DNA of 64,000 nucleotides from positions 205,591 to 269,590 of the forward strand of contig JAFQQQ010000002.1 of the NCBI GenBank assembly GCA_017410525.1. Direction: 5' to 3'. Numbering within the stretch: the first letter of the stretch is position 1; the number at the start of each line of letters is the position of its first letter. Source of the stretch: Bacilli bacterium. Its GTDB lineage: Bacteria > Bacillota_I > Bacilli_A > RF39 > UBA660. Shown piece after piece: positions 1 through 64,000 of the stretch. The notes under the pieces are model-generated. The model did no database searches and had not been told where the DNA came from. It saw nothing but the letters and a program-made list of their open reading frames with translations. The position numbers and the translations under genes are program-made.

Positions 1-475
1 TATTCAATTAAATGATCCGCTTGAGCAACACCTGTATTAAATAGTAGGCTATTACCAAACATTTCTTCTTTTCTTGCTGTATATTTACCTTCGAGTAAGT
101 TTCCTGTAACTATTACATATTTAACTCCATTTTCAGCAAACTTCCTATACATATCATTTAATTTAGATATTTGTTCATATTTAGAACCGAATCTTAAATC
201 AGATATAACTCCAATTTTAGTATTAGAGTCTAAATCCTCGTCAATCTTATATGTATATTGTTTAGATAAATCGGGATTGTTATTTATTTTTATTTCAATC
301 TTATCTGATTTTTCATAAACTTTAACAATTATCTCTTGATCTTTTAGTTTTGAAATATATCCATATAAGGCGAAATCGCTTATTTCTAGTTCTTTACAAA
401 GATTTTCTACTGTAGAACCTTTTTCTAAAACATCTTTTAAATAATCTAATATTTCTTTTTCTGTTTTTGCCATAA
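1..475 (-). CDS. Winged-helix/HTH domain plus calcineurin-like metallophosphoesterase; N-terminus in window (start ~475), C-terminus runs off window start
   Basis: Reverse translation from the cat at 473-475 gives MAKTEKEILDYLKDVLEKGSTVENLCKELEISDF...GVISDLRFGSKYEQ...VIVTGNLLEG. GGAGG RBS upstream (revcomp of 481-486). The GDxHG-like metallophosphatase motif was recognised from memory. Confidence 0.5.
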
Positions 476-676
476 TTTACCTCCATAAAAAACAAAAAGA
501 GAACACAAAATCAAAAAGCGCTCTCTTTAAATGATAAATAGAATGATTTTAATATAAGATTTAGTTTATTCATGTTCTCACATCCTACTACTATTCTAAA
601 CTGATTATAACACTTCTCTAACTCATAAACAAGTCTTTTTTTGATTTTTTTTCATAATCTTTATTAGAGGTGAATT

Positions 677-1852
677 ATGAAAAAGATTTTAATGTGTTTT
701 ATTTGTTTATTTATGGTAATTCCTTTTGTTAATATGTATGCAGAAGAAGTTAAGGAAGAAAAAAGTAATGTGTTAGCTAAAAACGCTAAAAGTGCTATTT
801 TACTTGAAGAAAGTACAGGTGAAATACTTTATGAGTTTAATTCTCATGAGAAATTAGAGCCTGCAAGTATGACTAAGATGATGAGTTTATTACTTATAAT
901 GGAAGCTATAGAAAAAGATGTAATAAAGTGGGATCAAATCATAACAGTATCATCTAATGCTTCTGGTATGGGTGGAAGTCAAATACTTCTTGAAACTGGT
1001 GAAAAGATGAGTGTTGATGACTTAGTTAAAGGTGTTGCTATTGCTTCGGGTAATGATGCAGTAGTTGCTTTAGCGGAAGCAATTGCTGGAACAGAAGAAA
1101 ACTTTGTAAAAATGATGAATGATAAATTAGTTGAATTAGGACTTAAAGATAGTAATTTTAAAAATTGTCATGGATTAGATGAGGAAGGCCACTATTCAAG
1201 TGCTTATGATATGGCCCATATTGCTCGTGAACTTGTTAAACATGAAAAGATATTAGAATATTCTAGTATATATGAAACATATTTAAGGGAGGGTACAGAT
1301 AAAAAAATATGGTTAGTTAATACTAATAAATTAGTTAGATTTAAAAGCGGTGTAGATGGACTTAAAACTGGTTATACAGAAGGAGCAGGATTTTGTTTAA
1401 CTGCTACAATGAAACAAAATGATATGAGAGTTATCGCTACAGTAATGGGGGAACCTGATAGTCAGACAAGAAACAATGAAGTATCTTCTATGCTTGATTA
1501 TGCTTTTGCTCAAGTAGGAATAAAAAAGGTATTGTCAAAAAGTAGTGTGGTTGAAAAAATAAGTTTATCAAAATCTAAATTAGATGAAATAGAAATTGTT
1601 CCTGTTAAAGATGTTACAGTTTTATACAAAAAGGTAGAAGGAGAAATAACTCCTACATATGAAATAAAATTAGATGAAGTTAGTGTTCCTATAAAAAAAG
1701 GTGATGTAGTAGGAACTTTATATGTTATGAATAATGATGAAGTAATAAATGAAATAGATTTAACTGTTAAAGAAGATGTGGAAAAGTGTAATTTATTTGA
1801 ATTATACTGGAAATATTTAAAAAATATAATAGGTGGTAATATTAAGTTTTAA
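677..1852 (+). CDS. dacF: D-alanyl-D-alanine carboxypeptidase (serine-type, PBP5-like, sporulation-type DacF/DacB-like)
   Basis: Signal peptide, SxxK (SMTKMM), SGN and KTG motifs in order, and a C-terminal PBP5 beta domain. RBS AGAGGTG lies 6 nt upstream. Confidence 0.8.
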   Translation: MKKILMCFICLFMVIPFVNMYAEEVKEEKSNVLAKNAKSAILLEESTGEILYEFNSHEKLEPASMTKMMSLLLIMEAIEKDVIKWDQIITVSSNASGMGGSQILLETGEKMSVDDLVKGVAIASGNDAVVALAEAIAGTEENFVKMMNDKLVELGLKDSNFKNCHGLDEEGHYSSAYDMAHIARELVKHEKILEYSSIYETYLREGTDKKIWLVNTNKLVRFKSGVDGLKTGYTEGAGFCLTATMKQNDMRVIATVMGEPDSQTRNNEVSSMLDYAFAQVGIKKVLSKSSVVEKISLSKSKLDEIEIVPVKDVTVLYKKVEGEITPTYEIKLDEVSVPIKKGDVVGTLYVMNNDEVINEIDLTVKEDVEKCNLFELYWKYLKNIIGGNIKF

Positions 1853-1942
1853 GAGATGAGAATCTCTTTTAATTTTAAATGGCGAAATATTTACTTTTTT
1901 TTATATGAGTGATATAATCTTTATAAGAATAAGGAGGTATGT

Positions 1943-3559
1943 ATGAGAGAAGTATATATATTTGGACATAAAAAGCCTGATACAGATTCAGTAACTTCAG
2001 CTATAGCCTTATCTTATTTGAAAAATCAGATAGGTATTAAATCTAAACCTGTGGTATTAGGAGATATAAATAAAGAGACTCATTTTGTGTTAAAATATTT
2101 TAATATAGAAAAACCAGAATACTTAGAAGATGTTAAACTACAAATAAAAGATTTAAATTATTATAAAGATTGTTACGTAAGTAAGTTTGACTCGATTAGA
2201 AAAACATATGACTATATGGGAAGCAAAAATATTACGGGTGTTCCTATTGTAGATAATGAAAAAAAGTTTATAGGTCTTCTAACTTCTAAAATGATTGGTT
2301 CCGAATTAATAAATGGTAATTTTACTAAATTAAATACATCCTATGATAATATTTTGGATGTGCTTAAAGGGGAAGAAATTCTAAGATTTGATGACGAAAT
2401 AAGTGGTAATATATTAGCTGCTTCTTTTAGAAGTACAACTATTTTAAATACAGTAGAATTTAGAAAAGATACAATAATGATTATAGGAGATAGGCATAGC
2501 GTTATAGAAGCTGCGGTTAATAGTTATATAAAATTGTTAGTAATAGTAGGTAATTTAGAAATAAAAGAAGAACACTTATCTATTGCTAGACAAAATAAGG
2601 TAAATATTATAAGAACTCATTTTGATACATTTCATACAGCTAAATTGATAGGTTTATCTAATTATGTAGATAATTTACTTACTGATACTAGAACTATTAG
2701 TTTTAACGAAAATGATTACTATGATGATTTTAAAGATAAAAGTGTAAAATTAGGGCACAATAACTATCCAGTAATAGATGATAGTGGAATATGTTTAGGA
2801 CTTATAAGAATTACTGATATTAAAAATATGAATAGAAAACAAGTAATACTTGTAGATCATAATGAGGCTGTTCAAAGTATTGATGGGCTTGATGAAGCAG
2901 AAATATTAGAAATAATAGATCACCACAATATTAGTTCATTAACAACTAAGATGCCAATCAATTTTAGAAATATGACAGTAGGTAGTACTAATACAATTAT
3001 TTATTCGATATTTAATGAAAGTAATATAAATATTCCAAGTGACATTGCTGGTATTATGTTAAGTGGTATTATTTCTGATACATTAAAGTTTACTAGCCCA
3101 ACAACTACTGAATATGATAAATATGTAGCTTATAGACTTGCAGATATTGCTCAAATTAACATAGATGTATATTCTAATAAAATGTTTAAAGCGGGAACTG
3201 ATTTAAAGGGAAAAACAATTCAAGAAATTATTCAAGGGGATATGAAAATATATGAATCTAATAATGAAAGAATTGCTATATCACAAGTAATAACTTTAAA
3301 TTCAGAAGATATATTAGAAAAACGAGAAGAATATATTAAGAAAATAAATGAGATGAAAGAAAATAGAGGTTACGATATAATGGTAGTATGTGTAACTGAT
3401 ATAATTAAGGACGGTTCATATATATTCTTTGATGAATCAAGTAAAAGTGAGATCGCTAACGCGTTTGGATTTGAAGAAATAGAACAAGGTTATTTTTTCT
3501 CAAAATGTTTATCTAGAAAAAAACAATTAGCGCCCCTAATTATGAGTGTAGTAAAATAG
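1943..3559 (+). CDS. ppaC: CBS-domain-containing family II (Mn-dependent, DHH/DHHA2) inorganic pyrophosphatase
   Basis: The N-terminus MREVYIFGHKKPDTDSV (DHH motif) is followed by a CBS pair insertion and a DHHA2 C-terminus. At 538 aa it is typical of CBS-PPases. RBS AAGGAGG. Confidence 0.75.
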   Translation: MREVYIFGHKKPDTDSVTSAIALSYLKNQIGIKSKPVVLGDINKETHFVLKYFNIEKPEYLEDVKLQIKDLNYYKDCYVSKFDSIRKTYDYMGSKNITGVPIVDNEKKFIGLLTSKMIGSELINGNFTKLNTSYDNILDVLKGEEILRFDDEISGNILAASFRSTTILNTVEFRKDTIMIIGDRHSVIEAAVNSYIKLLVIVGNLEIKEEHLSIARQNKVNIIRTHFDTFHTAKLIGLSNYVDNLLTDTRTISFNENDYYDDFKDKSVKLGHNNYPVIDDSGICLGLIRITDIKNMNRKQVILVDHNEAVQSIDGLDEAEILEIIDHHNISSLTTKMPINFRNMTVGSTNTIIYSIFNESNINIPSDIAGIMLSGIISDTLKFTSPTTTEYDKYVAYRLADIAQINIDVYSNKMFKAGTDLKGKTIQEIIQGDMKIYESNNERIAISQVITLNSEDILEKREEYIKKINEMKENRGYDIMVVCVTDIIKDGSYIFFDESSKSEIANAFGFEEIEQGYFFSKCLSRKKQLAPLIMSVVK

Positions 3560-3641
3560 TGTTAAACCACTATTTTTTTCTATTTATCAATTGATATTAA
3601 CTCTTTTCTATGATAAAATTAATAAAGAATGAAGGTGTATT

Positions 3642-4163
3642 ATGGAAGTTTATGTACCAGATATTTATCAAGAAAATATATATAAATTAAATTATGAAAC
3701 TCTACTTTCTAGGGGGATTAAATGCTTGTTTTTTGATTTAGATAATACTATAGCTAAAGTTAAAGATACAATGCCTAAAGATGCTGTAAAAGAATTATTT
3801 GATAATTTAAAAAGAAAAGGTTTTAAAATACTTATTACTTCTAATAGTATTAAGGCTAGGGTAAAACCATTTGCAGAAGAATTGAAAGTAGATTATATAT
3901 CAAGTTGTAAGAAACCTAATATAGAAAAAATAGATGAGTTTATAAAAAATAGTAAATTTGGATTAGATGAGATAGCTATAATAGGGGACTCTATGATGGA
4001 TGATGTAGTATGTGGAAACACAATAGGTATAACTACTGTACTATTAGATCAAATGAGTAAAATGGAATTTCCTATTGCTCGTTTAAAAAGAATTAAAGAA
4101 AAAAGAATACAAAAAAAATTAAGAGATAAAAATCTGTTTACTAAAGGAAGATATTATGTCTAA
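3642..4163 (+). CDS. yqeG: YqeG-family HAD-IIIA phosphatase
   Basis: HAD motif I FFDLDNT, about 170 aa, and the conserved synteny directly upstream of yqeH. Confidence 0.7.
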   Translation: MEVYVPDIYQENIYKLNYETLLSRGIKCLFFDLDNTIAKVKDTMPKDAVKELFDNLKRKGFKILITSNSIKARVKPFAEELKVDYISSCKKPNIEKIDEFIKNSKFGLDEIAIIGDSMMDDVVCGNTIGITTVLLDQMSKMEFPIARLKRIKEKRIQKKLRDKNLFTKGRYYV

Positions 4164-5145
4164 ATGTATAGGTTGTGGAGTAAAATTACAAACTATAAAT
4201 AATAAGACTCTAGGTTATACTACTAATTTAGATAATAAATTATGTGAAAGATGTTTTAGAATAAGAAATTACAACGATTATAAATTTGTTATAAAAGATA
4301 ATACTGATTATATAAATATTTTAAAAGATATAAATAAGACTAATGATTTAGTAGTGCTTGTAGTAGATTTATTTAATATAAGTCAATATTTAAATGATAT
4401 ATCAAAATATATAGATAATAACGTCTTACTTGTATTAACTAAAAGAGATATATTACCTAAATCTTGTTATGATGAAAAGTTTAAACAATACTTTAAAAAT
4501 TATAATCTAAATATATTAGATACAGTAGTAGTAAGTAGTAATAAAAATTATAATTTAGATACACTTTATGAAAAAATAAATAGTTATAAAACAAGTAATA
4601 AAGTATATGTAGTGGGGTTTACTAATTCTGGCAAAAGTACTTTGATAAATAAAATAATTTATAATTATTCAAATAATGATATGGTTATAACTACTAGTAA
4701 TTTACCATCTACTACAATTGATTCTATAACTGTTAAAGTAAATGATGATTTAATTTTAATAGATACTCCAGGACTACTTGATGATGCAGATATAATTAAT
4801 TTTATAGATTCAAAAACTCTAAAAAGAATTATTCCAAATAGAGAAATAAAACCTATTACATATCAAATAAAAGATAAACAAACTATATTAATAGATGAAT
4901 TAGTTAGGTTAGATTTAATAGATAAAAATAATATGACTGTTTATATGTCTAATAATTTGGAAATAAAAAGATTATTTAAAGATACAAACGATTTAAAAAA
5001 TTTAAAAAAACATGAGTTAGATATAAGCGATGATAATGATGTGGTAATACAGGGGCTTGGATTTATAAAATTCACACATAAATCAAAAATAGTTTTATAT
5101 ACAAAGGAAAATGTTGCTGTTTATGTTAGAAAGAACTTAATATAA
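4156..5145 (+). CDS. yqeH: Ribosome-biogenesis GTPase YqeH (circularly permuted GTPase with N-terminal zinc ribbon)
   Basis: N-terminal CxGCG...CxRC zinc ribbon, permuted G motifs (TKRD ... GFTNSGKST ... DTPG) and start overlapping yqeG as in Bacillus. Confidence 0.8.
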   Translation: MSKCIGCGVKLQTINNKTLGYTTNLDNKLCERCFRIRNYNDYKFVIKDNTDYINILKDINKTNDLVVLVVDLFNISQYLNDISKYIDNNVLLVLTKRDILPKSCYDEKFKQYFKNYNLNILDTVVVSSNKNYNLDTLYEKINSYKTSNKVYVVGFTNSGKSTLINKIIYNYSNNDMVITTSNLPSTTIDSITVKVNDDLILIDTPGLLDDADIINFIDSKTLKRIIPNREIKPITYQIKDKQTILIDELVRLDLIDKNNMTVYMSNNLEIKRLFKDTNDLKNLKKHELDISDDNDVVIQGLGFIKFTHKSKIVLYTKENVAVYVRKNLI

Positions 5146-5154
5146 GGTGATAAT

Positions 5155-6000
5155 ATGAAAAATAAAACAGAAAAAAATAATAATTTATTTATAATAATTT
5201 TATTTGCTATTGTGTTAGTTTTAGTATTGTTTTTGCCTAAAATTTATGAGTTTATAGAAGCTGAGAAGTTACCTGAAGTAGAAAAAAAAGAAGAAAAAGA
5301 AGAAACGGAAGAAAAAATAGTAAATGAAGAAACATTGAAAAATATACATTTTCCAATAATGAGAAATAGCGTTTATGATTTTAATACGTATTATAGTTTA
5401 GATAAGTTTACTATTTCAAATATGTCTAATAATGATATATTATATAATGCTTTTATGGATATATATGAAGGCAATATGACAACGTCAAATATTACTGGCA
5501 GTTGTACATCAACACCAAAACAATTTAGTGTGGATTATCTAGAACTTAGAATTAAAAATATACTTGGTAAAAATGTAAAGTATAATTTAGAATCATTCTA
5601 TGTACCAGAAGATTCAACTAGTAACTATAAGGGAACTTGGGTTTATGATAGTATTAATGGTAGATTTATTTATAATGGTTTATGTTCTTATAAGGCAACC
5701 AATACTAAGTATTATAATTTAGAAGAATTAATAAGTGCTAAATACAAAGATAGCGATATTGTTGTAAATTATTATGTAGGATTTGCTAAAGTAGTAGATA
5801 ACAACTATGTAATTTATAGCGATGCTGGCATGACAAAAGAAATACATAATGGAACATTTACTTCTTTAGAAGATTTAAATAATATATTTAAATCAATTAA
5901 TAAAAACAATAAAAAAATATATAAATATGTATTTAAAAACACATTGTGTAGTTATAATGAATATTGTTTATATGAAGGAAAATGGGTAAATGAAGTTTAA
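5155..6000 (+). CDS. Hypothetical membrane-anchored (N-terminal TM) exported protein, Asn/Tyr-rich
   Basis: Single N-terminal TM helix followed by a Lys/Glu-rich linker. No recognisable catalytic motifs. Confidence 0.45.
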   Translation: MKNKTEKNNNLFIIILFAIVLVLVLFLPKIYEFIEAEKLPEVEKKEEKEETEEKIVNEETLKNIHFPIMRNSVYDFNTYYSLDKFTISNMSNNDILYNAFMDIYEGNMTTSNITGSCTSTPKQFSVDYLELRIKNILGKNVKYNLESFYVPEDSTSNYKGTWVYDSINGRFIYNGLCSYKATNTKYYNLEELISAKYKDSDIVVNYYVGFAKVVDNNYVIYSDAGMTKEIHNGTFTSLEDLNNIFKSINKNNKKIYKYVFKNTLCSYNEYCLYEGKWVNEV

Positions 6001-6289
6001 TAATGATGGTTTTAATGAAAGAATGAATTATATTCATAATTCTAATGATTTAAATAAAATAAAAAACAATCCAAATAACTTTGATAATTCGTTTGCTAAA
6101 ATGAGAACAGAAGAAAGAAGAAATTTAGTGACTACAATTAATCATGATAAAGTATTAGTAACTGAGGAAGTTAGAGGTAATAAAGATAATTTCTTAATTA
6201 GAAATAACAATATAAATAGAATAAATGCAAAACCTAATATTAATAACCCAGTAAGTAATGCGTTAAATAGAAATATGTTTAAAAGATAG
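5990..6289 (+). CDS. Hypothetical small Asn-rich protein
   Basis: 99-aa ORF overlapping the previous stop, with low-complexity N-rich composition. Terminator hairpin directly downstream at about 6283-6302. Confidence 0.3.
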   Translation: MKFNNDGFNERMNYIHNSNDLNKIKNNPNNFDNSFAKMRTEERRNLVTTINHDKVLVTEEVRGNKDNFLIRNNNINRINAKPNINNPVSNALNRNMFKR

Positions 6290-6507
6290 GTTGCTATCTT
6301 TTTTATATAAAAATTTAATTTTATGTATTGTAATTTAAAAAAAATTATAATATAATTAAGAAGACGTTTTGCAAAGAATCTACAATTTATTAAAAAACAA
6401 CTAGATGGCTACATTTAAAAATGTGGTTTTTTGTGTTATGTAAAAGAAAAGAAAGGAGAGTATGGATGATAAATTGTTGATTCTTTCTAGGAAGGAGTTG
6501 AATAAAA

Positions 6508-7488
6508 ATGTCATTCATCGAGGTTAAACATATAAATAAATCATTTAAGGTACCTATAAAGTCTAATGGAAGATTTGGCGCTTTAAAAACTTTCTTTAGT
6601 AGAAAATATAATTATATTAAAGCTATTAATGATATTTCGTTTTCTATTAAGAAAGGAGAAATAGTTGGTTACATTGGTCCAAATGGGGCAGGTAAGTCTA
6701 CAACAATAAAAATGTTATCTGGAATACTTGTGCCTGATAGTGGTAGTATTGTAATTGACAAAATGACACCTTGGAAGGATAGAAGAAAATATGTATCTAA
6801 AATAGGTGTTGTATTTGGCCAAAGAAGTCAATTATGGTGGGATATACCAGCTATTGATTCATTTAATTTGCTTAAAGATATTTATAAATTAGATGATAGG
6901 GAATATAAAAAAACATTAAATGAATTAATAGAGTTATTAAACTTAAAAGATATAATAAATATACCAGTAAGAAATTTAAGTTTAGGTAATAGAATGAAAT
7001 GCGAAATAGCGGCATCACTCATTCATAAGCCTAAAATACTATTTTTAGATGAACCTACTATAGGGTTAGATGCAATATCTAAAAAAACAGTTAGAGAATT
7101 TATAAAAAAGATAAATAGACAAAATAAAGTTACAGTAATATTAACGACTCATGATATGGCAGATATAGAAGCTCTAGCTAAAAGAATTATTTTAATTGGT
7201 AAAGGTAAATTATTATATGATGGATCACTTTCTAAATTAAAAAGAAAATATGATTATTTAAGAAAAATAACGGTAATAACTAAAGATAAAATAAAAATAG
7301 AAGAAGATTATATAATAGAAGAAAAAAATATTGACGGTGGAATTGAATTTATAATAGACATAAGAAAAATTGAAATAAATGATTTTATAAAACTAGTATC
7401 ATCTAAAATATCTATAAGTGATATTGATATAGATAGTGGTAATATTGATGAATTAATTGTTAAATTATATGAGGATTTTAAAATATGA
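6508..7488 (+). CDS. ABC transporter ATP-binding protein (ABC-2 type exporter ATPase)
   Basis: Walker A GPNGAGKST, signature LSLGNRMK and Walker B LFLDEPT. RBS AGGAAGGAG. Confidence 0.85.
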   Translation: MSFIEVKHINKSFKVPIKSNGRFGALKTFFSRKYNYIKAINDISFSIKKGEIVGYIGPNGAGKSTTIKMLSGILVPDSGSIVIDKMTPWKDRRKYVSKIGVVFGQRSQLWWDIPAIDSFNLLKDIYKLDDREYKKTLNELIELLNLKDIINIPVRNLSLGNRMKCEIAASLIHKPKILFLDEPTIGLDAISKKTVREFIKKINRQNKVTVILTTHDMADIEALAKRIILIGKGKLLYDGSLSKLKRKYDYLRKITVITKDKIKIEEDYIIEEKNIDGGIEFIIDIRKIEINDFIKLVSSKISISDIDIDSGNIDELIVKLYEDFKI

Positions 7489-8288
7489 AGTCTTATATAA
7501 CATATTTTAAATTAAAGTTTAAAACAGGACTTCAATATAGAGCTGCTGCTTTAGCAGGTATGGCTACTCAAGTATTCTTTGGATTTGTATATGTTTCAAT
7601 ATATATAGCATTCTATGAATCTGGTAGTGGTAATTTACCTATGGAATTAAATGAACTTGTAAGTTATGTTTGGATTAGCCAAAGTTTGTTAGCCCTTGTT
7701 TATATGTGGTATAAAGATAAAGAAATATTAAATATGATTAAGTCAGGTAACATTGCTTATGAATTATGTAGACCTCAAGATTTATATTTTATGTGGGCAA
7801 GTAAAATACTTGGAGAAAGACTTTCCAGTTGTGCTTTAAGATTTTTACCAGTAATTCTATTTGCTTTATTACTTCCAAGTCCATATAATTTAGATTTAAG
7901 TATTACATTACCTAGATTATTGTTATTTATGGTTGTAATGATATTATCAATTATACTTATGACAGTGCTTGTACTTTTATATCATGTAATTTGTTTAATT
8001 ACTTTAGATGACAAAGGTATAGTAAATATATTCATGGTGTTATCAGATATATTATCAGGCATGGCAATACCAATACCTTTCTTTCCAAGTTATCTTAAAA
8101 ACATATCTAATATATTACCATTTAGATATATAACTGATTTTCCATTTAGATTATATGTAGGAAATATTAGTATCAATGAAGGATTGTTTGGATTAGTAAT
8201 ACAAATCATATGGATAATAATACTTGTTATAATTGGTAGATTTATAACAAAAAAATCACTAAAGAAAGCAGTTATACAAGGTGGTTAA
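7485..8288 (+). CDS. ABC-2 family transporter permease
   Basis: Six predicted TM helices and translational coupling (ATGA overlap) with the ATPase. Confidence 0.65.
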   Translation: MKSYITYFKLKFKTGLQYRAAALAGMATQVFFGFVYVSIYIAFYESGSGNLPMELNELVSYVWISQSLLALVYMWYKDKEILNMIKSGNIAYELCRPQDLYFMWASKILGERLSSCALRFLPVILFALLLPSPYNLDLSITLPRLLLFMVVMILSIILMTVLVLLYHVICLITLDDKGIVNIFMVLSDILSGMAIPIPFFPSYLKNISNILPFRYITDFPFRLYVGNISINEGLFGLVIQIIWIIILVIIGRFITKKSLKKAVIQGG

Positions 8289-9066
8289 TATGGGATTATA
8301 TTTTAAATACTTTAAAATTCATTTTAAAAGTGAATTGCAATATAAACTATCTTTCATAATGTCATTTATAGCGCAATTCTTCGTATTCTTTGGTTATTAT
8401 TTTACAATTATTTGTTTATTTGATAAGTTCTCAAATATAAAAGGATTTACTCTCTATGAAGTGTTATTAACTTTTGGGATAATACAATTTGGATTTTCAT
8501 TTTGTGAGACATTTTTTAGAGGCATTGATCAATTTGATTATTTAATATTAAAAGGAAATTTTGATAGATTACTTTTAAGGCCTATAAATATTTTATTACA
8601 AGTGTTTTGTGAAGAAGTGAGTTTTATAAAATTATCTAGATTATTACAGTCTATTATAGTACTTATAATCGCAATAATAAAAATTGATGTAGTGTGGAAT
8701 ATAGAAAATATCATAACTTTAATATTTATGTTAATTAGTTCTATATTTATATTCCTAAGTATACTGATAATTACTGCTGCTTATTGCTTTTATACAGTAA
8801 AAGGCTTAGAAGTTAGAAATGTATTAACTTATGGATGTAGAGAGATGGCACAATATCCAATAGGTATATTTAGAAAAGGGTTTGTTATATTCTTTACTTG
8901 CATTGTACCTTTTGGATTTATAAATTATTATTCGCTTATGTTTATATTAGGTGATGTAACAAATAAATTATTAATAATTTCTCCTTTAATAACTCTTGTT
9001 TATTTAATACCAAGTGTTATAATATTTTATAAGGGTATGAAAAGATATTCTAGTGTAGGGAGTTGA
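8281..9066 (+). CDS. ABC-2 family transporter permease (second subunit)
   Basis: Polytopic membrane protein overlapping the previous gene, homologous in architecture to the 7485 permease. Confidence 0.65.
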   Translation: MVNMGLYFKYFKIHFKSELQYKLSFIMSFIAQFFVFFGYYFTIICLFDKFSNIKGFTLYEVLLTFGIIQFGFSFCETFFRGIDQFDYLILKGNFDRLLLRPINILLQVFCEEVSFIKLSRLLQSIIVLIIAIIKIDVVWNIENIITLIFMLISSIFIFLSILIITAAYCFYTVKGLEVRNVLTYGCREMAQYPIGIFRKGFVIFFTCIVPFGFINYYSLMFILGDVTNKLLIISPLITLVYLIPSVIIFYKGMKRYSSVGS

Positions 9067-9070
9067 TAAA

Positions 9071-9568
9071 ATGGAATATTTAGATTTATATGATGAAAAA
9101 GGAAATTTAATTGGTGAAAAAATACTAAGAACTAAAGGTATGAAACCACAAGATGATAAATATATAAAAATAGTTCTAGTATTTATAAAAAATGATGAAA
9201 ATAAATTTTTAATGCAAAAAACATCAAAGGAAAAAGGTAGTGTTTGGGCAACTACTGGTGGACTTGTTTCGTCTGGATATACTCCAGATGAAACAGTCGT
9301 AAAAGAAATAGAGGAAGAATTAGGTTTAGTAATAGAATTTAAAGAGTTAAAACACATAGAAACAATAAAAAGAAAACATGTTTTTCAAGATACTTACTAT
9401 TTAGAAAAAAATATAAATATTGAAGATTTAAAAATTCAAGAAGAAGAAGTAGAATTCGTTAAATGGTTAAGTGTCGGTGAAATAAATGAATTAATAAAAA
9501 ATGGTGAATTTAGAGAGGGTAATATTCTTGCTTTCAATAATTTATTAGAAAAAGAAAAATTAATATAA
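9071..9568 (+). CDS. NUDIX hydrolase
   Basis: Nudix box GGLVSSGYTPDETVVKEIEEELGL (Gx5Ex7REUxEExGU). Confidence 0.75.
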   Translation: MEYLDLYDEKGNLIGEKILRTKGMKPQDDKYIKIVLVFIKNDENKFLMQKTSKEKGSVWATTGGLVSSGYTPDETVVKEIEEELGLVIEFKELKHIETIKRKHVFQDTYYLEKNINIEDLKIQEEEVEFVKWLSVGEINELIKNGEFREGNILAFNNLLEKEKLI

Positions 9569-9630
9569 AAAATTTTTCTTTTTTTATAGAAAATAGTATG
9601 CATTTATGATATAGTTTAAGTGGTGGTACT

Positions 9631-10149
9631 ATGTATATTATTTCTGATGATATAAAACTTTCAGTATTAGAAGATAAGGAAGAAAATTATAAGTTATTAG
9701 AAAAATGGTGTAATAGAGAAGAAATATATAAACATTTCGAGCAAAGAATTTTAAAATATGATGAAATAGTTAATAAATATAAACCAAGGTGTAATATAAA
9801 TGCAGAAGTTCCTGTTTATATGATATATTATAAAAATAAAAAGATAGGGATTATTCAATATAAAAATATAAAGTCCAATACTTATGAATTTGATATTTTT
9901 ATTGGTGAAGTCAATCTGCACAGTAAAGGTTTGGGAGAAAAAGTAATAAAACTTATAACTAATTATTTGATTGATAATAAAGGCGCCGAAACATTCTTGC
10001 TTTGTCCGTTAAAAGAAAACGAGAAGGCTATAAAATGTTATAAAAAATGTGGATATAAAATAGTGAAAGAATATAAAGATTTTAATACGATTGGTGAAGA
10101 GAAAGAATATGTTATGATGGAGTATAATTATGAAAACAATTCTTTATAA
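9631..10149 (+). CDS. GNAT family N-acetyltransferase
   Basis: About 170 aa with GNAT-like motif-A region (..SKGLGEKVIKLITNYL..); recognised from memory of the AAC(6')/GNAT pattern. Confidence 0.55.
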   Translation: MYIISDDIKLSVLEDKEENYKLLEKWCNREEIYKHFEQRILKYDEIVNKYKPRCNINAEVPVYMIYYKNKKIGIIQYKNIKSNTYEFDIFIGEVNLHSKGLGEKVIKLITNYLIDNKGAETFLLCPLKENEKAIKCYKKCGYKIVKEYKDFNTIGEEKEYVMMEYNYENNSL

Positions 10150-10636
10150 TTATGATAATTTGAAAGAAGAAAATATAAATAGAACAACTAGAAGAGCAAA
10201 AGCACTTATAATTAATTCTCAGGATAAAATATTGTTTGCTCATTCAAAAAATAATTATTTTTTTGTAGGTGGTAGAGTAGAAGAAAATGAAACATTTGAT
10301 GAATGCATTGTTAGAGAAACAAAAGAGGAAACAGGAATAGATTTGCCTTTAGAAAAAAGAGAACCTTTTTTTACTATAACTTATATGAATAAGGATTATC
10401 CTAGCTTAGGTGTTAATACTAAATCAATTACTAATTACTATTTAGTTAAGTGTGATACTAAACCTGATTTAAATGAGATAACTTTAACAGAAGAAGAAAA
10501 AAATAATAATTTTAAATTAGTTTATATTCATAAAGATAAAGCACTTGAAGAATTAAATAATAATTTAGATAATTGTTCTAATAAAAATGTAGTTAGGGAT
10601 ACAATAGAAGTTATGAAAGAATATTTAAAAATATAA
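10130..10636 (+). CDS. NUDIX hydrolase (second)
   Basis: Nudix box GGRVEENETFDECIVRETKEETGI. Confidence 0.75.
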   Translation: MKTILYNYDNLKEENINRTTRRAKALIINSQDKILFAHSKNNYFFVGGRVEENETFDECIVRETKEETGIDLPLEKREPFFTITYMNKDYPSLGVNTKSITNYYLVKCDTKPDLNEITLTEEEKNNNFKLVYIHKDKALEELNNNLDNCSNKNVVRDTIEVMKEYLKI

Positions 10637-10657
10637 TAAATTAATTCAGGAGGGTTT

Positions 10658-11158
10658 ATGAAAAAATATATAGATTGTGATGGTGTTATTTTTGATTCTG
10701 AAATTTGGTTATTTGATGATGAATATAGAAGTTTAAAAATTAAAGATGAATTTAATAAAATAAAATATATTCAAACTAAAGATTGGAATGAAATATTAAG
10801 AAAAAGCGGAATTATAAATGATGCAATTAATATTTTAAAAGAATTAAGAGATTTTGCTATTTTAACAAAAGTACATTCTATGGAAAATGAAGGAGTAGCT
10901 AAAATAAAATTGTTTAGAAGTCTAGATATCAAAAACGAAATAATACTTGTGCCATATACTTTGAAAAAAACAGATGTAGTAGATCCTTGTGGTAATATTT
11001 TAGTAGATGATACAGTTCATAATTTAGATGATTGGAAAGAAGAAGGTGGAATACCAATATTCTTTAATAAAGATAACTTAGATATAGATGGATGGGGAAA
11101 AGAAAATAAAAAATATCCTAAAATTAAAAGTTTAGATTATTTAAAAAAGATAAAATAG
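10658..11158 (+). CDS. HAD-like 5'(3')-deoxyribonucleotidase family protein
   Basis: N-terminal DxDG motif (IDCDGVIFDS), about 166 aa, consistent with the NT5C-type family. Confidence 0.5.
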   Translation: MKKYIDCDGVIFDSEIWLFDDEYRSLKIKDEFNKIKYIQTKDWNEILRKSGIINDAINILKELRDFAILTKVHSMENEGVAKIKLFRSLDIKNEIILVPYTLKKTDVVDPCGNILVDDTVHNLDDWKEEGGIPIFFNKDNLDIDGWGKENKKYPKIKSLDYLKKIK

Positions 11159-11167
11159 GAGATAAAT

Positions 11168-11752
11168 ATGAAAATAGTTTTAGCGACAACATCAAAATTT
11201 AAAAATGAGATAATGGATACAGTAGGTATCAAACATTCTATGATTGAAAGTGATTTTAATGAAGATTTAGTTAGTGAAAAAAATGTATATGAATACGTAA
11301 AGAAATTAGCGCTAGGTAAAGCAAGTAGTGTTAAAGAAAAAGTAAATAATTCTATAATTATAGGTCTTGATACTATTAACTATGTAGATGGTATTATTCA
11401 AGAAAAACCTAAAGATTTAAATGATGCTAGAAAAAATATAGAAATGTGTAGAAATAAGACTACTAAAGTAATAACTGGTATATGTATTATTGATCAAAAA
11501 ACTAATGAAATAATAAATACATATGCAGAGACTAAAGTAACTTTAAGAGATATAGATGATATAGATATTGATTATTATATGGAAAATGAACCTAATATTA
11601 TGTATGCGTCTGGATTTATACTTGAAACTATATTATCTAATTTTATAGATAAAATAGAAGGTAGTTACTATAATATATTAGGAGTACCAGTTGAAATAAT
11701 ATATAAATATATTAATGATATGGGATATAATTTAAAGGATATGGAGGAATAA
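11168..11752 (+). CDS. maf: Maf-like nucleoside triphosphate pyrophosphatase
   Basis: MKIVLATTSKFK...GLDT...KP family hallmark layout, 194 aa. Confidence 0.8.
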   Translation: MKIVLATTSKFKNEIMDTVGIKHSMIESDFNEDLVSEKNVYEYVKKLALGKASSVKEKVNNSIIIGLDTINYVDGIIQEKPKDLNDARKNIEMCRNKTTKVITGICIIDQKTNEIINTYAETKVTLRDIDDIDIDYYMENEPNIMYASGFILETILSNFIDKIEGSYYNILGVPVEIIYKYINDMGYNLKDMEE

Positions 11753-11754
11753 TT

Positions 11755-12084
11755 GTGGAACAAATATATAATAAATTAGTTAGGGATAATATACCAGAAA
11801 TAATAGAATCTAACGGAGAAAAACCTATAATAAGTATATTAGATGATAATAGATATAAAGAAGAATTAGAGAAAAAGTTATATGAAGAATATTTAGAAGT
11901 AATAGATTCTAGTTATAGTAGTAGAATAGAAGAATTAGCTGATATGTTAGAAGTCATTAGTGCTCTTGCTAAATTAGAAGATAAGACTTTGGATGATGTA
12001 GTGGAAGTAGCTAAAGAGAAAGTAAAAAAAAGAGGAGCTTTTGATAAAAAAATATTTTTAGAGAAGGTTATAAGCGATAAATAG
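11755..12084 (+). CDS. MazG-like / all-alpha NTP pyrophosphohydrolase family protein
   Basis: 109-aa helical protein with EExxE..D pattern (EELADMLEV) typical of small MazG-like NTP-PPases. Terminator hairpin follows at about 12084-12110. Confidence 0.5.
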   Translation: MEQIYNKLVRDNIPEIIESNGEKPIISILDDNRYKEELEKKLYEEYLEVIDSSYSSRIEELADMLEVISALAKLEDKTLDDVVEVAKEKVKKRGAFDKKIFLEKVISDK

Positions 12085-12173
12085 ATTTCTTTGAATGTAG
12101 AAATCTTTTTATAATAATTTGATTTTTAATTTAAACCATGATAGTATAATAGTCAATTTAAATGGGGGATATT

Positions 12174-13415
12174 ATGAATGAAAAATACTTAATTATTAAT
12201 GCTGGTAGTTCATCTTTAAAATTTTCTTTATATGAAATTCCAGAAGTAAAAGAAATTGTAAATGGTTGCGTAGAAAAAATAGGAAATGAAGATAGTTTTT
12301 ATACTTTAAAATATGACGATAAAAAAGAAGAAAAAGTAAAAGTAATTATGAATCATACTCAAGCTGTAGAAACTATGCTTTATGAGTTGTTAATAAATAA
12401 TTTTATAAGTGATGTTAATGAAATAAAAGGAGTAGGACATAGAGTACTACATGGTGGAGAAAAATATTTTGATTCAGTTGTAATTGACGATGAAGTTATA
12501 AACGATATAGTCGATTTAACTAAATTAGGGCCACTTCACCACCCAGGTAATTTATCAGGAATACTTGCTATGCAAAAAGCAATACCACATATACCACAAA
12601 TAGCTGTATTTGATACTTCTTTTCATCAAACAATAAATGAAGAAAATTATATATATCCTATACCATACTCTTGGTATAATGAAAATGGAGTAAGAAAATA
12701 TGGCTTTCATGGGACTAGTCATAAATATATTACGGAAACTATGCAACAATATTTAGATAAAAAAGATGTTAACTTAATAATTTGCCATATTGGTAGTGGA
12801 GCTAGTATGTCTGCAATAAAAAATGGTAAAAGCTGTGATACAACAATGGGTTTAACTCCACTAGATGGACTTATGATGGGTACTCGTTCAGGCTCTATTG
12901 ATCCATCAATTATTGAATATATTTGTAAAGAAAGAAATTTAACTGTATCTGAAGTTACTAATATTTTAAATAAAGAAAGCGGTTTAAAAGGAATAAGTGG
13001 CGTAAATGATTTCAGAGATGTAACAGCTTTAGCTAAACAAGGAAATCATAATGCAAAATTAGCTATAAAATTATTTGAAAAATCAATAGTTAAATATATC
13101 GCGCAATATTATTTTGAATTAAATGGTGATGTAGATGCTATTATATTTACTGCAGGTGTAGGAGAAAATATGTCCTACGTTAGAGAAGATATAGTTAATC
13201 TTATTTCAAAACCAATGGGTATAAAAATTAATAAAGAAATTAATGATAACATTGCTAAGTTTAAGCAATATCAAAGTGGTGTTATAACAACAGATGATTC
13301 TAAAATTAAAGTAATGGTTATACCTACTAATGAAGAATTAATGATATTAAAGGATACTGTTAGATTAACTAAAAAATCAAAAGATTTAAATAAAGAGAAA
13401 AAATTAACTAAATAA
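12174..13415 (+). CDS. ackA: Acetate kinase
   Basis: N-terminal LIINAGSSSLKFSLY plus the conserved HLGNG/ VHGGG-like blocks. RBS TGGGGGA, so I moved the start to the ATG at 12174. Confidence 0.9.
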   Translation: MNEKYLIINAGSSSLKFSLYEIPEVKEIVNGCVEKIGNEDSFYTLKYDDKKEEKVKVIMNHTQAVETMLYELLINNFISDVNEIKGVGHRVLHGGEKYFDSVVIDDEVINDIVDLTKLGPLHHPGNLSGILAMQKAIPHIPQIAVFDTSFHQTINEENYIYPIPYSWYNENGVRKYGFHGTSHKYITETMQQYLDKKDVNLIICHIGSGASMSAIKNGKSCDTTMGLTPLDGLMMGTRSGSIDPSIIEYICKERNLTVSEVTNILNKESGLKGISGVNDFRDVTALAKQGNHNAKLAIKLFEKSIVKYIAQYYFELNGDVDAIIFTAGVGENMSYVREDIVNLISKPMGIKINKEINDNIAKFKQYQSGVITTDDSKIKVMVIPTNEELMILKDTVRLTKKSKDLNKEKKLTK

Positions 13416-13436
13416 TAATATTTTAAGGAGGGAGAT

Positions 13437-14075
13437 ATGAAAGTAATTGAGTTGGAAGAAAAATATATTTTAGAATATATAAAATATATGATTTCTAGTT
13501 TTAAAACAATACCTATAGAAATAAATAATGCTAAATATCATCATAATACAAGTTATTCTGATGTACCTTTGGTTTTAAAACAAGGTATTTTGTCGGTGTC
13601 AGAATTAAATAGATTAGGTATAAAAAAATATTCTCCTGAAATATTAAATTTATGGAGTGACATAGAGTCACATATTAATGGTATAGATTCAATATCATTA
13701 TCTGTAGTTGGTTTAAAAGATTTATATGTAGATGAATTTGAATATGATCCGTTTATACCAACAAAAGTAGATTTGAATATTTCAAGTGATATATCTACAC
13801 TAAGATCAAGTATACATTATGGAAATGAATTTTTATGTTATGAAAATATAGGAATTGATAAAATAAAATCAATTGATATAAGATTACTAGAATTAATTGA
13901 AAAAAGAAAAGATTTTACAATAAAAGATATAATAAATAAATATAATTGTTTAAAGGATGTTGCATTAGCAATTAAAGAAAATAACTTAGATATTCCTTTT
14001 AGAGAAATGTCTAATGATAATTGTGCATTAGATATAACTAAAGTGTCAGAGATGCCTAAATTAATTTTAAAATAA
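13437..14075 (+). CDS. Hypothetical protein
   Basis: 212-aa ORF with RBS GGAGGGAG, followed by terminator hairpin CAAATGAAA..TTTCATTTG + T-run at about 14078-14108. Confidence 0.45.
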   Translation: MKVIELEEKYILEYIKYMISSFKTIPIEINNAKYHHNTSYSDVPLVLKQGILSVSELNRLGIKKYSPEILNLWSDIESHINGIDSISLSVVGLKDLYVDEFEYDPFIPTKVDLNISSDISTLRSSIHYGNEFLCYENIGIDKIKSIDIRLLELIEKRKDFTIKDIINKYNCLKDVALAIKENNLDIPFREMSNDNCALDITKVSEMPKLILK

Positions 14076-14147
14076 AGCAAATGAAAAAATTTCATTTGTT
14101 TTTTTAAAATATTTATATATAATAGAGATAGAAAAAAGGTGATTTAA

Positions 14148-14324
14148 ATGATATATATAGTAAGACATGGACAGACGGATTATAATGTAGAAGGTAGATA
14201 TGGTGGTAGGATAGGTGTAGAATTAAATATTAAAGGAATTGGGCAATCACATATCATTCATAATGAATTAAAGAATATAAAGTTTGATAATGAAAAACTA
14301 AAAGAATTACAAAAATATATATAA
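14148..14324 (+). pseudogene. Histidine phosphatase (phosphoglycerate mutase family) N-terminal remnant
   Basis: Encodes MIYIVRHGQTDYNVEGRYGG (RHG catalytic motif) but stops after about 59 aa. Further short unframed fragments follow to about 14470. Confidence 0.4.
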
Positions 14325-14522
14325 TAGTTCATGACAATATTGATTTTGACTCTTATTTTTCAAGTTATATATTATCTAAAATACTTCAAAGTTTAAACAC
14401 AAATGCTATTTTTACTATTTTTGATGATTATAATATTGGTGATGATGATAGAAAAATAATAGATGGTTATAAAAAAGAAAAAAATAGAATTAAACAAAAA
14501 TAGAAAAAAATGTAAAAAGGTG

Positions 14523-14557
14523 TTGACAAACAAAAAAAATTAGAGTATTATTTAATG
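14523..14557 (+). promoter_or_regulatory. Sigma-A-type promoter: TTGACA-17 nt-TATTAT
   Basis: Exact -35 hexamer TTGACA at 14523-14528, a 17-nt spacer and TATTAT -10, situated about 40 nt upstream of the RBS of the small Cys-rich ORF. Confidence 0.5.
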
Positions 14558-14593
14558 TAATATTTTTATCTTTTTAGACAAAGGAGGAATATT

Positions 14594-14740
14594 ATGGTTA
14601 ATTGCTTTAACATAGAAAGATCAGTGATAAAATCAAAATCTAATGTTATTTGCAACAGCTTCTGCTGCAATACTTTAGTATGCTTTTCAATTCTTTCTTG
14701 TCTAAATGAAAAGATGAAAAGCGATATAGCAAAGTCTTAA
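14594..14740 (+). CDS. Cys-rich 48-aa small ORF (MVNCFNIERSVIKSKSNVICNSFCCNTLVCFSILSCLNEKMKSDIAKS): candidate RiPP precursor or regulatory leader peptide
   Basis: Strong RBS AAAGGAGG 7 nt upstream of the ATG. Six Cys in 48 residues. The stop codon lies in the loop of the downstream terminator hairpin. Not in the supplied ORF track because it is under 60 aa. Confidence 0.45.
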   Translation: MVNCFNIERSVIKSKSNVICNSFCCNTLVCFSILSCLNEKMKSDIAKS

Positions 14741-14771
14741 TGACTTTTCTTGTCGCCTTTCATCTTTTTTC
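14708..14771 (+). terminator. Intrinsic terminator / attenuator hairpin overlapping the 3' end of the small ORF
   Basis: GAAAAGATGAAAAGCGA (14708-14724) pairs with TCGCCTTTCATCTTTTTTC (14753-71), followed by a T-run. The left arm encodes the last codons of the small ORF. Confidence 0.55.
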
Positions 14772-14803
14772 TTATAAAAATATAAAAGGAAAAGGAGGGA
14801 TTT

Positions 14804-16237
14804 ATGATAACTATTGAAAAATTATTAAATCATGTAAATACTTATAATCCTGGAGAAGAAGAAATTATAAGAAAAGCTTATGAGTATGCTGATTATTTAC
14901 ATGGAAATCAAATTAGACAAAGTGGAGAACCATATATTACACATCCTTTGAATGTTGCTTATATTTTATCTGAAATGCATGCAGATAGAGATACAATATG
15001 TGCTGCACTCTTACACGATACTCTAGAAGATACAAATACAACTAAAGAAGAAATAGCTGATTTATTTAATAAAGAAATAGCTAACTTAGTAGACGGAGTA
15101 ACAAAGATAAGTAAAATGAATTTTTCTAGTAAAGCAGAACAAAATTTAGCAAACACAAGAAAAATCATAACAGGGCTTACAGAAGATGTAAGAATAATAA
15201 TAATAAAATTAGCCGATAGACTTCATAACATGAGAACTTTAGAATTTAAATCTGAATTTAAGCAAAAAGAAAATTCTTTAGAAACAATGGAAATATTTGT
15301 ACCGCTTGCTTATTATATAGGTGCTTATAGAATAAAAAGTGAGCTAGAAGATATATCTTTTAAATATTTAAAACCAGATAAATATAAAGAAATAGAACAT
15401 AGAATAAATAACTCTAGTATTGAAAATAATAATTGCTTAAATGAAATGTTATTGAATATAGAAGAAATATTAAATAATGAGTCAATACCACATGAAATAA
15501 AAGTTAGAACAAAAAATATATATGGAATATATAAAAGAATAGATAATGGAGAAAACAAAATAAGTGATATACACGATTTATTATCTTTAAAAATAATGGT
15601 AGATGATATAAAAAATTGTTATATAACACTAGGTCTTATACATGATAAATATCATCCAATAAATGGAAGATTTAAAGATTATATTTGTAATCCTAAAACA
15701 AATCTATATAAATCTTTACATTCTACAGTATTTGGGCCTAATGAAAAATTAGTACAAACACAAATAAGAACATTTGATATGGATAAAATAGCATCCTTTG
15801 GTTTAACAGCATATTGGGATATAAATAAAGGTGATGCAAGATATACTATGCAACAAGATTTAAGAGATAATTTTCAATTTTTTAAATCATTATCAGATAT
15901 AAATGTTATGTTTAAGGATAATCAAGATTTTGTATCTCAAATAAAGAATGAATTATTCGCAAATAAAATTTATGTGTATACTACTAACGGTAAAATAATA
16001 GAATTACCTAAAGGATCAAATATTATTGATTTAGCTTGTTATATGGACATAGAAAATGTATTAATAGGAGCTAAAGTAAATGATGAAATAGTTCCTATTG
16101 ATTATATTTTAAAAAATAAAGATAGGGTAATACCACTTATAGATGAATTATCTTATGGATATAGAGAAAGTTGGATAGAAAAAGCGAATACAGTTTATGC
16201 TAAAAAGAAAATAAAGGGGTTAATAGAGAGTAGGTAA
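14804..16237 (+). CDS. RelA/SpoT homologue paralog (HD hydrolase + synthetase-like + TGS), truncated after TGS (477 aa)
   Basis: HD motif LLHDTLEDT, synthetase-domain block GRFKDYICNPKTNLYKSLHSTV..QIRTFDM and a TGS-like domain (IYVYTTNGKIIELPKGSNIIDLA). It lacks the C-terminal helical/ZFD/ACT domains of long RSHs. RBS AAAGGAGGGA. Confidence 0.75.
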   Translation: MITIEKLLNHVNTYNPGEEEIIRKAYEYADYLHGNQIRQSGEPYITHPLNVAYILSEMHADRDTICAALLHDTLEDTNTTKEEIADLFNKEIANLVDGVTKISKMNFSSKAEQNLANTRKIITGLTEDVRIIIIKLADRLHNMRTLEFKSEFKQKENSLETMEIFVPLAYYIGAYRIKSELEDISFKYLKPDKYKEIEHRINNSSIENNNCLNEMLLNIEEILNNESIPHEIKVRTKNIYGIYKRIDNGENKISDIHDLLSLKIMVDDIKNCYITLGLIHDKYHPINGRFKDYICNPKTNLYKSLHSTVFGPNEKLVQTQIRTFDMDKIASFGLTAYWDINKGDARYTMQQDLRDNFQFFKSLSDINVMFKDNQDFVSQIKNELFANKIYVYTTNGKIIELPKGSNIIDLACYMDIENVLIGAKVNDEIVPIDYILKNKDRVIPLIDELSYGYRESWIEKANTVYAKKKIKGLIESR

Positions 16238-16240
16238 AAA

Positions 16241-17401
16241 ATGTTATTTAGATTAGTTGCAATTCGTTGTCATAAAAATATAATTTTCTGTGACAGTTTT
16301 AATGAAAACTTTGAAAAAATACAATTAGCAATTCCATCAGAACTTTTCAACTCATTAGGACTTAAAGTAGGTAGTGTAATTTCTACAAATTATCAAATTA
16401 CTAAAAATAAATATGGAAATGATTTGTATTTCATAAATGATGTACAAAATGTATCAAATCATAATAAAAATATATCTTTTAAATCTATAAATACAAAATT
16501 ATCATCCATGAATCAATCTAGTTTTATTAGTGCATTAAATGGTGGAGTTAATTTAAAATATTGGGAAATGAAACAAAAACTTTTAGAAGAAATTAGAAAA
16601 TTTTTAGTAAATAGAAGTTACATAGAAGTAAATACTTCATTGTTAATGGATAATAGAGGTACTAGTACTGTTAACCCTATGCAAGTAAATGGTAAATACT
16701 GTGGTAATAAATATTTAAAAATAACTCATGAATTAGAATTAAAAAAAATTTGTTATCTTACTTTAAAATCATTATTTGAGATAGGATATGTAACAAGAGA
16801 TGTATATTCTACTAGTAAATCTGCTAATCAATATTTAACATTTGAATTAGTTGCACCTATAGAAGATACATTAACAGCAGAAGAATTATATATTTATGTT
16901 TATGAGATTGCAATTAAGTTGGCTGAATCATATGGTATTTCTTATAATGAGATATTTAATAAAATAGAAACAGTGGATGTTTTAAAATTATATTTATCAA
17001 ATCATAAAAAGATTGATAAGAAAGAATTCCTTGAGTTTTATAAAAAACTATTAGAATTAGAAAAAAATATAATATATGTAAATGCGCCTACCAATACTCC
17101 TTTAGCGAAAGAATCAGAATACGGAATACCTTTAGAAACAAAATGGGCTATAGGAAATAGGGGTATAGGTCATGGATATTATGATCAAAATCAGTTATCG
17201 GTTATAGAAAATTTATTTGAATTACAAAAAGATGCACTAAAAGAAAAAGGGATAGATTCCAGTGTTGATAAAGAATACTTAATGACTTTAATGTATGCAG
17301 GTATAGATACAAAAAGTTTAAATATAGGGATTGATAGATTTATGTATAAATTTTTAGGTTTAGATCACGAAGAGAAAGCAATAAAAATATTAGGATTATA
17401 G
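16241..17401 (+). CDS. Class II aminoacyl-tRNA-synthetase-like protein (LysRS-II/EpmA(PoxA)-like core with N-terminal OB-like region; degenerate motifs)
   Basis: Motif-1-like EIRKFLVNRSYIEVNTSLL, motif-2 region YLKITHELELKK..FEIGYVTRDV..ANQYLTFEL (FRNE/HNPEFT positions substituted) and motif-3-like IGIDRFMYKFLGL. Compared from memory with EpmA/LysRS. Confidence 0.55.
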   Translation: MLFRLVAIRCHKNIIFCDSFNENFEKIQLAIPSELFNSLGLKVGSVISTNYQITKNKYGNDLYFINDVQNVSNHNKNISFKSINTKLSSMNQSSFISALNGGVNLKYWEMKQKLLEEIRKFLVNRSYIEVNTSLLMDNRGTSTVNPMQVNGKYCGNKYLKITHELELKKICYLTLKSLFEIGYVTRDVYSTSKSANQYLTFELVAPIEDTLTAEELYIYVYEIAIKLAESYGISYNEIFNKIETVDVLKLYLSNHKKIDKKEFLEFYKKLLELEKNIIYVNAPTNTPLAKESEYGIPLETKWAIGNRGIGHGYYDQNQLSVIENLFELQKDALKEKGIDSSVDKEYLMTLMYAGIDTKSLNIGIDRFMYKFLGLDHEEKAIKILGL

Positions 17402-17411
17402 AGGTGAACAA

Positions 17412-18671
17412 ATGAAAGAAGATAAAATATTATTTTTGTATCCGCCGACAGTTTATGCTAACCATAGTATGTTTAAGCATTTTACTTATTTTGGCGAAAC
17501 GATAGATGTTATAAGTAGATATTATAAAAATATAAAAGTTTTAGACTGTGCAGTTGAACAAATAGAACAAAAGATAATATTTAATAATTTTAAAGATAGT
17601 AATTTATTAGTAATGGAAATAGAACCTTATAACATAGATGTTGCACTATCTTTAGGAAAATTATATAAATCATTCAACAGTAAAGGAAAAATTATAGTAT
17701 ATGGTACTGCAATTACAATAATGCCCAATTATTTTATGAAACAACATTTATTTGATTATATAATTAATGATGGTAATTTTGCTGTTGGTATATTGGGGGT
17801 AATGAATGAAATTTTAAATACAGAATATCCTTATGAAGTTAAGAGTAAATATTATGAATTAATAAATGGTGAGTATATAATGAAGGGTGATAATTTTCAA
17901 CTTCCAATAAAAGATTGGGGTGTTGGATATAATAAATTATTACCATTAGAAAAATATAAATTTTATAATAATGGTATGTTTGAATTAACTGTTCAAACCG
18001 GTTGCCCTTTTAATTGTTCTTTTTGTTCTGAAAAAATATTATTTGATAAGTATTGTGGAACAAAATATAGAGATGTTGAAGATATTATTAAAATAATGAA
18101 AAATATTAATGACGATTTTAATGAAATATATTTTTCTGCTACAACAATGACAGCAAATAGAAAATGGACTGAAAATTTATGTACTAGATTAATTGAAGAA
18201 GGTAATAAAATGCCTTGGAGAACAGTTACTAGAATTGATTGTGTTGATGAAGAATTGTTAAAATTAATGAAAAAATCAGGATTAAAGAAAATTTGTTTTG
18301 GTGTTGAAACGTTTGATGATAAATTATTAGAAGAGATAAATAAAAAACAAAATGCAAATAATGTAATTAATATATTAAAATTATGCAATAAATTAGGTAT
18401 TAAAGCCAAAGCTTTACTTATGTTGGGTATACCAGGACAAACAGCAAAAAATGTTTTTGATACAGTGAAAATATTAAAAGATTTAAATGTGGAATATAGA
18501 TTTAAAGAATATTCTCCTATTCGTGAAGCACATATATTAGATTCTAAAAATTCTGATATCTCTGATATGATTCCTATTTTTAGTAGATATGAATATAGAA
18601 CAAGTAGTATTCCTGGAATAACTAGTGAAGAATATATGGAATTACTTTTTCCTACAGAATATGTGAGGTAG
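17412..18671 (+). CDS. Radical SAM enzyme, probably class B (N-terminal B12-binding-like domain)
   Basis: CxxxCxxC motif TGCPFNCSFCSE in the middle of the protein, preceded by an about 190-aa Rossmann-like N-domain. Confidence 0.65.
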   Translation: MKEDKILFLYPPTVYANHSMFKHFTYFGETIDVISRYYKNIKVLDCAVEQIEQKIIFNNFKDSNLLVMEIEPYNIDVALSLGKLYKSFNSKGKIIVYGTAITIMPNYFMKQHLFDYIINDGNFAVGILGVMNEILNTEYPYEVKSKYYELINGEYIMKGDNFQLPIKDWGVGYNKLLPLEKYKFYNNGMFELTVQTGCPFNCSFCSEKILFDKYCGTKYRDVEDIIKIMKNINDDFNEIYFSATTMTANRKWTENLCTRLIEEGNKMPWRTVTRIDCVDEELLKLMKKSGLKKICFGVETFDDKLLEEINKKQNANNVINILKLCNKLGIKAKALLMLGIPGQTAKNVFDTVKILKDLNVEYRFKEYSPIREAHILDSKNSDISDMIPIFSRYEYRTSSIPGITSEEYMELLFPTEYVR

Positions 18672-18678
18672 ATTAGCA

Positions 18679-19707
18679 ATGATTGAACATTTAAAAAGTG
18701 GTTTGTCAATATCGACACATTTAGGTTGTGGATTAAAGTGCTCGTATTGTATTTTGTCAACCATGGACGGTTTTAATGAGGGCCCGGTATTACAAATTAA
18801 ACCCAAGGATTTAATATTTAAATTATTTAATGAATATGAATTTTATTGCAAAAATAAAACACCTTTAATGTTAAATAATAGAACAGATCCATTTTTACCA
18901 ACTGTAACACCGTATACTTTAGAAATTTTAGATTTATTAATTGAAAAGCAAGTCGAGTCTCCAATTATAATAATTTCAAAGTTTGCGCCGCCTACAGTTT
19001 TAAAAAAATATTTTTCTTTATTAAATATTTGTTACTTTTATTCTTATTCTGGTATAGATACTGATTTTAACTATAATAAACTTAAAAGTGATTTACAACT
19101 AATAAAAAATGTTGTTCCTAGGTCTTCTAGATTTCATTATTTTAGACCGATAATACCAGGAGTGAACGATGATTTTGAATTTATGAAAAAAATATTAAAT
19201 ATATTTAGTGAAAATGAATTTGATGCCACTGTAATTGCTGGATTTAGGGTAACTAATCTAAATAAACATTTAATAAAAAAGGAAACGATAGATGTTGAAA
19301 AAATTGATTATAATCATAAATTAGTAGATAGTAGTATATATGAAATAAATAAAATATTTAATGCCGAAAATTATCGTATATTTAGACATACTAGTTGTGC
19401 TATAGCAAACCATTTTAATTCTTTTAACAAATTAAATTATTTTTCAAAATGTGGTCATTGCTTTGAATCATGTCCTAACTATGACAACTGTTTAAATAAA
19501 AGAATAAATATTAAAGATATTTTAAAAGAACTTAAAGAAAAATTTGGTAATGAATATAATTTTAAAATTAAAGATAACAAAATTGAAATATTGTCTTTAT
19601 GTACTCAAGAATTAGTTGCTTATATAAAAAATGCTTATGGGTGTGAGATTATTGCAACCAATGTTAAATTATCAAAATCTGAAGAGGTGATTTTAGGTGA
19701 AAAATAA
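18679..19707 (+). CDS. Radical SAM enzyme with C-terminal Cys-rich (SPASM/twitch-like?) region
   Basis: N-terminal GCGLKCSYC (CxxxCxxC). The C-terminal cluster is CAIANH..CGHCFESCPNYDNC. Confidence 0.55.
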   Translation: MIEHLKSGLSISTHLGCGLKCSYCILSTMDGFNEGPVLQIKPKDLIFKLFNEYEFYCKNKTPLMLNNRTDPFLPTVTPYTLEILDLLIEKQVESPIIIISKFAPPTVLKKYFSLLNICYFYSYSGIDTDFNYNKLKSDLQLIKNVVPRSSRFHYFRPIIPGVNDDFEFMKKILNIFSENEFDATVIAGFRVTNLNKHLIKKETIDVEKIDYNHKLVDSSIYEINKIFNAENYRIFRHTSCAIANHFNSFNKLNYFSKCGHCFESCPNYDNCLNKRINIKDILKELKEKFGNEYNFKIKDNKIEILSLCTQELVAYIKNAYGCEIIATNVKLSKSEEVILGEK

Positions 19708-20248
19708 TATTATAGTGGGATGCGATTTACATAATACTTTGTTATTAAGCAATGAAGCTTGGATAAAAGCATTTATAAGTCTTAATTCTAAATTGGATAT
19801 AAATGAAATTTCTAATTTTATATATAGTAAAAAATCAAGAAAAGAAATGGCTAGATTATATAATATTGATTATAATGTATTATTAAATACTTATCATAAA
19901 AATTGTATTCCTAATATAAAATTATTAAATTTTATTAAAGAACTTAAAGTTAAAGGGTTTCCTATTGTTTTAATTTCTTCATCAAGCGAAGAAAAAGTAA
20001 AAAAAGATTTAGAGAAACTAAAAGAATATATTTCTTTTGATAAAATTTATACAAAAGAAACATTTTCTAAAAGTGTTTCTAAAGATTGGGATATGGTTAT
20101 AAAAGAATATAGAGCAAAATTTATGGTATATATAGGAAATGACTATGATGAAGATATAATACATAATGATAAAGTAATATCTATTCTTTCAGGACATTTT
20201 TTTACAGAATTGAAAAAAAACGGTTTTTTAGAAGAAAGAGGTAAATAA
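19697..20248 (+). CDS. HAD-like hydrolase (atypical motif I)
   Basis: N-terminal VGCDLHNTLL (DxHxT in place of DxDxT), Rossmann-like remainder. Overlaps the previous gene by 11 nt. Confidence 0.4.
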   Translation: MKNNIIVGCDLHNTLLLSNEAWIKAFISLNSKLDINEISNFIYSKKSRKEMARLYNIDYNVLLNTYHKNCIPNIKLLNFIKELKVKGFPIVLISSSSEEKVKKDLEKLKEYISFDKIYTKETFSKSVSKDWDMVIKEYRAKFMVYIGNDYDEDIIHNDKVISILSGHFFTELKKNGFLEERGK

Positions 20249-20250
20249 AA

Positions 20251-21168
20251 ATGGAAATATATTTAAAAAAAGAAGATATAGAAAGTTATCTAATAAATCA
20301 GGAAGAAAATATAAAAAACATGATTGATAATTTAGATTCAAGTTGGCCACATTATAATGCAGTGAAAAAATTATTAGAAGAGACTATGTTAGAAATAAAA
20401 AGAAAAGATATACATTGTAATGCTGTTTTATCTTCTACTAAGCATGAACGAAAAATAGAAAAATATGTAAATTGGGTTGAGGTTTATAGACTAGCAAATT
20501 ATCATTTTTCAAAATATACTAGTAGTAATACTTCTTATAGTGAAGGATTGTTTTCAACATTACTTGCGTTAAATAGTATGTATATACATAATAAAAAAAT
20601 TAAGGATATTGGAATAATTGGTTGTGGTCCAGGAAGAAGCGTTTTAGATTTTTCTTTAGCTTATCCAGATGCCACTATTTATGGTTTAGATTATTCCTTA
20701 GTTTCCTTAGTTTTAGCAAGAAATATTGTTAGTACAAATAATAAAAATATTGAGATTATAAGAAGAGATGATGAAGTAGTATTAGATAAAGTTGAAAGCT
20801 TTAATAGGACAAATTGTAAATGGGGAATGTTTGATTTAACTAAATCTAATTTAAATGAAAAATTTGATATCGTAGTATGTTCAAATGTAATAAATTTAAT
20901 GCCTAATCATAAAGATGCTATAAATAAAATTTATGATATGATAAAACCTAATGGATATTTAATATATGCTGATTTAACTGGTTGGAGATTAGATAGAAAG
21001 AAAGAACAACAATTACTTTCTGATAAAAAAGCTATAAAAAATAGTTTTGAAAACGTAGGCTTTGAAACTATAGAATGTTTTGATGGTGGACCATATATAG
21101 AAAAAGAAAATAAAGATAATTTCACGTTTTATAAACAAACTTATTATATAGGAAGGAAGGTAAAATGA
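20251..21168 (+). CDS. Class I SAM-dependent methyltransferase
   Basis: Motif I IGIIGCGPGRSVLDF, motif post-I DYS, 305 aa. Confidence 0.65.
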   Translation: MEIYLKKEDIESYLINQEENIKNMIDNLDSSWPHYNAVKKLLEETMLEIKRKDIHCNAVLSSTKHERKIEKYVNWVEVYRLANYHFSKYTSSNTSYSEGLFSTLLALNSMYIHNKKIKDIGIIGCGPGRSVLDFSLAYPDATIYGLDYSLVSLVLARNIVSTNNKNIEIIRRDDEVVLDKVESFNRTNCKWGMFDLTKSNLNEKFDIVVCSNVINLMPNHKDAINKIYDMIKPNGYLIYADLTGWRLDRKKEQQLLSDKKAIKNSFENVGFETIECFDGGPYIEKENKDNFTFYKQTYYIGRKVK

Positions 21169-21824
21169 AAAATATAATATTATTAAGTGGACCTGATAAA
21201 ACAAAATATTTTGCTAAGGAAATATCAAAAGAAATAAAAAATAACGTTACGCATCCAACAAATATGGTTGTAATACCGGCTGATCCAAATAATTATGAAA
21301 AAAATGATAAACAATTTAAAGGGAATGAAAGTGTAGTTGGAGTATTTAAAACATTTAAAAAAATATTTCCAGATATAAATATTGTTTTGTTAGATAATAG
21401 AGTAGATTCTACAAGTGGATTAAACAAGTTGAAGAAAGCAGATATTATTTATCTACTTGGTGGAAATCCTTTTATTCAATTAGAATACTTGCAAAAAAAT
21501 AATTATAGTGATACAATATGCAGCACAAATGCATTGGTTATGGGAGTTAGTGCTGGATCAATGAATTTAGCTGTTGATTCTTATTATTCTAAAGATGAGG
21601 ATTATCCAGAAAGTGTAATTTATAAAGGATTAGGAATTGTTGACATGACTATAGATCCACATTTTGATATTAACAATGAAGAACAGGTTAAAGAAATAAA
21701 AGTTAATTCAAAAGATAGAAAAATTATTGGTTTACCAAATGATTCAGCAATAATTGTTTCAAATAATAATATAAAATATATTGGTGATATTTATTTATTT
21801 GAAAATGGTGAATTAACTAATTAA
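21165..21824 (+). CDS. Peptidase S51 (dipeptidase E / cyanophycinase-like) family protein
   Basis: GGNPF..., the nucleophile elbow GVSAGS and a downstream His region. Overlaps the previous gene by 4 nt. Confidence 0.55.
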   Translation: MKNIILLSGPDKTKYFAKEISKEIKNNVTHPTNMVVIPADPNNYEKNDKQFKGNESVVGVFKTFKKIFPDINIVLLDNRVDSTSGLNKLKKADIIYLLGGNPFIQLEYLQKNNYSDTICSTNALVMGVSAGSMNLAVDSYYSKDEDYPESVIYKGLGIVDMTIDPHFDINNEEQVKEIKVNSKDRKIIGLPNDSAIIVSNNNIKYIGDIYLFENGELTN

Positions 21825-21855
21825 TTAGTTAGTTTACAAGATAGGGGGAATTGGA

Positions 21856-23433
21856 ATGAATTGGGCATTAGAAGAAGCAAAAAAATTAGTTGAAAAGCAT
21901 CCTGAAAAGGAAGAATTTGTAATCGCATCGGGGGTTAGTCCATCTGGATTTATACACATAGGAAATTTTAGAGAAATCGTTACTACATTTTTTGTAGGTA
22001 AAGAATTAGAAAATTTAGGGAAAAAAGTTAGATTTATATTATCGTTTGATGATTTTGATAGATTTAGAAAAGTTCCTAAAGGAATGCCGGAAAGTTATAG
22101 TAAGTATATAGGAATGCCTTATACTAGTATACCTAGTCCATTTAGTGAAAATAAAACTTATGCTAAAGAAATGGAAGATATATTTGTAAGTGAATTAAAT
22201 AGACTAGGAATTAATCCTGAAACCATATCTCAAACAGAACAATATAAAAGTGGAAGATATGATGATAAAATTAAATTAGCTATGGAACAAAGAAAAAAAA
22301 TATTTGATATAATGGCTAATTATAAAACTCAAGAATTTACAGAAGAAGATAGAAATAATTATTATCCTATAAGTTTATATTGTGAAGAATGTGGTAAAGA
22401 TTCAACAACTATATTAAATTATAATGATGTAACAGGTGATGTAGAATATAAATGTACTTGTGGGCATCATCATATTCAAAATATAAATAAATGTGGTAAT
22501 ATAAAGTTACAATGGAAAATTGATTGGCCAATGAGATGGCAAAAAGAAGGGGTAATTTTTGAACCAGGTGGTAGAGATCATTCTGCAGAAAATGGAAGTT
22601 ATGCTGTATCAAAAGAAATATCTAAACGAATTTTTGAATATGAAGCACCATCCTATGTAGCCTATGATTTTATTGGTATTAAAGGCGCTAATGGTAAAAT
22701 GGCTTCATCAACAGGAAATGTTTTAACATTAACTGATTTATTAAGTGTTTATGATAAAAATATAATATTATGGTTTTATGCCAAAAATAGACCTAATCAT
22801 CAATTTAATATAGCGCTTGATGAAGATGTATTAAGATTCTATACAGAATATGATAGGATGGTAAAAGCATATTTTGAAGGTAAATTAGATGATAAAAATT
22901 CTAGTATTATATCATTAACAGGAGTAACTAGTGGGTATGTTAATAATCCTAATTTTGGATATATAGCAAACTTTTTACCGATGGTAAGTTATAAAGAAGA
23001 AGCACTTGCAAAATTATTAAGTAAAGAAAATATTGATTGTTCTACATTATATTTTAAAAATAGATTACTAAGAGCAACCAATTGGTTAGAAAAATATAAT
23101 AATAGTAAAATAAAAGTGTTAGATGAATTTAATCAAGAATATTATGAAACATTAAGTGATGAAGAAAAAGAATGGTTAGAAAAAACTTTAGTTGTTTTAC
23201 AAAATGAATATGAAACTACTCAGGATTTACAAACAGATTTATATGCTATTGTAAAAAATGGTATAGAAGATTCTAAAGAATTAAAAAATAAACAAAGAAG
23301 ATATTTTCAGATAATTTATAATTTAATTATAGGAAAAGATAATGGACCAAAAATGGGATTATTGCTATCTGCAATGGATTATGAAGTTGTAAAATCTAAA
23401 TTGCAAAAATCAAAAGAAAAAAAATTAAGATAA
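21856..23433 (+). CDS. lysK: Class I lysyl-tRNA synthetase (LysK-type)
   Basis: ASGVSPSGFIHIGNFREIVT (HIGH-equivalent of class-I LysRS) and KMASSTGN (KMSKS). 525 aa. Only 32 nt after the previous gene, so no T-box leader is possible. Confidence 0.8.
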   Translation: MNWALEEAKKLVEKHPEKEEFVIASGVSPSGFIHIGNFREIVTTFFVGKELENLGKKVRFILSFDDFDRFRKVPKGMPESYSKYIGMPYTSIPSPFSENKTYAKEMEDIFVSELNRLGINPETISQTEQYKSGRYDDKIKLAMEQRKKIFDIMANYKTQEFTEEDRNNYYPISLYCEECGKDSTTILNYNDVTGDVEYKCTCGHHHIQNINKCGNIKLQWKIDWPMRWQKEGVIFEPGGRDHSAENGSYAVSKEISKRIFEYEAPSYVAYDFIGIKGANGKMASSTGNVLTLTDLLSVYDKNIILWFYAKNRPNHQFNIALDEDVLRFYTEYDRMVKAYFEGKLDDKNSSIISLTGVTSGYVNNPNFGYIANFLPMVSYKEEALAKLLSKENIDCSTLYFKNRLLRATNWLEKYNNSKIKVLDEFNQEYYETLSDEEKEWLEKTLVVLQNEYETTQDLQTDLYAIVKNGIEDSKELKNKQRRYFQIIYNLIIGKDNGPKMGLLLSAMDYEVVKSKLQKSKEKKLR

Positions 23434-23456
23434 ACTAAATTTGTTTATCTTTTTTG
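23428..23456 (+). terminator. Rho-independent terminator ending the 14.5-23.4 kb operon
   Basis: AGATAAAC-loop-GTTTATCT followed by TTTTTT, immediately after the lysK stop. Confidence 0.55.
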
Positions 23457-23514
23457 TGTTATAATAAGATTGTAGGGGATAAGTATAATGAAAAAAATTA
23501 TTTAAGGAGGAAAT

Positions 23515-23997
23515 ATGATAAGAGAAGCTTTAGAAAAAGATGCTGAGAGAATTGTATATATTAATGTAATGTCTTGGAAAAATACGTATAAACATATTTT
23601 TCCACAAGATTTTTTAGATAGTCTTAATCCTATGAGTATTGATAATATTGAAAAATGTAAGAAAAAAATAAATCAATATATAGTATATGAAGTTGATAAT
23701 AAGGTAGTAGGGTTTGCTAGATTTGGATTAAATAAGAAAAATTATGGTAATGAGTATGGAGAAATACATGCTTTATATTTAGATGATAATTATAAGGGAA
23801 TGAATATAGGAACTGAGCTTGTAAAGTATATATTTGAAAAATTGAAGTCAACATATAAATATGTCTTGATAAGTACTTTAGTTGAAAATAATGCTAATAC
23901 ATTTTATAAAAAATTAGGTGGAAAATTTATAGGTCAAAGTGAATTTGAATTAGAAGGTAAAAAATATTTAGAAAATGTATATGAATATGTTTTATAA
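23515..23997 (+). CDS. GNAT family N-acetyltransferase
   Basis: 160 aa with an acetyl-CoA-binding motif region (..VVGFARFGL...GMNIGTELV..). Own extended -10 (TGTTATAAT) upstream. Confidence 0.65.
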   Translation: MIREALEKDAERIVYINVMSWKNTYKHIFPQDFLDSLNPMSIDNIEKCKKKINQYIVYEVDNKVVGFARFGLNKKNYGNEYGEIHALYLDDNYKGMNIGTELVKYIFEKLKSTYKYVLISTLVENNANTFYKKLGGKFIGQSEFELEGKKYLENVYEYVL

Positions 23998-24059
23998 TTG
24001 ATATAAAAATATATATAACTATAATAAGAAAGATTTCTATTTTTATAGAAATAAAAAAG

Positions 24060-24767
24060 GTGTTTATGAATAAATTTTTAAAAGATATAGAATTTGATAA
24101 TGAATATATAAATTCATGTATAACTAAAGTAGATAATAAATTAAAAGAATATATAAACAATAAAATATTACCTGAATATGATTTAAATGATGAAGGTCAT
24201 AATAAAAATCATATAGAGTTTGTTCTTAAAAGAGCGCTTGAACTAAGTAAAAATTATGATATAAATTACAATATTTTATATGTGTCTGTTAGTTTTCATG
24301 ATATTGCTTGTCATATAAATAGAGAAGAACATGAAGTTTTATCTGCTAATATAGCTTATAAAGATGAATTTTTAAATAAATTCTTTAATAAAGAAGAATT
24401 AACTATAATAAAAGAAGCAATAGAAGACCACAGGGCATCTTCAGATAAAATACCACGTAATATATATGGAAAAATATTATCTTCAGCTGATAGAAAAGTA
24501 GATATAAAAACATATTTGATTTCCTCTTTATTCTTTCAAGTAACAGATATTAGTAATTTAGATATGAATGAAGCAATAGAACAATCTTATAATCATGCTA
24601 TTAAAAAATTTGGTAAGAATGGGTATGCTACTAATAAGTTTTACGTAGATGACAAAAGATATAAAGAATTTCTTACAAACTTACAATATCTAATTGATAA
24701 TAAAGATGAGTTTTATAAATTAGCTGAAATAGTATTTAATGAAGTTAAAAGCAATAAAAAGAATTAA
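24060..24767 (+). CDS. HD-domain phosphohydrolase
   Basis: H...HD pattern (NHIEFV ... VSFHDIACH) and a later D (SSADRK). Confidence 0.55.
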   Translation: MFMNKFLKDIEFDNEYINSCITKVDNKLKEYINNKILPEYDLNDEGHNKNHIEFVLKRALELSKNYDINYNILYVSVSFHDIACHINREEHEVLSANIAYKDEFLNKFFNKEELTIIKEAIEDHRASSDKIPRNIYGKILSSADRKVDIKTYLISSLFFQVTDISNLDMNEAIEQSYNHAIKKFGKNGYATNKFYVDDKRYKEFLTNLQYLIDNKDEFYKLAEIVFNEVKSNKKN

Positions 24768-24865
24768 ATTTGAAACATATATATTTTTTATACATAAAAA
24801 AGACTATTTCATACAAACATATTGATTTTTAACTAAAAAAATATATTATATAATTAAATATTTAA

Positions 24866-24895
24866 TTTAGATAAACATTTAGTTTATCTTTTTTA
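24866..24895 (+). terminator. Terminator hairpin GATAAAC..GTTTATC + T-run
   Basis: Inverted repeat followed by TTTTTTATTATTTTTT between the HD gene and the ligase gene. Confidence 0.45.
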
Positions 24896-25001
24896 TTATT
24901 TTTTAACACATTTTTGTTGAAATGAGTTGTTGGAATGTGCTAAAATATATTTGTAATTAAAGATATGTTGCAGATTATTAAATCGATTGGGGGAAACGAT
25001 T

Positions 25002-26807
25002 ATGGAAAATAAAAAATTTGTTTTTGATAAGGAAGGCAGTAAAAAAATTACGGGATTTGCTTCTATAGATAAACCTTGGAATAGATTTTATAGAAAAGAA
25101 CCTATTAGAGAAATTAAGTTAAATCAAACTATTTATGATATGGTATTTGGTGAAAACATTAATAATATGGATGACGATGCTCTGGGATATTTAGGAGTTA
25201 GCTTAACTTTCAATCAATTAAAAGCTAAAGTTGACCAATTTGCAGATGCGTTACTTAAATCTGGTTTAAATAGCGGTGACGTAGTTTTAATGGGGGTTTC
25301 TAATTCTCCTGAATCTATCATAGCATTATTAGCATTAAATAAAATTGGTGTAGTTTCTAAGTGGTTTGATATTAGAGCAAGTGAAAAAGATATAGAAACA
25401 TATGCAAAATCAAGTAATTGTAATTATATGATTGCATTCGATATGTTAATACCTAAAATAGAAAAAACATTATCGAATGTGGATTTTAATAAAATAATAA
25501 TAATAAATCCAACAGATTCTTTACCAAAAATTAAACAAGAATTATATAAACTTCAATGTAAGAAAAATGGAACATATGTAAAAATGCCTTCGGATAAGAG
25601 ATTTGTTAGGTTTAATAATTTTATGAAATTAGGAAGCAATAATTCAAAATTAGAAAGTGTCCAATTTGATGCCACAAAACCTTCAATTATGATACAATCA
25701 AGTGGTACTACGGGTAAACCAAAAACTATAGTTCATTCTGATTCTTCTTGTGTTAATTGTACTCATAAAATGGCTTATACAGATTTACCGTTAGGTAGAG
25801 GTAAAAAGATGTTAGTAGCTTTACCGCCTTGGATTGCATATGGATTAGGTAATGCCATAATAATGCCTTTATCATATGGAACTAAGGTAGAACTTAGCCC
25901 TAATTTTGATCCTAATGCTGTATTAAAAAATATAGGTAAGTTTACTATTTCTTTTGCAGCTCCATTTCATTATCGTTATTTAAAAGAACATTTTTCAGAA
26001 TTAACTGAAAAGCAAAAAGAAGCTTTTAAAATGGTTGAATGCTTAGCGTCTGGTGGAGACAAAATGTCTATAGAAGAAAATAACGATTTTGAGAAGACCT
26101 TTGGCGTTGTACTTATAAATGGTTATGGTAACAATGAAGGTTGGGGGGTATTAACTGTAAATCCTACACTTCATAATAAATATGGTACAGTTGGTATACC
26201 TAAATTTGGCGATTTAGTAATCAGTTATGATACTGACAATGAAAAAGAAAATGCATATGGTGAGTGGGGAGAAATATGCTCATTAACTGATACTTCAATG
26301 TTGTATTACGAAGATAATTTAGAAGAAACTAAAAAAACTTTACAAACTCATCCAGATGGTAAAGTTTGGATACATACTGGAGATTTAGGTTTTATAGATG
26401 AAGATGGTTTTATTCATTTAGGTGGAAGAGCTAGACGAGTTATTGTAAGGCTAGGATTTAAAATATCTGCATATACAATAGAAGATAAATTATCTGAACA
26501 TCCAGCAGTAAAAGAATGTGTTGCGGTTTCTGTAAAAGATGCTGAAGAAGAACATGTTCCAATGGTATACATAATTTTAAAAGACGAGTATAAAGCATTA
26601 TCTGATACAATAGAAAATGATATATATGTAAAATTGTCACAAGAATTAAAAGAATATGAAATACCAAAATATTTTAGAATTGTTGATAGTTTACCATATA
26701 CTCAAAATGGTAAATATGATTTTGTTTCTTTAGAAAAATATGGTAACGAATATGTTGATAGTTTAGATTCAAACGATAAAATATTTAAAAAGAAAATAGG
26801 TGATTAA
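25002..26807 (+). CDS. AMP-dependent synthetase/ligase (adenylate-forming enzyme, acyl-CoA-ligase-like)
   Basis: AMP-binding P-loop SSGTTGKPKT, GYG.NE and the C-terminal hinge. Start moved to ATG 25002 after RBS TGGGGGA. Confidence 0.8.
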   Translation: MENKKFVFDKEGSKKITGFASIDKPWNRFYRKEPIREIKLNQTIYDMVFGENINNMDDDALGYLGVSLTFNQLKAKVDQFADALLKSGLNSGDVVLMGVSNSPESIIALLALNKIGVVSKWFDIRASEKDIETYAKSSNCNYMIAFDMLIPKIEKTLSNVDFNKIIIINPTDSLPKIKQELYKLQCKKNGTYVKMPSDKRFVRFNNFMKLGSNNSKLESVQFDATKPSIMIQSSGTTGKPKTIVHSDSSCVNCTHKMAYTDLPLGRGKKMLVALPPWIAYGLGNAIIMPLSYGTKVELSPNFDPNAVLKNIGKFTISFAAPFHYRYLKEHFSELTEKQKEAFKMVECLASGGDKMSIEENNDFEKTFGVVLINGYGNNEGWGVLTVNPTLHNKYGTVGIPKFGDLVISYDTDNEKENAYGEWGEICSLTDTSMLYYEDNLEETKKTLQTHPDGKVWIHTGDLGFIDEDGFIHLGGRARRVIVRLGFKISAYTIEDKLSEHPAVKECVAVSVKDAEEEHVPMVYIILKDEYKALSDTIENDIYVKLSQELKEYEIPKYFRIVDSLPYTQNGKYDFVSLEKYGNEYVDSLDSNDKIFKKKIGD

Positions 26808-26862
26808 ATCTATTTTCTTTTTTGTCGTTTTATGATATACTGAAATCATAGGAGGGTAAGAA

Positions 26863-29082
26863 ATGTTGTTTGGTAATATAAATAATACAATGCTATTTTC
26901 TTTGATTTCAGTTTTTTACATGATTTGCTTTGCAATTGGATTTTTTGCTCGTAAAAAAGTTAAATCTGTAGAATTAACGATATTTAAAGGTCTAATTTTA
27001 ACTAATTTAATTTCGTTGATAGTAGAAATATTATTAGTAATATTGATTTTAAATAATAGTAATTTTTTAAATATAATGTTAAGATTTTTTAATGTGTGTA
27101 TTTTTTCATATGTTTGGTTTTTCGGACTCTATAGTTATTTTGTTTTAAAAAGAAGTAAGGAACTTAATTCTAAAAGCTCTTTATTCGTTCTTTATTTAAT
27201 ATATTATTTTGTCTGTTGTATTGGAATGATGATTTCAAAAGTTGAATTGAATCCTGTAGATTTTATGCAATATTCAAAGGGGCCTAGTGTTCAAGTTTTA
27301 TTTATCGCAGTTGGAATGATTGTAATGGTAACAATTATGATGCTTTTAATAAATATAAAAAATATAAAGAAAATAAAATGCACTCCAATAATTATGTTCG
27401 TTTTGTTTATTGGTATAAATGCCATAATTCAATTTATATGGCCTCACATTTTATTGGCTAATTCTTTATTCAGTTTTGTTACATTTTTAATGTACTTTAC
27501 AATAGAAAATCCAGATATAAAGATGGTAAACCAATTAGAACTCGCTAAAGATCAAGCAGAAAAAGCAAACAATGCTAAAACTGATTTCTTAAGTAATATG
27601 TCTCATGAAATAAGAACTCCATTAAATGCTATAGTAGGATTTAGTCAATGTATAGAAAATGCTACTAACTTAGAAGAAGCAAAAGAAGATGCTAAAGATA
27701 TAGTAATGGCTTCTAATAACTTACTTGATATAGTAAATGGTATACTTGATATAAGTAAGATTGAAGCAGATAAGATGGAAATAGTTAATACTGAATATAA
27801 CCTAAAAGAAATATTAGATAATTTAGTAAAACTTATTATACCTAGAATAGGTGAAAAAGATATTGAATTAAAAACTCATTTTGCTGAAGATTTACCAGAG
27901 GTATTATATGGAGATAGTGGTAAAGTAAAACAAATTATTACTAATGTTTTAACTAATGCTGCTAAATATACTGAACAAGGTGAAATTAACTTTAAGGTTA
28001 ATTGTGTTAACGAAAAAGATAAATGCAGATTAGTTATATCTATAAGAGATACTGGTAGAGGTATTAAAACTGAACAAATAGATAAATTATTTAATAAGTT
28101 CCAAAGACTTGATGAAGACAAAAATACAACTACTGAAGGTACTGGACTTGGACTTGCTATTACTAAGAGACTTGTTGAAATGATGGGTGGTAAAATAGTA
28201 GTTCAAAGTGAATATGGAGAAGGTTCTACTTTTACAATTTATTTAACTCAAGAAATAAGAAATGGTTTATATAAAAAAGAAGAAGTTATAGAAGAAGAAA
28301 TAAGTTTTGATAGTAAAAAAGTATTATTAGTAGATGATAATAAATTAAATATTAAAGTAGGTACTAAAATATTAAGAGAATATAATCTAGATATAACACC
28401 TTGTGAAAGCGGATTTGAATGTATAAACAAAATAGAAAATGATAATAATTATGACATTATACTTTTGGATATTATGATGCCTAAAATGAGTGGTGTTGAA
28501 ACTTTAAAAAGATTAAAACAAATAGATGGTTTTGATACTCCTGTAATAGCACTTACAGCAGATGCTATTCAAGGCAGAGAAAATAAATATTTAGAAGTAG
28601 GATTTAGTGGTTATTTATCTAAACCTATTGAACATAGTGAACTAAAAAAGGTATTATCTAAATATTTAATAAGTGTTAAAAAAGAAGAAATTGAAATATT
28701 TGATGAAATCAAAAAAGATAAAAAAGATATTGATTATTTAAAAGAAAGTGGTATTGATGTAGATAGTAGTTTAGAACTTTTAGGAGATATGGAAACATAT
28801 AATGAAACTTTAAAAGATTTCTTAACTGAATGTGAAACAAGACTTCCTAAAATGAAAGAACACTTATCTAATAATGATTCAAATAATTATGCAATACTTA
28901 GCCATGCTTTAAAGAGTGATAGTAAATATTTAGGTTTTAAAAAACTTGCTGAACTATCTTTAGATCATGAATTAAAAGGTAAAGAAAATGATTTAGAATA
29001 TATTAAAGAAAATTCTAACGAACTTATGGATGAAGCAGAAAAAATAATAAATATTATTAAAAATTATTTAGGAGATGAATAA
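26863..29082 (+). CDS. Hybrid sensor histidine kinase (multi-TM sensor + HisKA + HATPase + receiver + C-terminal HPt)
   Basis: About six N-terminal TM helices, H-box [17 protein letters not shown]-boxes (GTGLGLAI), a receiver domain ([21 protein letters not shown]) and HPt-like [12 protein letters not shown]. Confidence 0.8.
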
Positions 29083-29461
29083 TATGGAAAAAGCAATTAT
29101 AGTAGCTGATGATTCTATGATAGTTAAAAATATCGTAGAAAAGGCAATTGATGATGAATATATGGTTTTAAAAGCATCAAATGGTAAAGAAGCAATAAAA
29201 CATATTACTGATAAAAAATATGAAATAATTGGAATGTTACTTGATTTAAATATGCCAGAAAGTGATGGATTTATGGTATTAAATTATTTCAAAAACAATA
29301 ATTTATTTAAAAAATATCCAATTGTTATAATATCTGGAGATGATACAAAAGAAACTATAGAAAAAGCTTTTACATACGATATAGTTGATATGCTTAATAA
29401 ACCATTTTCTAAAGATAATGTTAATAGTATGGTTAATAAAATTATTAATTTTAAAAGCTAA
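29075..29461 (+). CDS. Single-domain response regulator (CheY-like receiver)
   Basis: IVADDS...LLDLNMP..DG..K..P receiver signature. The true start may be the ATG at 29084 (MEKAII). Followed by terminator AACTTAACTG..AGTTAAGTTTTTTT at 29464-29490. Confidence 0.75.
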
Positions 29462-29583
29462 CTTAACTGAAAAAGTTAAGTTTTTTTATTTACTTAGAGT
29501 TGGATAAATGGTATAATTGTATTAGGGTAAAAGATAATTAATATTGTAATATTTTTTTATGTGGTAACAGTAAAAAAAGGAGA

Positions 29584-30546
29584 ATGTTAATTATGAAAAA
29601 TGAAATAATTTTATTTGAAAATCAAGATGTCAAACTTGATGTAAATATAAAAGATGACACAGTATGGTTAAATGCAAAGCAAATAGCTGAATTATTTGAT
29701 AGGGATTATAAAACAATTAGAAAACATATTAATAATGCATTGGAAGAAGAATTAAAAGATGAAGTGGTTGTCGCAAAATTTGCGAATACCACAAAACATG
29801 GTGCAATTAAAGAAAAAAACCAAACTCATATGGTAGATTATTACAATTTAGATGTAATAATATCAGTTGGTTATAGAGTTAAATCTAAAAATGGTATTAT
29901 ATTTAGAAAATGGGCAAATAAAATATTAAAAGAATATTTATTAAAGGGATATGTAGTAAATCAAAAAAGATTAGAATATTTAGAAAAAACTGTTAAGTTA
30001 ATAGATATAGCTAATAGGATTGATGATGAATTAGAAGGTAATGAAGCTAAAGAAATATTAAAAGTAATAGGGGATTATTCTAAAGCCTTAGATTTACTTG
30101 ATAATTATGATCATAAAGATATTACAAAAGTTAAAGGTAGTATTAGTGATAAAAAGATAACTTACAAAGAATGTATAGAAATAATAAATAAATTAAGATT
30201 TAATAGTGATAGTAAGTTATTTGCGCTAGAAAGAGATAAGGGATTAGAATCTATAATAGGTGATATTTATCAAACATTTGATAAAAAAGATGTATATAAA
30301 AGTATTGAAGAAAAGGCTTGTAATTTTCTTTATATGATTATTAAAAACCATGTATTTATAGATGGTAATAAAAGAATAGGTGCGACATTATTTATATATT
30401 TCTTACAATTTTATAATATTTTATATAAGAATGGTAAACAAGTAATAGATAATAATACATTAGTTGCTTTAACACTCCTAATTGCACAATCTAATCCAAA
30501 AGAGAAAGAATTAATAATAGATTTAGTTATGAATTTCTTGGAATAA
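29584..30546 (+). CDS. RhuM-family N-terminal domain fused to Fic/Doc toxin domain
   Basis: The N-terminus resembles the RhuM family (IILFENQDVKLDV..DDTVWLNAKQIAELF). The C-terminus carries the Doc-type motif HVFIDGNKRIGATLF (HxFx(D)GNKR). Confidence 0.6.
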   Translation: MLIMKNEIILFENQDVKLDVNIKDDTVWLNAKQIAELFDRDYKTIRKHINNALEEELKDEVVVAKFANTTKHGAIKEKNQTHMVDYYNLDVIISVGYRVKSKNGIIFRKWANKILKEYLLKGYVVNQKRLEYLEKTVKLIDIANRIDDELEGNEAKEILKVIGDYSKALDLLDNYDHKDITKVKGSISDKKITYKECIEIINKLRFNSDSKLFALERDKGLESIIGDIYQTFDKKDVYKSIEEKACNFLYMIIKNHVFIDGNKRIGATLFIYFLQFYNILYKNGKQVIDNNTLVALTLLIAQSNPKEKELIIDLVMNFLE

Positions 30547-30580
30547 ATAATAAATAGTATTTTGCATTTTTGGCAAAATA

Positions 30581-30841
30581 CTATTTTAATTTACTCTTTA
30601 AAAAATCTTCAAATACTAAAAGACCATAATGTTTATTATAATAATTAGGAAATTCGTTTAAATGAGCAAGTGCGATTTTAGCTGTTTTAACTAAATCATT
30701 ATTAGTAACATTAGTGTCTATATTTTGAAGTCCATGCTCTAATTCTACATTTATACCTCTTTTAAAATCTTCAAAAGGAAATTTAGAAAAATTTACATTT
30801 AAATATCTTGCTACTCTTAAAATATCATTATCACTAATCAT
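30581..30841 (-). CDS. Hypothetical 86-aa protein, convergent with the RhuM-Doc gene
   Basis: Only minus-strand ORF in the region not overlapping a + gene. The bidirectional terminator hairpin at 30553-30590 separates the two. Confidence 0.35.
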   Translation of the reverse strand: MISDNDILRVARYLNVNFSKFPFEDFKRGINVELEHGLQNIDTNVTNNDLVKTAKIALAHLNEFPNYYNKHYGLLVFEDFLKSKLK

Positions 30842-30910
30842 ATCATCACCTCTATAATTATATTGAATAAATTGAGTATTTATGTTATTATATTCGAAGG
30901 AAGTGATTGT

Positions 30911-32335
30911 ATGAGTTTACCAAATTTAAAAGAGGCTAAAATTAGAACTAATAAAGAAATAAAAATAATAAGAGATGAATATAAAGTTCCCGAAAACATG
31001 AAAACTATAGGTAAAAATAAAAAATATTTTTTAAAAACTTATGGTTGTCAAATGAATGTACATGATAGTGAAAATATAAAAGCTATTTTAGAAGATATGA
31101 GTTTTGAAGAAACTGTTCAAATGGAAGATGCTGATATAATAATTCTTAATACTTGTGCAATAAGAGAAAATGCTCATAATAAGATGTTTGGATTTTTAGG
31201 AAGAGTAAAACATTTAAAACAAAATAAAAAAGATATAATATGTGGTATATGTGGATGTATGGCACAAGAAGAAACTGTAGTAGATGATTTAAAAAACAAA
31301 TATAAATGGGTTGACATAGTATTTGGAACTCATAATATACATAAATTACCTGAAATATTAGAAGAGTCTATAAATAAACAAAAACAAGAAGTAGAAGTAT
31401 TTAGTATTGAAGGTGATGTGTATGAAGGAATACCTGTGAAAAGGGATTCTTTGGTAAAAGCTTGGGTAAATATTCAATATGGTTGTGATAAGTTTTGTAC
31501 TTATTGTATAGTTCCTTATACAAGAGGTAAACAAAGAAGTAGACTTCCTATTGATATAATAAATGAAGTAAAACAATTAGTTAAAGATGGTTACAAAGAA
31601 GTAACTTTACTTGGACAAAATGTTAATGCTTATGGTAAAGATTTAGATATGGATTATACTATGAGTGATTTATTAGAAGAAACTGCTAAAACTGGAATAG
31701 AAAGAGTTAGATTTGTAACTAGCCACCCATGGGATTTTGATGATAAAATGATAGATGTAATAGCTAAATACGATAATATAATGCCTTATATTCATTTACC
31801 TTTGCAATCAGGTAGTGATAGAATATTAAAACTTATGGGAAGACGCTATACAAAAGAAAAGTATTTAGAACTGTTTAATAAAATTAAAAACAGAGTTCCA
31901 AACTGCTCAATAACTACAGATATAATAGTTGCTTTCCCAGGAGAAACAGAAGAAGATTTTAAAGATACATTGGATGTAGTGAACAAATGTAAGTATGATT
32001 CAGCATTCACATTTATTTATTCACCTAGAGTTGGTACTCCAGCTGCTCTTATGAAAAATGATTTAACTGAAGAAGAAAAAAATAGAAGACTATATGAACT
32101 AAATGAAGTAGTAAATAAATATGCGAATGAAGCTAATCAAAAATACCTGGGAAAAGTAGTAAAAGTATTATTAGAAACTCCTAGTGAAAAAGAAGGAAGA
32201 CTTATGGGATATACTGATACTATGAAGTTAGTGAATGTAGAGGCTGATTGTAGTTATCTAGGGAAAATAGTAGATGTAGAAATAATAGACGTTAAAACGT
32301 GGAGTTTAGATGGTAAATTGATTGAAAAAGTATAA
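30911..32335 (+). CDS. miaB: tRNA-i6A37 methylthiotransferase MiaB (radical SAM MTTase)
   Basis: N-terminal MTTase domain (YFLKTYGCQMNVHDSE), radical-SAM CxxxCxxC (CDKFCTYC) and a TRAM domain at the C-terminus. Start placed at ATG 30911 after RBS GAAGGAAG. Confidence 0.85.
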   Translation: MSLPNLKEAKIRTNKEIKIIRDEYKVPENMKTIGKNKKYFLKTYGCQMNVHDSENIKAILEDMSFEETVQMEDADIIILNTCAIRENAHNKMFGFLGRVKHLKQNKKDIICGICGCMAQEETVVDDLKNKYKWVDIVFGTHNIHKLPEILEESINKQKQEVEVFSIEGDVYEGIPVKRDSLVKAWVNIQYGCDKFCTYCIVPYTRGKQRSRLPIDIINEVKQLVKDGYKEVTLLGQNVNAYGKDLDMDYTMSDLLEETAKTGIERVRFVTSHPWDFDDKMIDVIAKYDNIMPYIHLPLQSGSDRILKLMGRRYTKEKYLELFNKIKNRVPNCSITTDIIVAFPGETEEDFKDTLDVVNKCKYDSAFTFIYSPRVGTPAALMKNDLTEEEKNRRLYELNEVVNKYANEANQKYLGKVVKVLLETPSEKEGRLMGYTDTMKLVNVEADCSYLGKIVDVEIIDVKTWSLDGKLIEKV

Positions 32336-32388
32336 AAAACTATACTTTTTTTAATTTTTTGTGATATAATTTAAATATAATAAAGGAG

Positions 32389-33663
32389 ATGATAGTTGTG
32401 ATATGTAAGAAATGTGGAGCTAATATAGAAGATAATTGTAAGTTTTGCGGAGTATGTGGAGAAAAAGTAGAAGAACTTGTACAAGAACAAAATGTTCAAT
32501 CTGAAAGTATAGTAGAAGAAACGCCAATGGTTGTTCCTTTAATTCAACCAGAGACAGAATCTTTAGAACAAACTGCAATTGTTGAACCAATAGTGCCAGA
32601 AGTTAATATTGAAACAAATGAAAACGTTATTCCAGTAGTAGAACATTCTTTAGAACAAACAGCAGTAGTAGAACCCGTTACACCAGAAACAAATGTTAAT
32701 GAAGTAGTGTCTACACCTGAAGTTAATACTGTACCGGTTACTAACAGAGAGTTGAAGAAAAAAAATAATTCTTGGATTTTTGTAGTGTTAGGAGTATTAT
32801 TAGGATTAATTGCACTTGCTTTGATATATTTTGCTTATTATAAATCATCTAATAGTTCTGTAAGAGTACTTGAAAAGGCTTTAGGTAATTTGGCATTTAA
32901 AGCAGAAAATAGTGGTACTATAGATGCAAAATTATTAATTCAAAGTAATACAGAAGATGCTATGAACTTATCTGCTACTATAAAATATGCTAAACAAGGT
33001 GATGATAATTATAACTTTAATTTAACATTAAATAAATCTATGTTCTTTGATGAAATGAATATATATGCATCAATTTTAGATGAAAGGGTAACTTTATTTG
33101 TTAATTCAAGTTTAATAGATATGTTAGGATTTACTTCAGCAACTCCTTCTATGTGGGTATATATGACTACCACAGAACAGGAATTAGAAATGCAAACTGG
33201 AACTGAAATAGATGAATTAGATGATATAGATTTAAGTGATATTTTAGATGAAAAACATTTTAAACTAATTGGAGAACAAAACAATTTAAATCATTATCAA
33301 TTAGTTATAGATAATGAACTAGTAAATAGAATTAAAACTGAAGCATACAAAGAAGAAGATTTAAAAAGTTTTGGTGATAGTTTAAGTGAATTAACAGAAA
33401 CTTATTATGTAGATTTCTATATTAATAATTCTAATGAATTAGTTAAAATATCTATGGATTTAACAAATTCTTTAAATGATGAATCAATAAAGAGTGCAGT
33501 TATAAGTTTTGAATTCAATAACTTTGGTAGTACTTTAGTACAAATACCTACAGAAGCCCAAAATTCTATTATTGATTTAGAAACTTATATGACGACTTAT
33601 GCTATACAAGATGATGCATATATTGATACATCATTAAATCAGGATTACACATATGAATATTAA
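32389..33663 (+). CDS. Membrane-anchored protein with N-terminal zinc ribbon (CKKCG..CKFCGVCG), Pro/Glu/Val-rich linker, one TM helix and extracytoplasmic domain
   Basis: Sequence features only; the start could instead be the GTG at 32398. Confidence 0.45.
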   Translation: MIVVICKKCGANIEDNCKFCGVCGEKVEELVQEQNVQSESIVEETPMVVPLIQPETESLEQTAIVEPIVPEVNIETNENVIPVVEHSLEQTAVVEPVTPETNVNEVVSTPEVNTVPVTNRELKKKNNSWIFVVLGVLLGLIALALIYFAYYKSSNSSVRVLEKALGNLAFKAENSGTIDAKLLIQSNTEDAMNLSATIKYAKQGDDNYNFNLTLNKSMFFDEMNIYASILDERVTLFVNSSLIDMLGFTSATPSMWVYMTTTEQELEMQTGTEIDELDDIDLSDILDEKHFKLIGEQNNLNHYQLVIDNELVNRIKTEAYKEEDLKSFGDSLSELTETYYVDFYINNSNELVKISMDLTNSLNDESIKSAVISFEFNNFGSTLVQIPTEAQNSIIDLETYMTTYAIQDDAYIDTSLNQDYTYEY

Positions 33664-33734
33664 AAGTAGTTTTTACTGCTTTTTTTGTGCATTTTTACTA
33701 AACTCTTTCATATATTAAATTGAGGAGTGATTAT

Positions 33735-34265
33735 ATGTCATTATATAAGGAGATAGTTACTAAAGCTGTTATTGGTAAAGGTAAAAAATATTTTAAAGAC
33801 AATTATAGTATTTCTATAGAAAATACTCCAACTACAATACTTGGGTGTTGGGTAATAAATCATAAGTTTAAAGGGTATAAAACAAACGAAAAAATAGGTG
33901 TTAGCGGATCATATGATGTAAATATTTGGTATTCATATGAAAATGATTCTAAAACTGCTGTTGTAAATAAAAATATATCATATAATGATTTATTTAATGT
34001 CAGATTAAAAGAAAATGCAGATCTATCAAATGATACAGATATAATTGTTAGAACGCTTAAACAACCTAATTGTTCTGGAGTAAATATAAATGGTAAGAAC
34101 ATTACTTTTGATATAGAAAAAGAATTAGGTGTAGAAGTAGTAGGAGAAACTAAGGTAAAAATAGCTATTGAAGAAGATGAAGAACCATGGGATGAAATAG
34201 AGGATGAATTAAGTGATAAAGATTTAGAAGAAATAGATAAAGTAAAAGATGATTTTATAAAATAG
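33735..34265 (+). CDS. cotE: Spore coat morphogenetic protein CotE
   Basis: Strong similarity to B. subtilis CotE recalled from memory (IITKAV..G.K......ILGGWIINHK..YD.NVWYSY.D.TKT.VV......QPNC..V....VVGETKV, acidic C-tail). The miaB-proximal location matches the Bacillus synteny. Confidence 0.75.
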   Translation: MSLYKEIVTKAVIGKGKKYFKDNYSISIENTPTTILGCWVINHKFKGYKTNEKIGVSGSYDVNIWYSYENDSKTAVVNKNISYNDLFNVRLKENADLSNDTDIIVRTLKQPNCSGVNINGKNITFDIEKELGVEVVGETKVKIAIEEDEEPWDEIEDELSDKDLEEIDKVKDDFIK

Positions 34266-34318
34266 TACTATTGTACTTTTTTTCTTTTTTTGGTAATATA
34301 TATTCTGTTGGTGATTTT

Positions 34319-34801
34319 ATGATAAACAAATTAGGACTAAATGAAGAAAGAATGTTATCAGTAGAGAAAATAATAGTAAATACAAAATTAAATTTATTAG
34401 ATGAAGAATTTCTTTTTAATAATGATATTTTTAGCTTAGAATATATAAGACAAATGCACATATTTTTGTTTGGTGATTTATATTATGAAAGGGATTTGAC
34501 TTTTAGAGAATTATCAAATGAAGAAATAAAGTATATAGAAGTTTTACTTAATTCAATTAAACAAATATGTATAAATAAGTATGATTGTGTAGAAATACTC
34601 TTAGAAACATTAGTAAGGCTTTGGGAATTGCAAATATTTAAAGACGGAAATACTAGAACTCTTTTAGGATACTTATCTATATTAAATAAGGCATTTATTT
34701 TAAATTTAGACATAGATTTGAATAAAGAAATAAAAAGTAGAGCTAGTGAATTATATGTCAAAAACCTTGTTAACCAAAAACAGTTGACAAAATCAAAATA
34801 A
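34319..34801 (+). CDS. Fic-fold protein with degenerate active-site motif (QIFKDGNTRT in place of HPFxDGNGR)
   Basis: Motif position and flanking helices resemble the Fic core. The catalytic His is replaced by Gln. Start chosen at the ATG after GGTGA. Confidence 0.4.
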   Translation: MINKLGLNEERMLSVEKIIVNTKLNLLDEEFLFNNDIFSLEYIRQMHIFLFGDLYYERDLTFRELSNEEIKYIEVLLNSIKQICINKYDCVEILLETLVRLWELQIFKDGNTRTLLGYLSILNKAFILNLDIDLNKEIKSRASELYVKNLVNQKQLTKSK

Positions 34802-34837
34802 TTTGTTAATATTATATATAGTGAATGGAGGTGCTTT

Positions 34838-35125
34838 ATGGCAGTTAAAATGAGATTAAAAAGAATGGGAGCTAAAAAAAGACCTTTTTACCGTATCGTA
34901 GTTGCTGATTCAAGATTCCCAAGAGATGGAAGATTTATTGAAGAAGTTGGATACTATAATCCAGTTGAAAATCCAGCGCTTGTAAAAGTGGATAAAGAAT
35001 TAGCTATGAAATGGTTAAATAATGGTGCAACTCCTACAGATACAGTTAGAGATATCTTAAGTAAAGAAGGAATATTAAAAGAATTCCACGAAGCTAAAAT
35101 GGCTAGTAAGAAAGCTGGTAAATAA
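34838..35125 (+). CDS. rpsP: 30S ribosomal protein S16
   Basis: [26 protein letters not shown] is near-universal S16. Confidence 0.95.
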
Positions 35126-35127
35126 TT

Positions 35128-35370
35128 ATGGAATTAATTAATTTAACAGAATATTTAGTTAGTGAATTACTACCTAATGTAGAAGGTATAAGTGTTAAGC
35201 AAATAGAATCTGAAACTGATACAGTTATTCAAGTTTTAGTTCCAAATGAATGTATGAGTTTAGTAATTGGTAAAGGTGGAAGTATTGCTAATTCAATTCG
35301 TACAATAGTACAAGCTAGTGCTTATGTTAAAAAAATGGGTAGAGTAAGAATCAATATAGATTCATTATAA
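35128..35370 (+). CDS. ylqC: KH-domain RNA-binding protein (YlqC-like)
   Basis: 80 aa with a GxxG KH motif (IGKGGSIANSIR), immediately after rpsP as in Bacillus. Confidence 0.8.
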   Translation: MELINLTEYLVSELLPNVEGISVKQIESETDTVIQVLVPNECMSLVIGKGGSIANSIRTIVQASAYVKKMGRVRINIDSL

Positions 35371-35452
35371 AGTTGGAGTAATCCAATTTTTTTTATTTTT
35401 TAGTTGTAATAACTTCTTTAATATATTATAATTATATATAGGATGTGATTAT

Positions 35453-36253
35453 ATGAAACAAAGAGTAATAAGTGCTACAGTAGCATTTGCGATCTTTATA
35501 CCAATTTTTATTATAGGAAAATTACCTTTTAATTTAGCGTTTTATGTTTTAACTCTTCTTGGCTTAAAAGAGTTTATGAAAGTTAAAGAAAAAGAAAAAA
35601 AATTTCCTGACTTTATAAGACTTATTGCATACCTTTTAATAACACTTCTTTATTTTGGATGTACTTTAGATGGTAATATGGACTTTAGTTTTGATTATAG
35701 AATGGTTGCTGGACTTTTCTTGAGCTTATTGATGCCGGTAGTTTTATATCACAATGAAAAAGTATATAATATAAAGGATGCATTTTATTTGTTAGGTGGT
35801 GTATTTTTCTTAGGTTTTTCTATGTCTTTATTTTCAATGTATAGAGCCAAAGGTTTAGATTTAATAATATTCTTATTTATGATAACTATAATTACTGATT
35901 CATTTGCTTATTTTGGTGGAAGATTAGTAGGGAAAAATAAATTGTTAGAAGTTATTTCTCCTAAGAAAACTTGGGAGGGGACCATTATAGGTAGTTTAGT
36001 AGGTACTTTTGTTTGTACAGTTTATTATTTAACCGTAATAAATCCTGATGTATCCGTGTTTGCCATTTCTATTGTCGTACTATTCTTGAGTTTAATAGGT
36101 CAATTTGGTGATTTATTCTTTTCAGCAATAAAAAGAAAATATAATGTAAAAGATTTTTCTAATATTATGCCAGGACACGGTGGAGTATTAGATAGATTGG
36201 ATAGTATTATATTTGTGATGTTAGCTTTCACATTCTTTGTAAATATTTTATAA
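35453..36253 (+). CDS. cdsA: Phosphatidate cytidylyltransferase
   Basis: Polytopic membrane protein with the C-terminal CDS signature (..SAIKRKYNVKDFSNIMPGHGGVLDRLDS). Confidence 0.8.
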   Translation: MKQRVISATVAFAIFIPIFIIGKLPFNLAFYVLTLLGLKEFMKVKEKEKKFPDFIRLIAYLLITLLYFGCTLDGNMDFSFDYRMVAGLFLSLLMPVVLYHNEKVYNIKDAFYLLGGVFFLGFSMSLFSMYRAKGLDLIIFLFMITIITDSFAYFGGRLVGKNKLLEVISPKKTWEGTIIGSLVGTFVCTVYYLTVINPDVSVFAISIVVLFLSLIGQFGDLFFSAIKRKYNVKDFSNIMPGHGGVLDRLDSIIFVMLAFTFFVNIL

Positions 36254-36266
36254 AAGGTGATTATTA

Positions 36267-37529
36267 ATGATGACAATTATATATTTTATTTTAATACTTG
36301 GAGTAACTGTTTTTATACATGAATTAGGTCATTTTGTGTTTGCTAAAAGGTACGGAGTTCATGTATATGAATTTTCTATAGGAATGGGTCCAAAATTGTT
36401 TAAGTTTAACAGAAAAAATGATGAAACAAATTATTGTATTCGTCTTTTTCCTATAGGTGGATTTGTTCAAATGGCAGGGGAAGAAGTTGAAGAAGATAAA
36501 AGTATACCTATAGAAAAGAGTTTAAGATCTAAAACTGCTTTTCAAAGATTTATGATTATGGTTGCAGGTGTAATGATGAATTTTATACTTGCTTTTGTAC
36601 TTTTATTTTTCTTAGGTTTATTTAATGATGCAAGTGTTAATAATGTTTATATAGATGGTAGTACAATTCCTAATTTAAACAATAATGACAAGATTGTAGA
36701 AGTAGATGGACACTTTGTAAATAATTACGATAAACTTGCTTTAGAATTAACTATAGCTGCTAAAAAAGATTTCAATATGGTTGTAGAAGATCCTAAAGGT
36801 AACGAAAAAGAAGTTAATGTTCATCCAATTGCTTTAGGTAAAAATGGTTTACCACATAAAAAAGATTTTGGATTTGAAGTAAATAATATAGAGATATCTA
36901 AAAGCAGTTTAAAAGAAGTAAGTGTTGGTGATACTATTGTTTCAGTTAATGGAATAAAAATAACTAACAATTTAGAACTTTTAAATGAATTGGATAAAGC
37001 AAAAGGTGAAATACTATTAACTTTAAAAGATAAAAATAATAAAGAGCGAAATGTTAAAGTAACAGTAAACGAAAATAAAGATGATGAACTATTAGGATAT
37101 AGTTATGGATTCTATATAACAGGAGAAAGAGTTAAAGGTTTATTTGGAGCGCTTAAGTATGCTTGTTTAAAATTCTTTAGTACAGTAGAACAAATGGTAT
37201 TTACAGTATTCTATTTAATTACTGGAGATATTAGTTTAAATATGTTATCAGGACCTGTTGGAATATTTAGTGTAGTAGGAGATGCAGGTAAAGCAGGATT
37301 TAGTAGTGTAATATCACTTCTATCACTAATCTGTATAAATGTAGGTTTTATTAACTTTTTACCACTCCCAGCTTTTGATGGCGGACACATATTATTTATT
37401 ATAATAGAAAAAATAAAAGGTAGTAGAGTTAATCCTAAAGTAGAAAATACAATACATAATATAGGGTTTATATTACTTATGATACTTATGGTTCTTGTAA
37501 CTTATAACGATATAATTAGAATATTTTAA
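36267..37529 (+). CDS. rseP: RIP zinc metalloprotease RseP/RasP (site-2 protease) with PDZ domain
   Basis: HELGH zinc motif near the N-terminus, a PDZ region and a C-terminal LDGG motif (AFDGGH). Confidence 0.8.
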   Translation: MMTIIYFILILGVTVFIHELGHFVFAKRYGVHVYEFSIGMGPKLFKFNRKNDETNYCIRLFPIGGFVQMAGEEVEEDKSIPIEKSLRSKTAFQRFMIMVAGVMMNFILAFVLLFFLGLFNDASVNNVYIDGSTIPNLNNNDKIVEVDGHFVNNYDKLALELTIAAKKDFNMVVEDPKGNEKEVNVHPIALGKNGLPHKKDFGFEVNNIEISKSSLKEVSVGDTIVSVNGIKITNNLELLNELDKAKGEILLTLKDKNNKERNVKVTVNENKDDELLGYSYGFYITGERVKGLFGALKYACLKFFSTVEQMVFTVFYLITGDISLNMLSGPVGIFSVVGDAGKAGFSSVISLLSLICINVGFINFLPLPAFDGGHILFIIIEKIKGSRVNPKVENTIHNIGFILLMILMVLVTYNDIIRIF

Positions 37530-37538
37530 GGTGATTTT

Positions 37539-38438
37539 ATGTTAAAAGTAGAAAATGTAACAAAATATTATGGGGACTTTAAGGCAGTTGATAAACTGTC
37601 TTTTGAAGTAAATAAAGGAGAAATATTTGGACTTCTAGGAGTTAATGGAGCAGGTAAAACTACAACATTTAGAATGATTATGGGATTACTTGATAAAAAT
37701 GAGGGAAGTATTACTTTAGATGATAAAGAAATTGATTATTCAGTTACTGATGATATAGGTTTTTTAACTGAAGAAAGAAGTTTACTTACAAAACTTACAG
37801 TAAAAGAACAAGCAATCTATTTTGGTACTTTAAAAGGTATGAGTGATGAATCTATAATAGAAAGGCTTGATTATCTATTAAAAAAGTTTGGCATAGAAGA
37901 ATATAAAAATAAAAAGATAAAAGAATTATCTAAGGGTAATCAACAAAAAATACAATTTATAACAGCTATTCTAAACTCTCCAAAATTACTCATATTGGAT
38001 GAACCTTTCGCAGGGCTTGATCCATTTAATATTGAACTATTTAAAGAAGAAATATTAAACTTATCTAAAAAAGGGAGTATTATAATTTTCTCTTCTCATA
38101 GAATGGAACACGTAGAATTATTTTGTAAAAAATTAGCGGTCCTTGTAAATGGTAAAGCTGTATTATCAGGTAATATTAAAGATATTAAAGAAAGTTATAT
38201 GAAAAAGAATATCTTTATAAAGGGAGATGTTGAAATAGATAAGTTAAAGAATGTTAAAGGTGTTGAAGAAGTAATAGAACATTCACAAGAGTATGAAGTA
38301 AAAATATCGAGTAAAGAAGCAATACAAAATGTATTTAAATATATAAGCAAGTGTTTTAATGTGACTAAGTTTGTTGTAGAAGAACCAAGTCTAAATGAAA
38401 TATTTATTTCTAAAGTAGGTGAGTCATATGAGAAGTAA
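37539..38438 (+). CDS. ABC transporter ATP-binding protein (NatA-like)
   Basis: Walker A GVNGAGKTT, signature LSKGNQQK and Walker B LILDEP. Confidence 0.8.
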   Translation: MLKVENVTKYYGDFKAVDKLSFEVNKGEIFGLLGVNGAGKTTTFRMIMGLLDKNEGSITLDDKEIDYSVTDDIGFLTEERSLLTKLTVKEQAIYFGTLKGMSDESIIERLDYLLKKFGIEEYKNKKIKELSKGNQQKIQFITAILNSPKLLILDEPFAGLDPFNIELFKEEILNLSKKGSIIIFSSHRMEHVELFCKKLAVLVNGKAVLSGNIKDIKESYMKKNIFIKGDVEIDKLKNVKGVEEVIEHSQEYEVKISSKEAIQNVFKYISKCFNVTKFVVEEPSLNEIFISKVGESYEK

Positions 38439-39753
38439 ATTAAATTTTTTAATCAATGTTAGCCTGAAGAAAAAGATAAAATCAAAATGGTTCTTAGTTG
38501 CCAATATTGTTATAGGTTTACTTATAGTAGGACTTATAAATCTTGATAGTATAATTACTAAATTTGGTGGAGATTTTAGTGATTCTACTAAAATTTATAT
38601 ATCAGATGAAACAACTGTTATCGCACCTACATTTGAAGAAGCGCTTAATCTTTATGTAACTAATTTATATGGCATGGAAGAGTCTAAATATGAAGTAGAA
38701 ATAACAGATAAAAAATCTAATGAGATGCAGGAAACAATAAAAGACGAAGAAAATAAATCGTTGTTGATAGAAATCTATTATGATGAAAATAATGATATAA
38801 AAGCAAAATTAATTTCTTTGTCAACACTTGATACTTATGATTATCAAATTATAAGCGGTGCTTTAAATACAACAACTAGTATGTATACATTAAGTTCAAT
38901 AGGACTTACAGAAGAACAATACAATAAAATATTAAAAGGCATTGAAATAGATAGGGTTATATTGGATGAATCCATAAAAACAGAAGATGAAAATATGGAA
39001 ATGATAGTAACTACTGTATTTCCTATTATTATCTTACCATTCTTTATGTTAACTATATTCTTAATACAATTTATAGGAACTGAAGTAAACGATGAAAAAT
39101 CTACTAAGAGTATGGAAATAATAATATCTAATGTATCCCCTAAAACTCATTTTGCTTCAAAAATAATTGCTAATAATTTATTTATATTGATGCAAGTAGT
39201 ATTGATGATAATATATGCTATGGTAGGCATTGGAATAAGAAAGGTAATAGGTGGAGACAATATAATAAATGGTATAGGGACAGAAGTATCTAATATGTTT
39301 AATATGATATTGAATGGATCGTTAGGAGAAAAGTTAGTACCAATAATAATATTTACAATTATACTAATGATACTTACATTTATTGCATATTCACTTCTTG
39401 CGGGAATACTTGCATCTATGACAACTAATGCAGAAGATTATCAGCAAGTACAAGGACCTATGGTTATAATACTACTTATAGGTTATTACTTATCAATGAT
39501 AGCAGGTATGTTTGAAGGCTCTGTGCTTATTAAAATATTATCGTTTTTCCCATTTGTTTCGGCTATTCTTTCGCCGTCATTACTTGTAATGGGACAAATA
39601 GGAGTAGTTGAGATAATCATTTCTACAATAATAATGATAATAACAAACTATTTATTAATTAAATATGGTATTAGAATATACAAAGTGGGTATTTTAAATT
39701 ATTCATCTACTGGTATGTGGAAGAAAATGTTTAAGTCATTAAGAAACAAATAA
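38419..39753 (+). CDS. ABC-2 type permease (NatB-like) with large extracytoplasmic loop
   Basis: N-terminal TM, an about 170-aa loop and five C-terminal TM helices. Overlaps the ATPase gene. Confidence 0.6.
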   Translation: MSHMRSKLNFLINVSLKKKIKSKWFLVANIVIGLLIVGLINLDSIITKFGGDFSDSTKIYISDETTVIAPTFEEALNLYVTNLYGMEESKYEVEITDKKSNEMQETIKDEENKSLLIEIYYDENNDIKAKLISLSTLDTYDYQIISGALNTTTSMYTLSSIGLTEEQYNKILKGIEIDRVILDESIKTEDENMEMIVTTVFPIIILPFFMLTIFLIQFIGTEVNDEKSTKSMEIIISNVSPKTHFASKIIANNLFILMQVVLMIIYAMVGIGIRKVIGGDNIINGIGTEVSNMFNMILNGSLGEKLVPIIIFTIILMILTFIAYSLLAGILASMTTNAEDYQQVQGPMVIILLIGYYLSMIAGMFEGSVLIKILSFFPFVSAILSPSLLVMGQIGVVEIIISTIIMIITNYLLIKYGIRIYKVGILNYSSTGMWKKMFKSLRNK

Positions 39754-39811
39754 TTGTTTCTTTTTTATTGAAATCTTGGTATAATTAATTGGAAGGCGAG
39801 CGCTAAATCAG

Positions 39812-39852
39812 CTGTTTTTTAGTACTTTTTTCAAAAAAATAAAAATTTTTTG
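39812..39852. promoter_or_regulatory. Near-perfect 17/18-bp inverted repeat (AGTACTTTTTTCAAAAAA-7 nt-TTTTTTGAAAAAAGTAT) abutting the -35 of the tRNA promoter
   Basis: Seen directly in the sequence. It is followed by TTGTCA-17 nt-TATACT at 39852-39880, then tRNA-Ile. Confidence 0.4.
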
Positions 39853-39912
39853 AAAAAAGTATTGTCAAAATACGAAAATTAGGATATACTTATATAGTCA
39901 TATCTTTTTGAT

Positions 39913-39989
<77 letters not shown>

Positions 39990-40003
39990 TCTTATTAAAA
40001 TAT

Positions 40004-40080
40004 GGCCGGTTGGTGAAGCGGCTTAACACACATGCCTTTCACGCATGCATTCACGGGTCCGAATCCCGTACCGGTCACCA
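40004..40080 (+). tRNA. tRNA-Glu (anticodon UUC)
   Basis: Acceptor GGCCGGT/ACCGGTC, anticodon stem CATGC/GCATG with loop CTTTCAC, T arm ACGGG-TCCGAAT-CCCGT, CCA encoded. Resembles the Bacillus tRNA-Glu sequence, judged from memory. Confidence 0.8.
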
Positions 40081-40091
40081 TATGTTAATTA

Positions 40092-40118
40092 ACCCTTGAT
40101 TTTCAAGGGTTTTTATTT
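40092..40118 (+). terminator. Terminator hairpin AACCCTTGA..TCAAGGGTT + T-run after the tRNA pair
   Basis: Perfect 9-bp stem, 4-nt loop, TTTTTATTTT. Confidence 0.6.
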
Positions 40119-40128
40119 TGTCGTTTGA

Positions 40129-40153
40129 GTTTTGGTCTTGTTTTTGGTCTTGT
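40129..40153 (+). repeat. Tandem direct repeat TTTTGGTCTTGT x2
   Basis: GTTTTGGTCTTGTTTTTGGTCTTGTAA. Related copies recur at 41365-41401. Confidence 0.6.
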
Positions 40154-40253
40154 AACTCGTTTTTTTTTTGAACTTTTTTATTTCCTTTTGTCAATATAAA
40201 ATAAAAAACGAAAAAAACATTGAAAAAAAGATCAAAAATATAGAAGTTTTTAA

Positions 40254-40320
40254 ATGGTGACCGGTAAGAAACCCGGACCCACTTATAGCTATAGTGAATA
40301 CCTGCGTGAGTGTGTGTTAA
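40254..40320 (-). pseudogene. Degenerate inverted copy of tRNA-Glu (3' half), pseudo-tRNA fragment
   Basis: TGGTGACCGGTA...GTGAATACCTGCGTGAGTGTGTGTTAAG matches the reverse complement of the tRNA-Glu 3' end and anticodon-arm region with an about 13-nt insertion. The T-arm cannot fold. Confidence 0.45.
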
Positions 40321-40418
40321 GATTTGATAAAATAAATTGACCTCTCGCTTATTTAAAAAAAGTTGATATTTTTTTCTTTTGTGATATAATATAAGAAATT
40401 TTTGTAGGGGGATAATTT

Positions 40419-40700
40419 ATGAAAGAAATCACGTTTTATAGAACATATAGTTATGGTGGTATGGAAGGTAGAAACAAAGAAGTGAGAAATTTTGAAACAG
40501 TAGAGTTAGCTGTTCAAGATGCTCTTAAAGATACTTGGAATGACCAATTTAAATTATATAAAGTAAAAATGATATTTGATGGAAAAATAACAGAAGAAGA
40601 AAAGTACATAGAACCTTTAGTGTGTGGTAGAGATTTAATTTCTGATAATCCATTGAATAAATTAAATTTAGAATCTTTAACTAAACCAAAAAGAAAATAG
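40419..40700 (+). CDS. Hypothetical 93-aa protein
   Basis: ORF with RBS GGGGGATAA and an upstream extended -10 (TGATATAAT). No recognisable domain. Confidence 0.4.
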   Translation: MKEITFYRTYSYGGMEGRNKEVRNFETVELAVQDALKDTWNDQFKLYKVKMIFDGKITEEEKYIEPLVCGRDLISDNPLNKLNLESLTKPKRK

Positions 40701-40784
40701 TGTTGTATCTTGATTTTTAGATTTTATTTAGTAGTTAACGTTTGTCAAAAAATTTTTAAAAAAACATAAAAAGGAGTTTCTGTA

Positions 40785-41345
40785 ATGAAAGAAAAATTAT
40801 TTAATACAAGTGATGGTATAAAATATAAATTCTCAAGATTTTATATTATTAAAAATAATTATTTATTTAGTACTAGTAATGCTAATTTAGGTCATAATTT
40901 AAAAACTTGTTGTTGTATAAAAAAGTTAGGTTCAAATGTTCGTCCTAAAATTTATTTAGATATAAAAAAGGATAATAAGATAATCATGAAAAACAAACTT
41001 ATAGGTGATTACCAAGCATTAATGGATTTTATAGTGGAACACCAGAATGATTTTATATTTATAAAAGGTTTTAGTAGAGCTAGTATGGCTGAATTTATAG
41101 CAATGCTTAATATCAAAAAGCAGATGAATATTAAACCTGTAAAATTTAAAAATAAAATATTAGAGGCACAATACGAAAGACATTTACTAACAAAAGAACA
41201 ACGCATTGAAGAATTAAATAAAAAATTAGAAAATGGCGCAGAAGTTGATAGTGCTGAGCAATATATGAAAATTACCAATTCAGTATTTGGTATAAATAGA
41301 TATAAGTCTAGACAAAAAATTATACAATTAAGAAAAAATAGTTAG
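40785..41345 (+). CDS. Hypothetical 186-aa protein (basic, coiled-coil C-terminus)
   Basis: RBS AAAGGAG. No recognisable catalytic motif. It is the larger of the two ORFs of the islet. Confidence 0.4.
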   Translation: MKEKLFNTSDGIKYKFSRFYIIKNNYLFSTSNANLGHNLKTCCCIKKLGSNVRPKIYLDIKKDNKIIMKNKLIGDYQALMDFIVEHQNDFIFIKGFSRASMAEFIAMLNIKKQMNIKPVKFKNKILEAQYERHLLTKEQRIEELNKKLENGAEVDSAEQYMKITNSVFGINRYKSRQKIIQLRKNS

Positions 41346-41364
41346 GCTAAATAACTATTTTTTG

Positions 41365-41401
41365 TTTTAGTCTTATTTTGGTCTTGTGGTTTGGTCTTGT
41401 A
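41365..41401 (+). repeat. Tandem direct repeats TTTAGTCTTAT / TTTGGTCTTGT / TTTGGTCTTGT
   Basis: Same 11-mer family as at 40129-40153, in the same orientation, near the other end of the islet. Confidence 0.55.
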
Positions 41402-41541
41402 AATGGTTACTATTTGTTAAAATTATCAAAATAAACAGTAACAAAAAATGATAAAACAGTAACACGAAATCCCTTTGTTTTTAAGGCAATATGGCATTAG
41501 CCCTTTATTTTCAATAATTTTCTAAAAATAGAAGTTCACAT

Positions 41542-41558
41542 TCCCGTACCGGTCACCA
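41542..41558 (+). repeat. Direct repeat of tRNA-Glu 3' end (attR-like)
   Basis: A 17/17 identity to 40064-40080. Confidence 0.6.
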
Positions 41559-41606
41559 TTTATGAATTAGAAACCATTTTATATGGTTTTTTTCTTTATA
41601 TAATTG

Positions 41607-41640
41607 TGAACGCATTGCGTGGTGTGAGTGATTAAGCCTT
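41607..41640 (-). pseudogene. Second inverted tRNA-Glu-like fragment
   Basis: GTGAACGCATTGCGTGGTGTGAGTGATTAAGCC resembles the reverse complement of the tRNA-Glu anticodon/D-arm region (..GTGAATGCATGCGTG..GTGTGTTAAGCC). Confidence 0.35.
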
Positions 41641-41771
41641 ATATGGTTTTGAGTAAGTATTAATACTAAAATAACTGAATGGAATGAACCTGAATAGACC
41701 TCTCGCTTAAATTAATAATTTATGTTATAATTAAATTGTCATATAAATGATAAGTTGTAAGGAGGAAATAC

Positions 41772-42419
41772 ATGAATAATACTATAGTAACATATGAAAC
41801 ATTCCATGGAAGTGCGAAGAAGATAGCTAATATAATTTCTGATAAATTAAATTGCAAATGTATTAATATAGATACACCTTTTGAAGCTGAAGATTTAAAA
41901 GAAATAGATAATATAATATTAGTATTTAACTTTAGAGGGCCATATACTGCTCAATTAACTAAATTATATTTAAATAGAGTTAAAGAACAGTTAAAAAATA
42001 AAAATGTAATTTTAGTAGGTGAAGGATTATTTTCAGAAAAAGAATTCCCTGTAGTAGCAGATGAAATATACAAAAATAACCCATCAAAAACATTTAACAA
42101 ATTTTTTGTTAATGGACAATTAAGAATGGAAACATTATTTCCAGAAGAAAGAGCTCTACTTAAAAAGTTTAGTGAAATAACTGGTATGGAAATAAAAGAT
42201 ATGGGAGAACTTGATTTGAAGAAAGCAGAAGAAGTTGCTAATGAAATTGAAAGATTGATTGAAACGGATGAATTTAAGACTCCAATAGAAAATGAAACAA
42301 ATGAAAATCAAGGAACAAAGTGGGTTTGTCCAGTATGTGGGTATATCCACTATGGAGATAATCCACCAGAAAAATGTCCTTTGTGTGGAGTACCTAAAGA
42401 ACTTTTTAGAAAAGAATAA
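41772..42419 (+). CDS. Flavodoxin-like domain fused to C-terminal rubredoxin-like zinc/iron finger
   Basis: N-terminal flavodoxin-fold pattern (TYETFHGSAKKIA), C-terminal WVCPVCGY...CPLCG (rubredoxin CxxC...CxxC). RBS AAGGAGG. Confidence 0.65.
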   Translation: MNNTIVTYETFHGSAKKIANIISDKLNCKCINIDTPFEAEDLKEIDNIILVFNFRGPYTAQLTKLYLNRVKEQLKNKNVILVGEGLFSEKEFPVVADEIYKNNPSKTFNKFFVNGQLRMETLFPEERALLKKFSEITGMEIKDMGELDLKKAEEVANEIERLIETDEFKTPIENETNENQGTKWVCPVCGYIHYGDNPPEKCPLCGVPKELFRKE

Positions 42420-42471
42420 AAAAAGTTTGAATAATTAAAATATAAGTAGTATAATTTAATTATTCTTTTAT

Positions 42472-42546
42472 TGCCCCATAGCCAAGCGGTAAGGCAGTGG
42501 ACTCTGACTCCAATATGCGAAAGTTCGAATCTTTCTGGGGCAACCA
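42472..42546 (+). tRNA. tRNA-Gln (anticodon CUG)
   Basis: Acceptor TGCCCCA/TGGGGCA, anticodon loop CTCTGAC, T arm GAAAG-TTCGAAT-CTTTC, CCA encoded. Confidence 0.75.
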
Positions 42547-42549
42547 AGT

Positions 42550-42636
42550 GCAAGAATGGCGGAATTGGTAGACGCACTACTTTGAGGGGGTAGTGACTAT
42601 ATGGTCGTGGGAGTTCAAGTCTCCTTTCTTGTACCA
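42550..42636 (+). tRNA. tRNA-Leu (anticodon GAG), type II with long variable arm
   Basis: Acceptor GCAAGAA/TTCTTGT, D-loop GGAATTGGTAGAC, anticodon loop TTGAGGG, long variable arm, T arm GGGAG-TTCAAGT-CTCCT, CCA. Confidence 0.75.
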
Positions 42637-42638
42637 AT

Positions 42639-42712
42639 GCTGATTTAGTTTAGTGGTAAAACAAAAGCATGGTAAGCTTTAGAGGACTGTTCAATTCAGT
42701 CATTCAGCACCA
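42639..42712 (+). tRNA. tRNA-Thr-like (anticodon GGU), unusually AU-rich
   Basis: Hand fold: acceptor GCTGATT/ATTCAGC (one mismatch), D stem GTTT/AAAC, anticodon stem AAAGC/GCTTT with loop ATGGTAA, T arm GACTG-TTCAATT-CAGTC, CCA. Confidence 0.55.
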
Positions 42713-42717
42713 CTTTT

Positions 42718-42791
42718 GGGAAACTTGCTCAATTGGTTAGAGCGCTTGCTTGACGTGCAAGAGATCAAGGGTTCGAGTCCTATGTTTCTCA
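42718..42791 (+). tRNA. tRNA-Val (anticodon GAC), no encoded CCA, weak T-stem
   Basis: Acceptor GGGAAAC/GTTTCTC, D arm GCTC..GAGC, anticodon stem CTTGC/GCAAG with loop TTGACGT, T arm with one mismatch. Confidence 0.55.
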
Positions 42792-42946
42792 CTATTATTT
42801 TTAACCCTTAAACACTTGTTACAAAATATTAGGTATGTTATAATTATTATAGATAAGAAGTAGTTAACATACCACACAATTAATGGTTTAATTAATGAGA
42901 CTTATCTACTACAGTAGTAAGTCTTTTTATTTTAGAGGTGATTAAA

Positions 42947-45583
42947 ATGTTTTATAATAAAGATATAAAAGAAATAGAAAAAGAATTAAATACAAGCATA
43001 GATGGTTTAACAGAAAATGAAGTAAAAAAGAGGATAGAAAAATATGGTAAAAATATATTACCTAAAAATAAAAAAGATAGTATATTAAAATTATTTTTTA
43101 ATGAACTTAAAGATCCTATTATATTACTTTTGATAGTTGCTATAATTGTTTCTATAATTGCCGGAGAGGTAATAGATGCGCTTGCGATATTTTTTATAGT
43201 TCTTATTGATTTAATTATGGGAACATATCAAGAAAATAAAGCAAATAACACAGCAGAAGCATTAGAAAATCTAGTTAAGCAAGAAGTTAAAGTAATAAGA
43301 AATGGTGAAATAGTAAAAGTTGCATCAGAAGAACTTACAATAGGGGATATAGTTATACTTGAATCGGGAGATAAAATATCTGCTGATATGAGAATTATAG
43401 AAGCGCATAACTTAATGGTTGATGAAGCAATTTTAACTGGTGAAAGTGTTCAAGTAAATAAGAATGGTGAAATTGTTAACATAAGTAATGCTCAAATAAC
43501 TGAACAAGATAATATGTTATTTTCTGGTACTAGTGTAGTTAAAGGTAGAGCTAAAGCAATAGTTGTTTCCATAGGCCTTTCTACTGAAATTGGTAAAATA
43601 GCTAGAAGTATAAATGAAACCAAAGAAGAAAAATCCCCTTTAACAATAAGAGTAGAAAAATTTTCAAAACAAATAAGTGTTTTAGTATTGGTAATAGCTA
43701 TAGTTATAACATTCTTGCTCATTTCAAAAGGAGAAAAACCTGATGCTATATTCTTATCTGTTGTTGCACTTGCAGTGTCTGCTATGCCAGAAGGACTTCC
43801 TTTAGCACTCACAATGGCTCTTACAATAGCTTCAAATAAAATGGCGAAGAAAAATGTAATAGTAAGAAAATTAAAATCAGTAGAATCACTTGGAAGTTGT
43901 ACTGTAATCGCTAGTGATAAAACAGGTACTCTTACAGTAAATGAACAAACTGCAAAAAAAATATTATTACCTAATAATACAGAATACAAAATAGAAGGAA
44001 TTGGTTATAGTACAAAAGGAAAAGTGTTAGGAGATAATATAGAATTTGCTAAAGAAATAGGTTTGCTTGGAACCATTAACAATGAAGCAATTATGACCGA
44101 TGAAAAAATTGTGGGAGATTCTATAGATGTAGCATTCTTGGTAATGGGTAAAAAATTAAATGTAGATACAAAAAATATAAATACTTTAGAAATAATTGCG
44201 TATGAATCAGAAAATAAATATTCAGCAGTTTTCTATGAGTTAGATAATGAAATTTATTGTACTGTTAAAGGTTCATTAGAAGTTGTTAAAAAATTTTGTA
44301 ATAATATAAATTTAATTGATCAAAAAACAACTTCAAACGTACTTGATGAACAAAATGAAATGCTTGCGCGTAATGGTTATAGAGTAATCGCGCTCGCTAA
44401 TGGTAAAATTCATAAGAAAGATAAATATAGTGAAAAAGATATTAAAAATTTAACTTTTATGGGAATGGTAGGTTTTATTGATCCTATAAGAAAAGAGGTA
44501 GTTGATTCTATTGATGAATGTAGAACAGCAGGTATAAAAGTTTTAATGATTACAGGAGATCATCCGTTAACTGCTTTTTCAATTGCTAAAGAATTAAAAT
44601 TAACTGAAGAGTTTTATGATGTAACAACTGGAATAGAAGTAGATGAATATTTTAAAAAAGGAGAAAAAGAATTTGATGAATATGTAAAATCAAAATGTAT
44701 ATTTACAAGAGTTACCCCTTTACAAAAATTAGAAATAGTTGAATCATTAAAAAGACAAGGTGAGTTTGTTGCTGTTACAGGTGATGGAGTAAACGATGCT
44801 CCTGCGCTCAAAGCTGCTAATATAGGTATTGCTATGGGTAGTGGGACTGATATAGCTAGAGAAACAGCAAACATGATAGTAATTGATGATAATTTTAAAT
44901 CGATAGTTGCAGGTGTTAAAGAAGGTAGAATTGCTTATGCTAATATTAGGAAGATAATTTTATTCTTAATTTCTTGCGGCCTTGCTGAAGTATTGTTCTT
45001 CTGTTTATCAATTATATTTGATTTACCAATGCCTTTAGTTGCTATTCAACTTTTATGGCTTAATGTAGTAACAGATGGTATACAAGATTTTGCTTTATCT
45101 TTTGAAAGAGCAGAAGAAGGAATAATGAATGAAAAACCAAGAAATCCTAAAGAACCTTTATTTGATAAAAGTTTATTCGATGGTATTATGCTTTCAGGTT
45201 TAACTATAGGTTTGGTAGTGTTTGCAGTATGGTTCTATTTAATAAGGGTTATTAAAATTGATATAGATACCTCAAGAGGATATATAATGGCTTTGATGGT
45301 ATTTATTCAAAATATACATGTATTTAATTGTAGAAGTGAAAAACAATCCGCTTTAAAAGTGCCAATAAAGAAAAATAAATTAATATTATATGGAGTAATA
45401 TTCTCAATATTTTTACAAATTATAGTTATGGAAGTTCCTATATTATCAAGCTTCTTGAAAACAACTTCAATACCTGTTCTAAATCTAATAGTATTACTTA
45501 TAATGGCCACAATAGTTTTAATAGTATTAGAACTATATAAAAAAATAAAATATAATAAGAAAAATCTAATTAAAGAAAATTAG
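42947..45583 (+). CDS. Calcium-translocating P-type ATPase (P2A/PMCA-like)
   Basis: DKTGTLT phosphorylation site, TGES, the GDGVNDAPAL hinge and 10 TM segments. Start moved to the ATG after GAGGTGA. Confidence 0.85.
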   Translation: MFYNKDIKEIEKELNTSIDGLTENEVKKRIEKYGKNILPKNKKDSILKLFFNELKDPIILLLIVAIIVSIIAGEVIDALAIFFIVLIDLIMGTYQENKANNTAEALENLVKQEVKVIRNGEIVKVASEELTIGDIVILESGDKISADMRIIEAHNLMVDEAILTGESVQVNKNGEIVNISNAQITEQDNMLFSGTSVVKGRAKAIVVSIGLSTEIGKIARSINETKEEKSPLTIRVEKFSKQISVLVLVIAIVITFLLISKGEKPDAIFLSVVALAVSAMPEGLPLALTMALTIASNKMAKKNVIVRKLKSVESLGSCTVIASDKTGTLTVNEQTAKKILLPNNTEYKIEGIGYSTKGKVLGDNIEFAKEIGLLGTINNEAIMTDEKIVGDSIDVAFLVMGKKLNVDTKNINTLEIIAYESENKYSAVFYELDNEIYCTVKGSLEVVKKFCNNINLIDQKTTSNVLDEQNEMLARNGYRVIALANGKIHKKDKYSEKDIKNLTFMGMVGFIDPIRKEVVDSIDECRTAGIKVLMITGDHPLTAFSIAKELKLTEEFYDVTTGIEVDEYFKKGEKEFDEYVKSKCIFTRVTPLQKLEIVESLKRQGEFVAVTGDGVNDAPALKAANIGIAMGSGTDIARETANMIVIDDNFKSIVAGVKEGRIAYANIRKIILFLISCGLAEVLFFCLSIIFDLPMPLVAIQLLWLNVVTDGIQDFALSFERAEEGIMNEKPRNPKEPLFDKSLFDGIMLSGLTIGLVVFAVWFYLIRVIKIDIDTSRGYIMALMVFIQNIHVFNCRSEKQSALKVPIKKNKLILYGVIFSIFLQIIVMEVPILSSFLKTTSIPVLNLIVLLIMATIVLIVLELYKKIKYNKKNLIKEN

Positions 45584-45636
45584 ATTTTTTTGTATAAAAA
45601 GAAAAAAATGAATCAATATATAATTGGAGGGATTTT

Positions 45637-46074
45637 ATGAGTAAAAATAATGAAGAAGTAAACGTATTAGATGAATTAAATAAAGGTGCTTGTATGGGTA
45701 GAGATGCCATTCACTTTATAATGGATAAAGTAGAAGATGAAAATTTAAAAAAAGAATTAGATAGACAATATAGAGAATACAAAGAAATAAGTGAAGAAAT
45801 AAATAAAATATATCCTGAATATAGTGAAGACGAACCACATAAAACAAGTGCTATGAATAAGATGATGACTTGGTACGGAATTGAAATGAAAACTTTGATG
45901 GATTCTAGTACTTCTAAAATTGCAGAACTTTTAATGCAAGGAACTAATATGGGAATTATTGAAGGTAGAAGACTTTTAAATGATAAAAATACTGATGAAG
46001 AAATAAATAAATTAGTAGAAAAATATGTACAAGTACAAGAAACTGCTGTAGAAAAATTAAAACCATTTTTATAA
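45637..46074 (+). CDS. Hypothetical 145-aa protein
   Basis: RBS GGAGGG. All-alpha, acidic. No motif recognised. Confidence 0.45.
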   Translation: MSKNNEEVNVLDELNKGACMGRDAIHFIMDKVEDENLKKELDRQYREYKEISEEINKIYPEYSEDEPHKTSAMNKMMTWYGIEMKTLMDSSTSKIAELLMQGTNMGIIEGRRLLNDKNTDEEINKLVEKYVQVQETAVEKLKPFL

Positions 46075-46126
46075 TAAGCAATGCTTATTATTTTTTGTTT
46101 GAATATAATTAAAAGGGAGTGATTTA

Positions 46127-47071
46127 ATGGATTATAAATATTATTATTCAAATAATAACGGTAAAGACGATTACGGATTAAAATATGTTGATGAGTGTGG
46201 TAATGGATTAAAGTGTACTGAGTATAAAATACAATATCCACCACAGTGTCAATGTGAACAACCTGGTATGGAGTATATGATGCATCCAAGGCCTGTATTT
46301 GATAACCCTAATTATATAGGTTCTGGTAAATTAAAAGATAAAGTTGCAATCATAACAGGTGGAGATTCTGGTATTGGTAGAGCAGTTGCTATTGCTTATG
46401 TAAAAGAAGGAGCTAAAGTTGTATTACCTTATTTAAATGAACATATAGATGCTAATGAAACTAAACAATATATAGATTCTTTAGGTGGTACTTGTATACT
46501 TATGCCTGGGGATATTAAAGATCCTAACTTTTGTGACTACATAGTTGAAGAAGCAATGAAAAATTTTGGTAAGATAGATATACTTGTAAATAATGCAGGG
46601 GTTCAATTTCAAACAAAGAGTTTGCTTGATATAAGTGATGAACAATTTGATGTAACTATGAAAATAAATATGTATTCTATATTTTATTTAACTAAAAGAG
46701 CACTAAAATACATGCATCCTGGAGCATCTATAATAAATGTTAGTTCAGTAACAACTTTCTATGGTGAACCAGAACTAATAGACTATGTAACTAGTAAAGG
46801 TGCTATAATAGGATTTACTAGGGCACTTTCAACAAACTTAGCAGACAAAAATATAAGAGTAAATGCAGTTGCTCCTGGATACTTTTGGACTGCACTTCAA
46901 CCTGCTTGCTGGGAAGCAGAAAAGATTCCAACGCTAGGTGCAGATGCTCCTATGAAAAGAGCAGGTGAAACATTTGAAATAGCACCTTTATTTGTATATC
47001 TTGCAAGTAGTGATTCTTCATATGTTACAGGACAAACAATGCATATAAATGGCGGACTATATAAAGGATAA
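46127..47071 (+). CDS. SDR-family oxidoreductase, general-stress-protein-39-like (YdaD/YhdF type)
   Basis: GKLKDKVAIITGGDSGIGRAV Rossmann motif after an about 65-aa N-extension, NAG, and the catalytic YxxxK (YVTSK). Confidence 0.8.
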   Translation: MDYKYYYSNNNGKDDYGLKYVDECGNGLKCTEYKIQYPPQCQCEQPGMEYMMHPRPVFDNPNYIGSGKLKDKVAIITGGDSGIGRAVAIAYVKEGAKVVLPYLNEHIDANETKQYIDSLGGTCILMPGDIKDPNFCDYIVEEAMKNFGKIDILVNNAGVQFQTKSLLDISDEQFDVTMKINMYSIFYLTKRALKYMHPGASIINVSSVTTFYGEPELIDYVTSKGAIIGFTRALSTNLADKNIRVNAVAPGYFWTALQPACWEAEKIPTLGADAPMKRAGETFEIAPLFVYLASSDSSYVTGQTMHINGGLYKG

Positions 47072-47127
47072 AAAAGTTGTATAACTTTTTTTCTTTTTGC
47101 TCAATATAAAAAAGAAAGGAGATAGTT

Positions 47128-47352
47128 ATGCAAGAAACTTATAATGCAGTACCAAATATTGTTAGTTCAAAAGATTTAGATTATTTAAGTGATATGTTTA
47201 ATTGGAATTATGGTGCTTATAAAAGTAGTTTGAATGCTTCTAATTCAGTTATGGATGAAAATTTGAGTAATCTATTATTAAAAGCATCTAATATATTTCA
47301 TAGTAATATGAGTAAAGTATTAAATATGATTATGGGAGGTAACAATGAATAA
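47128..47352 (+). CDS. Small CotF-like/spore-coat-associated protein (putative)
   Basis: 74 aa, DLDYLSDMFNW helix. Paired with the following Coat-F-like ORF by a 4-nt overlap. Confidence 0.4.
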   Translation: MQETYNAVPNIVSSKDLDYLSDMFNWNYGAYKSSLNASNSVMDENLSNLLLKASNIFHSNMSKVLNMIMGGNNE

Positions 47353-47659
47353 TAGTATTAGTAATCCTAAAACAGAAGTACCTAAAGGAACAAGTATAAA
47401 TGATAAAGATTATATGAATTCATTACTTGGTACTTTAAAAGAAATGGTTAAAAATTATGCAGTTGCTTTAACAGAAGTAAGTAATGAAACTCTATATAAA
47501 GAATTTAAAAATATGTTTGATGAATATACAAATTTACAAAGAGAAGTTTATGAAGTAATGTTTAGAAAAGGTTGGTACACAATAGAGGTAGCAGAACAAC
47601 AAAAATTAGATAATAAACACCAAATACTAAATCAAGAGTTTATGGATTTACAAAGTTAA
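47345..47659 (+). CDS. Spore coat protein F (CotF) family protein
   Basis: D.DYMNSLL...K..V..YA.AL.E.SN..L...F..M..EYT.LQ.EVY..M...GWY matches the Coat-F domain pattern as I recall it. Terminator at 47660-47680. Confidence 0.55.
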   Translation: MNNSISNPKTEVPKGTSINDKDYMNSLLGTLKEMVKNYAVALTEVSNETLYKEFKNMFDEYTNLQREVYEVMFRKGWYTIEVAEQQKLDNKHQILNQEFMDLQS

Positions 47660-47694
47660 AGACTTATGTCTTTTTTTGTATACATAAAAATATT

Positions 47695-49170
47695 ATGTTA
47701 ATACTAATATTGGTGATATGTATGAGTATATGGAATAAGAAAGAAATAAAAAGAGATATACAAAGATTAAATAAAGATATAGAAGTAGATATATTAATTA
47801 TAGGTGCTGGTATTACCGGAATGACTACCGCATACTTTCTGAAAGATAAAAATATATGTGTAGTAGACGCCAATAGGATAGGTCATGGGGTAACTTTAAA
47901 TACAACAGCTAAAATAAATTATTTTCAAGAGAGAGTGTATACAAAAATAAAAAATATTAGAGATGAGAAATCAGCTAAAAAATATCTGAAATCTCAAATA
48001 AGCGCTATTAAAGATATAAAAGAAATAATAGAAAAAGAAAATATAAATTGTGATTTTAAAATGGTAGATTCGTATGTATTTAGTAATAAAGAAAGTGAAA
48101 CACAACCATTAAAAAAAGAAATAGAATTTTTAAAAGAAAATAATATACAAGTAAAACAAAAAGAATTGCCTAATAAAATAACTCAGTACTTATCTTACTG
48201 TGTAAGTGATACATATATTTTCAATCCTATAAAGTACTTAGAAGGAATTTATAAAATATTAAAAGAAAAAAATATAAATATATTTGAAGAAACTAAAATA
48301 TTAAAAATAAAAAAGAAAGATGATTATTATATTTGTTATAGTAATAAATATAAAATAAAGACTAAAAAAGTAATACTTGCTTGTCATTATCCTTATTTTA
48401 TATTACCATTTTTACTACCTTTAAGGTCTCATATAGAAAAATCTTATATAGTTATTAGTAGAGTTAAGAAAGATTTGAATTTTACTTGTATAAGTTCATC
48501 TAGTCCGACTTATTCTTGTAGATTTTATAATGATGGAGATAATATATATCAAATATCTTTAGCAGAATCCCATAATACAAGTATCAAACAAAATGATGAA
48601 TATCACTTTAAAAGAGTTAAAGAAATATTTAATTTGAAAGAGAGTGATATAGTAATAACTTATTCTAATGTAGATATAATGACTCCGGATCATATGCCTT
48701 ATATAGGTAGATTAAAAGATAATATTTATATAGCGTGTGGTTATAATACATGGGGTATGACTAATGGGGTACTAGCTGCTAGAATACTGAGTGATATGAT
48801 ACTAAATAAAGAAAATGAATATGTAGAAGTGTTTAATCCTAATAGAATAAATATTGCTAATATAGTAGATTTACCTAACATAATATTTAGTCAAACAAAA
48901 TCATTCTTTGGGCCTAAATTAGTAAAAAACAAATCATGGTATAACGGTAATATAACCTTTATAAATAAAGAAGGCAAAAGTTTAGCTGTATACAAAGATG
49001 AAAAAGGAAATAATCACATTATACATAATAAATGTCCGCATTTTGGATGTAGTTTAATTTTTAATGAAGAAGAAAAAACTTGGGATTGTCCTTGTCATTC
49101 ATCTAGGTTTGATATAGATGGTAGATGCATTAAAGGACCAAGTAATTATGATATCTCTTATAAAGAATAA
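47695..49170 (+). CDS. FAD-dependent oxidoreductase with C-terminal Rieske [2Fe-2S] domain (YhfW-like)
   Basis: DILIIGAGITGMTTAYFL dinucleotide-binding motif and C-terminal CPHFGC...CPCHSSRFD Rieske ligands. The true start may be M at about 47722. Confidence 0.7.
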   Translation: MLILILVICMSIWNKKEIKRDIQRLNKDIEVDILIIGAGITGMTTAYFLKDKNICVVDANRIGHGVTLNTTAKINYFQERVYTKIKNIRDEKSAKKYLKSQISAIKDIKEIIEKENINCDFKMVDSYVFSNKESETQPLKKEIEFLKENNIQVKQKELPNKITQYLSYCVSDTYIFNPIKYLEGIYKILKEKNINIFEETKILKIKKKDDYYICYSNKYKIKTKKVILACHYPYFILPFLLPLRSHIEKSYIVISRVKKDLNFTCISSSSPTYSCRFYNDGDNIYQISLAESHNTSIKQNDEYHFKRVKEIFNLKESDIVITYSNVDIMTPDHMPYIGRLKDNIYIACGYNTWGMTNGVLAARILSDMILNKENEYVEVFNPNRINIANIVDLPNIIFSQTKSFFGPKLVKNKSWYNGNITFINKEGKSLAVYKDEKGNNHIIHNKCPHFGCSLIFNEEEKTWDCPCHSSRFDIDGRCIKGPSNYDISYKE

Positions 49171-49233
49171 ATACAAAGTATTTATTTTTTTATTTTGGTG
49201 TAGTATAATTTATATAGAAAGTAGAGTGGTTTA

Positions 49234-50241
49234 ATGAAAATATTAGTTACAGGTGGTACAGGTTATATTGGTAGTCATACTTGTGTTGAATTATTAGATG
49301 CAGGATATGAAATAGTAGTTATTGATAATTTATCTAATTCCAAAATAGAAGTAGTAGATAAAATAAAAGAAATAACAGGTAAAGAATTTAAATTTTATGA
49401 AGGAGATTGCTGTGATAAAAATATTTTAACTAAAATATTTGAAGAAAACGAAATATCTGCAGTAATACATTTTGCAGGTTTTAAAGCAGTAGGAGAATCT
49501 GTATTAAAACCTTTAAAATATTATAGAAATAATTTGGATTCAACAATAACTTTATTAGAAGTAATGAGTGAATATAGTATTAAAAAAATCGCATTCTCAT
49601 CAAGTGCTACAGTATATGGCAAACCGGAAACATTACCAATCAAAGAAGATTTCCCACTATCAACAACTAATCCTTATGGAACAACTAAGTTGATGATAGA
49701 AGATATACTTAGAGATTTGTATGTATCAGATAATGAATGGAGTATAGCTATACTTAGATACTTTAATCCAATAGGGGCTCATAAGTCAGGACTTATAGGA
49801 GAAAATCCTAATGATATTCCAAATAATTTAATGCCATATATAGTTAAAGTAGCGACACATGAACTTGAGTGTCTTAGTGTATTTGGAAATGACTATGATA
49901 CAAAAGATGGCACAGGTGTAAGAGACTATATTCATGTAGTAGATCTTGCTAAAGGACATATTAAAGCGTTAGAAAAAGTATTAAAAGATAAAGGTGTAGA
50001 TGCATATAACTTAGGTACAGGTAATGGATATAGTGTTTTAGAAATCGTTAATACATTTATGGATGTAAATAAGATAGATGTTAACTATAAAATAACAGAT
50101 AGAAGACCTGGAGACATAGATGCCTGTTATGCAGATCCAACTTATGCTAAAGAGAAACTTAATTGGGAAGCAAATCTAGGAATTGAAGAAATGTGTGAAG
50201 ATGCATATAACTTTGTTAAAAAATTTAAAGAAGACAAATAG
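49234..50241 (+). CDS. galE: UDP-glucose 4-epimerase
   Basis: MKILVTGGTGYIGSHT, the YxxxK catalytic dyad region (PYGTTK) and 335 aa. Confidence 0.9.
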   Translation: MKILVTGGTGYIGSHTCVELLDAGYEIVVIDNLSNSKIEVVDKIKEITGKEFKFYEGDCCDKNILTKIFEENEISAVIHFAGFKAVGESVLKPLKYYRNNLDSTITLLEVMSEYSIKKIAFSSSATVYGKPETLPIKEDFPLSTTNPYGTTKLMIEDILRDLYVSDNEWSIAILRYFNPIGAHKSGLIGENPNDIPNNLMPYIVKVATHELECLSVFGNDYDTKDGTGVRDYIHVVDLAKGHIKALEKVLKDKGVDAYNLGTGNGYSVLEIVNTFMDVNKIDVNYKITDRRPGDIDACYADPTYAKEKLNWEANLGIEEMCEDAYNFVKKFKEDK

Positions 50242-50309
50242 TCTTCTTTTTGTTTAAAAAATATTTTCTTTTTAAATAAAGTGTGTTATAATTAATTAGT
50301 AATGAATCT

Positions 50310-50385
50310 GTCTCCTTAGCTCAGTTGGTAGAGCAACTGACTCTTAATCAGTGGGTCTAGGGTTCGAATCCCTAAGGGGACACCA
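50310..50385 (+). tRNA. tRNA-Lys (anticodon CUU)
   Basis: Acceptor GTCTCCT/AGGGGAC, anticodon stem ACTGA/TCAGT with loop CTCTTAA, T arm TAGGG-TTCGAAT-CCCTA, CCA. Terminator hairpin AAGATTCTTG..CAAGAATCTT follows at 50388-50427. Confidence 0.85.
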
Positions 50386-50457
50386 TTGGATATTAAAGAT
50401 TCTTGGTTTAGATTCAAGAATCTTTTTATTATAATTTTGGATTAAAGAGGGATGATT

Positions 50458-50808
50458 ATGAAAAAGAAAGGTTTTACATTAGTTGAATTACTTGCTGTTT
50501 TAGTTATTTTATCTATTTTATCAATTATTGCTACAGTTACGGTTAGTTCTATATTAAATGATTCTAAAAGTTCACTTTCTGATAGGCAAAAAAGAAATAT
50601 AGAAAATGCTGCAGAAACTTATTATTTAAAAGAAGGCATGAACTCTAATGATATGTGTATTAGTGTTGAAGAACTAATAGAAAAAGGATACATTGATAGT
50701 GTTACTGTAAAAGATCCACAGGACAGGAAAGAAATGACTGGATATGTAAAAATAACTTATGCTTCAAATCAATATTCATATAAATATCAAGAAATTTCTT
50801 GTGAATAA
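50458..50808 (+). CDS. Type IV prepilin/pseudopilin-like protein (N-terminal class III signal KKGFTLVELL)
   Basis: A G|FTLVE prepilin-peptidase site followed by a hydrophobic helix. 116 aa. Confidence 0.6.
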   Translation: MKKKGFTLVELLAVLVILSILSIIATVTVSSILNDSKSSLSDRQKRNIENAAETYYLKEGMNSNDMCISVEELIEKGYIDSVTVKDPQDRKEMTGYVKITYASNQYSYKYQEISCE

Positions 50809-50850
50809 AAATTAAAAATCTTCTCACAATATTAGTGGGAGGATTTTTTT

Positions 50851-51291
50851 ATGGAAAAAAAAGAATATAAAAAGATAGTAGATAAATATACTCCAGATGA
50901 ACCTAGATTTAGAAATGCATTGATTGCTTTTATAATAGGTGGATTTATGGGAGTGTTAGGTAATTTTTTAGTAGACTTTTATTCATCAACATTTGATTTA
51001 TCTAGTAAGGATGCTAGTGTATTTATGATTATTACTTTGGTTTTTTTAGGATGTTTTCTAACTTGTTTAGGATTTTTTGATAAATGGGTAGGGTTTGCTA
51101 AATGTGGACTTATTATACCTATAACAGGATTTGCACATGCTATGATGAGTGCAGCTTTAGAATATAGAAAAGAAGGTTTGGTAACGGGGATAGGTTCTAA
51201 TATGTTTAAACTTGCTGGTTCGGTAATTATATTTGGCGTTGTTTCAGCATACATATTTGGGCTTTTAAGATTACTTGTAATAGGAGGTTAA
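50851..51291 (+). CDS. spoVAC: Stage V sporulation protein AC
   Basis: MEKKEYKKIVDKYTPDEP.. followed by four TM helices; typical SpoVAC size and sequence. Confidence 0.85.
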   Translation: MEKKEYKKIVDKYTPDEPRFRNALIAFIIGGFMGVLGNFLVDFYSSTFDLSSKDASVFMIITLVFLGCFLTCLGFFDKWVGFAKCGLIIPITGFAHAMMSAALEYRKEGLVTGIGSNMFKLAGSVIIFGVVSAYIFGLLRLLVIGG

Positions 51292-51292
51292 T

Positions 51293-52282
51293 ATGACTTT
51301 TAAATATAATAATGTATATATAAATGAAACTAGTACAGTAGTTGGACCCTATGAAGCAAAAGGGCCTTTTTCTAAACTTTATGATAAGTGTTATAAAGAT
51401 TTTTATTTTAACGAAAAGACATGGGAACAAGCAGAAACTAAATTAATACAAGAAAGTGTAGAAATATTATTAAAAAAATCAAATAGGAAAAATAGTAAAA
51501 TTGATGTACATATTGGTGGTGACTTATTAAATCAAATAGTTGCGACTAATTATGCATCTGCTATAATAGGTATACCTTTAATAGGTATATATTCGGCGTG
51601 TGCAACGAGTAACTTAAGTTTATTACTTGCTAGTAATATGATAGAAGCAAATCAAATACAGAATGCTATAGTAACTGCATCCTCTCATAACAATAGTGCA
51701 GAAAAGCAATATAGAAACCCAGTAGAATATGGTGGGCCTAAAAAAGAATATTCAACATTTACAACTACAGGATGTGCTGCTTGTTATTTATCTAATGAAG
51801 AGTCAAAAATAAAAGTAGAGTCCGCAACCCTAGGCACAGTGGTTGATATGGGAATAACTGATGTATTTAATATGGGAGCAGTTATGGCTCCAGCAGCTGC
51901 TAAAGTAATAAATGACCATTTAAAAGATACTGGTAGAAAAATAGAATATTATGATTTAATACTTACTGGTGATTTAGGAGTAGTAGGTAAAATGATTTTA
52001 AAAGATTATATGAAACAGGAATATAATATTACTTTAAAAAATTATGATGATTCTGCTTGTATGATATTTGATATGGATACACAACCGGTTTATATGGGTG
52101 GTAGTGGAGTATCTTGTTTACCACTTGTTGCTTATACACACGTACTTAATAAAATGAAAAAAGGTGAGTTAAAGAAAGTTTTATTAGTTGCTACAGGTGC
52201 TTTAATGAATCCTACTATGTGTAATCAGCACTTATCTATACCTAGTATTGCTCATGCAATTAGTTTGGAGGCGGTTAAATGA
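51293..52282 (+). CDS. spoVAD: Stage V sporulation protein AD (thiolase-fold)
   Basis: About 330 aa with thiolase-like Cys region (IYSACATS); positioned between spoVAC and spoVAEb. Confidence 0.85.
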   Translation: MTFKYNNVYINETSTVVGPYEAKGPFSKLYDKCYKDFYFNEKTWEQAETKLIQESVEILLKKSNRKNSKIDVHIGGDLLNQIVATNYASAIIGIPLIGIYSACATSNLSLLLASNMIEANQIQNAIVTASSHNNSAEKQYRNPVEYGGPKKEYSTFTTTGCAACYLSNEESKIKVESATLGTVVDMGITDVFNMGAVMAPAAAKVINDHLKDTGRKIEYYDLILTGDLGVVGKMILKDYMKQEYNITLKNYDDSACMIFDMDTQPVYMGGSGVSCLPLVAYTHVLNKMKKGELKKVLLVATGALMNPTMCNQHLSIPSIAHAISLEAVK

Positions 52283-52629
52283 TACATTTTAATGCTTTTG
52301 TTTTTTGTGGTATAGTTTGTTTAATAGGACAAATAATACTTGACAATACTAAACTTACTCCTGGGCACATTACAACTATATTTGTAATAGTAGGAGCATT
52401 CTTAGATGTATTTAATATTTATGATAAATTTGTGCTTTGGGCAGGTGGTGGAGCTTTAGTACCAATAACTTCTTTCGGTCATTTACTTATACATGGTGCA
52501 ATGGATACTGTAAATAATTATGGTGTAATGGGATTATTTATGGGGATGTTTGATTTAACGTCTTCTGGAATAGTCGCTGCTATTATATTTTCGTTTGTTT
52601 TATCTTTAATTTTTCAACCTAGAGATTAA
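52279..52629 (+). CDS. spoVAEB: Stage V sporulation protein AEb
   Basis: 116-aa four-TM protein overlapping the spoVAD stop. Confidence 0.8.
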   Translation: MIHFNAFVFCGIVCLIGQIILDNTKLTPGHITTIFVIVGAFLDVFNIYDKFVLWAGGGALVPITSFGHLLIHGAMDTVNNYGVMGLFMGMFDLTSSGIVAAIIFSFVLSLIFQPRD

Positions 52630-52720
52630 ATTTGTGTAAACTTAAAAATAATTTTTCAGAACTTATTGAAATTATAAAAAATATATGTTATAATTTGGTC
52701 ATAAAATAGGAGGTATGTTT

Positions 52721-52861
52721 ATGGCTAAAAGGGGTAGACCTTCAAATAAAGTTATAGCGAAAAGAAAAGTTGCTAAATCTAAAAGTGAATTATCACTATT
52801 AGTAGGAATTTTCTTCGTAGTTTTACTTTTAATACTAGGTTATTTCTTTTTAATTAAATAG
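52721..52861 (+). CDS. Small (46-aa) basic membrane peptide MAKRGRPSNKVIAKRKVAKSKSELSLLVGIFFVVLLLILGYFFLIK
   Basis: RBS AGGAGG 7 nt upstream. Basic N-terminus plus a single TM helix. Not in the ORF track because it is under 60 aa. Confidence 0.35.
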   Translation: MAKRGRPSNKVIAKRKVAKSKSELSLLVGIFFVVLLLILGYFFLIK

Positions 52862-53006
52862 AGTTATCTCTATTTTTTTTATTTAATTTTCATAAAAGAA
52901 AAAAGTGTTAAGTTTTTGTGTAAAAATATTGTAAATTTTACCAAAAATACTTGTTTTCGCTTTTTTTATTATGTATAATAAATTTGTATGTTAAAAGGAG
53001 GATTTT

Positions 53007-55640
53007 ATGACAAAATATGTTTATGCCTTTAAAGAAGGTAACAAAGACATGCGAAATTTGTTAGGTGGTAAAGGTGCTAACCTTGCTGAAATGACAGGTA
53101 TTGGACTTCCTGTTCCACAAGGATTTACTGTTACTACTGAAGCATGTATTAAGTATTATGATGATGGAGAAGATATATCTCAAGAAATCAAAGATGAAAT
53201 TTTAAGTCACTTAGAAGGACTTGAAAAAGAATCTGGAAAAAAATTTGGAGATATGGAAAATCCGTTATTAGTATCTGTTAGAAGTGGTGCTAGAGCATCT
53301 ATGCCAGGTATGATGGATACAGTTTTAAACTTAGGTTTGAATGATGAAGTTGCAAAAGGATTTGCTAAAGCTACAAACAATGCAAGATTTGTATACGATA
53401 GTTATAGAAGATTTATTCAAATGTTTGCTGATGTAGTTATGGGATTCCCAAAAAGTTCATTTGAAAGAAAATTTGATGCAATTAAAGAAGAAAAAAACGT
53501 TAAATTTGATACTGAATTAAGTGCTGAAGATTTAATGGAAGTTGTTGAAATTTACAAAAATGAATACAAAAATCATGCTGGTGTAGATTTTCCACAAGAT
53601 CCAAAAGATCAATTATTAGAAGCTGTAAAAGCTGTATTTAGAAGTTGGAATAATGATAGAGCAATCACTTATCGTAGATTAAATGATATTCCATCTAGTT
53701 GGGGAACTGCTGTTAACGTTCAAGAAATGGTTTATGGTAACCGTGGAGATGATTGTGGTACAGGTGTTGCATTTACAAGAAATCCAGCAACTGGAGAAAA
53801 GAAATTATACGGTGAATATTTAATGAATGCTCAAGGAGAAGATGTTGTTGCTGGTATTCGTACACCTCAAACAATTGATACTCTAAAAGAAGTTATGCCT
53901 GATTGCTATGATCAATTTGTAAAAATTTGTAATATTCTTGAAAATCATTACAAAGATATGCAAGATATGGAATTTACTATTGAAAACGGAAAACTTTTCA
54001 TGTTACAAACTCGTAATGGAAAAAGAACTGCTCAAGCTGCTTTAAAAATAGCTGTTGATTTAGTAAATGAAGGAATGATTTCTAAAGAAGAAGCTATTCT
54101 AAAAGTTGAACCAAAACAATTAGATCAATTATTACATCCAAACTTTGATGCTGCAAGCTTAAAGGCCGCTAAAGTAGTTGCAAAAGGTTTAGCTGCTTCT
54201 CCAGGAGCTGCAACTGGTAAAATTTACTTTACTGCAGAAGATGTTATGGAAGCTGCTAAACAAGGTGAAAAAGATATATTATTAGTTAGACTTGAAACTA
54301 GTCCAGAAGATATCGAAGGTATGAATATCGCTCACGGTATTTTAACTATCCGTGGTGGTATGACTAGCCATGCTGCAGTTGTTGCTCGTGGTATGGGTAC
54401 TTGCTGTGTATCTGGATGTGGTGAACTTGTAATAGATGAAGAAGCTAAAACTGTTAAAACAGTTGATGGTAAAGTATACAAAGAAGGAGACTGGATGAGC
54501 TTAGATGGTTCAACTGGTAATGTATACGGTGAACAAGTTAAAACTGTTGAACCAGAAATAAGCGGAGACTTTGAAACATTTATGGGATGGGCTGATAGTG
54601 TTAGAAGACTTAAAGTTAGAACTAATGCTGATTCACCAAGAGATGCAATTCAAGCTCGTAAATTTGGTGCTGAAGGTATAGGTCTATGCCGTACAGAACA
54701 CATGTTCTTTGAAGAAGAAAGAATTTTCAACTTCCGTAGAATGATTGCTGCTGATTCAGTAGAAATGAGAGAAGAAGCTTTAGAAAAAATCTTACCATAT
54801 CAAAGAAAAGATTTTGAAGGATTATTTGAAGCTATGGAAGGAGATCCTGTTGTAATTCGTTACTTAGATCCACCTTTACATGAATTCTTACCTCATACAG
54901 ATGCTGAAATTAAAGCTTTAGCTGAAAGTTTAGGAATGAGTTTTGAAGCATTAAAAAATCGTGTTGAATCATTAAAAGAATTCAATCCAATGATGGGACA
55001 TAGAGGATGTAGATTAGCTGTTACATATCCAGAAATAGCTAAAATGCAAACAAGAGCCGTTATTGAAGCTGCAATCAATGTAAATAAAAAAGGTATGAAC
55101 ATAATTCCTGAAATAATGATCCCACTTGTTGGAGATATTAATGAATTAAAATATGTTAAAAAAGTAGTTTGTGAAACTGCAGATGCTATAATTGCTGAAG
55201 CTGGGGTTGAACTTACTTACCATGTTGGAACAATGATAGAAATTCCAAGAGCTGCTGTTACAGCAGATGAAATAGCTAAAGAAGCTGAATTCTTCTCATT
55301 CGGAACTAATGACTTAACTCAAATGACATATGGTTTCTCAAGAGATGATGCTGCTAAATTCTTAAATGAATACTATACAAAAGGAATTTTTGAAAATGAT
55401 CCATTCGCTAAGTTAGATCAAAACGGTGTAGGTAAACTTGTTGAAATGGCTGCTAAACTTGGTAAATCAACTCGTCCTGATATCCATATGGGTATTTGTG
55501 GAGAACACGGTGGAGAACCAAGCAGTGTTGAATTCTGTCATAAGGTAGGACTTGACTATGTATCTTGTAGCCCATTCAGAGTACCTCTAGCTAGACTTGC
55601 TGCTGCACAAGCCTCTATCAAAGAAGGGATGAATAAGTAA
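53007..55640 (+). CDS. ppdK: Pyruvate, phosphate dikinase
   Basis: 877 aa, N-terminal ATP-grasp region, phospho-His domain (GGMTSHAAVVARGMG) and the PEP-utilising C-domain. Terminator AAACGAAAATCGTTT at about 55646-55661. Confidence 0.9.
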   Translation: MTKYVYAFKEGNKDMRNLLGGKGANLAEMTGIGLPVPQGFTVTTEACIKYYDDGEDISQEIKDEILSHLEGLEKESGKKFGDMENPLLVSVRSGARASMPGMMDTVLNLGLNDEVAKGFAKATNNARFVYDSYRRFIQMFADVVMGFPKSSFERKFDAIKEEKNVKFDTELSAEDLMEVVEIYKNEYKNHAGVDFPQDPKDQLLEAVKAVFRSWNNDRAITYRRLNDIPSSWGTAVNVQEMVYGNRGDDCGTGVAFTRNPATGEKKLYGEYLMNAQGEDVVAGIRTPQTIDTLKEVMPDCYDQFVKICNILENHYKDMQDMEFTIENGKLFMLQTRNGKRTAQAALKIAVDLVNEGMISKEEAILKVEPKQLDQLLHPNFDAASLKAAKVVAKGLAASPGAATGKIYFTAEDVMEAAKQGEKDILLVRLETSPEDIEGMNIAHGILTIRGGMTSHAAVVARGMGTCCVSGCGELVIDEEAKTVKTVDGKVYKEGDWMSLDGSTGNVYGEQVKTVEPEISGDFETFMGWADSVRRLKVRTNADSPRDAIQARKFGAEGIGLCRTEHMFFEEERIFNFRRMIAADSVEMREEALEKILPYQRKDFEGLFEAMEGDPVVIRYLDPPLHEFLPHTDAEIKALAESLGMSFEALKNRVESLKEFNPMMGHRGCRLAVTYPEIAKMQTRAVIEAAINVNKKGMNIIPEIMIPLVGDINELKYVKKVVCETADAIIAEAGVELTYHVGTMIEIPRAAVTADEIAKEAEFFSFGTNDLTQMTYGFSRDDAAKFLNEYYTKGIFENDPFAKLDQNGVGKLVEMAAKLGKSTRPDIHMGICGEHGGEPSSVEFCHKVGLDYVSCSPFRVPLARLAAAQASIKEGMNK

Positions 55641-55839
55641 TTTAAAACGAAAATCGTTTTAATACCAATAAATATAAGGAATTAATATTGTAAAGATGTA
55701 TAATTCCTTGTAATTACAAATGTTCTTATAGGACAAATAAAAGTAAAAATATACAAAATATTAAAGACTAAGATGACTTATAGTTGCAAATCTTAGTCTT
55801 TTTTGTGCTTTGTGCGACAAGAATTTGGAGGTATTAAAA

Positions 55840-56301
55840 ATGCGATTATTGTACACTAAACCAGAATTAAAAGATTTATCCCAAGGATCAAGAATAGCGT
55901 TTGTCAGACAATTTAGATTGATGACACAAGATGAAGTATCGGATAAATTAGGATTAACAGGTGAATGTAAAAGAAGAACAATGACAAGATATGAGAAGGG
56001 AGAAAGAAATCCAAAAGATGATAGAACTTATGAATTATCTAAAATATTAAAAGTTAATTACAATGCAATAAAAAAATATGATTTCAAAGATCAATCAGAT
56101 ATACTTTATACTTTAATGTGGTTAGAAGAGTTGCTTCCTCGTTACCAAATAGATTTATCGAGAATACCAAGCATTAATGATGATAATATCATTAAATTTA
56201 AAGAATTCATCAATGAATGGGAAGAAATGAGGACAAAAAGATTTAAAAGAGAAATTTCTTACGAGCAATATGTTGAATGGAAGTTAAATTTAGAGGTGTA
56301 G
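55840..56301 (+). CDS. HTH-domain DNA-binding protein (element-encoded)
   Basis: RIAFVRQFRLMTQDEVSDKLGLTGECKRRTMTRYEKGER is an HTH_XRE-like pattern. Start chosen at M (MRLLYTKP). Confidence 0.5.
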   Translation: MRLLYTKPELKDLSQGSRIAFVRQFRLMTQDEVSDKLGLTGECKRRTMTRYEKGERNPKDDRTYELSKILKVNYNAIKKYDFKDQSDILYTLMWLEELLPRYQIDLSRIPSINDDNIIKFKEFINEWEEMRTKRFKREISYEQYVEWKLNLEV

Positions 56302-56305
56302 TAGT

Positions 56306-57166
56306 ATGTTAGAAAAAATAGATTTGTTAAAAATTGATGGTTTTAAAAATCATCCTTATAAAGTTAATGATGATGAATCTTTAAAAGAACTTGCAAGTAG
56401 TATTAAAGAAAATGGATTGCTGAATCCTTTAATAGTAAGATTAAAGTCAAATGGTAGATATGAACTAATATCAGGACATAGAAGAAAAAAAGCAATGGAG
56501 TCAATAGGAATATCAGAAGCGGAAGTATATGTAAAAAAATTGTCTGACGAAGAAGCTACGATAGAAATGGTTGATTCTAATATGTACAGAGAAAAAGTTT
56601 TACCATCAGAAAAAGCGTTTGCATATAAAATGAAATTAGAAGCATTAAAGCATCAAGGTAAATCTTTGTCCCCTAAGGGAACTAAATCTCATACGGTAGA
56701 TGAAATAGATGATACAAAAACTCAAATTTATAGATATGTAAGATTGACTTATTTAATCCCAGAATTATTACAATTAGTTGATGATACTGTTTTAAAGGAC
56801 AAAAGAGCAGTTTTAACGATGGGTTTAAAACCAGCGGTAGAATTATCATATTTAACAAAAGAAGAGCAAAAATTGGTATATATGGGGATTACATACGAGG
56901 ATTTAACTCCAAGTCATGCTCAAACAATAGAAATAAGAAAATTAAGTAAATCAAAAAAATTGGATTTTAATAGTTTAGAAGATATTTTATGTCAAAAAAA
57001 AGGAAATCAAAACGATCAAATATCATTTAATAAAGATAAAATAGAATCGGTTTTACCAACAGAATTATTGAAAAGAGATAAAAGATATATTGAACGATAT
57101 ATAATAAAAGCAATTATAGAGTATAAAAAAATGAAAATTGTTGAAGAAGATGAATTGGATTTTTAA
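56306..57166 (+). CDS. ParB/Sulfiredoxin-domain (ParB-like nuclease/partition) protein
   Basis: LNPLIVRLKSNGRYELISGHRRKKAM ParB N-domain box (GxRR). Confidence 0.7.
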   Translation: MLEKIDLLKIDGFKNHPYKVNDDESLKELASSIKENGLLNPLIVRLKSNGRYELISGHRRKKAMESIGISEAEVYVKKLSDEEATIEMVDSNMYREKVLPSEKAFAYKMKLEALKHQGKSLSPKGTKSHTVDEIDDTKTQIYRYVRLTYLIPELLQLVDDTVLKDKRAVLTMGLKPAVELSYLTKEEQKLVYMGITYEDLTPSHAQTIEIRKLSKSKKLDFNSLEDILCQKKGNQNDQISFNKDKIESVLPTELLKRDKRYIERYIIKAIIEYKKMKIVEEDELDF

Positions 57167-57190
57167 ATAAAGTAAAGAAAGGGTGATAAT

Positions 57191-58015
57191 ATGGTTTTTA
57201 AGGTGGAAAAAAATAAGAATTATACAGTAATGAGTAATTACCATTTGAGAGATAAAAACTTATCTTTGAAAGCAAAAGGCTTATTATCATTTATGCTTAG
57301 TTTACCAGATGATTGGGATTACTCATTAAATGGTTTATGTTCTATATGTAAAGAATCTGAAGGAGCAATAAAAAGTACATTAAAAGAGTTAAAAGATAAT
57401 GGATATTTGGTTATAGAAAAAGTACGAGGGGAAAAGGGATATTTTGAATATAACTATATTATTTATGAACATCCATATACATTAGAAAAGGAGAAAAACA
57501 ATCCAGAGGGTAAAAATCCACCTGTGGATTATCCAATGGTGGAAAATCATACCCAAATAAATACTAATGAACAAAGTATTAAAGAACAAATAGATAGAAT
57601 AGATAAAACCATAAATGAAGATGAGGAAAAAATTTCTTCATCTTTTTCTTTAGAAGAACATCACGCTATAACTAAAGATTTAGTTGAAAGAGAATATTTA
57701 GCAGAAGATGATGTAGAACTATACAAGTATGATAAATTTTTTAAGGAAATTTTAAAAAAACAAAAATTTACTGATGTAATTTCTATAACTCACTATATTA
57801 TTTCTAGTGTTAAAAGTCGGCATTTTATAGATGAGTTTGATAATAAGATAGAGAATAAATTTGGATATTTAAAAACATCAATTGAAAATAATATTGAAAT
57901 GTTTAAAAGACGTGAAATAGAATGGGATGATGAATTAGGATGGTTTAGGGAAGTGGATAACGATGATAAAGAATTAGATTCTTTTTATGACGATTTTGAT
58001 TATGAAATAACATAA
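57191..58015 (+). CDS. Replication-initiator/replisome-organiser-like protein (N-terminal winged helix, DnaD/RepA_N-like)
   Basis: The YTVMSNYHLRDKNLSLKAKGLLSFMLSLPDDWDYSLNGL N-terminal pattern is characteristic of Firmicute phage/plasmid RepA_N proteins, recalled from memory. Confidence 0.55.
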   Translation: MVFKVEKNKNYTVMSNYHLRDKNLSLKAKGLLSFMLSLPDDWDYSLNGLCSICKESEGAIKSTLKELKDNGYLVIEKVRGEKGYFEYNYIIYEHPYTLEKEKNNPEGKNPPVDYPMVENHTQINTNEQSIKEQIDRIDKTINEDEEKISSSFSLEEHHAITKDLVEREYLAEDDVELYKYDKFFKEILKKQKFTDVISITHYIISSVKSRHFIDEFDNKIENKFGYLKTSIENNIEMFKRREIEWDDELGWFREVDNDDKELDSFYDDFDYEIT

Positions 58016-58046
58016 AAAAAGACTAAAATCAGTCTTTAGGAATATG

Positions 58047-58445
58047 TTACTTCTCAATCAATTTTTCGGCAAAACTATGTAGCATTTCAAGGTTTATATC
58101 GCTTAAATTTTTTGCGATTTCAAATATGCTATATAAATTTGAATTTTTTCTGATAATGATGGCATCAACATTTTTTAAGTCATCTTCAGAAAATGTACTT
58201 CCAGTCTGGTTAAATATAGCTTCTTTTAATTGAAAAGAATCTCTAAAACCTAAACCTTTACTAATTTTTTTTAATGTTATACTGCTTATGTTACCGCTAT
58301 GCTTTTTAGACTCTAAATCATTAATTACCATTCTTGAAATTTCGCATTTATCTGCAAATTCTCTAGCACTCATCGTTGGATGAAATGATTTACGATAATT
58401 ATTAATGTAAGAGCCAAGTGCATCTACAAATGCTTTGTCTTCCAT
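58047..58445 (-). CDS. XRE-family HTH transcriptional regulator (repressor-like), divergently transcribed
   Basis: HTH_XRE core MSAREFADKCEISRMVINDLESKKH. Only gene on the minus strand in this block. Confidence 0.75.
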   Translation of the reverse strand: MEDKAFVDALGSYINNYRKSFHPTMSAREFADKCEISRMVINDLESKKHSGNISSITLKKISKGLGFRDSFQLKEAIFNQTGSTFSEDDLKNVDAIIIRKNSNLYSIFEIAKNLSDINLEMLHSFAEKLIEK

Positions 58446-58881
58446 ATCCTATCGCCTTTCTTTTGTTCTTTTACTACATTACCATTTTACACTTTTTTTG
58501 AATTTTTGTCCACATAACGCTATGAAATTCATTTTTAAAAAATTAAATTATGAAAATGGACATTTTTAATATTATTTGTTATGATAATAATGTAGTAAAT
58601 AGTCTTTAAAAAAATATGGGAGGATAGAAATGTTTAAATCAAAACTTGTGATGCTTTCATTTCTGACCAAAGAAAGGAGGAGCAAGATTGCAAGAGCAAG
58701 AAGGTTCTAATGTTGTTAAAAGCATCAAGATTGAAGTGATAAGTGGGGAAAAAAAAGGTGTAAACTTATTAACGCAGTTTAGTGAGGTAGAAACAATTAG
58801 AATATTAAAGCAGTGTCTTATATCGTTAGAAAGGGAGGCATCACAAAACCAGTAGTACCGATTAAGGAAGGAAAATGATAT

Positions 58882-59193
58882 ATGACTAAAGAAAGTAATG
58901 AAGTAGTATCAGAAGTAAATGCAGTAATTAGTAGTATTAGAAGTAAGGTTCAACAAGAAGAAAAAATTACAGTAGATGAAATTGATAATTTATCTACTAC
59001 TGTTAATCAACTAATCACTGATTATAGAACAGTATTAAATGACTATCTTGTAATGAACTCTTTAGCAGTAAAACATGATAAGTTTTTAGAAGTAATTGGT
59101 ATTATAGAATTTGCTTCTGCAAATGATGTTAGAATTTTAGATCAAACAATTAAATCCTTAGAAAAGGTTGTTAAAACAATAAAGCAGAGGTAA
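58882..59193 (+). CDS. Hypothetical 103-aa helical protein
   Basis: RBS AAGGAAGGAAAA. No motif recognised. Confidence 0.4.
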   Translation: MTKESNEVVSEVNAVISSIRSKVQQEEKITVDEIDNLSTTVNQLITDYRTVLNDYLVMNSLAVKHDKFLEVIGIIEFASANDVRILDQTIKSLEKVVKTIKQR

Positions 59194-59552
59194 ATAAAAT
59201 ATACTGTGTGGAAAAAAATTCTACACAGTTTTATTTTTGGATATTGACATTTATAAAAAAATAATGTATCCTTTTATTGTAAGTGGCAGTTCAAACTGAC
59301 ACAATAAAAGAAGGAGGGGATTGAAAAATTTGTAATAGGAGAGAGGTATAGAGTTTTTAATGAAGTATCCGAAAATCATGGAAACTATCTCACAATTATC
59401 AACATAAATAAAGACTTAATATATTATTTATTTGATGGTAGCGATCAGGTTCAATGTTTTTCAAGTAGTAGTGAATTTGCAGTTGACCTTATTAAGTTGG
59501 TCTAATTTTTTTAAAATAACTGTCAGTTTGAACTGACACGAAAGGAACTACG

Positions 59553-59813
59553 ATGAAAAAAATTAAGAAAGAAAGATCAGTACCAAAATGGGTTTTACGA
59601 AATCTACGATTGTATGGGAATTGTTGTTGTGGATACGATTTAATAAAAAAATATGGTGAAAAGAAATTATTAGAAAAATTAGTTAAATTTGGATTTGAAT
59701 GTAGTTTAAGAGTTGTACCAGATCCAGATGCAAGAACAAGAAGAAAAATGAAATATCCACCATCAGCTTACTATATTTTAGAAGTTGATAAGGTACTGAT
59801 TACTAACAAATAA
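59553..59813 (+). CDS. Hypothetical 86-aa protein (CCC motif); positional candidate antitoxin of downstream MazF
   Basis: Its stop abuts the TTG start of the toxin gene. No SpoVT/AbrB or RHH signature is recognisable. Confidence 0.35.
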   Translation: MKKIKKERSVPKWVLRNLRLYGNCCCGYDLIKKYGEKKLLEKLVKFGFECSLRVVPDPDARTRRKMKYPPSAYYILEVDKVLITNK

Positions 59814-60194
59814 TTGTTTTTATCAGTAAAGAAAGGTGAAGTTTATTTAATCGATTTGAAGGATACATATTCAAATGTCCAATGTGGGAAAAGACCTTGT
59901 TTAGTCATTCAAAACGATTATGGTAATGAATATTCACCGACAACAATAGTAGTTCCCATTACAACAAAAATTAAGAAGACTTATATGCCTGTTCATGTAG
60001 TTATTGAAAAGGGAAGTTATTCTAATAAGGATCGAGAAATGGTTTTATGTGAATGTATCTTAACAGTATCAAAAGATCAAATAATTAATCATTTAAGAAC
60101 TTTTGATGAAGATACGATGCAGAAAATTGATAAGGCTTTAGAAGTATCATTAGGAATTGGCGTGAAAGGGAGGAATCAAAAATTAAAAAGTTAA
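59814..60194 (+). CDS. MazF/PemK-family endoribonuclease toxin
   Basis: GEVYLIDL...GKRPCLVIQND...PTTIVVPITT follows the PemK/MazF pattern. Probable TTG start. Confidence 0.7.
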   Translation: MFLSVKKGEVYLIDLKDTYSNVQCGKRPCLVIQNDYGNEYSPTTIVVPITTKIKKTYMPVHVVIEKGSYSNKDREMVLCECILTVSKDQIINHLRTFDEDTMQKIDKALEVSLGIGVKGRNQKLKS

Positions 60195-60265
60195 AAGAGA
60201 CGTATAATGATATTTTTAGTAAAGGTATTGAAAATTATTGGAAGTCTGAAGGTTGTAATAGTAGG

Positions 60266-60832
60266 ATGCAAAAATACTTTAAATTTGCAAACTTACTAGA
60301 TAGTATTAATGTAGTTTTAAAATATATAATGATTATTTGTCTTAATATTATTGCAACAATGACAATTTTTAAACTATCTTCAGGAATTTATTTGACAGAA
60401 ATGGTTAAAGAAACAACAACTTTAACTGTAATGGATATTATTTTTCAACAAGGAGGCTTTATAGTTATTGGTTGTTTATATTTTGTTTTAGGGTTAAGAT
60501 ACGGAAAACGAAATAAAGACAGTTTTGGTAAGATAATGTATAAAGTTTTATATGGTATGCCAATGTATTATTTAATATATCTAAATATGTGTTTGATGGA
60601 TGGTTTAACAGGAATAATGATATTCTTAATTCTTTATTTAATTATTGTTAATATAAACTTTTTAATAAGTAAAAGAATAAAAGAGTTATATAATGTTGCA
60701 ACAGGTAATATTGGAACAGAAGAATATGAAAAAGAATTAGAAGAAGTAGATGTAGTATTTACAAAACAAGAAGTTGAAAATAAGGATAATAAAAAAGGAA
60801 GAGGAGATAAAAAATATGCAAGGAAGCGTTAA
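60266..60832 (+). CDS. Hypothetical integral membrane protein (4 TM) with acidic/basic C-tail
   Basis: Hydrophobicity pattern only. Confidence 0.4.
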
Positions 60833-61037
60833 ATGGTTTAGTGATAAATTAGGATATGGATTTATTGTTTGTGAAGATTTAGATGAGGAAGTATTTGTTC
60901 ATTTTAGCGAAATACAAATGGATGGATATAAGTCTTTAAAAGAAGGAGATATTGTAAGTTTTGATTATGACACAGAAGTTGGAAAAGCTAAAAATGTCAA
61001 TGTTATCAAAAATGAAAAGTTAGAAACTTCTAAGTAG
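60816..61037 (+). CDS. Cold-shock protein (CspA family)
   Basis: [18 protein letters not shown]...VFVHFSEI carries RNP1/RNP2 motifs. Start placed at MQGS after GGAGA. Confidence 0.85.
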
Positions 61038-61507
61038 TGAATTTTATTGGTGCAGTAGTGCATTATTCCGTTGACTGTGTAGATGAATCTAAAACAGCAG
61101 AAAACGGAAGAGAAATTTGTAGTCAGTATAGACCACTTGTAGAAAAAAGAATTAAAAGATTATTAGCAACACCAATGAACTCTGCAAGTATTGTACTTTT
61201 TACATCTGGAAATAGAAGTAAAAATTCTTTTGAAGAAAAACTAATACAAAGAGTTGCTTGGAATGATGATCAGATAACTAATTTTATGAATAACATTTTG
61301 TTATTAGAACAATATGATAAAATGGCAGGTTTATATTTGAAACTTAAATATATTTATGATAAAACTGATAAACAAATTGCAAAAAAAATGAAAGTAACAG
61401 ATAGAACTTTAAGAACTTATAAAACAAGGGCGTATTTTCAAATTGCAGTGTGGTCTAATAAAGTTGAATATATTTATAACAAAACTTTTCATTTTAATAT
61501 TGATTGA
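61037..61507 (+). CDS. Sigma-70 region-4-like / ArpU-family transcriptional regulator
   Basis: C-terminal HTH KQIAKKMKVTDRTLRTYKTRAY, typical of ArpU/sigma-like late regulators of Firmicute mobile elements. Confidence 0.5.
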   Translation: MNFIGAVVHYSVDCVDESKTAENGREICSQYRPLVEKRIKRLLATPMNSASIVLFTSGNRSKNSFEEKLIQRVAWNDDQITNFMNNILLLEQYDKMAGLYLKLKYIYDKTDKQIAKKMKVTDRTLRTYKTRAYFQIAVWSNKVEYIYNKTFHFNID

Positions 61508-61563
61508 TATATTTGATGTGGAAATATCCACATCCTGCTACATACAAAGGAGTTGAATATTTT

Positions 61564-62712
61564 ATGAAAAAAAGAAATATTTTAATTATTAGTGCATTAA
61601 TAGTAGTATTAGTATCTATTGGTATATATTTATTTATACAACATACAAATAAAATAACTTTAAAGGAATCTAATTTTATTTTTGAACTTGGGGATAAAGT
61701 TCCTTTTGAAGTTGAATATTATTTAAAAGATAAGGATAAAGATAAAATATCAAATTCAAAAATAAGATTTGAAAATGATGCAATGTTTGATACTTCAAAC
61801 AATGAAATTAGAACAATAGATTCAAAGTTTTTAGATGTTGGAAAATATAAAATGTATATTGAGTATAAGGATACTAAGTATCACTTTAATATTAAAGTGA
61901 AAGATACAACAGCACCTAATTTTATTGATTTTATGGATGAAATTATATTAGAACAAAATGCTGTAAATGTAGATTTGTTAAAATATTATGAAGCATCTGA
62001 TTTAAGTAGTTTAACGATAAGCATTGAAAGTGATTATGATATTGAAAAAACTGGTGAATATAAAGCAATAATTAAATCTAAAGATGTTTATGATAATATA
62101 GTTACAAAAGATGCAACAATTAAAGTAATTTCTTATGATGATTTAAAAAATACAGAAGTAACGAAATGCTTAGATGGTACAATATTTAAAAGTGAAAAAA
62201 GAATTGAATCAGAAAAGAAAAAAATAGAAACTAATCAATCTAGTTCTAATAATAATACAACCCCTAAAATAGAAATAGTTGATAATAACAACAATAGTAA
62301 TAATTCAAAGAATGAATCAAATAACAATAGTTCTAGTTCATCATCTAATAATACTCCAACTATTGTTAATGCTACATATAGAACAGATATTTCAAATGAA
62401 ATAGTAAATAAGATAAATGAATATCGTAAAAATAATGGTCAAACTGTGTTACCTGTAACTTCTGAAGCACAAGCTGAAGCTGACAGGAGAGCAAAGGAAA
62501 TTGTATCAAATCCTACTCATGAAGGTTCTTCTTATGGTTTTGGGGAAAATATAGGTGGAGGAGGAATTGGTACTGATTTCTTCACATTATGGAAAGAAAG
62601 TTTTTCCCACAATAACGCAATGTTAAGAGAGCAAAATACAGCAATAGCAGTAAGTATATATCAATATAATAATCAATGGTATGCAGTTGCTGTTTTTAGA
62701 ATGAATTATTAA
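61564..62712 (+). CDS. Secreted/membrane-anchored protein with Asn/Ser-rich linker and C-terminal CAP (SCP/PR1, YkwD-like) domain
   Basis: N-terminal TM/signal sequence, a low-complexity N/S linker and a C-terminal HEGSSYGFGENIGGG...WYAVAVF CAP-domain signature. Start at MKKRNIL. Confidence 0.6.
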   Translation: MKKRNILIISALIVVLVSIGIYLFIQHTNKITLKESNFIFELGDKVPFEVEYYLKDKDKDKISNSKIRFENDAMFDTSNNEIRTIDSKFLDVGKYKMYIEYKDTKYHFNIKVKDTTAPNFIDFMDEIILEQNAVNVDLLKYYEASDLSSLTISIESDYDIEKTGEYKAIIKSKDVYDNIVTKDATIKVISYDDLKNTEVTKCLDGTIFKSEKRIESEKKKIETNQSSSNNNTTPKIEIVDNNNNSNNSKNESNNNSSSSSSNNTPTIVNATYRTDISNEIVNKINEYRKNNGQTVLPVTSEAQAEADRRAKEIVSNPTHEGSSYGFGENIGGGGIGTDFFTLWKESFSHNNAMLREQNTAIAVSIYQYNNQWYAVAVFRMNY

Positions 62713-62748
62713 AATTTCTCAATATGGGAAATTTTTTTATGCAAGAAA

Positions 62749-62768
62749 TTATGTGGAATTCCACATAA
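62749..62768. repeat. Perfect 20-bp palindrome TTATGTGGAA|TTCCACATAA, candidate recombinase core site
   Basis: Seen directly in the sequence. Further copies of TTATGT(G/A)GAAC are at 62775-85 and 62792-802, and an inverted copy at 62848-58. Confidence 0.5.
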
Positions 62769-62865
62769 TATTTTTTATGTAGAACTTTTAGTTATGTGGA
62801 ACTTTTATAAAAAACATCTTGTAATTAAGGCGTTTCTATTATAAAAAGTTCCACATAATTTTTTT

Positions 62866-63867
62866 CTATTTCATATTATTTTTCAACCAACTATCTAAAT
62901 TGTCTTTTTTAGTATTACTATATTTACTTTTAGTGTTTATCGTTTCTGAATTTCTAAGAATTTCTTGTCTTTGCTTTTTCGAATCTGGAGTTGCATATAT
63001 CTCTGTTGATGTTATTGAACTATGACCTAGAAATTCTTTAACATATAAAAGCGGAGTTCCATTATTATACAAATGTGTTGCTTTGGTATGTCTAAAACTA
63101 TGAGGATGATAATTTCCATTGAATTTATCTGGATATATTAAATTTAATTTTAAAACTATTTTTTTAATCATTTTATTAATACTATATCTTGAATATTTTT
63201 TCTTATAATTAGAATAAAATAAATAATCATCTCCATAGTTAATATAAAATTCTTTTAAATATTTATTGATTAACTTTACTAATTCTTGACTGATAGGTAC
63301 AATTCTAGTTTTATTACCTTTGCCATATAAAGTAATACTTGCATTATCAGATAAATTTAAGTCATCTAATTTAATATTTATTAATTCAGTTACTCTTGCC
63401 CCTGTTTCATAAAGTACACATATCATCGTTAATTTTTTTAAATCTTTGATACTGTTTAAATAATTTATCATTGTTTTTATTTCATTTTCTGTAAAATATG
63501 ATATCATTTTATTAGGAACCTTTTTATTCTTAATACTAAGAATTTGAGAACAAGATCCAAATAAATCAGGTTCGTTTATTTGGACATACTTGTAAAATGA
63601 TTTTATACAAGCAAGTCTTTGGTTCCTAGTTTGTATTGAAACAGTTCTATCTGTTTCTAACCAATCTAGAAATTGGATTATTACTTCCTTAGTAATTGAT
63701 TCAATTTCTATTTTATTTGGTTTAATATTTTTTTCTTTATTCATAAATTCTAACAACAAATAAAATGTAGTTGAATATGATGATTTAGTGTTCATTGAAT
63801 AATTACATTCACCAATTAAATAACTTGTAAGAAATTCTTGAACTAATTTACTAAATCTATTAGTCAC
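62866..63867 (-). CDS. Tyrosine-type site-specific recombinase/integrase
   Basis: The C-terminal catalytic region is HPHSFRHTKATHLYNNGTPLLYVKEFLGHSSITSTEIY (R..HxxR..Y). GTG start after GAGGGGGTGA. Confidence 0.85.
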   Translation of the reverse strand: MTNRFSKLVQEFLTSYLIGECNYSMNTKSSYSTTFYLLLEFMNKEKNIKPNKIEIESITKEVIIQFLDWLETDRTVSIQTRNQRLACIKSFYKYVQINEPDLFGSCSQILSIKNKKVPNKMISYFTENEIKTMINYLNSIKDLKKLTMICVLYETGARVTELINIKLDDLNLSDNASITLYGKGNKTRIVPISQELVKLINKYLKEFYINYGDDYLFYSNYKKKYSRYSINKMIKKIVLKLNLIYPDKFNGNYHPHSFRHTKATHLYNNGTPLLYVKEFLGHSSITSTEIYATPDSKKQRQEILRNSETINTKSKYSNTKKDNLDSWLKNNMK

Positions 63868-64000
63868 CTAAATCACCCCCTCATATAAACTTTTAGAAAA
63901 AGTATCATTAGCATCGATAATTTTATTTTTATTATAATCAGTAAAATGAAGATAGTATTCTGTTTCATGAATACTTTTATGTCCCATATATTTATAAAGA
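63868..64000 (-). CDS. Second tyrosine recombinase, C-terminal end only (gene continues beyond window)
   Basis: The reverse frame ends ..LYKYMGHKSIHETEYYLHF..., matching the LGH..(x)..T..Y C-terminal motif. Its stop overlaps the start region of the downstream integrase. Confidence 0.45.
   Translation of the reverse strand, partial: LYKYMGHKSIHETEYYLHFTDYNKNKIIDANDTFSKSLYEGVI

Follow-up and report, generated by a model that had tools for sequence, protein, structure and literature searches.

The biosynthetic clusters of several aminoacyl-tRNA synthetase (aaRS) inhibitors, such as albomycin, indolmycin, borrelidin and agrocin 84, carry a resistant second synthetase. The mupirocin producer is also cited as having a second IleRS, in a passage of a study that further reports LysRS1 to be less sensitive to lysine analogues than LysRS2 (PMC1475646). 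In the microcin C system, the immunity proteins are MccF (family S66), MccG (S51) and MccE (GNAT), and cleavage of the aminoacyl-nucleotide bond of processed microcin C is known for both the S51 and the S66 family (PMC9239234). In two further systems a class-II aaRS-type protein lies beside a radical-SAM enzyme, namely EpmA (PoxA/GenX), a lysine-binding truncated relative of class-II lysyl-tRNA synthetase (LysRS), with EpmB, and the pyrrolysine system (PylS, PylB, PylC and PylD) with its lysine-related chemistry. Finally, lysK of Bacillus cereus encodes a class-I LysRS that is a T-box-regulated second copy (PMC2916919).

We analyzed a stretch of 64,000 nucleotides of DNA from a Bacilli bacterium, called the window below. 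Eight ORFs, all on the plus strand, occupy 14804-23433 with intergenic gaps of -11 to +31 nt. The features of this operon and its surroundings are listed in Table 1, and related loci are given by L numbers in the text.

Table 1. Position of the operon genes and associated elements in the window.
Feature	Position	Strand	Evidence
Best sigma-70-like promoter of the operon	14523..14551	+	TTGACA, 17 nt, TATTAT; 11/12 positions match; top-scoring in scan
Structured leader	14558..14800	+	MFE -61.8 kcal/mol, z = -4.96
Small ORF in leader, 48 aa, Cys-rich	14594-14740	+	GGAGG RBS
Terminator hairpin and U-run inside leader	14708-14772	+	Fold of leader
Truncated RelA/SpoT homologue: HD hydrolase, degenerate synthetase, TGS	14804..16237	+	Pfam HD_4, RelA_SpoT, TGS; TIGR00691 502.6 bits
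Class-II LysRS paralogue (OB domain and class-II core), predicted lysine-binding ligase	16241..17401	+	Pfam, profile, AlphaFold model, residue alignment
Radical-SAM enzyme, B12-binding (class B) type	17412..18671	+	CPFNCSFC; Pfam Radical_SAM 80.7 bits
Second radical-SAM enzyme, distantly SPL-like	18679..19707	+	N-terminal CxxxCxxC and C-terminal CxxCx3Cx5C
Small HAD-family phosphatase	19697..20248	+	Pfam HAD_2 26.3 bits
Class-I SAM-dependent methyltransferase	20251..21168	+	Pfam Methyltransf_31, _12, _25, _11
Peptidase family S51, candidate MccG-like hydrolase	21165..21824	+	GGN...SAGS motif; Pfam Peptidase_S51 64.9 bits
Class-I LysRS, last gene of operon	21856..23433	+	Motifs, TIGR00467, Pfam
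AT-rich hairpin and U-run, likely operon terminator	23427..23456	+	-9.5 kcal/mol, z = -3.05
GNAT acetyltransferase, possibly associated with operon	23515..23997	+	Own TGnTATAAT promoter; Pfam Acetyltransf_1

The TTGAC box of the promoter is kept in L006, L011 and L013. An Rfam scan gave no match in the leader, no T-box or other element in the whole window, and no T-box in the related loci scanned. The first-pass annotation had pointed out that a T-box could not fit into the gap before the last gene, and this gap, from the stop codon of the S51 gene (21824) to the ATG at 21856, is indeed exactly 31 nt.

The small ORF in the leader brings to mind a PEARL/RiPP-type route, in which the Cys-rich peptide would be a carrier lysylated by the LysRS-like enzyme and tailored by the methyltransferase and the radical-SAM enzymes, and the S51/S66 peptidase would release a lysine-derived antimetabolite. 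The ORF has a strong RBS, its peptide is partly conserved in L011, the B12-type radical-SAM enzyme weakly matches RiPP maturases (ApyD, 79 bits; rSAM_ocin_1, 35.8 bits), and S66 enzymes are carboxypeptidases. However, the upstream regions scanned in L002, L008, L009/L018, L014 and L003 contained no peptide gene of this kind, and the three related peptides differ at their C-termini. The ORF also overlaps the terminator and is more reminiscent of a regulatory leader. We consider such a route very unlikely.

The second gene encodes a protein of 386 aa, in which the strings quoted in the first-pass annotation (GYVTRDVYSTSKSANQYLTFELVAP) are present. It scored 31.4 bits against Pfam tRNA-synt_2 (cut-off, 25 bits). 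We built a family profile from 16 sequences of LysRS-like proteins and compared it with solved structures. The E value was 4e-21 for class-II LysRS, 3e-6 for AspRS, 3.5e-3 for GenX/EpmA (3g1z) and 0.01 for PylS, and residues 4-218 of the profile were aligned with residues 59-278 of LysRS. The AlphaFold model (AF2; pLDDT 81.5) matched full-length LysU/LysS with an E value of about 3e-19 and a TM score of 0.66-0.72. Since this match takes in the N-terminal beta-barrel, the OB-like segment is real. That is, the protein has the architecture of class-II LysRS, an N-terminal OB anticodon-binding domain followed by the catalytic core, as had been noticed at first. Its scores against the curated LysRS-II models remained under the cut-offs (TIGR00499, 48 bits vs 427.6; NF001756, 48 bits vs 468). 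The family is small, with about 40 clusters at 50% identity.

The resemblance to EpmA suggested in the first-pass annotation was not borne out. With the profile, LysRS is favoured over GenX by some 18 orders of magnitude, the OB domain, which EpmA lacks, is present, and the EpmA/GenX matches are weak (33-37 bits; TIGR00462, 33 bits vs 286.9). Thus, ORF 16241-17401 is a two-domain paralogue derived from LysRS, not from EpmA. A LysRS-II-type gene beside a radical-SAM gene superficially recalls epmA-epmB, but the lysine-aminomutase type expected of an EpmB partner is seen in neither of the two radical-SAM enzymes, and the EF-P pathway has no peptidase, HAD enzyme, methyltransferase or LysRS-I. 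The peptidase, kinase and LysRS-I partners would be unexplained. It is extremely unlikely that the operon serves an EpmA-like lysylation of EF-P or another protein target. The pyrrolysine system likewise combines a class-II aaRS-type protein with a radical-SAM enzyme, but here a dedicated tRNA and homologues of PylC and PylD are lacking, the PylS match is the poor one given above, and PylB came only at rank 34 in the fold search.

We then considered the active site. The catalytic set of LysU, which we take to be R262, E264, H270, N271, F274, E278, Y280, N424, E428 and R480, was compared with the protein by residue alignment. The lysine-holding acids E240, E278 and E428 of LysU are E164, E202 and D315 in ORF 16241-17401. 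The residues R186, Y198, E202, D315 and R366 are retained; the aromatic residue that stacks on adenine is kept, and so are the arginines of motifs 2 and 3 (both ATP arginines). In contrast, V, S, A and V replace E264, H270, N271 and Y280, respectively, and an invariant His stands at the position of N424; the complete LysRS-II catalytic set is thus not present in this alignment. In the L107 subgroup both ATP arginines are lost.

Radical-SAM partners, which the first-pass annotation had mentioned, are present, and there are two of them. The B12-type enzyme had its best NCBIfam matches with HpnJ, PhpK and ApyD, starting from residue 36-40 and all far under the cut-off, and its closest solved structure was AprD4 (E=1e-9). 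The second enzyme, previously recorded as unknown, possesses CGLKCSYC at residues 17-24, which is invariant in the family, and a C-terminal Cys cluster. The fold search with its AF2 model (pLDDT 91.5) gave no close solved structure; the best TM score, 0.50-0.52, was that of spore photoproduct lyase (SPL), and the model matched SPL, PFL-AE, SuiB and HydE over a partial TIM-barrel radical-SAM fold. The CxxxCxxC motif and the partial barrel are together those of the radical-SAM superfamily. The idea that one partner could be a lysine-2,3-aminomutase-like enzyme was not supported. This enzyme came at rank 31 in the fold search (TM 0.37-0.40), and both ORFs were below every NCBIfam cut-off, with lysine aminomutase absent among the listed matches.

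As to the other genes, the RelA/SpoT homologue has intact HD and ED motifs, is without the C-terminal regulatory domains, and reads QTQIRT where Rel presumably has EIQIRT. The HAD gene adjoins the SPL-like gene in every locus. The cassette of radical-SAM, HAD and methyltransferase genes also turns up in surroundings that are clearly those of secondary metabolism, where its neighbours are a carrier protein, an AMP-binding enzyme, glycosyltransferases, an AraC regulator or a MatE pump. It is found in natural-product-like clusters that have no aaRS-like gene. Orthology of the S51 gene with PepE was rejected (41 bits vs a cut-off of 156). The LysRS-like gene is nearly always accompanied by an S51 peptidase (the window, L002, L041, twice in L107, and a distant S51-like protein in the L009 type) or an S66 peptidase (L017 and L019). 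Moreover, LysRS-like proteins are fused to radical-SAM domains (P0030 and P0289) or thymidylate kinase (P0297), and AAA_28 kinase, NUDIX and HAD genes are neighbours in related loci. The thymidylate-kinase fusion and these neighbours point to nucleotide chemistry.

These characteristics resemble those of microcin C in that an S51 or S66 serine peptidase, here a candidate immunity enzyme at the family level, is a fixed partner, a GNAT sometimes adjoins the cluster, nucleotide-handling genes are present, the context is often mobile, and the target that we infer is a class-II(b) aaRS. In L013 a homologue of the window GNAT is located upstream, and the L008 cluster has an unrelated GNAT at its head; the GNAT is possibly tied to the cluster, and only loosely. 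In contrast to microcin C, no ThiF-type domain was found in ten proteins scanned from 14804 to 24767; we saw neither an MccB/ThiF-like adenylyltransferase nor a heptapeptide precursor, and the small ORF ends in ...IAKS rather than Asn. The amino-acid activator here is an aaRS paralogue accompanied by two radical-SAM enzymes, the predicted amino acid is lysine instead of aspartate, and a whole replacement synthetase is included.

This synthetase, encoded by ORF 21856-23433, carries SPSGFIHIGNFRE and KMASS, its HIGH-type motif reads HIGN, and it scored 415 bits against TIGR00467 (cut-off, 147.55) and 390 bits against Pfam tRNA-synt_1f. It is a bona fide class-I LysRS, in agreement with the first reading. 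That reading had also assumed that Firmicutes normally use class-II LysRS, which holds only in part, as class-I LysRS is frequent among MAGs of gut Bacilli and, in many Clostridia-like contigs, takes up the canonical greA-lysS site. Hundreds of LysRS-I genes, 56-60% identical, are present in sister Bacilli MAGs, and the one such locus examined (L026) has no cluster. The enzyme looks native in the lineage of the window, where it possibly serves for housekeeping as well, perhaps as the sole LysRS. Like B. cereus lysK it is a class-I LysRS in a Firmicute, but its gene closes an operon of eight genes without a T-box, and in this lineage it is probably the primary enzyme.

It might thus be supposed that the sole housekeeping LysRS came by chance to lie last in an unrelated accessory operon. 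It is common for a housekeeping aaRS gene to share a transcript with unrelated genes, standalone class-I LysRS is widespread in the sister MAGs, and there is no class-II LysRS within the 64 kb of the window. However, six gene orders place LysRS-I at a distance of one to three genes from the LysRS-like gene: that of the window, L006, L011, L012 and L013, that of L009, L018 and L014, and those of L041, L008, L054 and L107. The linked LysRS-I genes belong to three lineages that are mutually only 25-42% identical. Among the nine lineages found without LysRS-I as bait, four show the adjacency. By a rough estimate, chance adjacency is about 0.8% per lineage (+/-10 kb, genome of ~2.5 Mb), and the overall chance of this result is about 5e-7. 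Three of the loci carry mobility genes, namely L041 (serine recombinase, IS256 and IS200), L054 (relaxase) and L008 (an excisionase-like gene, with AbiEii and ParD). In L014, from Lachnospiraceae, the order is dusB-greA-lysS-LysRS-I-cluster, and lysS is an intact class-II gene (720 bits), which indicates that both LysRS classes coexist where the cluster is present. The comparative data strongly disfavour coincidence, and we regard it as improbable. One of the points that were to count against the first reading was a class-I enzyme that is the only LysRS and plain housekeeping. Its probable native status goes some way in that direction, but plain housekeeping is insufficient, because the linkage recurs independently elsewhere, in unrelated bacteria and on mobile DNA.

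Another explanation centers on tRNA-Lys. The OB domain would bind the anticodon of tRNA-Lys, and the enzyme would either charge this tRNA with a lysine derivative that the radical-SAM, HAD and methyltransferase enzymes produce, or modify the tRNA, with LysRS-I and the TGS-containing Rel-like protein as further tRNA-handling parts. The retained OB domain, the alignment of the whole protein with full-length LysRS, the TGS domain in the operon and the extra C-terminal tRNA_bind domain of the Clostridia-type LysRS-I are consistent with this idea, and in L008 the element carries tRNA-Lys(UUU) and tRNA-Lys(CUU) directly upstream of LysRS-I. However, no special tRNA was found in the eleven other cluster-bearing loci scanned or near the window cluster, and the S51/S66 peptidase, thymidylate-kinase fusion, HAD and NUDIX would have no obvious role. 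The occurrence of the cassette without any aaRS-like gene in natural-product-like clusters also speaks against it, and the sporadic, partly mobile distribution is unlike that of a core tRNA modification. We think this explanation rather unlikely.

We tentatively favor the possibility that the operon is a biosynthetic cluster whose product, a lysine-bearing and probably nucleotide-linked compound, inhibits class-II LysRS. Its core would be the neofunctionalised LysRS paralogue, which may still bind lysine and ATP while no longer charging tRNA, and may join lysine to a phosphorylated, probably nucleotide-type, scaffold. The two radical-SAM enzymes, the HAD phosphatase and the methyltransferase would tailor this scaffold, and the product would imitate lysyl-adenylate or a lysine-like intermediate and block class-II LysRS. 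The co-transcribed class-I LysRS, with its unrelated active site, would bypass the target and keep the producer translating, and the S51 peptidase would detoxify stray aminoacyl-nucleotide by hydrolysis, as MccG does with microcin C. In the window lineage the class-I enzyme probably doubles as the native housekeeping LysRS. We infer the product and the chemistry, and the nucleotide nature of the scaffold is deduced from gene neighbors and fusions only.

What argues for this inhibitor is the recurrent linkage of LysRS-I in three lineages, including mobile loci, and its coexistence with class II in L014; the S51/S66 partner, the nucleotide-type neighbors and fusions, and the secondary-metabolite settings of the cassette; and the LysRS fold with retained pocket residues, together with the lower analogue sensitivity of LysRS1. 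Of the two inferences in the first-pass annotation, a transfer chemistry or a self-resistance LysRS, the comparative evidence favors the latter. As in clusters with a resistant second synthetase, an aaRS for the putative target amino acid lies in or beside the biosynthetic genes and travels with them, but it comes from the other structural class instead of being a resistant variant of the same class, and some hosts apparently have it as their only and native LysRS as well.

Several points weigh against the inhibitor. No product, exporter or regulator was identified in the window, and housekeeping genes flank the cluster. A native-looking LysRS-I need not be a second, resistant copy; an intact class-II lysS and a cluster-linked LysRS-I were seen together in L014, whereas the 64 kb of the window show the latter only. 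Most Clostridia-type LysRS-I genes have no cluster nearby, and in L002 and L003 no LysRS-I is present within 10 kb of the LysRS-like gene. The loss of the ATP arginines in L107 is awkward for an adenylating ligase, and the OB domain would suit a tRNA-directed role too.

We also considered whether the cluster may be a selfish module that inhibits the class-II LysRS of its host intracellularly and supplies an insensitive class-I LysRS, sometimes with tRNA-Lys, so that the host would become dependent on it and eventually lose class-II lysS. L014, which has both enzymes, may be compared here with L018/L009, where class II is missing from the greA site. We judge this idea distinctly unlikely. If it is true, such a target swap would provide a concrete driver for a long-standing puzzle, the patchy way in which class-I LysRS has taken the place of class-II LysRS in bacteria.

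The LysRS-like gene and the class-I LysRS gene (LysRS-I) belong to an operon of eight ORFs (14804-23433), all on the plus strand and set -11 to +31 nt apart, in a window of about 24% G+C. A protein from a gut Bacilli bacterium MAG, P0001 (IJE04_01995), is 100% identical to the LysRS-like product. A tRNA-Lys(CUU) gene at 50310-50385 and, apart from it, a cluster of six tRNA genes at 39913-42792 (Ile, Glu, Gln, Leu, Thr, Val) are distant from the operon and probably unrelated to it.

Features of the operon and its surroundings, with the short names used for the genes
Feature	Description	Position	Strand
Operon gene 1	truncated RelA/SpoT homologue (Rel), 477 aa	14804-16237	+
Operon gene 2	class-II aaRS-like ORF (K2like)	16241-17401	+
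Operon gene 3	B12-type radical-SAM enzyme (B12)	17412-18671	+
Operon gene 4	342-aa protein (SPL), no match in Pfam	18679-19707	+
Operon gene 5	small HAD phosphatase (HAD)		+
Operon gene 6	SAM methyltransferase (MT)		+
Operon gene 7	S51 peptidase (S51)		+
Operon gene 8	class-I LysRS (K1)	21856-23433	+
Promoter	TTGACA-17-TATTAT, best of the region	14523	
AT-rich hairpin and U-run	3' of the LysRS-I stop codon		
GNAT, then HD protein	downstream of the operon; GNAT with its own promoter-like sequence		
Flanking housekeeping genes	acetate kinase, Maf, NUDIX, AMP-binding enzyme, hybrid histidine kinase		

The last gene encodes a protein with HIGN and KMASS motifs, and its score on the equivalog model for class-I LysRS was 415 bits; the first-pass annotation was thus right in placing a genuine class-I LysRS in this operon. 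When we compared related metagenome loci (L numbers), LysRS-I was found to adjoin the LysRS-like module in six arrangements.

Arrangements of LysRS-I (K1) and the LysRS-like module
Arrangement	Gene order	Loci
1	Rel-K2like-B12-SPL-HAD-MT-S51-K1	window, L006, L011, L013; L012 the same minus the Rel-like gene
2	B12-SPL-HAD-MT-K2like-S51-K1	L041
3	K1-B12-SPL-HAD-MT-K2like-S51like	L009, L018, L014
4	GNAT-K2like-B12-SPL-HAD convergent with tRNA-Lys(UUU)-tRNA-Lys(CUU)-K1-NUDIX	L008
5	K2like and B12/rSAM fusion, divergent from K1	L054
6	S51 and K1 divergent from AAA_28-S51-K2like::Tmk	L107

The cluster-linked LysRS-I genes fall into three lineages with a mutual identity of only 25-42%, and recombinase, IS, relaxase or excisionase genes flank L041, L054 and L008. 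In L008, the two tRNA-Lys genes (9871-10033) lie immediately 5' of LysRS-I and NUDIX; the element looks mobile and contains AbiEii and ParD as well. The order in L014 is dusB-greA-lysS (class II, intact)-LysRS-I-cluster, and the class-II gene is absent from the canonical greA site in L018/L009. No adjacent LysRS-I was seen in four lineages, namely L017/L019 (alphaproteobacterial), L021 (archaeal), L002 and L003; alphaproteobacteria and archaea are native users of class-I LysRS (PMC1475646). This linkage is recurrent and was assembled independently, and we therefore think it very probable that the LysRS-II-like module and class-I LysRS are functionally tied. That the two stand together by coincidence is improbable.

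Close relatives of the window LysRS-I number about 32, at 66-100% identity, and match the cluster-bearing lineage. The next tier consists of hundreds of 517-aa LysRS-I genes with 56-60% identity in other Bacilli MAGs; the single context examined among them, L026, was standalone. LysRS-I of the Clostridia type, with a C-terminal tRNA_bind, mostly has no cluster and often lies immediately after greA, where lysS is canonically located in Firmicutes. The placement suggests that many Clostridia-like organisms use the tRNA_bind type as their housekeeping LysRS. Thus, judging from the abundance of these Bacilli and Clostridia-type genes, class I is commoner in Firmicutes than was assumed in the first-pass annotation, which took class II as the norm. 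No class-II LysRS was found within the 64-kb window. The class-I LysRS of the window organism is probably native, and is perhaps its sole LysRS. LysRS-I of 670-700 aa with a C-terminal tRNA_bind (MetRS-C/Trbp111-like) was common among L027-L061 (e.g. L030, L034-L036 and L057).

The LysRS-like protein, in which the strings quoted at first pass are indeed present, had been likened to EpmA. A profile from 16 LysRS-like members, compared with solved structures, matched class-II LysRS with E=4e-21, AspRS with 3e-6 and GenX/EpmA with 3.5e-3, and some alignments extend into the LysRS N-terminal domain. In the AlphaFold model of the window protein (pLDDT 81.5), a beta-barrel at the N-terminus accompanies the class-II core; the model matches full-length LysU/LysS with a TM of 0.66-0.72. 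The profile preference and the model match therefore indicate a LysRS-II paralogue with an OB domain rather than an EpmA-type core, and lysylation of a protein in the manner of EpmA is highly improbable. The retained OB domain might instead serve a function directed at tRNA-Lys, which we regard as possible, albeit rather unlikely.

We aligned the active sites of 38 family members and five genuine LysRS-II sequences, numbering the residues by LysU positions, of which E240, E278 and E428 bind lysine in LysU. These positions are Glu, Glu and Asp/Glu nearly family-wide (E164, E202 and D315 in the window protein). The adenine-stacking aromatic residue is retained in the family, and the motif-2 and motif-3 arginines (R186, R366) are retained by most members, including the window protein; one subgroup (the proteins P0295, P0296, P0297 and P0302) has neither arginine. 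The equivalent of E264 is absent and that of N424 is His in all members, and the window's subgroup lacks the equivalents of H270 and N271. From these residues we infer that the window's subgroup would bind lysine and still be ATP-capable, with a remodelled second half-reaction. The family is small, with 39 representatives at E<=1e-30 (1.84 billion proteins searched) and 33 clusters at 90% identity; additional short paralogues that are LysRS-like form a gradation from it to true LysRS.

The usual neighbours of the LysRS-like gene are both radical-SAM genes and HAD, mostly also the methyltransferase. The peptidase partner belongs to S51 in window-type loci (21165-21824 in the window) and also in L002 and L041. 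L009/L018 have a distant S51-like gene and L107 has S51 twice; the alphaproteobacterial MAGs L017 and L019 have S66. S66 (MccF) and S51 (MccG) are the two peptidase families shown to cleave processed microcin C at its aminoacyl-nucleotide bond (PMC9239234). The LysRS-like loci appear, by sequence, to share the MccF/MccG immunity families of the microcin C system at the family level. The LysRS-like protein is fused to radical-SAM in P0030 and P0289 and to thymidylate kinase in P0297; L107 lacks the radical-SAM cassette and has an AAA_28 kinase within the same gene group, and L003 and L008 have NUDIX genes. The GNAT of the window was rejected as a conserved cluster member, its homologue being found in L013 only and the L008 GNAT being unrelated. 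An anti-phage defence system was also rejected (PADLOC matches were weak and generic only), as was phage origin, since no relatives of the LysRS-like protein were found in viral contigs.

Neither radical-SAM enzyme is like lysine-2,3-aminomutase, as had been proposed for one of them. The B12-type enzyme resembles the B12-binding class-B enzymes HpnJ, PhpK, ApyD and AprD4, all far under family cut-offs. In the product of operon gene 4, residues 17-24 read CGLKCSYC. This motif and a Cys cluster at the C-terminal end are invariant across its SPL-like family (>130 sequence clusters). The model of this protein (pLDDT 91.5) has a radical-SAM fold to which spore photoproduct lyase comes nearest (TM ~0.5), and no close relative was found among solved structures. 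The cassette of both genes and HAD, with or without the methyltransferase, also occurs without an aaRS-like gene in natural-product-like settings (L015, L016, L020, L023, L024/L025), its neighbours being glycosyltransferases, SPASM radical-SAM, carrier protein, AMP-binding enzyme, AraC regulator, MatE pump or relaxase. L016 and L023 have it beside GT2 and SPASM radical-SAM, L023 additionally with carrier protein and AMP-binding enzyme; in L024 the element that carries it is mobilisable and includes MatE and a fusion of methyltransferase and His_Phos, a fusion that L015 also has. The cassette appears to be biosynthetic, uncharacterised and widespread in gut metagenomes. In the Marsarchaeota loci L021/L022, the order is MIO-type aromatic ammonia-lyase/aminomutase, radical-SAM, LysRS-like, SPL-like radical-SAM and HAD, with a convergent HisRS adjoining.

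The leader at 14558-14800 is strongly structured (z = -4.96) and contains a 48-aa Cys-rich ORF (14594-14740) with a GGAGG RBS. Lys codons K40 and K42 of this ORF lie within the 5' arm of a terminator hairpin (14708-14772), and the leader may be a leader-peptide attenuator. No T-box, lysine riboswitch or other Rfam element was found in the window, leader or related loci, in agreement with the first-pass view that the gap before LysRS-I leaves no room for a T-box. The small ORF is partly kept in L011 (IKS[KN]SNVIC...LSCLN), and L006 has a looser Cys-rich ORF. With conservation limited to the closest lineage, it was rejected as a universal scaffold peptide, and a route through a scaffold peptide is quite improbable. 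A 58-aa ORF at 14148-14324, beginning MIYIVRHGQTDYN, resembles an N-terminal piece of a histidine-phosphatase gene and is probably a pseudogene remnant; comparison showed no similarity to the L015/L024 fusion, of which it might have been a relic.

The Rel-like protein has a TGS domain and intact HD motifs and lacks the C-terminal regulatory domains. Its synthetase motif reads QTQIRT, with Gln in place of the catalytic Glu of the Rel motif EIQIRT. The protein is probably a TGS-bearing hydrolase; it might process a nucleotide or dampen the stringent response. A 29%-identical homologue with an undetectable synthetase domain adjoins the divergent cluster of L003. ORF 26863-29082 was rejected as a housekeeping Rel, its alignment being that of a hybrid histidine kinase of the membrane. 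RhuM and Fic/DOC domains occur together in an ORF (29584-30546) downstream of a hybrid histidine kinase/response regulator pair.

We consider it quite possible, and propose tentatively, that the cluster makes a lysine-bearing, probably nucleotide-linked compound that would block class-II LysRS, and that an insensitive LysRS-I would bypass the inhibited enzyme. This proposal fits the report that lysine analogues affect LysRS1 less than LysRS2 (PMC1475646). It also fits the mobile context and the links to kinase, HAD and NUDIX genes, as well as the conservation of the lysine pocket and the partnership with peptidases from the two families known to hydrolyse aminoacyl-nucleotides.

To our knowledge, LysRS is the sole synthetase existing in two unrelated classes, and lateral transfer has repeatedly put class I in the place of class II. 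For this displacement, protection from unknown "harmful lysine analogues" has been surmised (PMC1475646). Fungal cladosporin is the only LysRS entry in a review of natural aaRS inhibitors (PMC7916415), a review of Trojan-horse aaRS inhibitors has no lysine case (PMC8323819), and our literature search found no earlier description of a LysRS-like/radical-SAM/LysRS-I cluster. If our proposal is true, a mobile cluster of a lysine-activating LysRS-II paralogue, MccF/MccG-type peptidases and LysRS-I would supply the missing natural inhibitor together with a testable selective force, and would be the first bacterial natural-product pathway targeting LysRS. It would also represent a new biosynthetic use of the aaRS fold and add an uncharacterised radical-SAM pair that is widespread in gut metagenomes.

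What the first reader, a model, noticed from the sequence alone, without database searches (positions are those of the whole stretch)
40004..41558. Integrase-less 1.46-kb islet at the 3' end of tRNA-Glu bounded by a 17-bp direct repeat
Seen in sequence: the last 17 nt of tRNA-Glu (TCCCGTACCGGTCACCA, 40064-80) recur exactly at 41542-58. The 1.46 kb in between carries the tRNA terminator, tandem TTTGGTCTTGT repeats near both ends, an inverted degenerate tRNA-Glu fragment and two small orphan ORFs of 93 and 186 aa. No recombinase is present. Established knowledge: tRNA 3'-end duplications are the signature of site-specific integration, giving attL and attR. Inference: this is either a decayed or miniature integrative element mobilised in trans, or the remnant left after excision or recombination of a larger island. 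The 186-aa basic protein and the iteron-like repeats could be a minimal replication/regulation module.
Basis: partly seen in the sequence, partly recalled or inferred. Interest (0 to 1): 0.65.

Follow-up and report, generated by a model that had tools for sequence, protein, structure and literature searches.

The report
Integrase-less mini-element at tRNA-Glu
A 1.48-kb stretch inserted at the end of a tRNA-Glu gene is a tiny mobile element that has no recombinase of its own but keeps a complete phage-style attachment site, so it most likely moves by borrowing the integrase of a temperate phage while carrying two small cargo genes.

Summary
The 18-bp 3' end of tRNA-Glu(UUC) is duplicated exactly (40064-81 and 41542-59) around 1,478 bp that contain no recombinase.

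It is a real site-specific insertion. Related genomes have the precise empty site with one core copy, including one about 97% identical in the flanks to an occupied relative. Others carry elements with the same ends and different cargo. Two independent metagenome contigs contain the joined right end-core-left end (attP-type) junction.

The TTGGTCTTGT repeats are not iterons. They sit at fixed distances on both sides of the core (-164/-151 and +68/+80) in all five variants. One variant has TTGACCTTGT in both arms. The same tandem repeat, hairpin and spacing flank the integrase gene and attL/attR of 40-53-kb prophages at other tRNAs. It occurs in 13 of the 17 closest integrase loci and in none of the remaining 63 loci of that scan.

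So the islet is a non-autonomous mini-element with a lambda-like attP, probably mobilised in trans by a phage integrase of this clade. No tRNA-Glu(UUC)-specific helper was found.

ORF186 belongs to a small family seen in variable and mobile-element regions. It is not a replication protein by any test.

This is a new variant of a known kind (CIME-like or pseudo-SCC-like). Interest is moderate.

The parts
40004..40080 (+). tRNA-Glu(UUC), the integration target. It is left intact because the element supplies an identical 3' end.
   Evidence: ARAGORN; Rfam tRNA 56.7 bits
40064..40081 (+). attL core: the 18-bp identity segment TCCCGTACCGGTCACCAT
   Evidence: D2; single copy in the empty sites L012 and L208-L217
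40082..41559 (+). The inserted mini-element, 1,478 bp, counting the right-hand core copy as element DNA
   Evidence: Window minus this stretch equals the empty site L012: tRNA-Glu to flavodoxin gap is 213 bp there and 1,692 bp here
40091..40120 (+). Element-supplied hairpin plus T-run (terminator for the tRNA operon), first part of the P' arm
   Evidence: The same hairpin position is seen in L014, L010, L206, L218 and in prophage attL of L155, L150 and L158
40132..40153 (+). P' arm-type repeats, TTGGTCTTGT x2, at +68/+80 from the core start
   Evidence: same repeat and spacing next to the integrase gene of prophages
40254..40351 (-). Inverted degenerate tRNA-Glu copy (40254-40322) and tRNA-Ile fragment (GACCTCTCGCTTA, 40339-40351). 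This is a paralogue of the host attB flank and lies just upstream of the cargo promoter.
   Evidence: (I1, D4)
40363..40390 (+). Sigma-70-type promoter TTGATA-16-TATAAT with TG extension, driving the cargo genes
   Evidence: 11 of 12 matches
40419..40700 (+). Cargo gene ORF93, function unknown. It is found only in this element family.
   Evidence: 95% identical copy in variant L206 with 7 synonymous and 5 non-synonymous codon changes
40785..41345 (+). Cargo gene ORF186. It belongs to a small family found in mobile and variable regions, with an N-terminal alpha/beta domain and a C-terminal basic helical tail.
41330..41366 (+). AT-rich hairpin plus T-run that ends the cargo cassette. It is conserved behind unrelated cargo in other variants.
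   Evidence: I25; alignment A2
41367..41400 (+). P arm-type repeats: degenerate TTAGTCTTAT, then TTGGTCTTGT x2 at -164/-151 from the core
41434..41464 (+). Second P-arm motif AACAGTAACA x2, 21 bp apart, at -108/-87. Candidate binding site for an accessory protein (excisionase or bending protein).
   Evidence: (D9). It changes together with the arm repeat in L206 (AACATTGACA). A related motif is in prophage attR, L174
41542..41559 (+). attR core, the second copy of the 18-bp identity segment
41560..41771 (+). Host attB flank: native tRNA terminator, inverted tRNA-Glu and tRNA-Ile relics, and the promoter of the flavodoxin-rubredoxin gene (41772-42419). Not part of the element.
   Evidence: Identical arrangement in the empty sites L012 and L210

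Best explanation
The islet is a non-autonomous, site-specific integrative mini-element.

Anatomy (shown):
- An 18-bp core identical to the 3' end of tRNA-Glu(UUC).
- On each side of the core, the protein-binding arms of a lambda-type attP. Tandem TTGGTCTTGT arm sites lie at -164/-151 and +68/+80. A second pair of repeats lies at -108/-87. A hairpin sits right after the core and re-terminates the tRNA operon.
- Between the arms, where related prophages carry their integrase gene, it has a self-contained expression cassette: promoter, ORF93, ORF186, terminator.

Mechanism (inferred):
- A heterobivalent tyrosine integrase of the prophage clade that uses TTGGTCTTGT arm sites is supplied in trans by a resident or infecting phage, probably with an excisionase.
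- It recombines attL x attR to release a circle carrying attP, and attP x attB (tRNA-Glu) to insert it.
- Elements can also pile up in tandem at the same site and be fused or exchanged, which swaps cargo.

Shown: site-specific insertion, conserved attP anatomy, cargo exchange, P-core-P' junctions in relatives, and the link between the repeat and the integrase clade.

Inferred: current mobility of this particular copy, the identity of the helper, and the function of the cargo.
For: 1. Exact 18-bp duplication, 0 expected by chance.
2. Precise empty sites with one core copy: L012 and L208-L217. L012 is about 97% identical in both flanks to the occupied L206, so the site is polymorphic at the strain or species level.
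3. Same site and same ends, different cargo. L014 has ORF144 + ORF262. L206 has ORF93 plus an internally deleted ORF186 relic. L010 and L218 have ORF184 + an ORF186 homologue, and L010 also has a HipA-like cassette.
4. Right end-core-left end junctions in two unrelated runs. L010 (SRR27608056) has 29-nt terminal redundancy. L218 (SRR13390172) has the junction internally.
5. Arm motifs sit at identical distances from the core in all five variants. In L206 both arms read TTGACCTTGT and the second motif also differs, which is a coordinated change.
6. The left arm (hairpin + repeat) is 75-84% identical over about 70 nt to sequence next to tRNA genes in IMG/VR prophage contigs.
7. In prophage UViG_3300045988_165428, attL is tRNA-Cys + ATATGTT + hairpin + TTGGTCTTGT x2 at +51/+63 from the tRNA end (here +50/+62) + integrase. 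attR has the repeat at -156/-144 and AACATTGACA at -78 before a 24-bp tRNA-Cys core.
8. 15 repeat-bearing loci encode homologous tyrosine integrases (Pfam).
9. In a scan of integrase relatives, the repeat pair is present in 13 of the 17 closest loci and in none of the remaining 63 loci.
10. The integrases have a conserved N-terminal extension of about 84 aa, ahead of the region that aligns to Tn1549 Int (6emy). That is where arm-binding domains lie.
Against: - No integrase of the clade with tRNA-Glu(UUC) specificity was found. It is not in the window or in any fetched host locus, and not in IMG/VR.
- The only recombinase in the window is a Xer-type enzyme 21 kb away.
- The P-core-P' junctions come from relatives, not from this copy. 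They could be tandem arrays rather than free circles.
- Divergence of the arms between window and L014 (about 88%) equals that of the host backbone. Long vertical residence with occasional loss is therefore not excluded.
- The arm-binding function of the integrase N-terminus and of the repeats rests on analogy, not on a domain hit.
Confidence: 0.78

Rival explanations
1. Immobile scar. The islet is the decayed remnant of a once larger prophage or island. It is now fixed, inherited vertically, and only occasionally lost by recombination between the 18-bp repeats.
For: No integrase in the islet or the window. Arm divergence between sister species is similar to backbone divergence. An ORF186 relic in L206 shows that decay does happen.
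Against: Five cargo variants keep all arm motifs at the same positions, with a coordinated motif change in L206. Cores are exact. P-core-P' junctions occur in two independent samples. There is empty/occupied polymorphism at about 97% flank identity. An unconstrained scar would not keep about 240 bp of attP architecture while exchanging its interior.
Confidence: 0.12
2. Chromosomal cassette platform. A host-encoded recombinase services the tRNA-Glu site like an integron, capturing and shuffling cassettes without any phage helper. The candidates are the Xer-type enzyme at 62866-63867 or another domesticated integrase.
For: A Xer-type tyrosine recombinase is encoded in the window. Cassette-like organisation with own promoter and terminator. 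The hybrid internal junction in L010 suggests cassette fusion.
Against: Xer enzymes lack arm-binding domains and act on dif-like sites. The arm repeat is specifically linked to a prophage integrase clade. No integrase gene is conserved next to the site in any of the host loci.
Confidence: 0.05
3. Small integrative plasmid or episome. The direct repeats are iterons and ORF186 is the initiator, so the element replicates as a circle and integrates occasionally.
For: Tandem direct repeats. A 3.8-kb contig with terminal redundancy. ORF186 is basic, and its model has an alpha/beta core with weak, non-significant resemblance to RNase H-like nucleic-acid enzymes.
Against: L014 has the repeats and no ORF186. 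L206 has only a relic. ORF186 homologues sit in chromosomes without the repeats. No Rep, HUH or primase similarity in Pfam, PHROGs, NCBIfam, PADLOC or PDB. No match to any plasmid or phage record. The same repeats flank prophage att sites.
Confidence: 0.03
4. Not site-specific at all. The locus is a homologous-recombination hot spot between conserved flanks, and the 18-mer is an accidental tRNA fragment.
For: Host flank and element left arm share tRNA-derived sequence. A second variable spot lies at the next tRNA cluster.
Against: The boundaries are exact to the base at an 18-bp repeat in every variant, and the empty site has a single copy. attP-type junctions exist. The architecture matches prophage attL and attR.
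Confidence: 0.02

Closest known systems
CIMEs (cis-mobilizable elements) of streptococci
   Same: Defined as elements that have lost integration and transfer genes but retain attL and attR (PMC5704250). They sit at the 3' end of a target gene, often a tRNA, and occur in tandem with other elements at the same site.
   Different: CIMEs are described as decayed ICEs or IMEs and are moved in cis after accretion with an ICE. Here the arms match a prophage-type attP. The elements are uniformly tiny (0.9-3.8 kb). Their ends are conserved while the cargo is exchanged, which looks like a maintained lifestyle rather than decay.
Pseudo-SCC elements of staphylococci (SCC-like cassettes lacking ccr recombinase genes)
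   Same: Integrase-less cassettes bounded by direct repeats at one chromosomal site. They are arranged in tandem arrays and are presumed to be moved by recombinases of complete elements (own knowledge; literature located but not read in depth).
   Different: Those use large serine recombinases (Ccr) and the rlmH/orfX site, have no arm-type sites, and are much larger.
Bacteriophage lambda attP and heterobivalent tyrosine integrases (lambda, Tn916/Tn1549 Int)
   Same: An attP of about 240 bp with a short core and tandem arm-type repeats on both sides, plus further repeats in the P arm where Xis and bending proteins bind (established knowledge). The candidate helpers are tyrosine integrases with an N-terminal extension before the core-binding domain.
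   Different: No integrase or xis gene is attached to this attP. Binding was not tested. The integrase clade has no cultured representative (best 23-29% identity to any phage record).
Integron cassettes and CALINs (cassette arrays lacking an integrase)
   Same: Small promoter- or terminator-bounded cargo units mobilised in trans by an integrase encoded elsewhere (PMC11389934).
   Different: No attC hairpin sites and no IntI-type integrase. Each unit here carries a full attP and its own promoter, and targets a tRNA gene.
Tycheposons and other tRNA-targeting islands
   Same: Integration at tRNA 3' ends, tandem accumulation at one tRNA, tandem junctions and excised forms detected (10.1101/2020.12.28.424599).
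   Different: Tycheposons encode their own integrase and usually replication genes. Integrase-less pieces there are described as degenerate remnants.
Phage morons
   Same: Cargo with its own promoter and terminator, located next to the att site in the position occupied by the int region in related prophages (own knowledge of the moron concept; anatomy).
   Different: Morons are parts of phage genomes. This unit stands alone in the chromosome with both att arms.

Membership tests
CIME (cis-mobilizable element) | Retains attL and attR bounding the element | tested here: met
   Exact 18-bp cores at 40064 and 41542; single copy in empty sites
CIME (cis-mobilizable element) | Has lost integration and transfer genes | tested here: met
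   ORF93 and ORF186 have no recombinase, relaxase or transfer domain. No hit with integrase queries inside the islet
CIME (cis-mobilizable element) | Derived by decay from an ICE or IME | tested here: inconclusive
   The arms resemble prophage attL and attR, not any ICE or IME seen here. No ICE or IME relative was found, so descent is more likely from a phage-type element
CIME (cis-mobilizable element) | Forms tandems (accretion) with another element at the same att site | tested here: inconclusive
   P-core-P' junctions in relatives L010 and L218 fit a tandem or a circle. Not seen for the window copy
Lambda-type attP served by a heterobivalent tyrosine integrase | Core identical to attB inside a longer attP | tested here: met
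   attB (L012), attL and attR (window) and attP (L010, L218) share TCCCGTACCGGTCACCAT with the expected flank exchange
Lambda-type attP served by a heterobivalent tyrosine integrase | Arm-type repeats, different from the core, on both sides of the core at fixed distances | tested here: met
   -164/-151 and +68/+80 in five variants, with a coordinated change in L206
Lambda-type attP served by a heterobivalent tyrosine integrase | Cognate integrase with catalytic R-H-R-H-Y residues and an N-terminal arm-binding domain | tested here: inconclusive
   The clade was found next to the same repeats. Its catalytic residues are invariant and it has a conserved extension of about 84 aa. No arm-binding Pfam hit, and no tRNA-Glu(UUC)-specific member found
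Lambda-type attP served by a heterobivalent tyrosine integrase | Integrase binds the arm repeats and catalyses attP x attB recombination | not testable with these tools
   Needs EMSA or recombination assays
Integron gene cassette / CALIN | attC recombination site and IntI-type integrase | tested here: not met
   The boundaries are tRNA-derived direct repeats, not attC hairpins. The Xer-type enzyme in the window scores far below the integron-integrase cut-offs
Phage satellite (PICI-like) | Own integrase, replication and packaging or interference genes | tested here: not met
   Only two small genes without such domains
Iteron plasmid replicon | Rep initiator gene linked to its iterons | tested here: not met
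   The repeats occur without ORF186 (L014) and ORF186 occurs without the repeats (L001 and others). No Rep similarity
IMEX (element exploiting XerCD at dif) | dif-like target and attachment site | not tested
   The target is the tRNA-Glu 3' end. No dif model was run. The arm repeats argue for a lambda-type enzyme instead
Toxin-antitoxin module (for ORF186) | Toxin and antitoxin pair with neutralisation | tested here: inconclusive
   The N-domain and the C-terminal helix exist as separate small proteins. One N-domain is fused to a SocA/Panacea antitoxin domain (PMC8832971). No PADLOC, Pfam or fold match for ORF186 itself

The most novel reading that the evidence does not exclude
These are not decay products. 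They are a successful class of 'attP-only' hitchers: miniature cassettes that parasitise the integrases of a temperate-phage clade, much as MITEs parasitise transposases. They exchange promoter-to-terminator cargo units and can integrate beside, or fuse with, the helper prophage. That would give phages and hosts a dedicated route for shuttling moron-like or defence-like genes between chromosome and phage genome.
Probability: 0.3. Interest if true: 0.7.

Novelty: new variant of a known kind. Interest (0 to 1): 0.5.

Why it matters
Integrase-less islands at tRNA genes are usually written off as scars. Here a whole family keeps an intact, positionally conserved attP while swapping cargo. The matching integrase clade sits in uncultured gut prophages. 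If the elements really move on borrowed phage integrase, they are a minimal model for trans-mobilised integrative DNA. They would also be a plausible source of the promoter-terminator 'moron' cassettes found next to phage att sites. In addition, they provide a natural, compact attP/attB pair (about 240 bp and 18 bp) for an uncharacterised integrase family.

Tried and rejected
- Phage and plasmid records: blastn of the islet against both collections found no match.
- Metagenome and IMG/VR scans with TTGGTCTTGTN{2,3}TTGGTCTTGT: mostly unrelated 12-bp tandem repeats. Its by-catch later gave the prophage lead.
- Three further IMG/VR scans gave nothing useful. They used the right-end sequence, the tRNA-Glu core and the second P-arm motif. 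The core scan found only ordinary tRNA arrays.
- L004 integrase as a probe: no relatives in IMG/VR.
- ORF186 function: Foldseek against PDB and BFVD gave no significant hit, only weak RNase H-like entries with E above 0.01 and rmsd around 15 A. The PDB profile search gave nothing.
- ORF93: the single-sequence AlphaFold model was too poor to use, pLDDT 48.
- ORF186 as the element's own recombinase: rejected. It is absent or decayed in variants with intact ends, and it occurs elsewhere without such ends.
- The Xer-type gene at 62866-63867 as helper: considered unlikely, because there is no arm-binding region and no link to the repeats.
Full report
**1. The observation**

The window comes from a low-GC (about 26%) uncultured Bacillota genome labelled 'Bacilli bacterium'. 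Sporulation genes lie nearby.

- ARAGORN and Rfam place tRNA-Ile at 39913-39989 and tRNA-Glu(UUC) at 40004-40080.
- The exact repeat is 18 bp, TCCCGTACCGGTCACCAT.
- TTGGTCTTGT occurs exactly four times in 64 kb, all inside the islet: two tandem copies near each end, all in the same orientation.
- ORF93 and ORF186 are present. Neither has a recombinase, replication or transfer domain.

The description is correct.

**2. It is a site-specific insertion**

I scanned one genome per species with the downstream flavodoxin-rubredoxin gene (ORF215) and recovered syntenic loci.

| Locus | State | Content |
|---|---|---|
| L012 | empty | tRNA-Glu runs straight into the sequence that follows the second repeat in the window; one core copy; gap to ORF215 is 213 bp (1,692 bp here) |
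| L208-L217 (ten contigs of another sister species) | empty | one core copy each |
| L014 | occupied, 1.7 kb | same left and right ends, unrelated cargo ORF144 + ORF262 |
| L206, L207 | occupied, 0.94 kb | ORF93 (95% identical) and an internally deleted ORF186 relic |

L206 and the empty L012 are about 97% identical in both flanks. The site is therefore polymorphic at about species level. The window itself is 88-91% identical to these relatives in the flanks.

**3. Joined ends exist**

- Logan contig L010 (SRR27608056, 3,831 bp) begins and ends with the same 29 nt. It contains right end-core-left end as one continuous sequence.
- L218, from an unrelated run (SRR13390172), has the same P-core-P' junction with cargo on both sides.
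- The core (18 bp) is shorter than the assembler's k-mer, so these junctions must exist physically, as circles or as tandem arrays.
- L010 encodes no integrase either. It carries an ORF184 + ORF186-homologue cassette and a HipA_C-like kinase that matches the PADLOC candidate defence family PDC-M03A.
- An internal hybrid junction in L010 and L011 joins a right-type repeat directly to left-type sequence. That is the expected product of a deletion between the repeats of two tandem elements.

**4. The repeats are attachment-site arms, not iterons**

- In all five variants the tandem decamers start at -164/-151 and +68/+80 from the core.
- A second motif (AACAGTAACA x2, 21 bp apart) starts at -108/-87.
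- In L206 every copy in both arms reads TTGACCTTGT and the second motif reads AACATTGACA. This is a coordinated change.
- The overall span, about -165 to +90, and the layout are those of a lambda-type attP (established knowledge).
- The repeats occur without ORF186 (L014), and ORF186 homologues occur without the repeats. This removes the replication-module idea.

**5. The matching integrase clade**

Most loci from the repeat scans were irrelevant. A blastn of the left arm against them showed about 70 nt of similarity (hairpin, T-run, repeat) in several IMG/VR contigs.

The clearest case is the 53-kb prophage contig UViG_3300045988_165428.
- Its attL is tRNA-Cys, ATATGTT, a hairpin, TTGGTCTTGT x2 at +51/+63 from the tRNA end (mini-element: +50/+62), then a 429-aa tyrosine integrase on the opposite strand. 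The C-terminal KQDQKQDQ tail of that integrase is encoded by the repeat itself.
- Its attR has the repeat at -156/-144, AACATTGACA at -78 and a 24-bp tRNA-Cys core.

The clade more widely:
- Fifteen repeat-bearing loci encode homologous integrases (Pfam).
- Their targets include tRNA-Pro and tRNA-Glu(CTC). Repeat-bearing contigs without a called integrase sit next to a tmRNA gene (L040) and a tRNA-Arg gene (L073).
- A profile scan of IMG/VR returned 80 integrase loci. The repeat pair lies at the 3' end of the gene in 13 of the 17 closest and in none of the other 63.
- The integrases share invariant catalytic residues and a conserved N-terminal extension of about 84 aa, ahead of the part that aligns with Tn1549 Int. 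An arm-binding domain is expected there.
- No cultured phage has a close relative.
- L063 is a further integrase-less repeat-cargo-repeat unit at a non-tRNA site.

**6. What is missing**

No clade member with the tRNA-Glu(UUC) core was found in the window, in any host locus or in IMG/VR. The only recombinase in the window is a Xer-type enzyme at 62866-63867, below all equivalog cut-offs. Trans-mobilisation by a phage integrase is therefore an inference from anatomy and association.

**7. Cargo**

- ORF93 has only three homologues, all in this element family.
- ORF186 belongs to a small family: 32 close homologues and 61 representatives among 1.84 billion proteins.
- The family is found in variable regions:
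  - a 9.9-kb integrase element at tRNA-Ser (L004);
  - next to CBASS and restriction-modification genes (L201);
  - next to an AAA ATPase (L005);
  - beside LOG-like and radical-SAM genes.
- Its N-domain and its C-terminal helix occur as separate proteins. One N-domain is fused to a SocA/Panacea antitoxin domain (PMC8832971).
- The AlphaFold model (pLDDT 78) has a beta-beta-beta-alpha-beta-alpha-beta-alpha core. No fold match is significant. A toxin-antitoxin-like or defence-related role is a lead only.

**8. An oddity**

The host flank downstream of attB is an inverted, degenerate copy of the tRNA-Glu/tRNA-Ile pair and serves as the ORF215 promoter region. The element's left arm carries a paralogue of it upstream of its own promoter. 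Either an ancestor captured host flank by aberrant excision, or ORF215 is itself an old fixed cassette.

**9. Comparison and verdict**

The element meets the definition of a CIME: attL and attR retained, integration and transfer genes lost (PMC5704250). Its arms, however, are phage-type. It also resembles pseudo-SCC cassettes and CALINs in depending on a recombinase encoded elsewhere (PMC11389934).

The new points are the miniature size, the fully conserved attP with exchanged cargo, and the link to a prophage integrase clade.

Verdict: a real, probably still mobilisable, non-autonomous integrative element, and a new variant of a known kind. Interest is moderate.

Noticed in passing
window 62866-63867 (-): Xer-type tyrosine recombinase (Phage_integrase 7e-39 plus SAM_1). 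It hits XerA, XerC and XerD models but falls below every curated cut-off. It is the only recombinase in the window.
   Followed up: partly
window 41606-41709: The host intergenic region is an inverted degenerate copy of the neighbouring tRNA-Glu/tRNA-Ile pair and now forms the promoter region of the flavodoxin-rubredoxin fusion gene (41772-42419). It is also present in empty sites.
   Followed up: partly
L012 6943-7799 vs window 42714-42796: In the sister genome a 246-aa ORF of unknown function replaces tRNA-Val(gac) after tRNA-Thr. No obvious direct repeats.
   Followed up: no
L208 11405-13465; L206 4331-4945: Extra genes lie downstream of the tRNA-Gln/Leu/Thr cluster and are absent from the window: 147 aa, a bPH_2-domain protein of 204 aa, and 165 aa. 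This is a second variable spot next to tRNAs.
   Followed up: no
L004 1794-11794: A 9.9-kb integrative element at tRNA-Ser, bounded by a 64-bp repeat (94% identical). It has an integrase, two HTH_17 genes and an ORF186 homologue followed by a conserved 240-aa partner, which is also seen in L192-L199.
   Followed up: partly
L201 24-8938 (same sample as the window contig, ERZ28019288): Defence island with CBASS (SAVED + SMODS/DncV-like), a Tsp45I-type restriction-modification pair, TnpV and NikA-like genes, and a 120-aa paralogue of the ORF186 N-domain.
   Followed up: no
L063 1-1472 (-); L044 1-1029 (-): Further integrase-less units carrying the hairpin and the TTGGTCTTGT pair. L063 has repeat-cargo-repeat at a non-tRNA site. 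L044 has the left arm next to tRNA-Glu(CTC), followed by a non-integrase ORF.
   Followed up: partly
L155 266-299 and relatives: In the prophage integrases the arm-type repeat lies inside the coding sequence and encodes the C-terminal tail KQDQKQDQ. Protein end and binding site therefore overlap.
   Followed up: partly
P0180 (293 aa): Fusion of an ORF186-like N-domain with a SocA/Panacea antitoxin domain (Pfam 3.4e-14).
   Followed up: partly

What the first reader, a model, noticed from the sequence alone, without database searches (positions are those of the whole stretch)
55700..64000. Integrative element carrying replication, partition, repressor, MazF toxin, Csp, sigma-like regulator, CAP-domain exoprotein and two tandem tyrosine recombinases
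Seen in sequence: downstream of the ppdK terminator the gene content switches to a mobile-element repertoire. It includes an HTH protein, a ParB-nuclease-domain protein, a RepA_N/DnaD-like initiator, a divergent XRE repressor, a PemK/MazF toxin, a cold-shock protein, an ArpU/sigma-like regulator and a secreted CAP(YkwD)-domain protein. It ends with an integrase (62866-63867) and the C-terminus of a second recombinase that runs off the window. Established knowledge: paired or tandem tyrosine recombinases occur in Tn554-like transposons and in some ICE/IME families. Inference: this is an IME- or phage-satellite-like element whose right end lies beyond the window. The cargo (MazF, Csp, CAP protein) suggests roles in stress or host interaction.
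Basis: partly seen in the sequence, partly recalled or inferred. Interest (0 to 1): 0.6.

Follow-up and report, generated by a model that had tools for sequence, protein, structure and literature searches.

The report
Serine-recombinase island with nested recombinase-trio transposon
The region is the left arm of a horizontally spreading genomic island that a large serine recombinase inserts into the end of the ppdK gene. The "tandem integrases" are a separate small transposon (a recombinase-in-trio element) that jumped into the island recently, and its exact insertion site gives rare clues to how such transposons move.

Summary
(1) Window 55605-64000 is the left arm of an integrative island of at least 19 kb. 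It sits in the 3' end of ppdK, at the 8-bp core GCACAAGC. An element-free allele of the same species exists. Copies of the island that are 98-99% identical sit at the same nucleotide in hosts whose ppdK DNA is only 69-78% identical. The island's integrase is a 586-aa large serine recombinase at the far right end, outside the window. It lies next to an attR that carries the displaced native ppdK tail. The backbone looks ICE/IME-like. (2) The recombinases are three, not two. They are positional orthologues of RitA, RitB and RitC, so they form a 3.18-kb recombinase-in-trio (RIT) element, not Tn554, Xer or the island's integrase. The RIT is absent, with a precise empty site, from 11 other copies of the island. 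It has 93-bp terminal inverted repeats built from 10-bp sub-repeats. It inserted into the T-tract behind a terminator, and its flanks are AATAAA and AAGAAA. A 20-bp palindrome plus a 6-bp spacer lies at one end or the other in sister copies and in distant RITs. This suggests a circular intermediate with a double core site. RIT movement has never been shown experimentally, so these junctions make the question testable.

The parts
53007..55640 (+). ppdK, the host gene whose 3' end is the island's integration target
   Evidence: PPDK_N, PEP-utilizers and PEP-utilizers_C domains. Element-bearing alleles end ...AAAQASIKEGMNK (877 aa). The closest element-free alleles end ...AAAQAVVKENQ/N (875 aa).
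55605..55612 (.). attL core GCACAAGC, the sequence shared by attB, attL and attR of the island
   Evidence: attB (L020) is CTTGCTGCTGCACAAGCTGTAGTTAAAG. attL (window) is CTTGCTGCTGCACAAGCCTCTATCAAAG. attR (L023) is GAGATTGTAGCACAAGCTGTAGTTAAAG. In hosts with diverged ppdK, sequence variation stops exactly here.
55613..55670 (+). Element-supplied replacement ppdK tail (S-I-K-E-G-M-N-K-stop) and a terminator-like hairpin
   Evidence: This stretch is identical in 8 contigs whose upstream ppdK DNA differs. It replaces the native tail seen in L020. Relatives carry the same kind of tail mimic in their attP form.
55840..56301 (+). HTH_19/XRE-type regulator, the first gene of the island (alternative TTG start at 55810)
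   Evidence: Pfam HTH_19 31 bits. Homologues follow ppdK, or follow the LSR-attP junction, in 19 related loci.
56306..57166 (+). ParB N-terminal-domain protein
   Evidence: PF02195 61.9 bits, phrog_4715 E=5e-38, TIGR00180 86.5 bits.
57191..58015 (+). Replication-initiator-like protein (HTH_36; DnaD-like/DUF6017-like N-terminus)
   Evidence: PF13730 36.8 bits. PHROG replication-initiation families down to E=3e-24. 44% identity over residues 2-179 to the DUF6017 protein that heads the Tn1549/CTn-type conjugation module on pMG2200.
58047..58445 (-). XRE-family HTH protein on the opposite strand
   Evidence: PF01381 25.1 bits.
58882..59193 (+). 103-aa ORF of unknown function; called as a gene in all island copies
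   Evidence: No family hit.
59553..59813 (+). 86-aa ORF abutting mazF. It may be the antitoxin, by position only; no family match.
   Evidence: Its stop is immediately followed by the mazF start. No Pfam, PHROG or NCBIfam hit.
59814..60194 (+). PemK/MazF-family toxin
   Evidence: PF02452 91.5 bits; phrog_1936 E=3e-25.
60266..60832 (+). 188-aa predicted membrane protein
   Evidence: The translation is rich in hydrophobic stretches (read directly; no transmembrane predictor was run). No family hit.
60816..61037 (+). Cold-shock-domain protein (73 aa as called)
   Evidence: PF00313 81.5 bits; gene calls.
61037..61507 (+). ArpU/sigma-region-4-like regulator (weak matches)
   Evidence: phrog_248 E=4e-10. 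TIGR01637 27.8 bits, below the 43.1 cutoff. Sigma70_r4_2 18 bits.
61564..62712 (+). CAP-domain protein with a hydrophobic N-terminal stretch and an Asn/Ser-rich linker
   Evidence: PF00188 31.3 bits. The gene is split in two other island copies (L012, L014).
62743..62748 (.). 6-bp AAGAAA at the RitC-distal junction of the RIT; the imperfect partner of AATAAA at the other junction
   Evidence: The empty site reads ...ATGC AATAAA AAAATC... (L004 19737-19742). The filled site has AAGAAA here and AATAAA at composite coordinates 65927-65932.
62749..62768 (.). 20-bp perfect palindrome TTATGTGGAATTCCACATAA: two head-to-head sub-repeats at the outer tip of the RIT
   Evidence: It was inserted together with the RIT, because the empty site lacks it. 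In sister copies L119 and L122 it lies at the RitA-proximal end instead. The same geometry is seen in the C. estertheticum and R. albus RITs.
62769..62774 (.). 6-bp internal spacer TATTTT between the palindrome and the terminal repeat; it differs between sister copies
   Evidence: In RitA-to-RitC orientation it reads AAAATA here and ATAAAA in L115/L116.
62775..62865 (.). RitC-distal terminal inverted repeat of the RIT (~93 bp) with three 10-bp TTATGTRGAA sub-repeats at 62775, 62792 and 62849
   Evidence: 98.9% inverted match to L001 2546-2637, the RitA-proximal end, which lies beyond the window. The motif occurs 5 times in the window, all within 62749-62858, against 1.17 expected (0 of 100 shuffles reached 5).
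62866..63867 (-). ritC (333 aa), third gene of the trio
   Evidence: PF00589 133.8 bits plus SAM-like N-terminal domains. Best reciprocal similarity is to RitC of pHG1, Bacillus sp. S3 and C. estertheticum (203, 215 and 159 bits, against 66 or less for A/B). The R...HxxR...H...Y motifs are present.
63868..64000 (-). 3' end of ritB (316 aa). The rest of ritB, ritA (327 aa) and the second inverted repeat lie beyond the window. The RIT ends at composite coordinate 65926.
   Evidence: translation ...GHKSIHETEYYLHF.... L001, L002 and L003 are 100% identical to the window where they overlap and supply the rest.

Best explanation
Two nested mobile elements.

(A) The island. Window 55605-64000 is the left arm of a genomic island of at least 19 kb. 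A 586-aa large serine recombinase (LSR), encoded at the island's far right end outside the window, integrates it by attP x attB recombination. The site is the 8-bp core GCACAAGC, 28 nt before the ppdK stop codon. The island brings its own 8-codon ppdK tail, stop codon and terminator, so ppdK stays intact. The native tail is displaced to attR, next to the LSR gene. The backbone comprises an HTH regulator, a ParB_N protein, a DUF6017/DnaD-like initiator, an ArpU-like regulator, MazF, a class B sortase and the LSR, with swappable cargo such as a type I R-M system or an ABC transporter. Its relatives resemble the LSR-type conjugative or mobilizable elements of Clostridia (CTn/Tn1549-related). It has spread recently between gut 'Bacilli bacterium' lineages.

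(B) The RIT. The tyrosine recombinases are ritA-ritB-ritC of an autonomous 3.18-kb recombinase-in-trio (RIT) element that transposed into the island in one lineage only. It landed between two convergent terminators.

Inferred mechanism for the RIT: it excises as a circle whose junction reads IR-R terminal repeat - 6 bp - palindrome - 6 bp - IR-L terminal repeat. That gives two dyad-related 10-6-10 core sites. The circle integrates through either 6-bp overlap into T-rich tracts just behind terminator hairpins. This leaves the palindrome at one end or the other, and leaves a donor-derived 6-mer at the RitC-distal junction, as in Tn554 and SE elements.

Shown: the boundaries, the empty sites, orthology, the repeat architecture and the target contexts. 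Inferred: LSR catalysis, the circular intermediate, double-core usage and the 6-bp carry-over.
For: Island.
- An element-free allele of the same species exists. L020 is 99.92% identical to window 43007-55645, then continues with the native ppdK tail and host genes including priA.
- In the two samples that carry the island, the first of those host genes is preceded by a class B sortase, an LSR (Resolvase + Recombinase domains) and attR.
- attB, attL and attR are reciprocal around GCACAAGC. The reconstructed attP has outer dyad symmetry, CATCCC...GGGATG.
- The last 400-1200 nt of ppdK are 69-78% identical between hosts, while the first 7 kb of the island is 98.3-99.4% identical, and the switch is at the same nucleotide.
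- Relatives with 53-75% LSR identity show ppdK-HTH19-...-LSR on single contigs, and also the LSR-attP-HTH19-ParB permutation with the same core plus a ppdK-tail mimic. The tail AAIKSHQK* occurs in the attP form (L049) and in the integrated form (L060-L063).
- A relative's right arm carries a MobA/VirD2-type relaxase and ArdC.
- The best solved-structure match of the LSR is a 'putative conjugative transposon recombinase', 3g13.
- The Rep-like protein matches the DUF6017 gene at the head of a Tn1549/CTn-type conjugation module.

RIT.
- Three overlapping or abutting tyrosine recombinase genes.
- Clear A/B/C positional orthology to pHG1 and two Firmicute plasmid RITs, with catalytic residues intact in all three proteins.
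- 93-bp terminal inverted repeats. The sub-repeat layout (two outer direct copies 17 nt apart, one inner inverted copy ~55 nt away) is shared with the Bacillus, C. estertheticum and Chondrinema RITs.
- A precise empty site in 11 other island copies (10 metagenome contigs and MAG locus L016), and both alleles in one sample.
- The junction sequences.
- Five independent RitA-proximal flanks are hairpin + T-run, with folding z-scores from -1.9 to -6.5.
- The palindrome lies at alternate ends with a constant 6-bp spacing.
- Literature: RIT target specificity, empty site and movement are all listed as 'not tested' (PMC10214605), and the mechanism is described as 'yet to be deduced' (PMC5737581).
Against: - The left arm and the LSR end of this particular island were never seen on one contig. 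Assemblies break inside hsdS and at the RIT. The link between them rests on reciprocal att sites, co-occurrence in samples and single-contig relatives.
- No relaxase, oriT or T4SS gene was found in the ~19 kb of this island that could be read. The ICE/IME label is therefore an inference from relatives.
- No recombination directionality factor was identified.
- For the RIT, no circular junction sequence was observed in any dataset. A mobilome study of other RITs failed to find circles (PMC5737581).
- Only one insertion has a matched empty site.
- L115 has identical 6-mers at both ends, which is also what a target-site duplication would give.
- L116 may be a rearrangement or an assembly chimera.
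- The Bacillus sp. S3 RIT shows no extra palindrome.
- RitA here is ~90 aa shorter at the N-terminus than canonical RitA proteins.
Confidence: 0.82

Rival explanations
1. The tandem tyrosine recombinases are the integration/excision module of the ppdK-adjacent island (the first reader's reading: an IME or Tn554-like element that ends with its integrases).
For: They lie at the right edge of what the window shows, and they are genuine, catalytically complete tyrosine recombinases.
Against: Eleven island copies at 97-99.9% identity lack them, with a clean junction. The island continues past them with the 157/180/237-aa genes, an HTH gene and cargo. The island's att sites flank an LSR, not these genes. 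The trio has its own 93-bp inverted repeats and occurs alone in unrelated contexts.
Confidence: 0.03
2. The recombinases are a Tn554-family transposon (TnpA/TnpB/TnpC) or housekeeping XerC/XerD.
For: Tn554 also has tandem tyrosine recombinases and a 6-bp junction footprint (PMC10214605). NCBIfam's best hits for the trio are Xer models.
Against: There are three recombinases of similar size (327, 316 and 333 aa), no ~630-aa TnpB-like protein, and no room for a tnpC gene in 3178 bp. Long terminal inverted repeats are present. Each protein is the positional orthologue of RitA, RitB or RitC. Xer scores of 79-167 bits are far below the ~330-bit cutoffs. The trio is present or absent between near-identical strains. 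The host has its own Xer-like 296-aa gene next to tk/yabP/yqfD.
Confidence: 0.02
3. The island is a degraded prophage or a phage satellite (PICI-like) that uses an LSR integrase, rather than an ICE/IME-type element.
For: The ArpU-like regulator and the DnaD-like initiator have phage homologues (PHROG hits; Clostridium phage DnaD/replication proteins). LSRs are common phage integrases. There is a divergent XRE switch-like arrangement.
Against: No terminase, portal, capsid, tail or lysis gene occurs in ~19 kb of this island or in the 21 kb examined in a relative. A relative carries a relaxase and ArdC. The Rep-like protein's closest annotated relatives head a conjugation module. The LSR's closest solved structure is a conjugative-transposon recombinase. 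A viral-contig scan with RitC found nothing, but the island's own genes were not scanned there.
Confidence: 0.15
4. The RIT creates an ordinary 6-bp target-site duplication (AATAAA), one copy of which later mutated. The palindrome is a fixed part of one end with no role as a second core site. RIT movement does not involve a circle with a double core.
For: L115 has TTTATT on both sides. The R. albus copies have GAGATT on both sides. No circle was detected for other RITs (PMC5737581).
Against: The flanks of the filled and empty alleles differ at only 0.05-0.3% of positions. By my estimate, the chance that a later substitution fell within the 12 duplicated bases is therefore of the order of 1-4%. 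Tyrosine recombinases exchange strands across a 6-8-bp overlap and do not make staggered-cut duplications (established knowledge). The palindrome lies at the RitA-proximal end in L119, L122 and C. estertheticum, and at the RitC-distal end here and in L115, L116 and R. albus, always 6 bp from the terminal repeat. The internal spacer differs between 94%-identical copies.
Confidence: 0.3

Closest known systems
Recombinase-in-trio (RIT) elements (ritA-ritB-ritC; Van Houdt 2009/2012, Ricker 2013; for example the trios on Cupriavidus necator pHG1)
   Same: Three adjacent, overlapping or abutting tyrosine recombinase genes in A-B-C order, each orthologous to its counterpart. All three have R-H-R-Y catalytic residues. 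The unit is ~3.2 kb with terminal inverted repeats and a palindrome at one end. Van Houdt 2012 noted 'sequence variation at the ends' and an 'overlapping palindromic sequence' (PMC3414803). RITs nested inside other mobile elements are also reported there.
   Different: RitA is 327 aa and lacks ~90 N-terminal residues of the 410-420-aa RitA proteins. RitA is described as having two CB domains (PMC8138268). The inverted repeats are 93 bp, against 34 bp quoted for the archetype (PMC10214605). This case also provides a matched empty site, a target preference for terminator T-tracts, and the palindrome at alternate ends. I did not find these described in the papers I could read.
[quoted passage not shown]
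   Same: They use multiple tyrosine recombinases and make no true target duplication. The target's own 6 bp stays at the recombinase-proximal junction, and a 6-bp 'fingerprint' from the donor site ends up at the distal junction (PMC10214605). Here AATAAA, which equals attB, is at the RitA-proximal junction and AAGAAA is at the RitC-distal junction.
   Different: No large TnpB/IntB-type recombinase and no TnpC/Srap-like protein. Long inverted repeats are present. The proteins are orthologous to RitA/B/C, not to TnpA/B.
Large-serine-recombinase integrative conjugative or mobilizable elements of Clostridia/Firmicutes (CTn/Tn1549-related backbones; TndX/TnpX-type integrases)
   Same: The LSR lies at one end, next to the att site. 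Integration is site-specific into the 3' end of a conserved gene, with a short identical core and a dyad-symmetric attP. The backbone has a DUF6017-type initiator-like gene, a ParB-like gene, a small sigma/ArpU-like regulator and a sortase. A relative carries a relaxase and ArdC.
   Different: I found no report of ppdK as a target in my literature search, though that search was not exhaustive. No T4SS or relaxase has been seen in this copy so far. The LSR is only 32-39% identical to plasmid-borne relatives and scores far below the CcrB/XisF equivalog cutoffs.

Membership tests
RIT (recombinase in trio) element | Three adjacent tyrosine recombinase genes that are co-oriented and overlap or abut | tested here: met
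   The genes encode 327, 316 and 333 aa. ritA and ritB overlap by 11 nt. The ritB stop is immediately followed by the ritC start.
RIT (recombinase in trio) element | The three proteins belong to the distinct RitA, RitB and RitC subfamilies, in that order | tested here: met
   BLASTP matrix against pHG1, Bacillus sp. S3 and C. estertheticum trios: A-A 100-140 bits, B-B 92-104 bits, C-C 159-215 bits. All cross-position scores are 66 bits or less.
RIT (recombinase in trio) element | All three proteins carry the catalytic R...HxxR...H/W...Y residues | tested here: met
   Alignments.
RIT (recombinase in trio) element | Terminal inverted repeats flank the trio | tested here: met
   A 93-bp inverted repeat at 98.9% identity. 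The sub-repeat layout is shared with reference RITs.
RIT (recombinase in trio) element | RitA has two core-binding domains and RitC has an extra C-terminal helix (PMC8138268) | tested here: inconclusive
   RitA lacks ~90 N-terminal residues relative to pHG1 and Bacillus RitA. No structure was predicted. The RitC C-terminal extension aligns with the reference RitC proteins.
RIT (recombinase in trio) element | Moves as a unit | tested here: met
   Filled and empty alleles exist at one site. The same element, at 94% identity or more, occurs in at least 5 other genomic contexts. This is comparative evidence only, not an experiment.
Tn554 family | TnpA (~360 aa) plus a large TnpB (~630 aa) plus TnpC, with no long terminal inverted repeats | tested here: not met
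   Three recombinases of ~320 aa, no further ORF inside the 3178 bp, and 93-bp inverted repeats.
XerC/XerD housekeeping recombinases | Score above the equivalog cutoff, and conserved single-copy chromosomal presence | tested here: not met
   79-167 bits against cutoffs of 330-335. The genes are absent from near-identical strains.
Large-serine-recombinase integrative element | An LSR (Resolvase + Recombinase domains, >450 aa) next to one att site | tested here: met
   586 aa; PF00239 94.9 bits and PF07508 94.4 bits. The gene ends ~180 bp before the attR core.
Large-serine-recombinase integrative element | Reciprocal attL and attR that derive from attB x attP, with a short common core and an empty-site allele | tested here: met
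   An attP form is seen in relatives.
ICE / IME | A relaxase and oriT (IME), plus a T4SS and coupling protein (ICE) | tested here: inconclusive
   None was found in ~19 kb of this island. The middle of the island is unassembled. A relative with 62% LSR identity has a MobA/VirD2-type relaxase and ArdC.
Phage-inducible chromosomal island / phage satellite | Packaging-redirection or capsid-remodelling genes (or terS), and a helper-phage-responsive repressor | tested here: not met
   No such PHROG or Pfam hit among the island's proteins. Helper dependence cannot be tested here.

The most novel reading that the evidence does not exclude
RIT elements transpose through a circular intermediate whose junction is a long palindrome with two tandem 10-6-10 core sites (terminal repeat - 6 bp - paired repeats - 6 bp - terminal repeat). 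Either core can recombine with T-rich tracts just behind intrinsic terminators. The element then carries a 6-bp imprint of its previous site to the RitC-distal junction. This would be the first concrete, testable model for how the recombinase trio moves, and it could explain why the ends of RITs vary between copies.
Probability: 0.4. Interest if true: 0.75.

Novelty: new member of a known kind. Interest (0 to 1): 0.6.

Why it matters
The island shows how a metabolic gene, ppdK, serves as a conserved landing pad for a family of serine-recombinase elements that ferry toxin-antitoxin, restriction-modification and transporter cargo between uncultured gut Firmicutes. The element repairs the gene it interrupts. 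This is of routine interest.

The nested RIT matters more. RITs are widespread, but their target choice, their empty sites and their mode of movement have never been established (PMC10214605, PMC5737581, PMC3414803). This case provides a natural before-and-after pair with base-pair resolution, several independent insertion sites and a conserved end geometry. Together these turn the question into specific experiments: the predicted circle-junction sequence, the minimal ends and the preferred target.

Tried and rejected
- Direct repeat of the ppdK 3' end (attR) inside the first set of island contigs: none found, because those contigs do not reach the right end.
- Exact-protein look-up of the 382-aa CAP protein: not on record.
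- JGI metagenome scan with the LSR: only relatives at 65% identity or less, not this island. The island's middle therefore stays unassembled. Look-ups were exhausted before LSR cluster members on 60-96-kb contigs could be fetched.
- Viral-contig scans with RitC, the RIT palindrome and the RIT end: no hits.
- Rfam scan of 55000-64000: no RNA family at E of 0.1 or better.
- Ricker et al. 2013 could not be read, so I cannot exclude that some end features are already described there.
- Considered and rejected: that the near-identity of the island across contigs reflects vertical descent (ppdK divergence contradicts it). That the block next to ppdK ends at the 75-aa ORF (the ABC module beyond it is also ~98% identical between hosts with different ppdK). 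That the weak 'RitB/RitC' hits upstream of ppdK in some relatives are RITs (26-35% identity, single genes, probably host recombinases).

Full report
OBSERVATION. They are:
- an HTH_19 regulator (55810/55840-56301);
- a ParB_N protein (56306-57166);
- an HTH_36 / 'replication initiation' / DnaD-like protein (57191-58015; no RepA_N match was found);
- an opposite-strand XRE protein (58047-58445);
- PemK/MazF (59814-60194), preceded by an abutting 86-aa ORF;
- a membrane protein;
- a cold-shock-domain protein (60816-61037);
- a weakly ArpU/sigma-like regulator (61037-61507);
- a CAP-domain protein (61564-62712);
- a tyrosine recombinase (62866-63867, minus strand);
- the C-terminus of another recombinase running off the window.

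GC content is uniformly low (22-34%) and gives no boundary.

THE RECOMBINASES ARE A NESTED RIT ELEMENT. An exact-protein look-up of the 333-aa recombinase returned contigs that are 100% identical to the window where they overlap and extend it by 4.5 kb. The recombinase is the last of three co-oriented tyrosine recombinase genes of 327, 316 and 333 aa. A 311-kb scaffold has the identical ppdK and a 99.95%-identical block, and it passes from the CAP gene straight to the next genes with no recombinases. Ten metagenome contigs and one MAG locus (L016), at 97-99.9% identity, show the same empty junction. One sample contains both alleles.

The insertion is 3178 bp, at composite coordinates 62749-65926.
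- The empty site reads ...TTTATGC-AATAAA-AAAATCAATCC...
- In the filled site, AAGAAA precedes the element and AATAAA follows it.

The element has 93-bp terminal inverted repeats. Each is built from three copies of TTATGTRGAA: two outer direct copies 17 nt apart and one inner inverted copy ~57 nt away. There is also an extra 20-bp perfect palindrome (TTATGTGGAATTCCACATAA) and a 6-bp spacer at the RitC-distal tip. All eight motif copies in 68.5 kb lie in these ends. Within the window there are 5 matches against 1.17 expected, and 0 of 100 shuffles reached 5.

RIT MEMBERSHIP. The 333-aa protein matches the third gene of annotated overlapping recombinase trios on plasmids, including pHG1 of Cupriavidus necator, the replicon on which RITs are reported to be abundant (PMC3414803).
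- An all-against-all comparison shows clean positional orthology. A-A scores are 100-140 bits, B-B 92-104 and C-C 159-215, while cross-position scores are 66 or less.
- All three proteins keep R...HxxR...H...Y.
- The three-sub-repeat layout of each end recurs in the Bacillus sp. S3, C. estertheticum and Chondrinema RITs, and in simplified form in pHG1.
- Xer models are hit far below their cutoffs.
- There is no large TnpB-like protein or TnpC-like protein, so Tn554 membership fails.
- One difference from canonical RITs: RitA lacks ~90 N-terminal residues.

THE BLOCK IS THE LEFT ARM OF AN LSR-INTEGRATED ISLAND. In contigs from other hosts, ppdK coding DNA is only 69-78% identical to the window's. 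From the sequence GCACAAGC (window 55605-55612) onward, identity jumps to 98-99%. Element-bearing PpdK proteins end ...AQASIKEGMNK. The closest element-free ones, ~100% identical otherwise, end ...AQAVVKENQ.

A 92.8-kb contig carrying such an allele has identical upstream synteny and goes from ppdK directly to host genes (238-aa, 262-aa, a hydrolase, Smr, PriA and others). Searching from that 238-aa host gene shows what precedes it in the two samples that carry the island...122-aa, 222-aa, a class B sortase, a 586-aa large serine recombinase (Resolvase + Recombinase domains), then attR with the displaced native ppdK tail.

The three sites are:
- attB: CTTGCTGCTG-CACAAGC-TGTAGTT
- attL: CTTGCTGCTG-CACAAGC-CTCTATC
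- attR: GAGATTGTAG-CACAAGC-TGTAGTT

The reconstructed attP is dyad-symmetric (CATCCC...GGGATG), with CA at its centre (the crossover position is an inference).

The island is at least 15.1 kb from attL to the end of scaffold_14, plus at least 4.1 kb at the LSR end. The middle is never assembled, and one break lies inside hsdS. Beyond the conserved ~10-kb block the cargo varies: type I R-M, DUF4230 genes, an ABC/FtsX transporter, HTH genes. The cargo is itself ~98% identical between hosts with different ppdK.

FAMILY CONTEXT. LSRs at 53-75% identity occur in two arrangements: ppdK-HTH19-...-LSR on single contigs, and LSR-attP-HTH19-ParB. The attP forms carry the same core followed by a ppdK-tail mimic ending in a stop codon. 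One tail (AAIKSHQK*) is seen both as attP (L049) and integrated (L060-L063).

Evidence on what kind of element this is:
- A relative's right arm has a MobA/VirD2-type relaxase and ArdC upstream of sortase-LSR.
- The LSR's closest solved structure is a 'putative conjugative transposon recombinase'.
- The Rep-like protein is 44% identical over its N-terminal 180 residues to the DUF6017 protein that heads the Tn1549/CTn-type conjugation module on pMG2200.
- Phage hits are limited to DnaD/replication proteins.
- No structural or packaging genes were seen.

I therefore class the island as an LSR-type ICE/IME-like element. Its transfer functions are unproven.

HOW THE RIT PROBABLY MOVES. Sister copies with RitA at 90% identity or more were found in other contexts.
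- Five different RitA-proximal flanks all consist of a hairpin followed by a T-run, with the element starting 6-9 nt after the stem. Folding z-scores range from -1.9 to -6.5.
- The two insertions for which both flanks can be interpreted lie between convergent terminators: T7ATT | (GC)ATA7.
- The palindrome lies at the RitC-distal end here and in L115 and L116. It lies at the RitA-proximal end in L119 and L122. It is always 6 bp from the terminal repeat.
- The same geometry occurs in the distantly related C. estertheticum RIT (RitA side) and R. albus RITs (RitC side). In R. albus the internal spacer AATCTC is the reverse complement of the flanking GAGATT.
- The internal spacer differs between 94%-identical copies, AAAATA against ATAAAA.

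The simplest account is a circle whose junction is IR-R-O1-palindrome-O2-IR-L. That gives two symmetric 10-6-10 core sites. Integration through O2 leaves the palindrome on the RitC side, and integration through O1 leaves it on the RitA side.

The target's own AATAAA sits at the RitA-proximal junction and the variant AAGAAA at the RitC-distal junction. This polarity matches what is described for SEs and Tn554 (PMC10214605). A substitution after a true duplication is unlikely, because the flanks differ at only 0.05-0.3% of positions.

This model is an inference. No circle was observed, and published work calls the RIT mechanism untested or unknown (PMC10214605, PMC5737581, PMC3414803).

VERDICT.
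- Right: this is an integrative island with its right end outside the window, an empty-site allele exists, and the recombinases are not Xer.
- Wrong: the recombinases are not the island's own. They are a nested RIT, and the island's integrase is an LSR about 10 kb or more beyond the window.

Both elements are new members of known kinds. The added value is the base-pair-resolved natural RIT insertion and the end geometry it reveals.

Noticed in passing
window 59283-59301 and 59521-59539: A 19-nt inverted repeat (95% complementary) brackets 219 nt of the 360-nt non-coding gap upstream of the 86-aa ORF/mazF operon. Each arm contains the near-palindrome CAGTTYRAACTG. It could be a pair of operators or an invertible promoter switch. 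No inverted allele was seen in the other island copies.
   Followed up: partly
L006 14576-14618; L007 11224-11264 and 14775-14815; L016 (reverse complement) 11815-11855 and 15366-15406: A cargo hot spot lies directly after the island's 75-aa ORF. Alternative modules occupy it: hsdRMS; two DUF4230 genes plus hsdRMS; a 216-aa gene plus an ABC/FtsX transporter; HTH genes. The ABC module is bounded by ~41-bp direct repeats of a terminator-like sequence (AGCAGATCTATAAAAAGATTTGCTTTT), which suggests cassette-like exchange.
   Followed up: partly
L012 6446-7594; L014 6663-7756; L012 1183-2044: In some island copies the CAP-domain gene is split in two (142+88 aa, 261+88 aa), around its Asn/Ser-rich low-complexity linker. 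The ParB gene is split in one copy (67+199 aa). These island genes are decaying in some lineages.
   Followed up: no
L108 7816-14267; L109 5837-12288; L030; L037; L044: Related elements show LSR-attP-like site-HTH19-ParB on linear contigs. In L108 and L109 these are followed by Abi_2, an HTH gene and then host-like genes (Smr, Ldh). They are either circular forms or tandem accretion of a second, LSR-less element at the same ppdK-derived site.
   Followed up: partly
L130 1133-4747 and L131 1134-4747 (Ruminococcus albus 7 pRUMAL02 / pRUMAL01): Two RIT copies 98.5% identical sit at the same position in flanks that appear to be only distantly similar (judged by eye from printed excerpts; flank identity was not computed). 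The flanks look like a split DDE/IS-like gene. This points to strong target specificity. GAGATT is at both junctions, and the internal spacer AATCTC is its reverse complement.
   Followed up: partly
L115 1961/5111 versus L116 415/3565: Two contigs share the same RitC-distal junction and flank but have different RitA-proximal flanks (TTTATT against TTATAT next to the end). This is either a RIT-mediated rearrangement between copies or an assembly chimera across the 3-kb repeat.
   Followed up: no
L112 1129/1185/4556/4611; L133 1109/1126/1182/4506/4550/4562; L113; L114; L130: The ~10-bp sub-repeats in RIT ends begin with a similar TTATG/TTATC/TTAATG motif in Firmicutes, Betaproteobacteria (pHG1, TTATGTAGAG) and Bacteroidota (Chondrinema, TTATGTAAA). 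The recombinase-binding element may therefore be conserved across phyla.
   Followed up: partly
L010 2463-2564 (equivalent to window ~58016-58070): One island copy has ~100 bp of extra or replaced sequence between the Rep-like gene and the XRE gene, where the two genes converge.
   Followed up: no
L020 21802-22628; L021 18834-19724; L022 19039-19929: The host's own Xer-like tyrosine recombinase (296 aa) lies ~9 kb downstream of attB, next to tk, yabP and yqfD. It is unrelated to the RIT trio.
   Followed up: no
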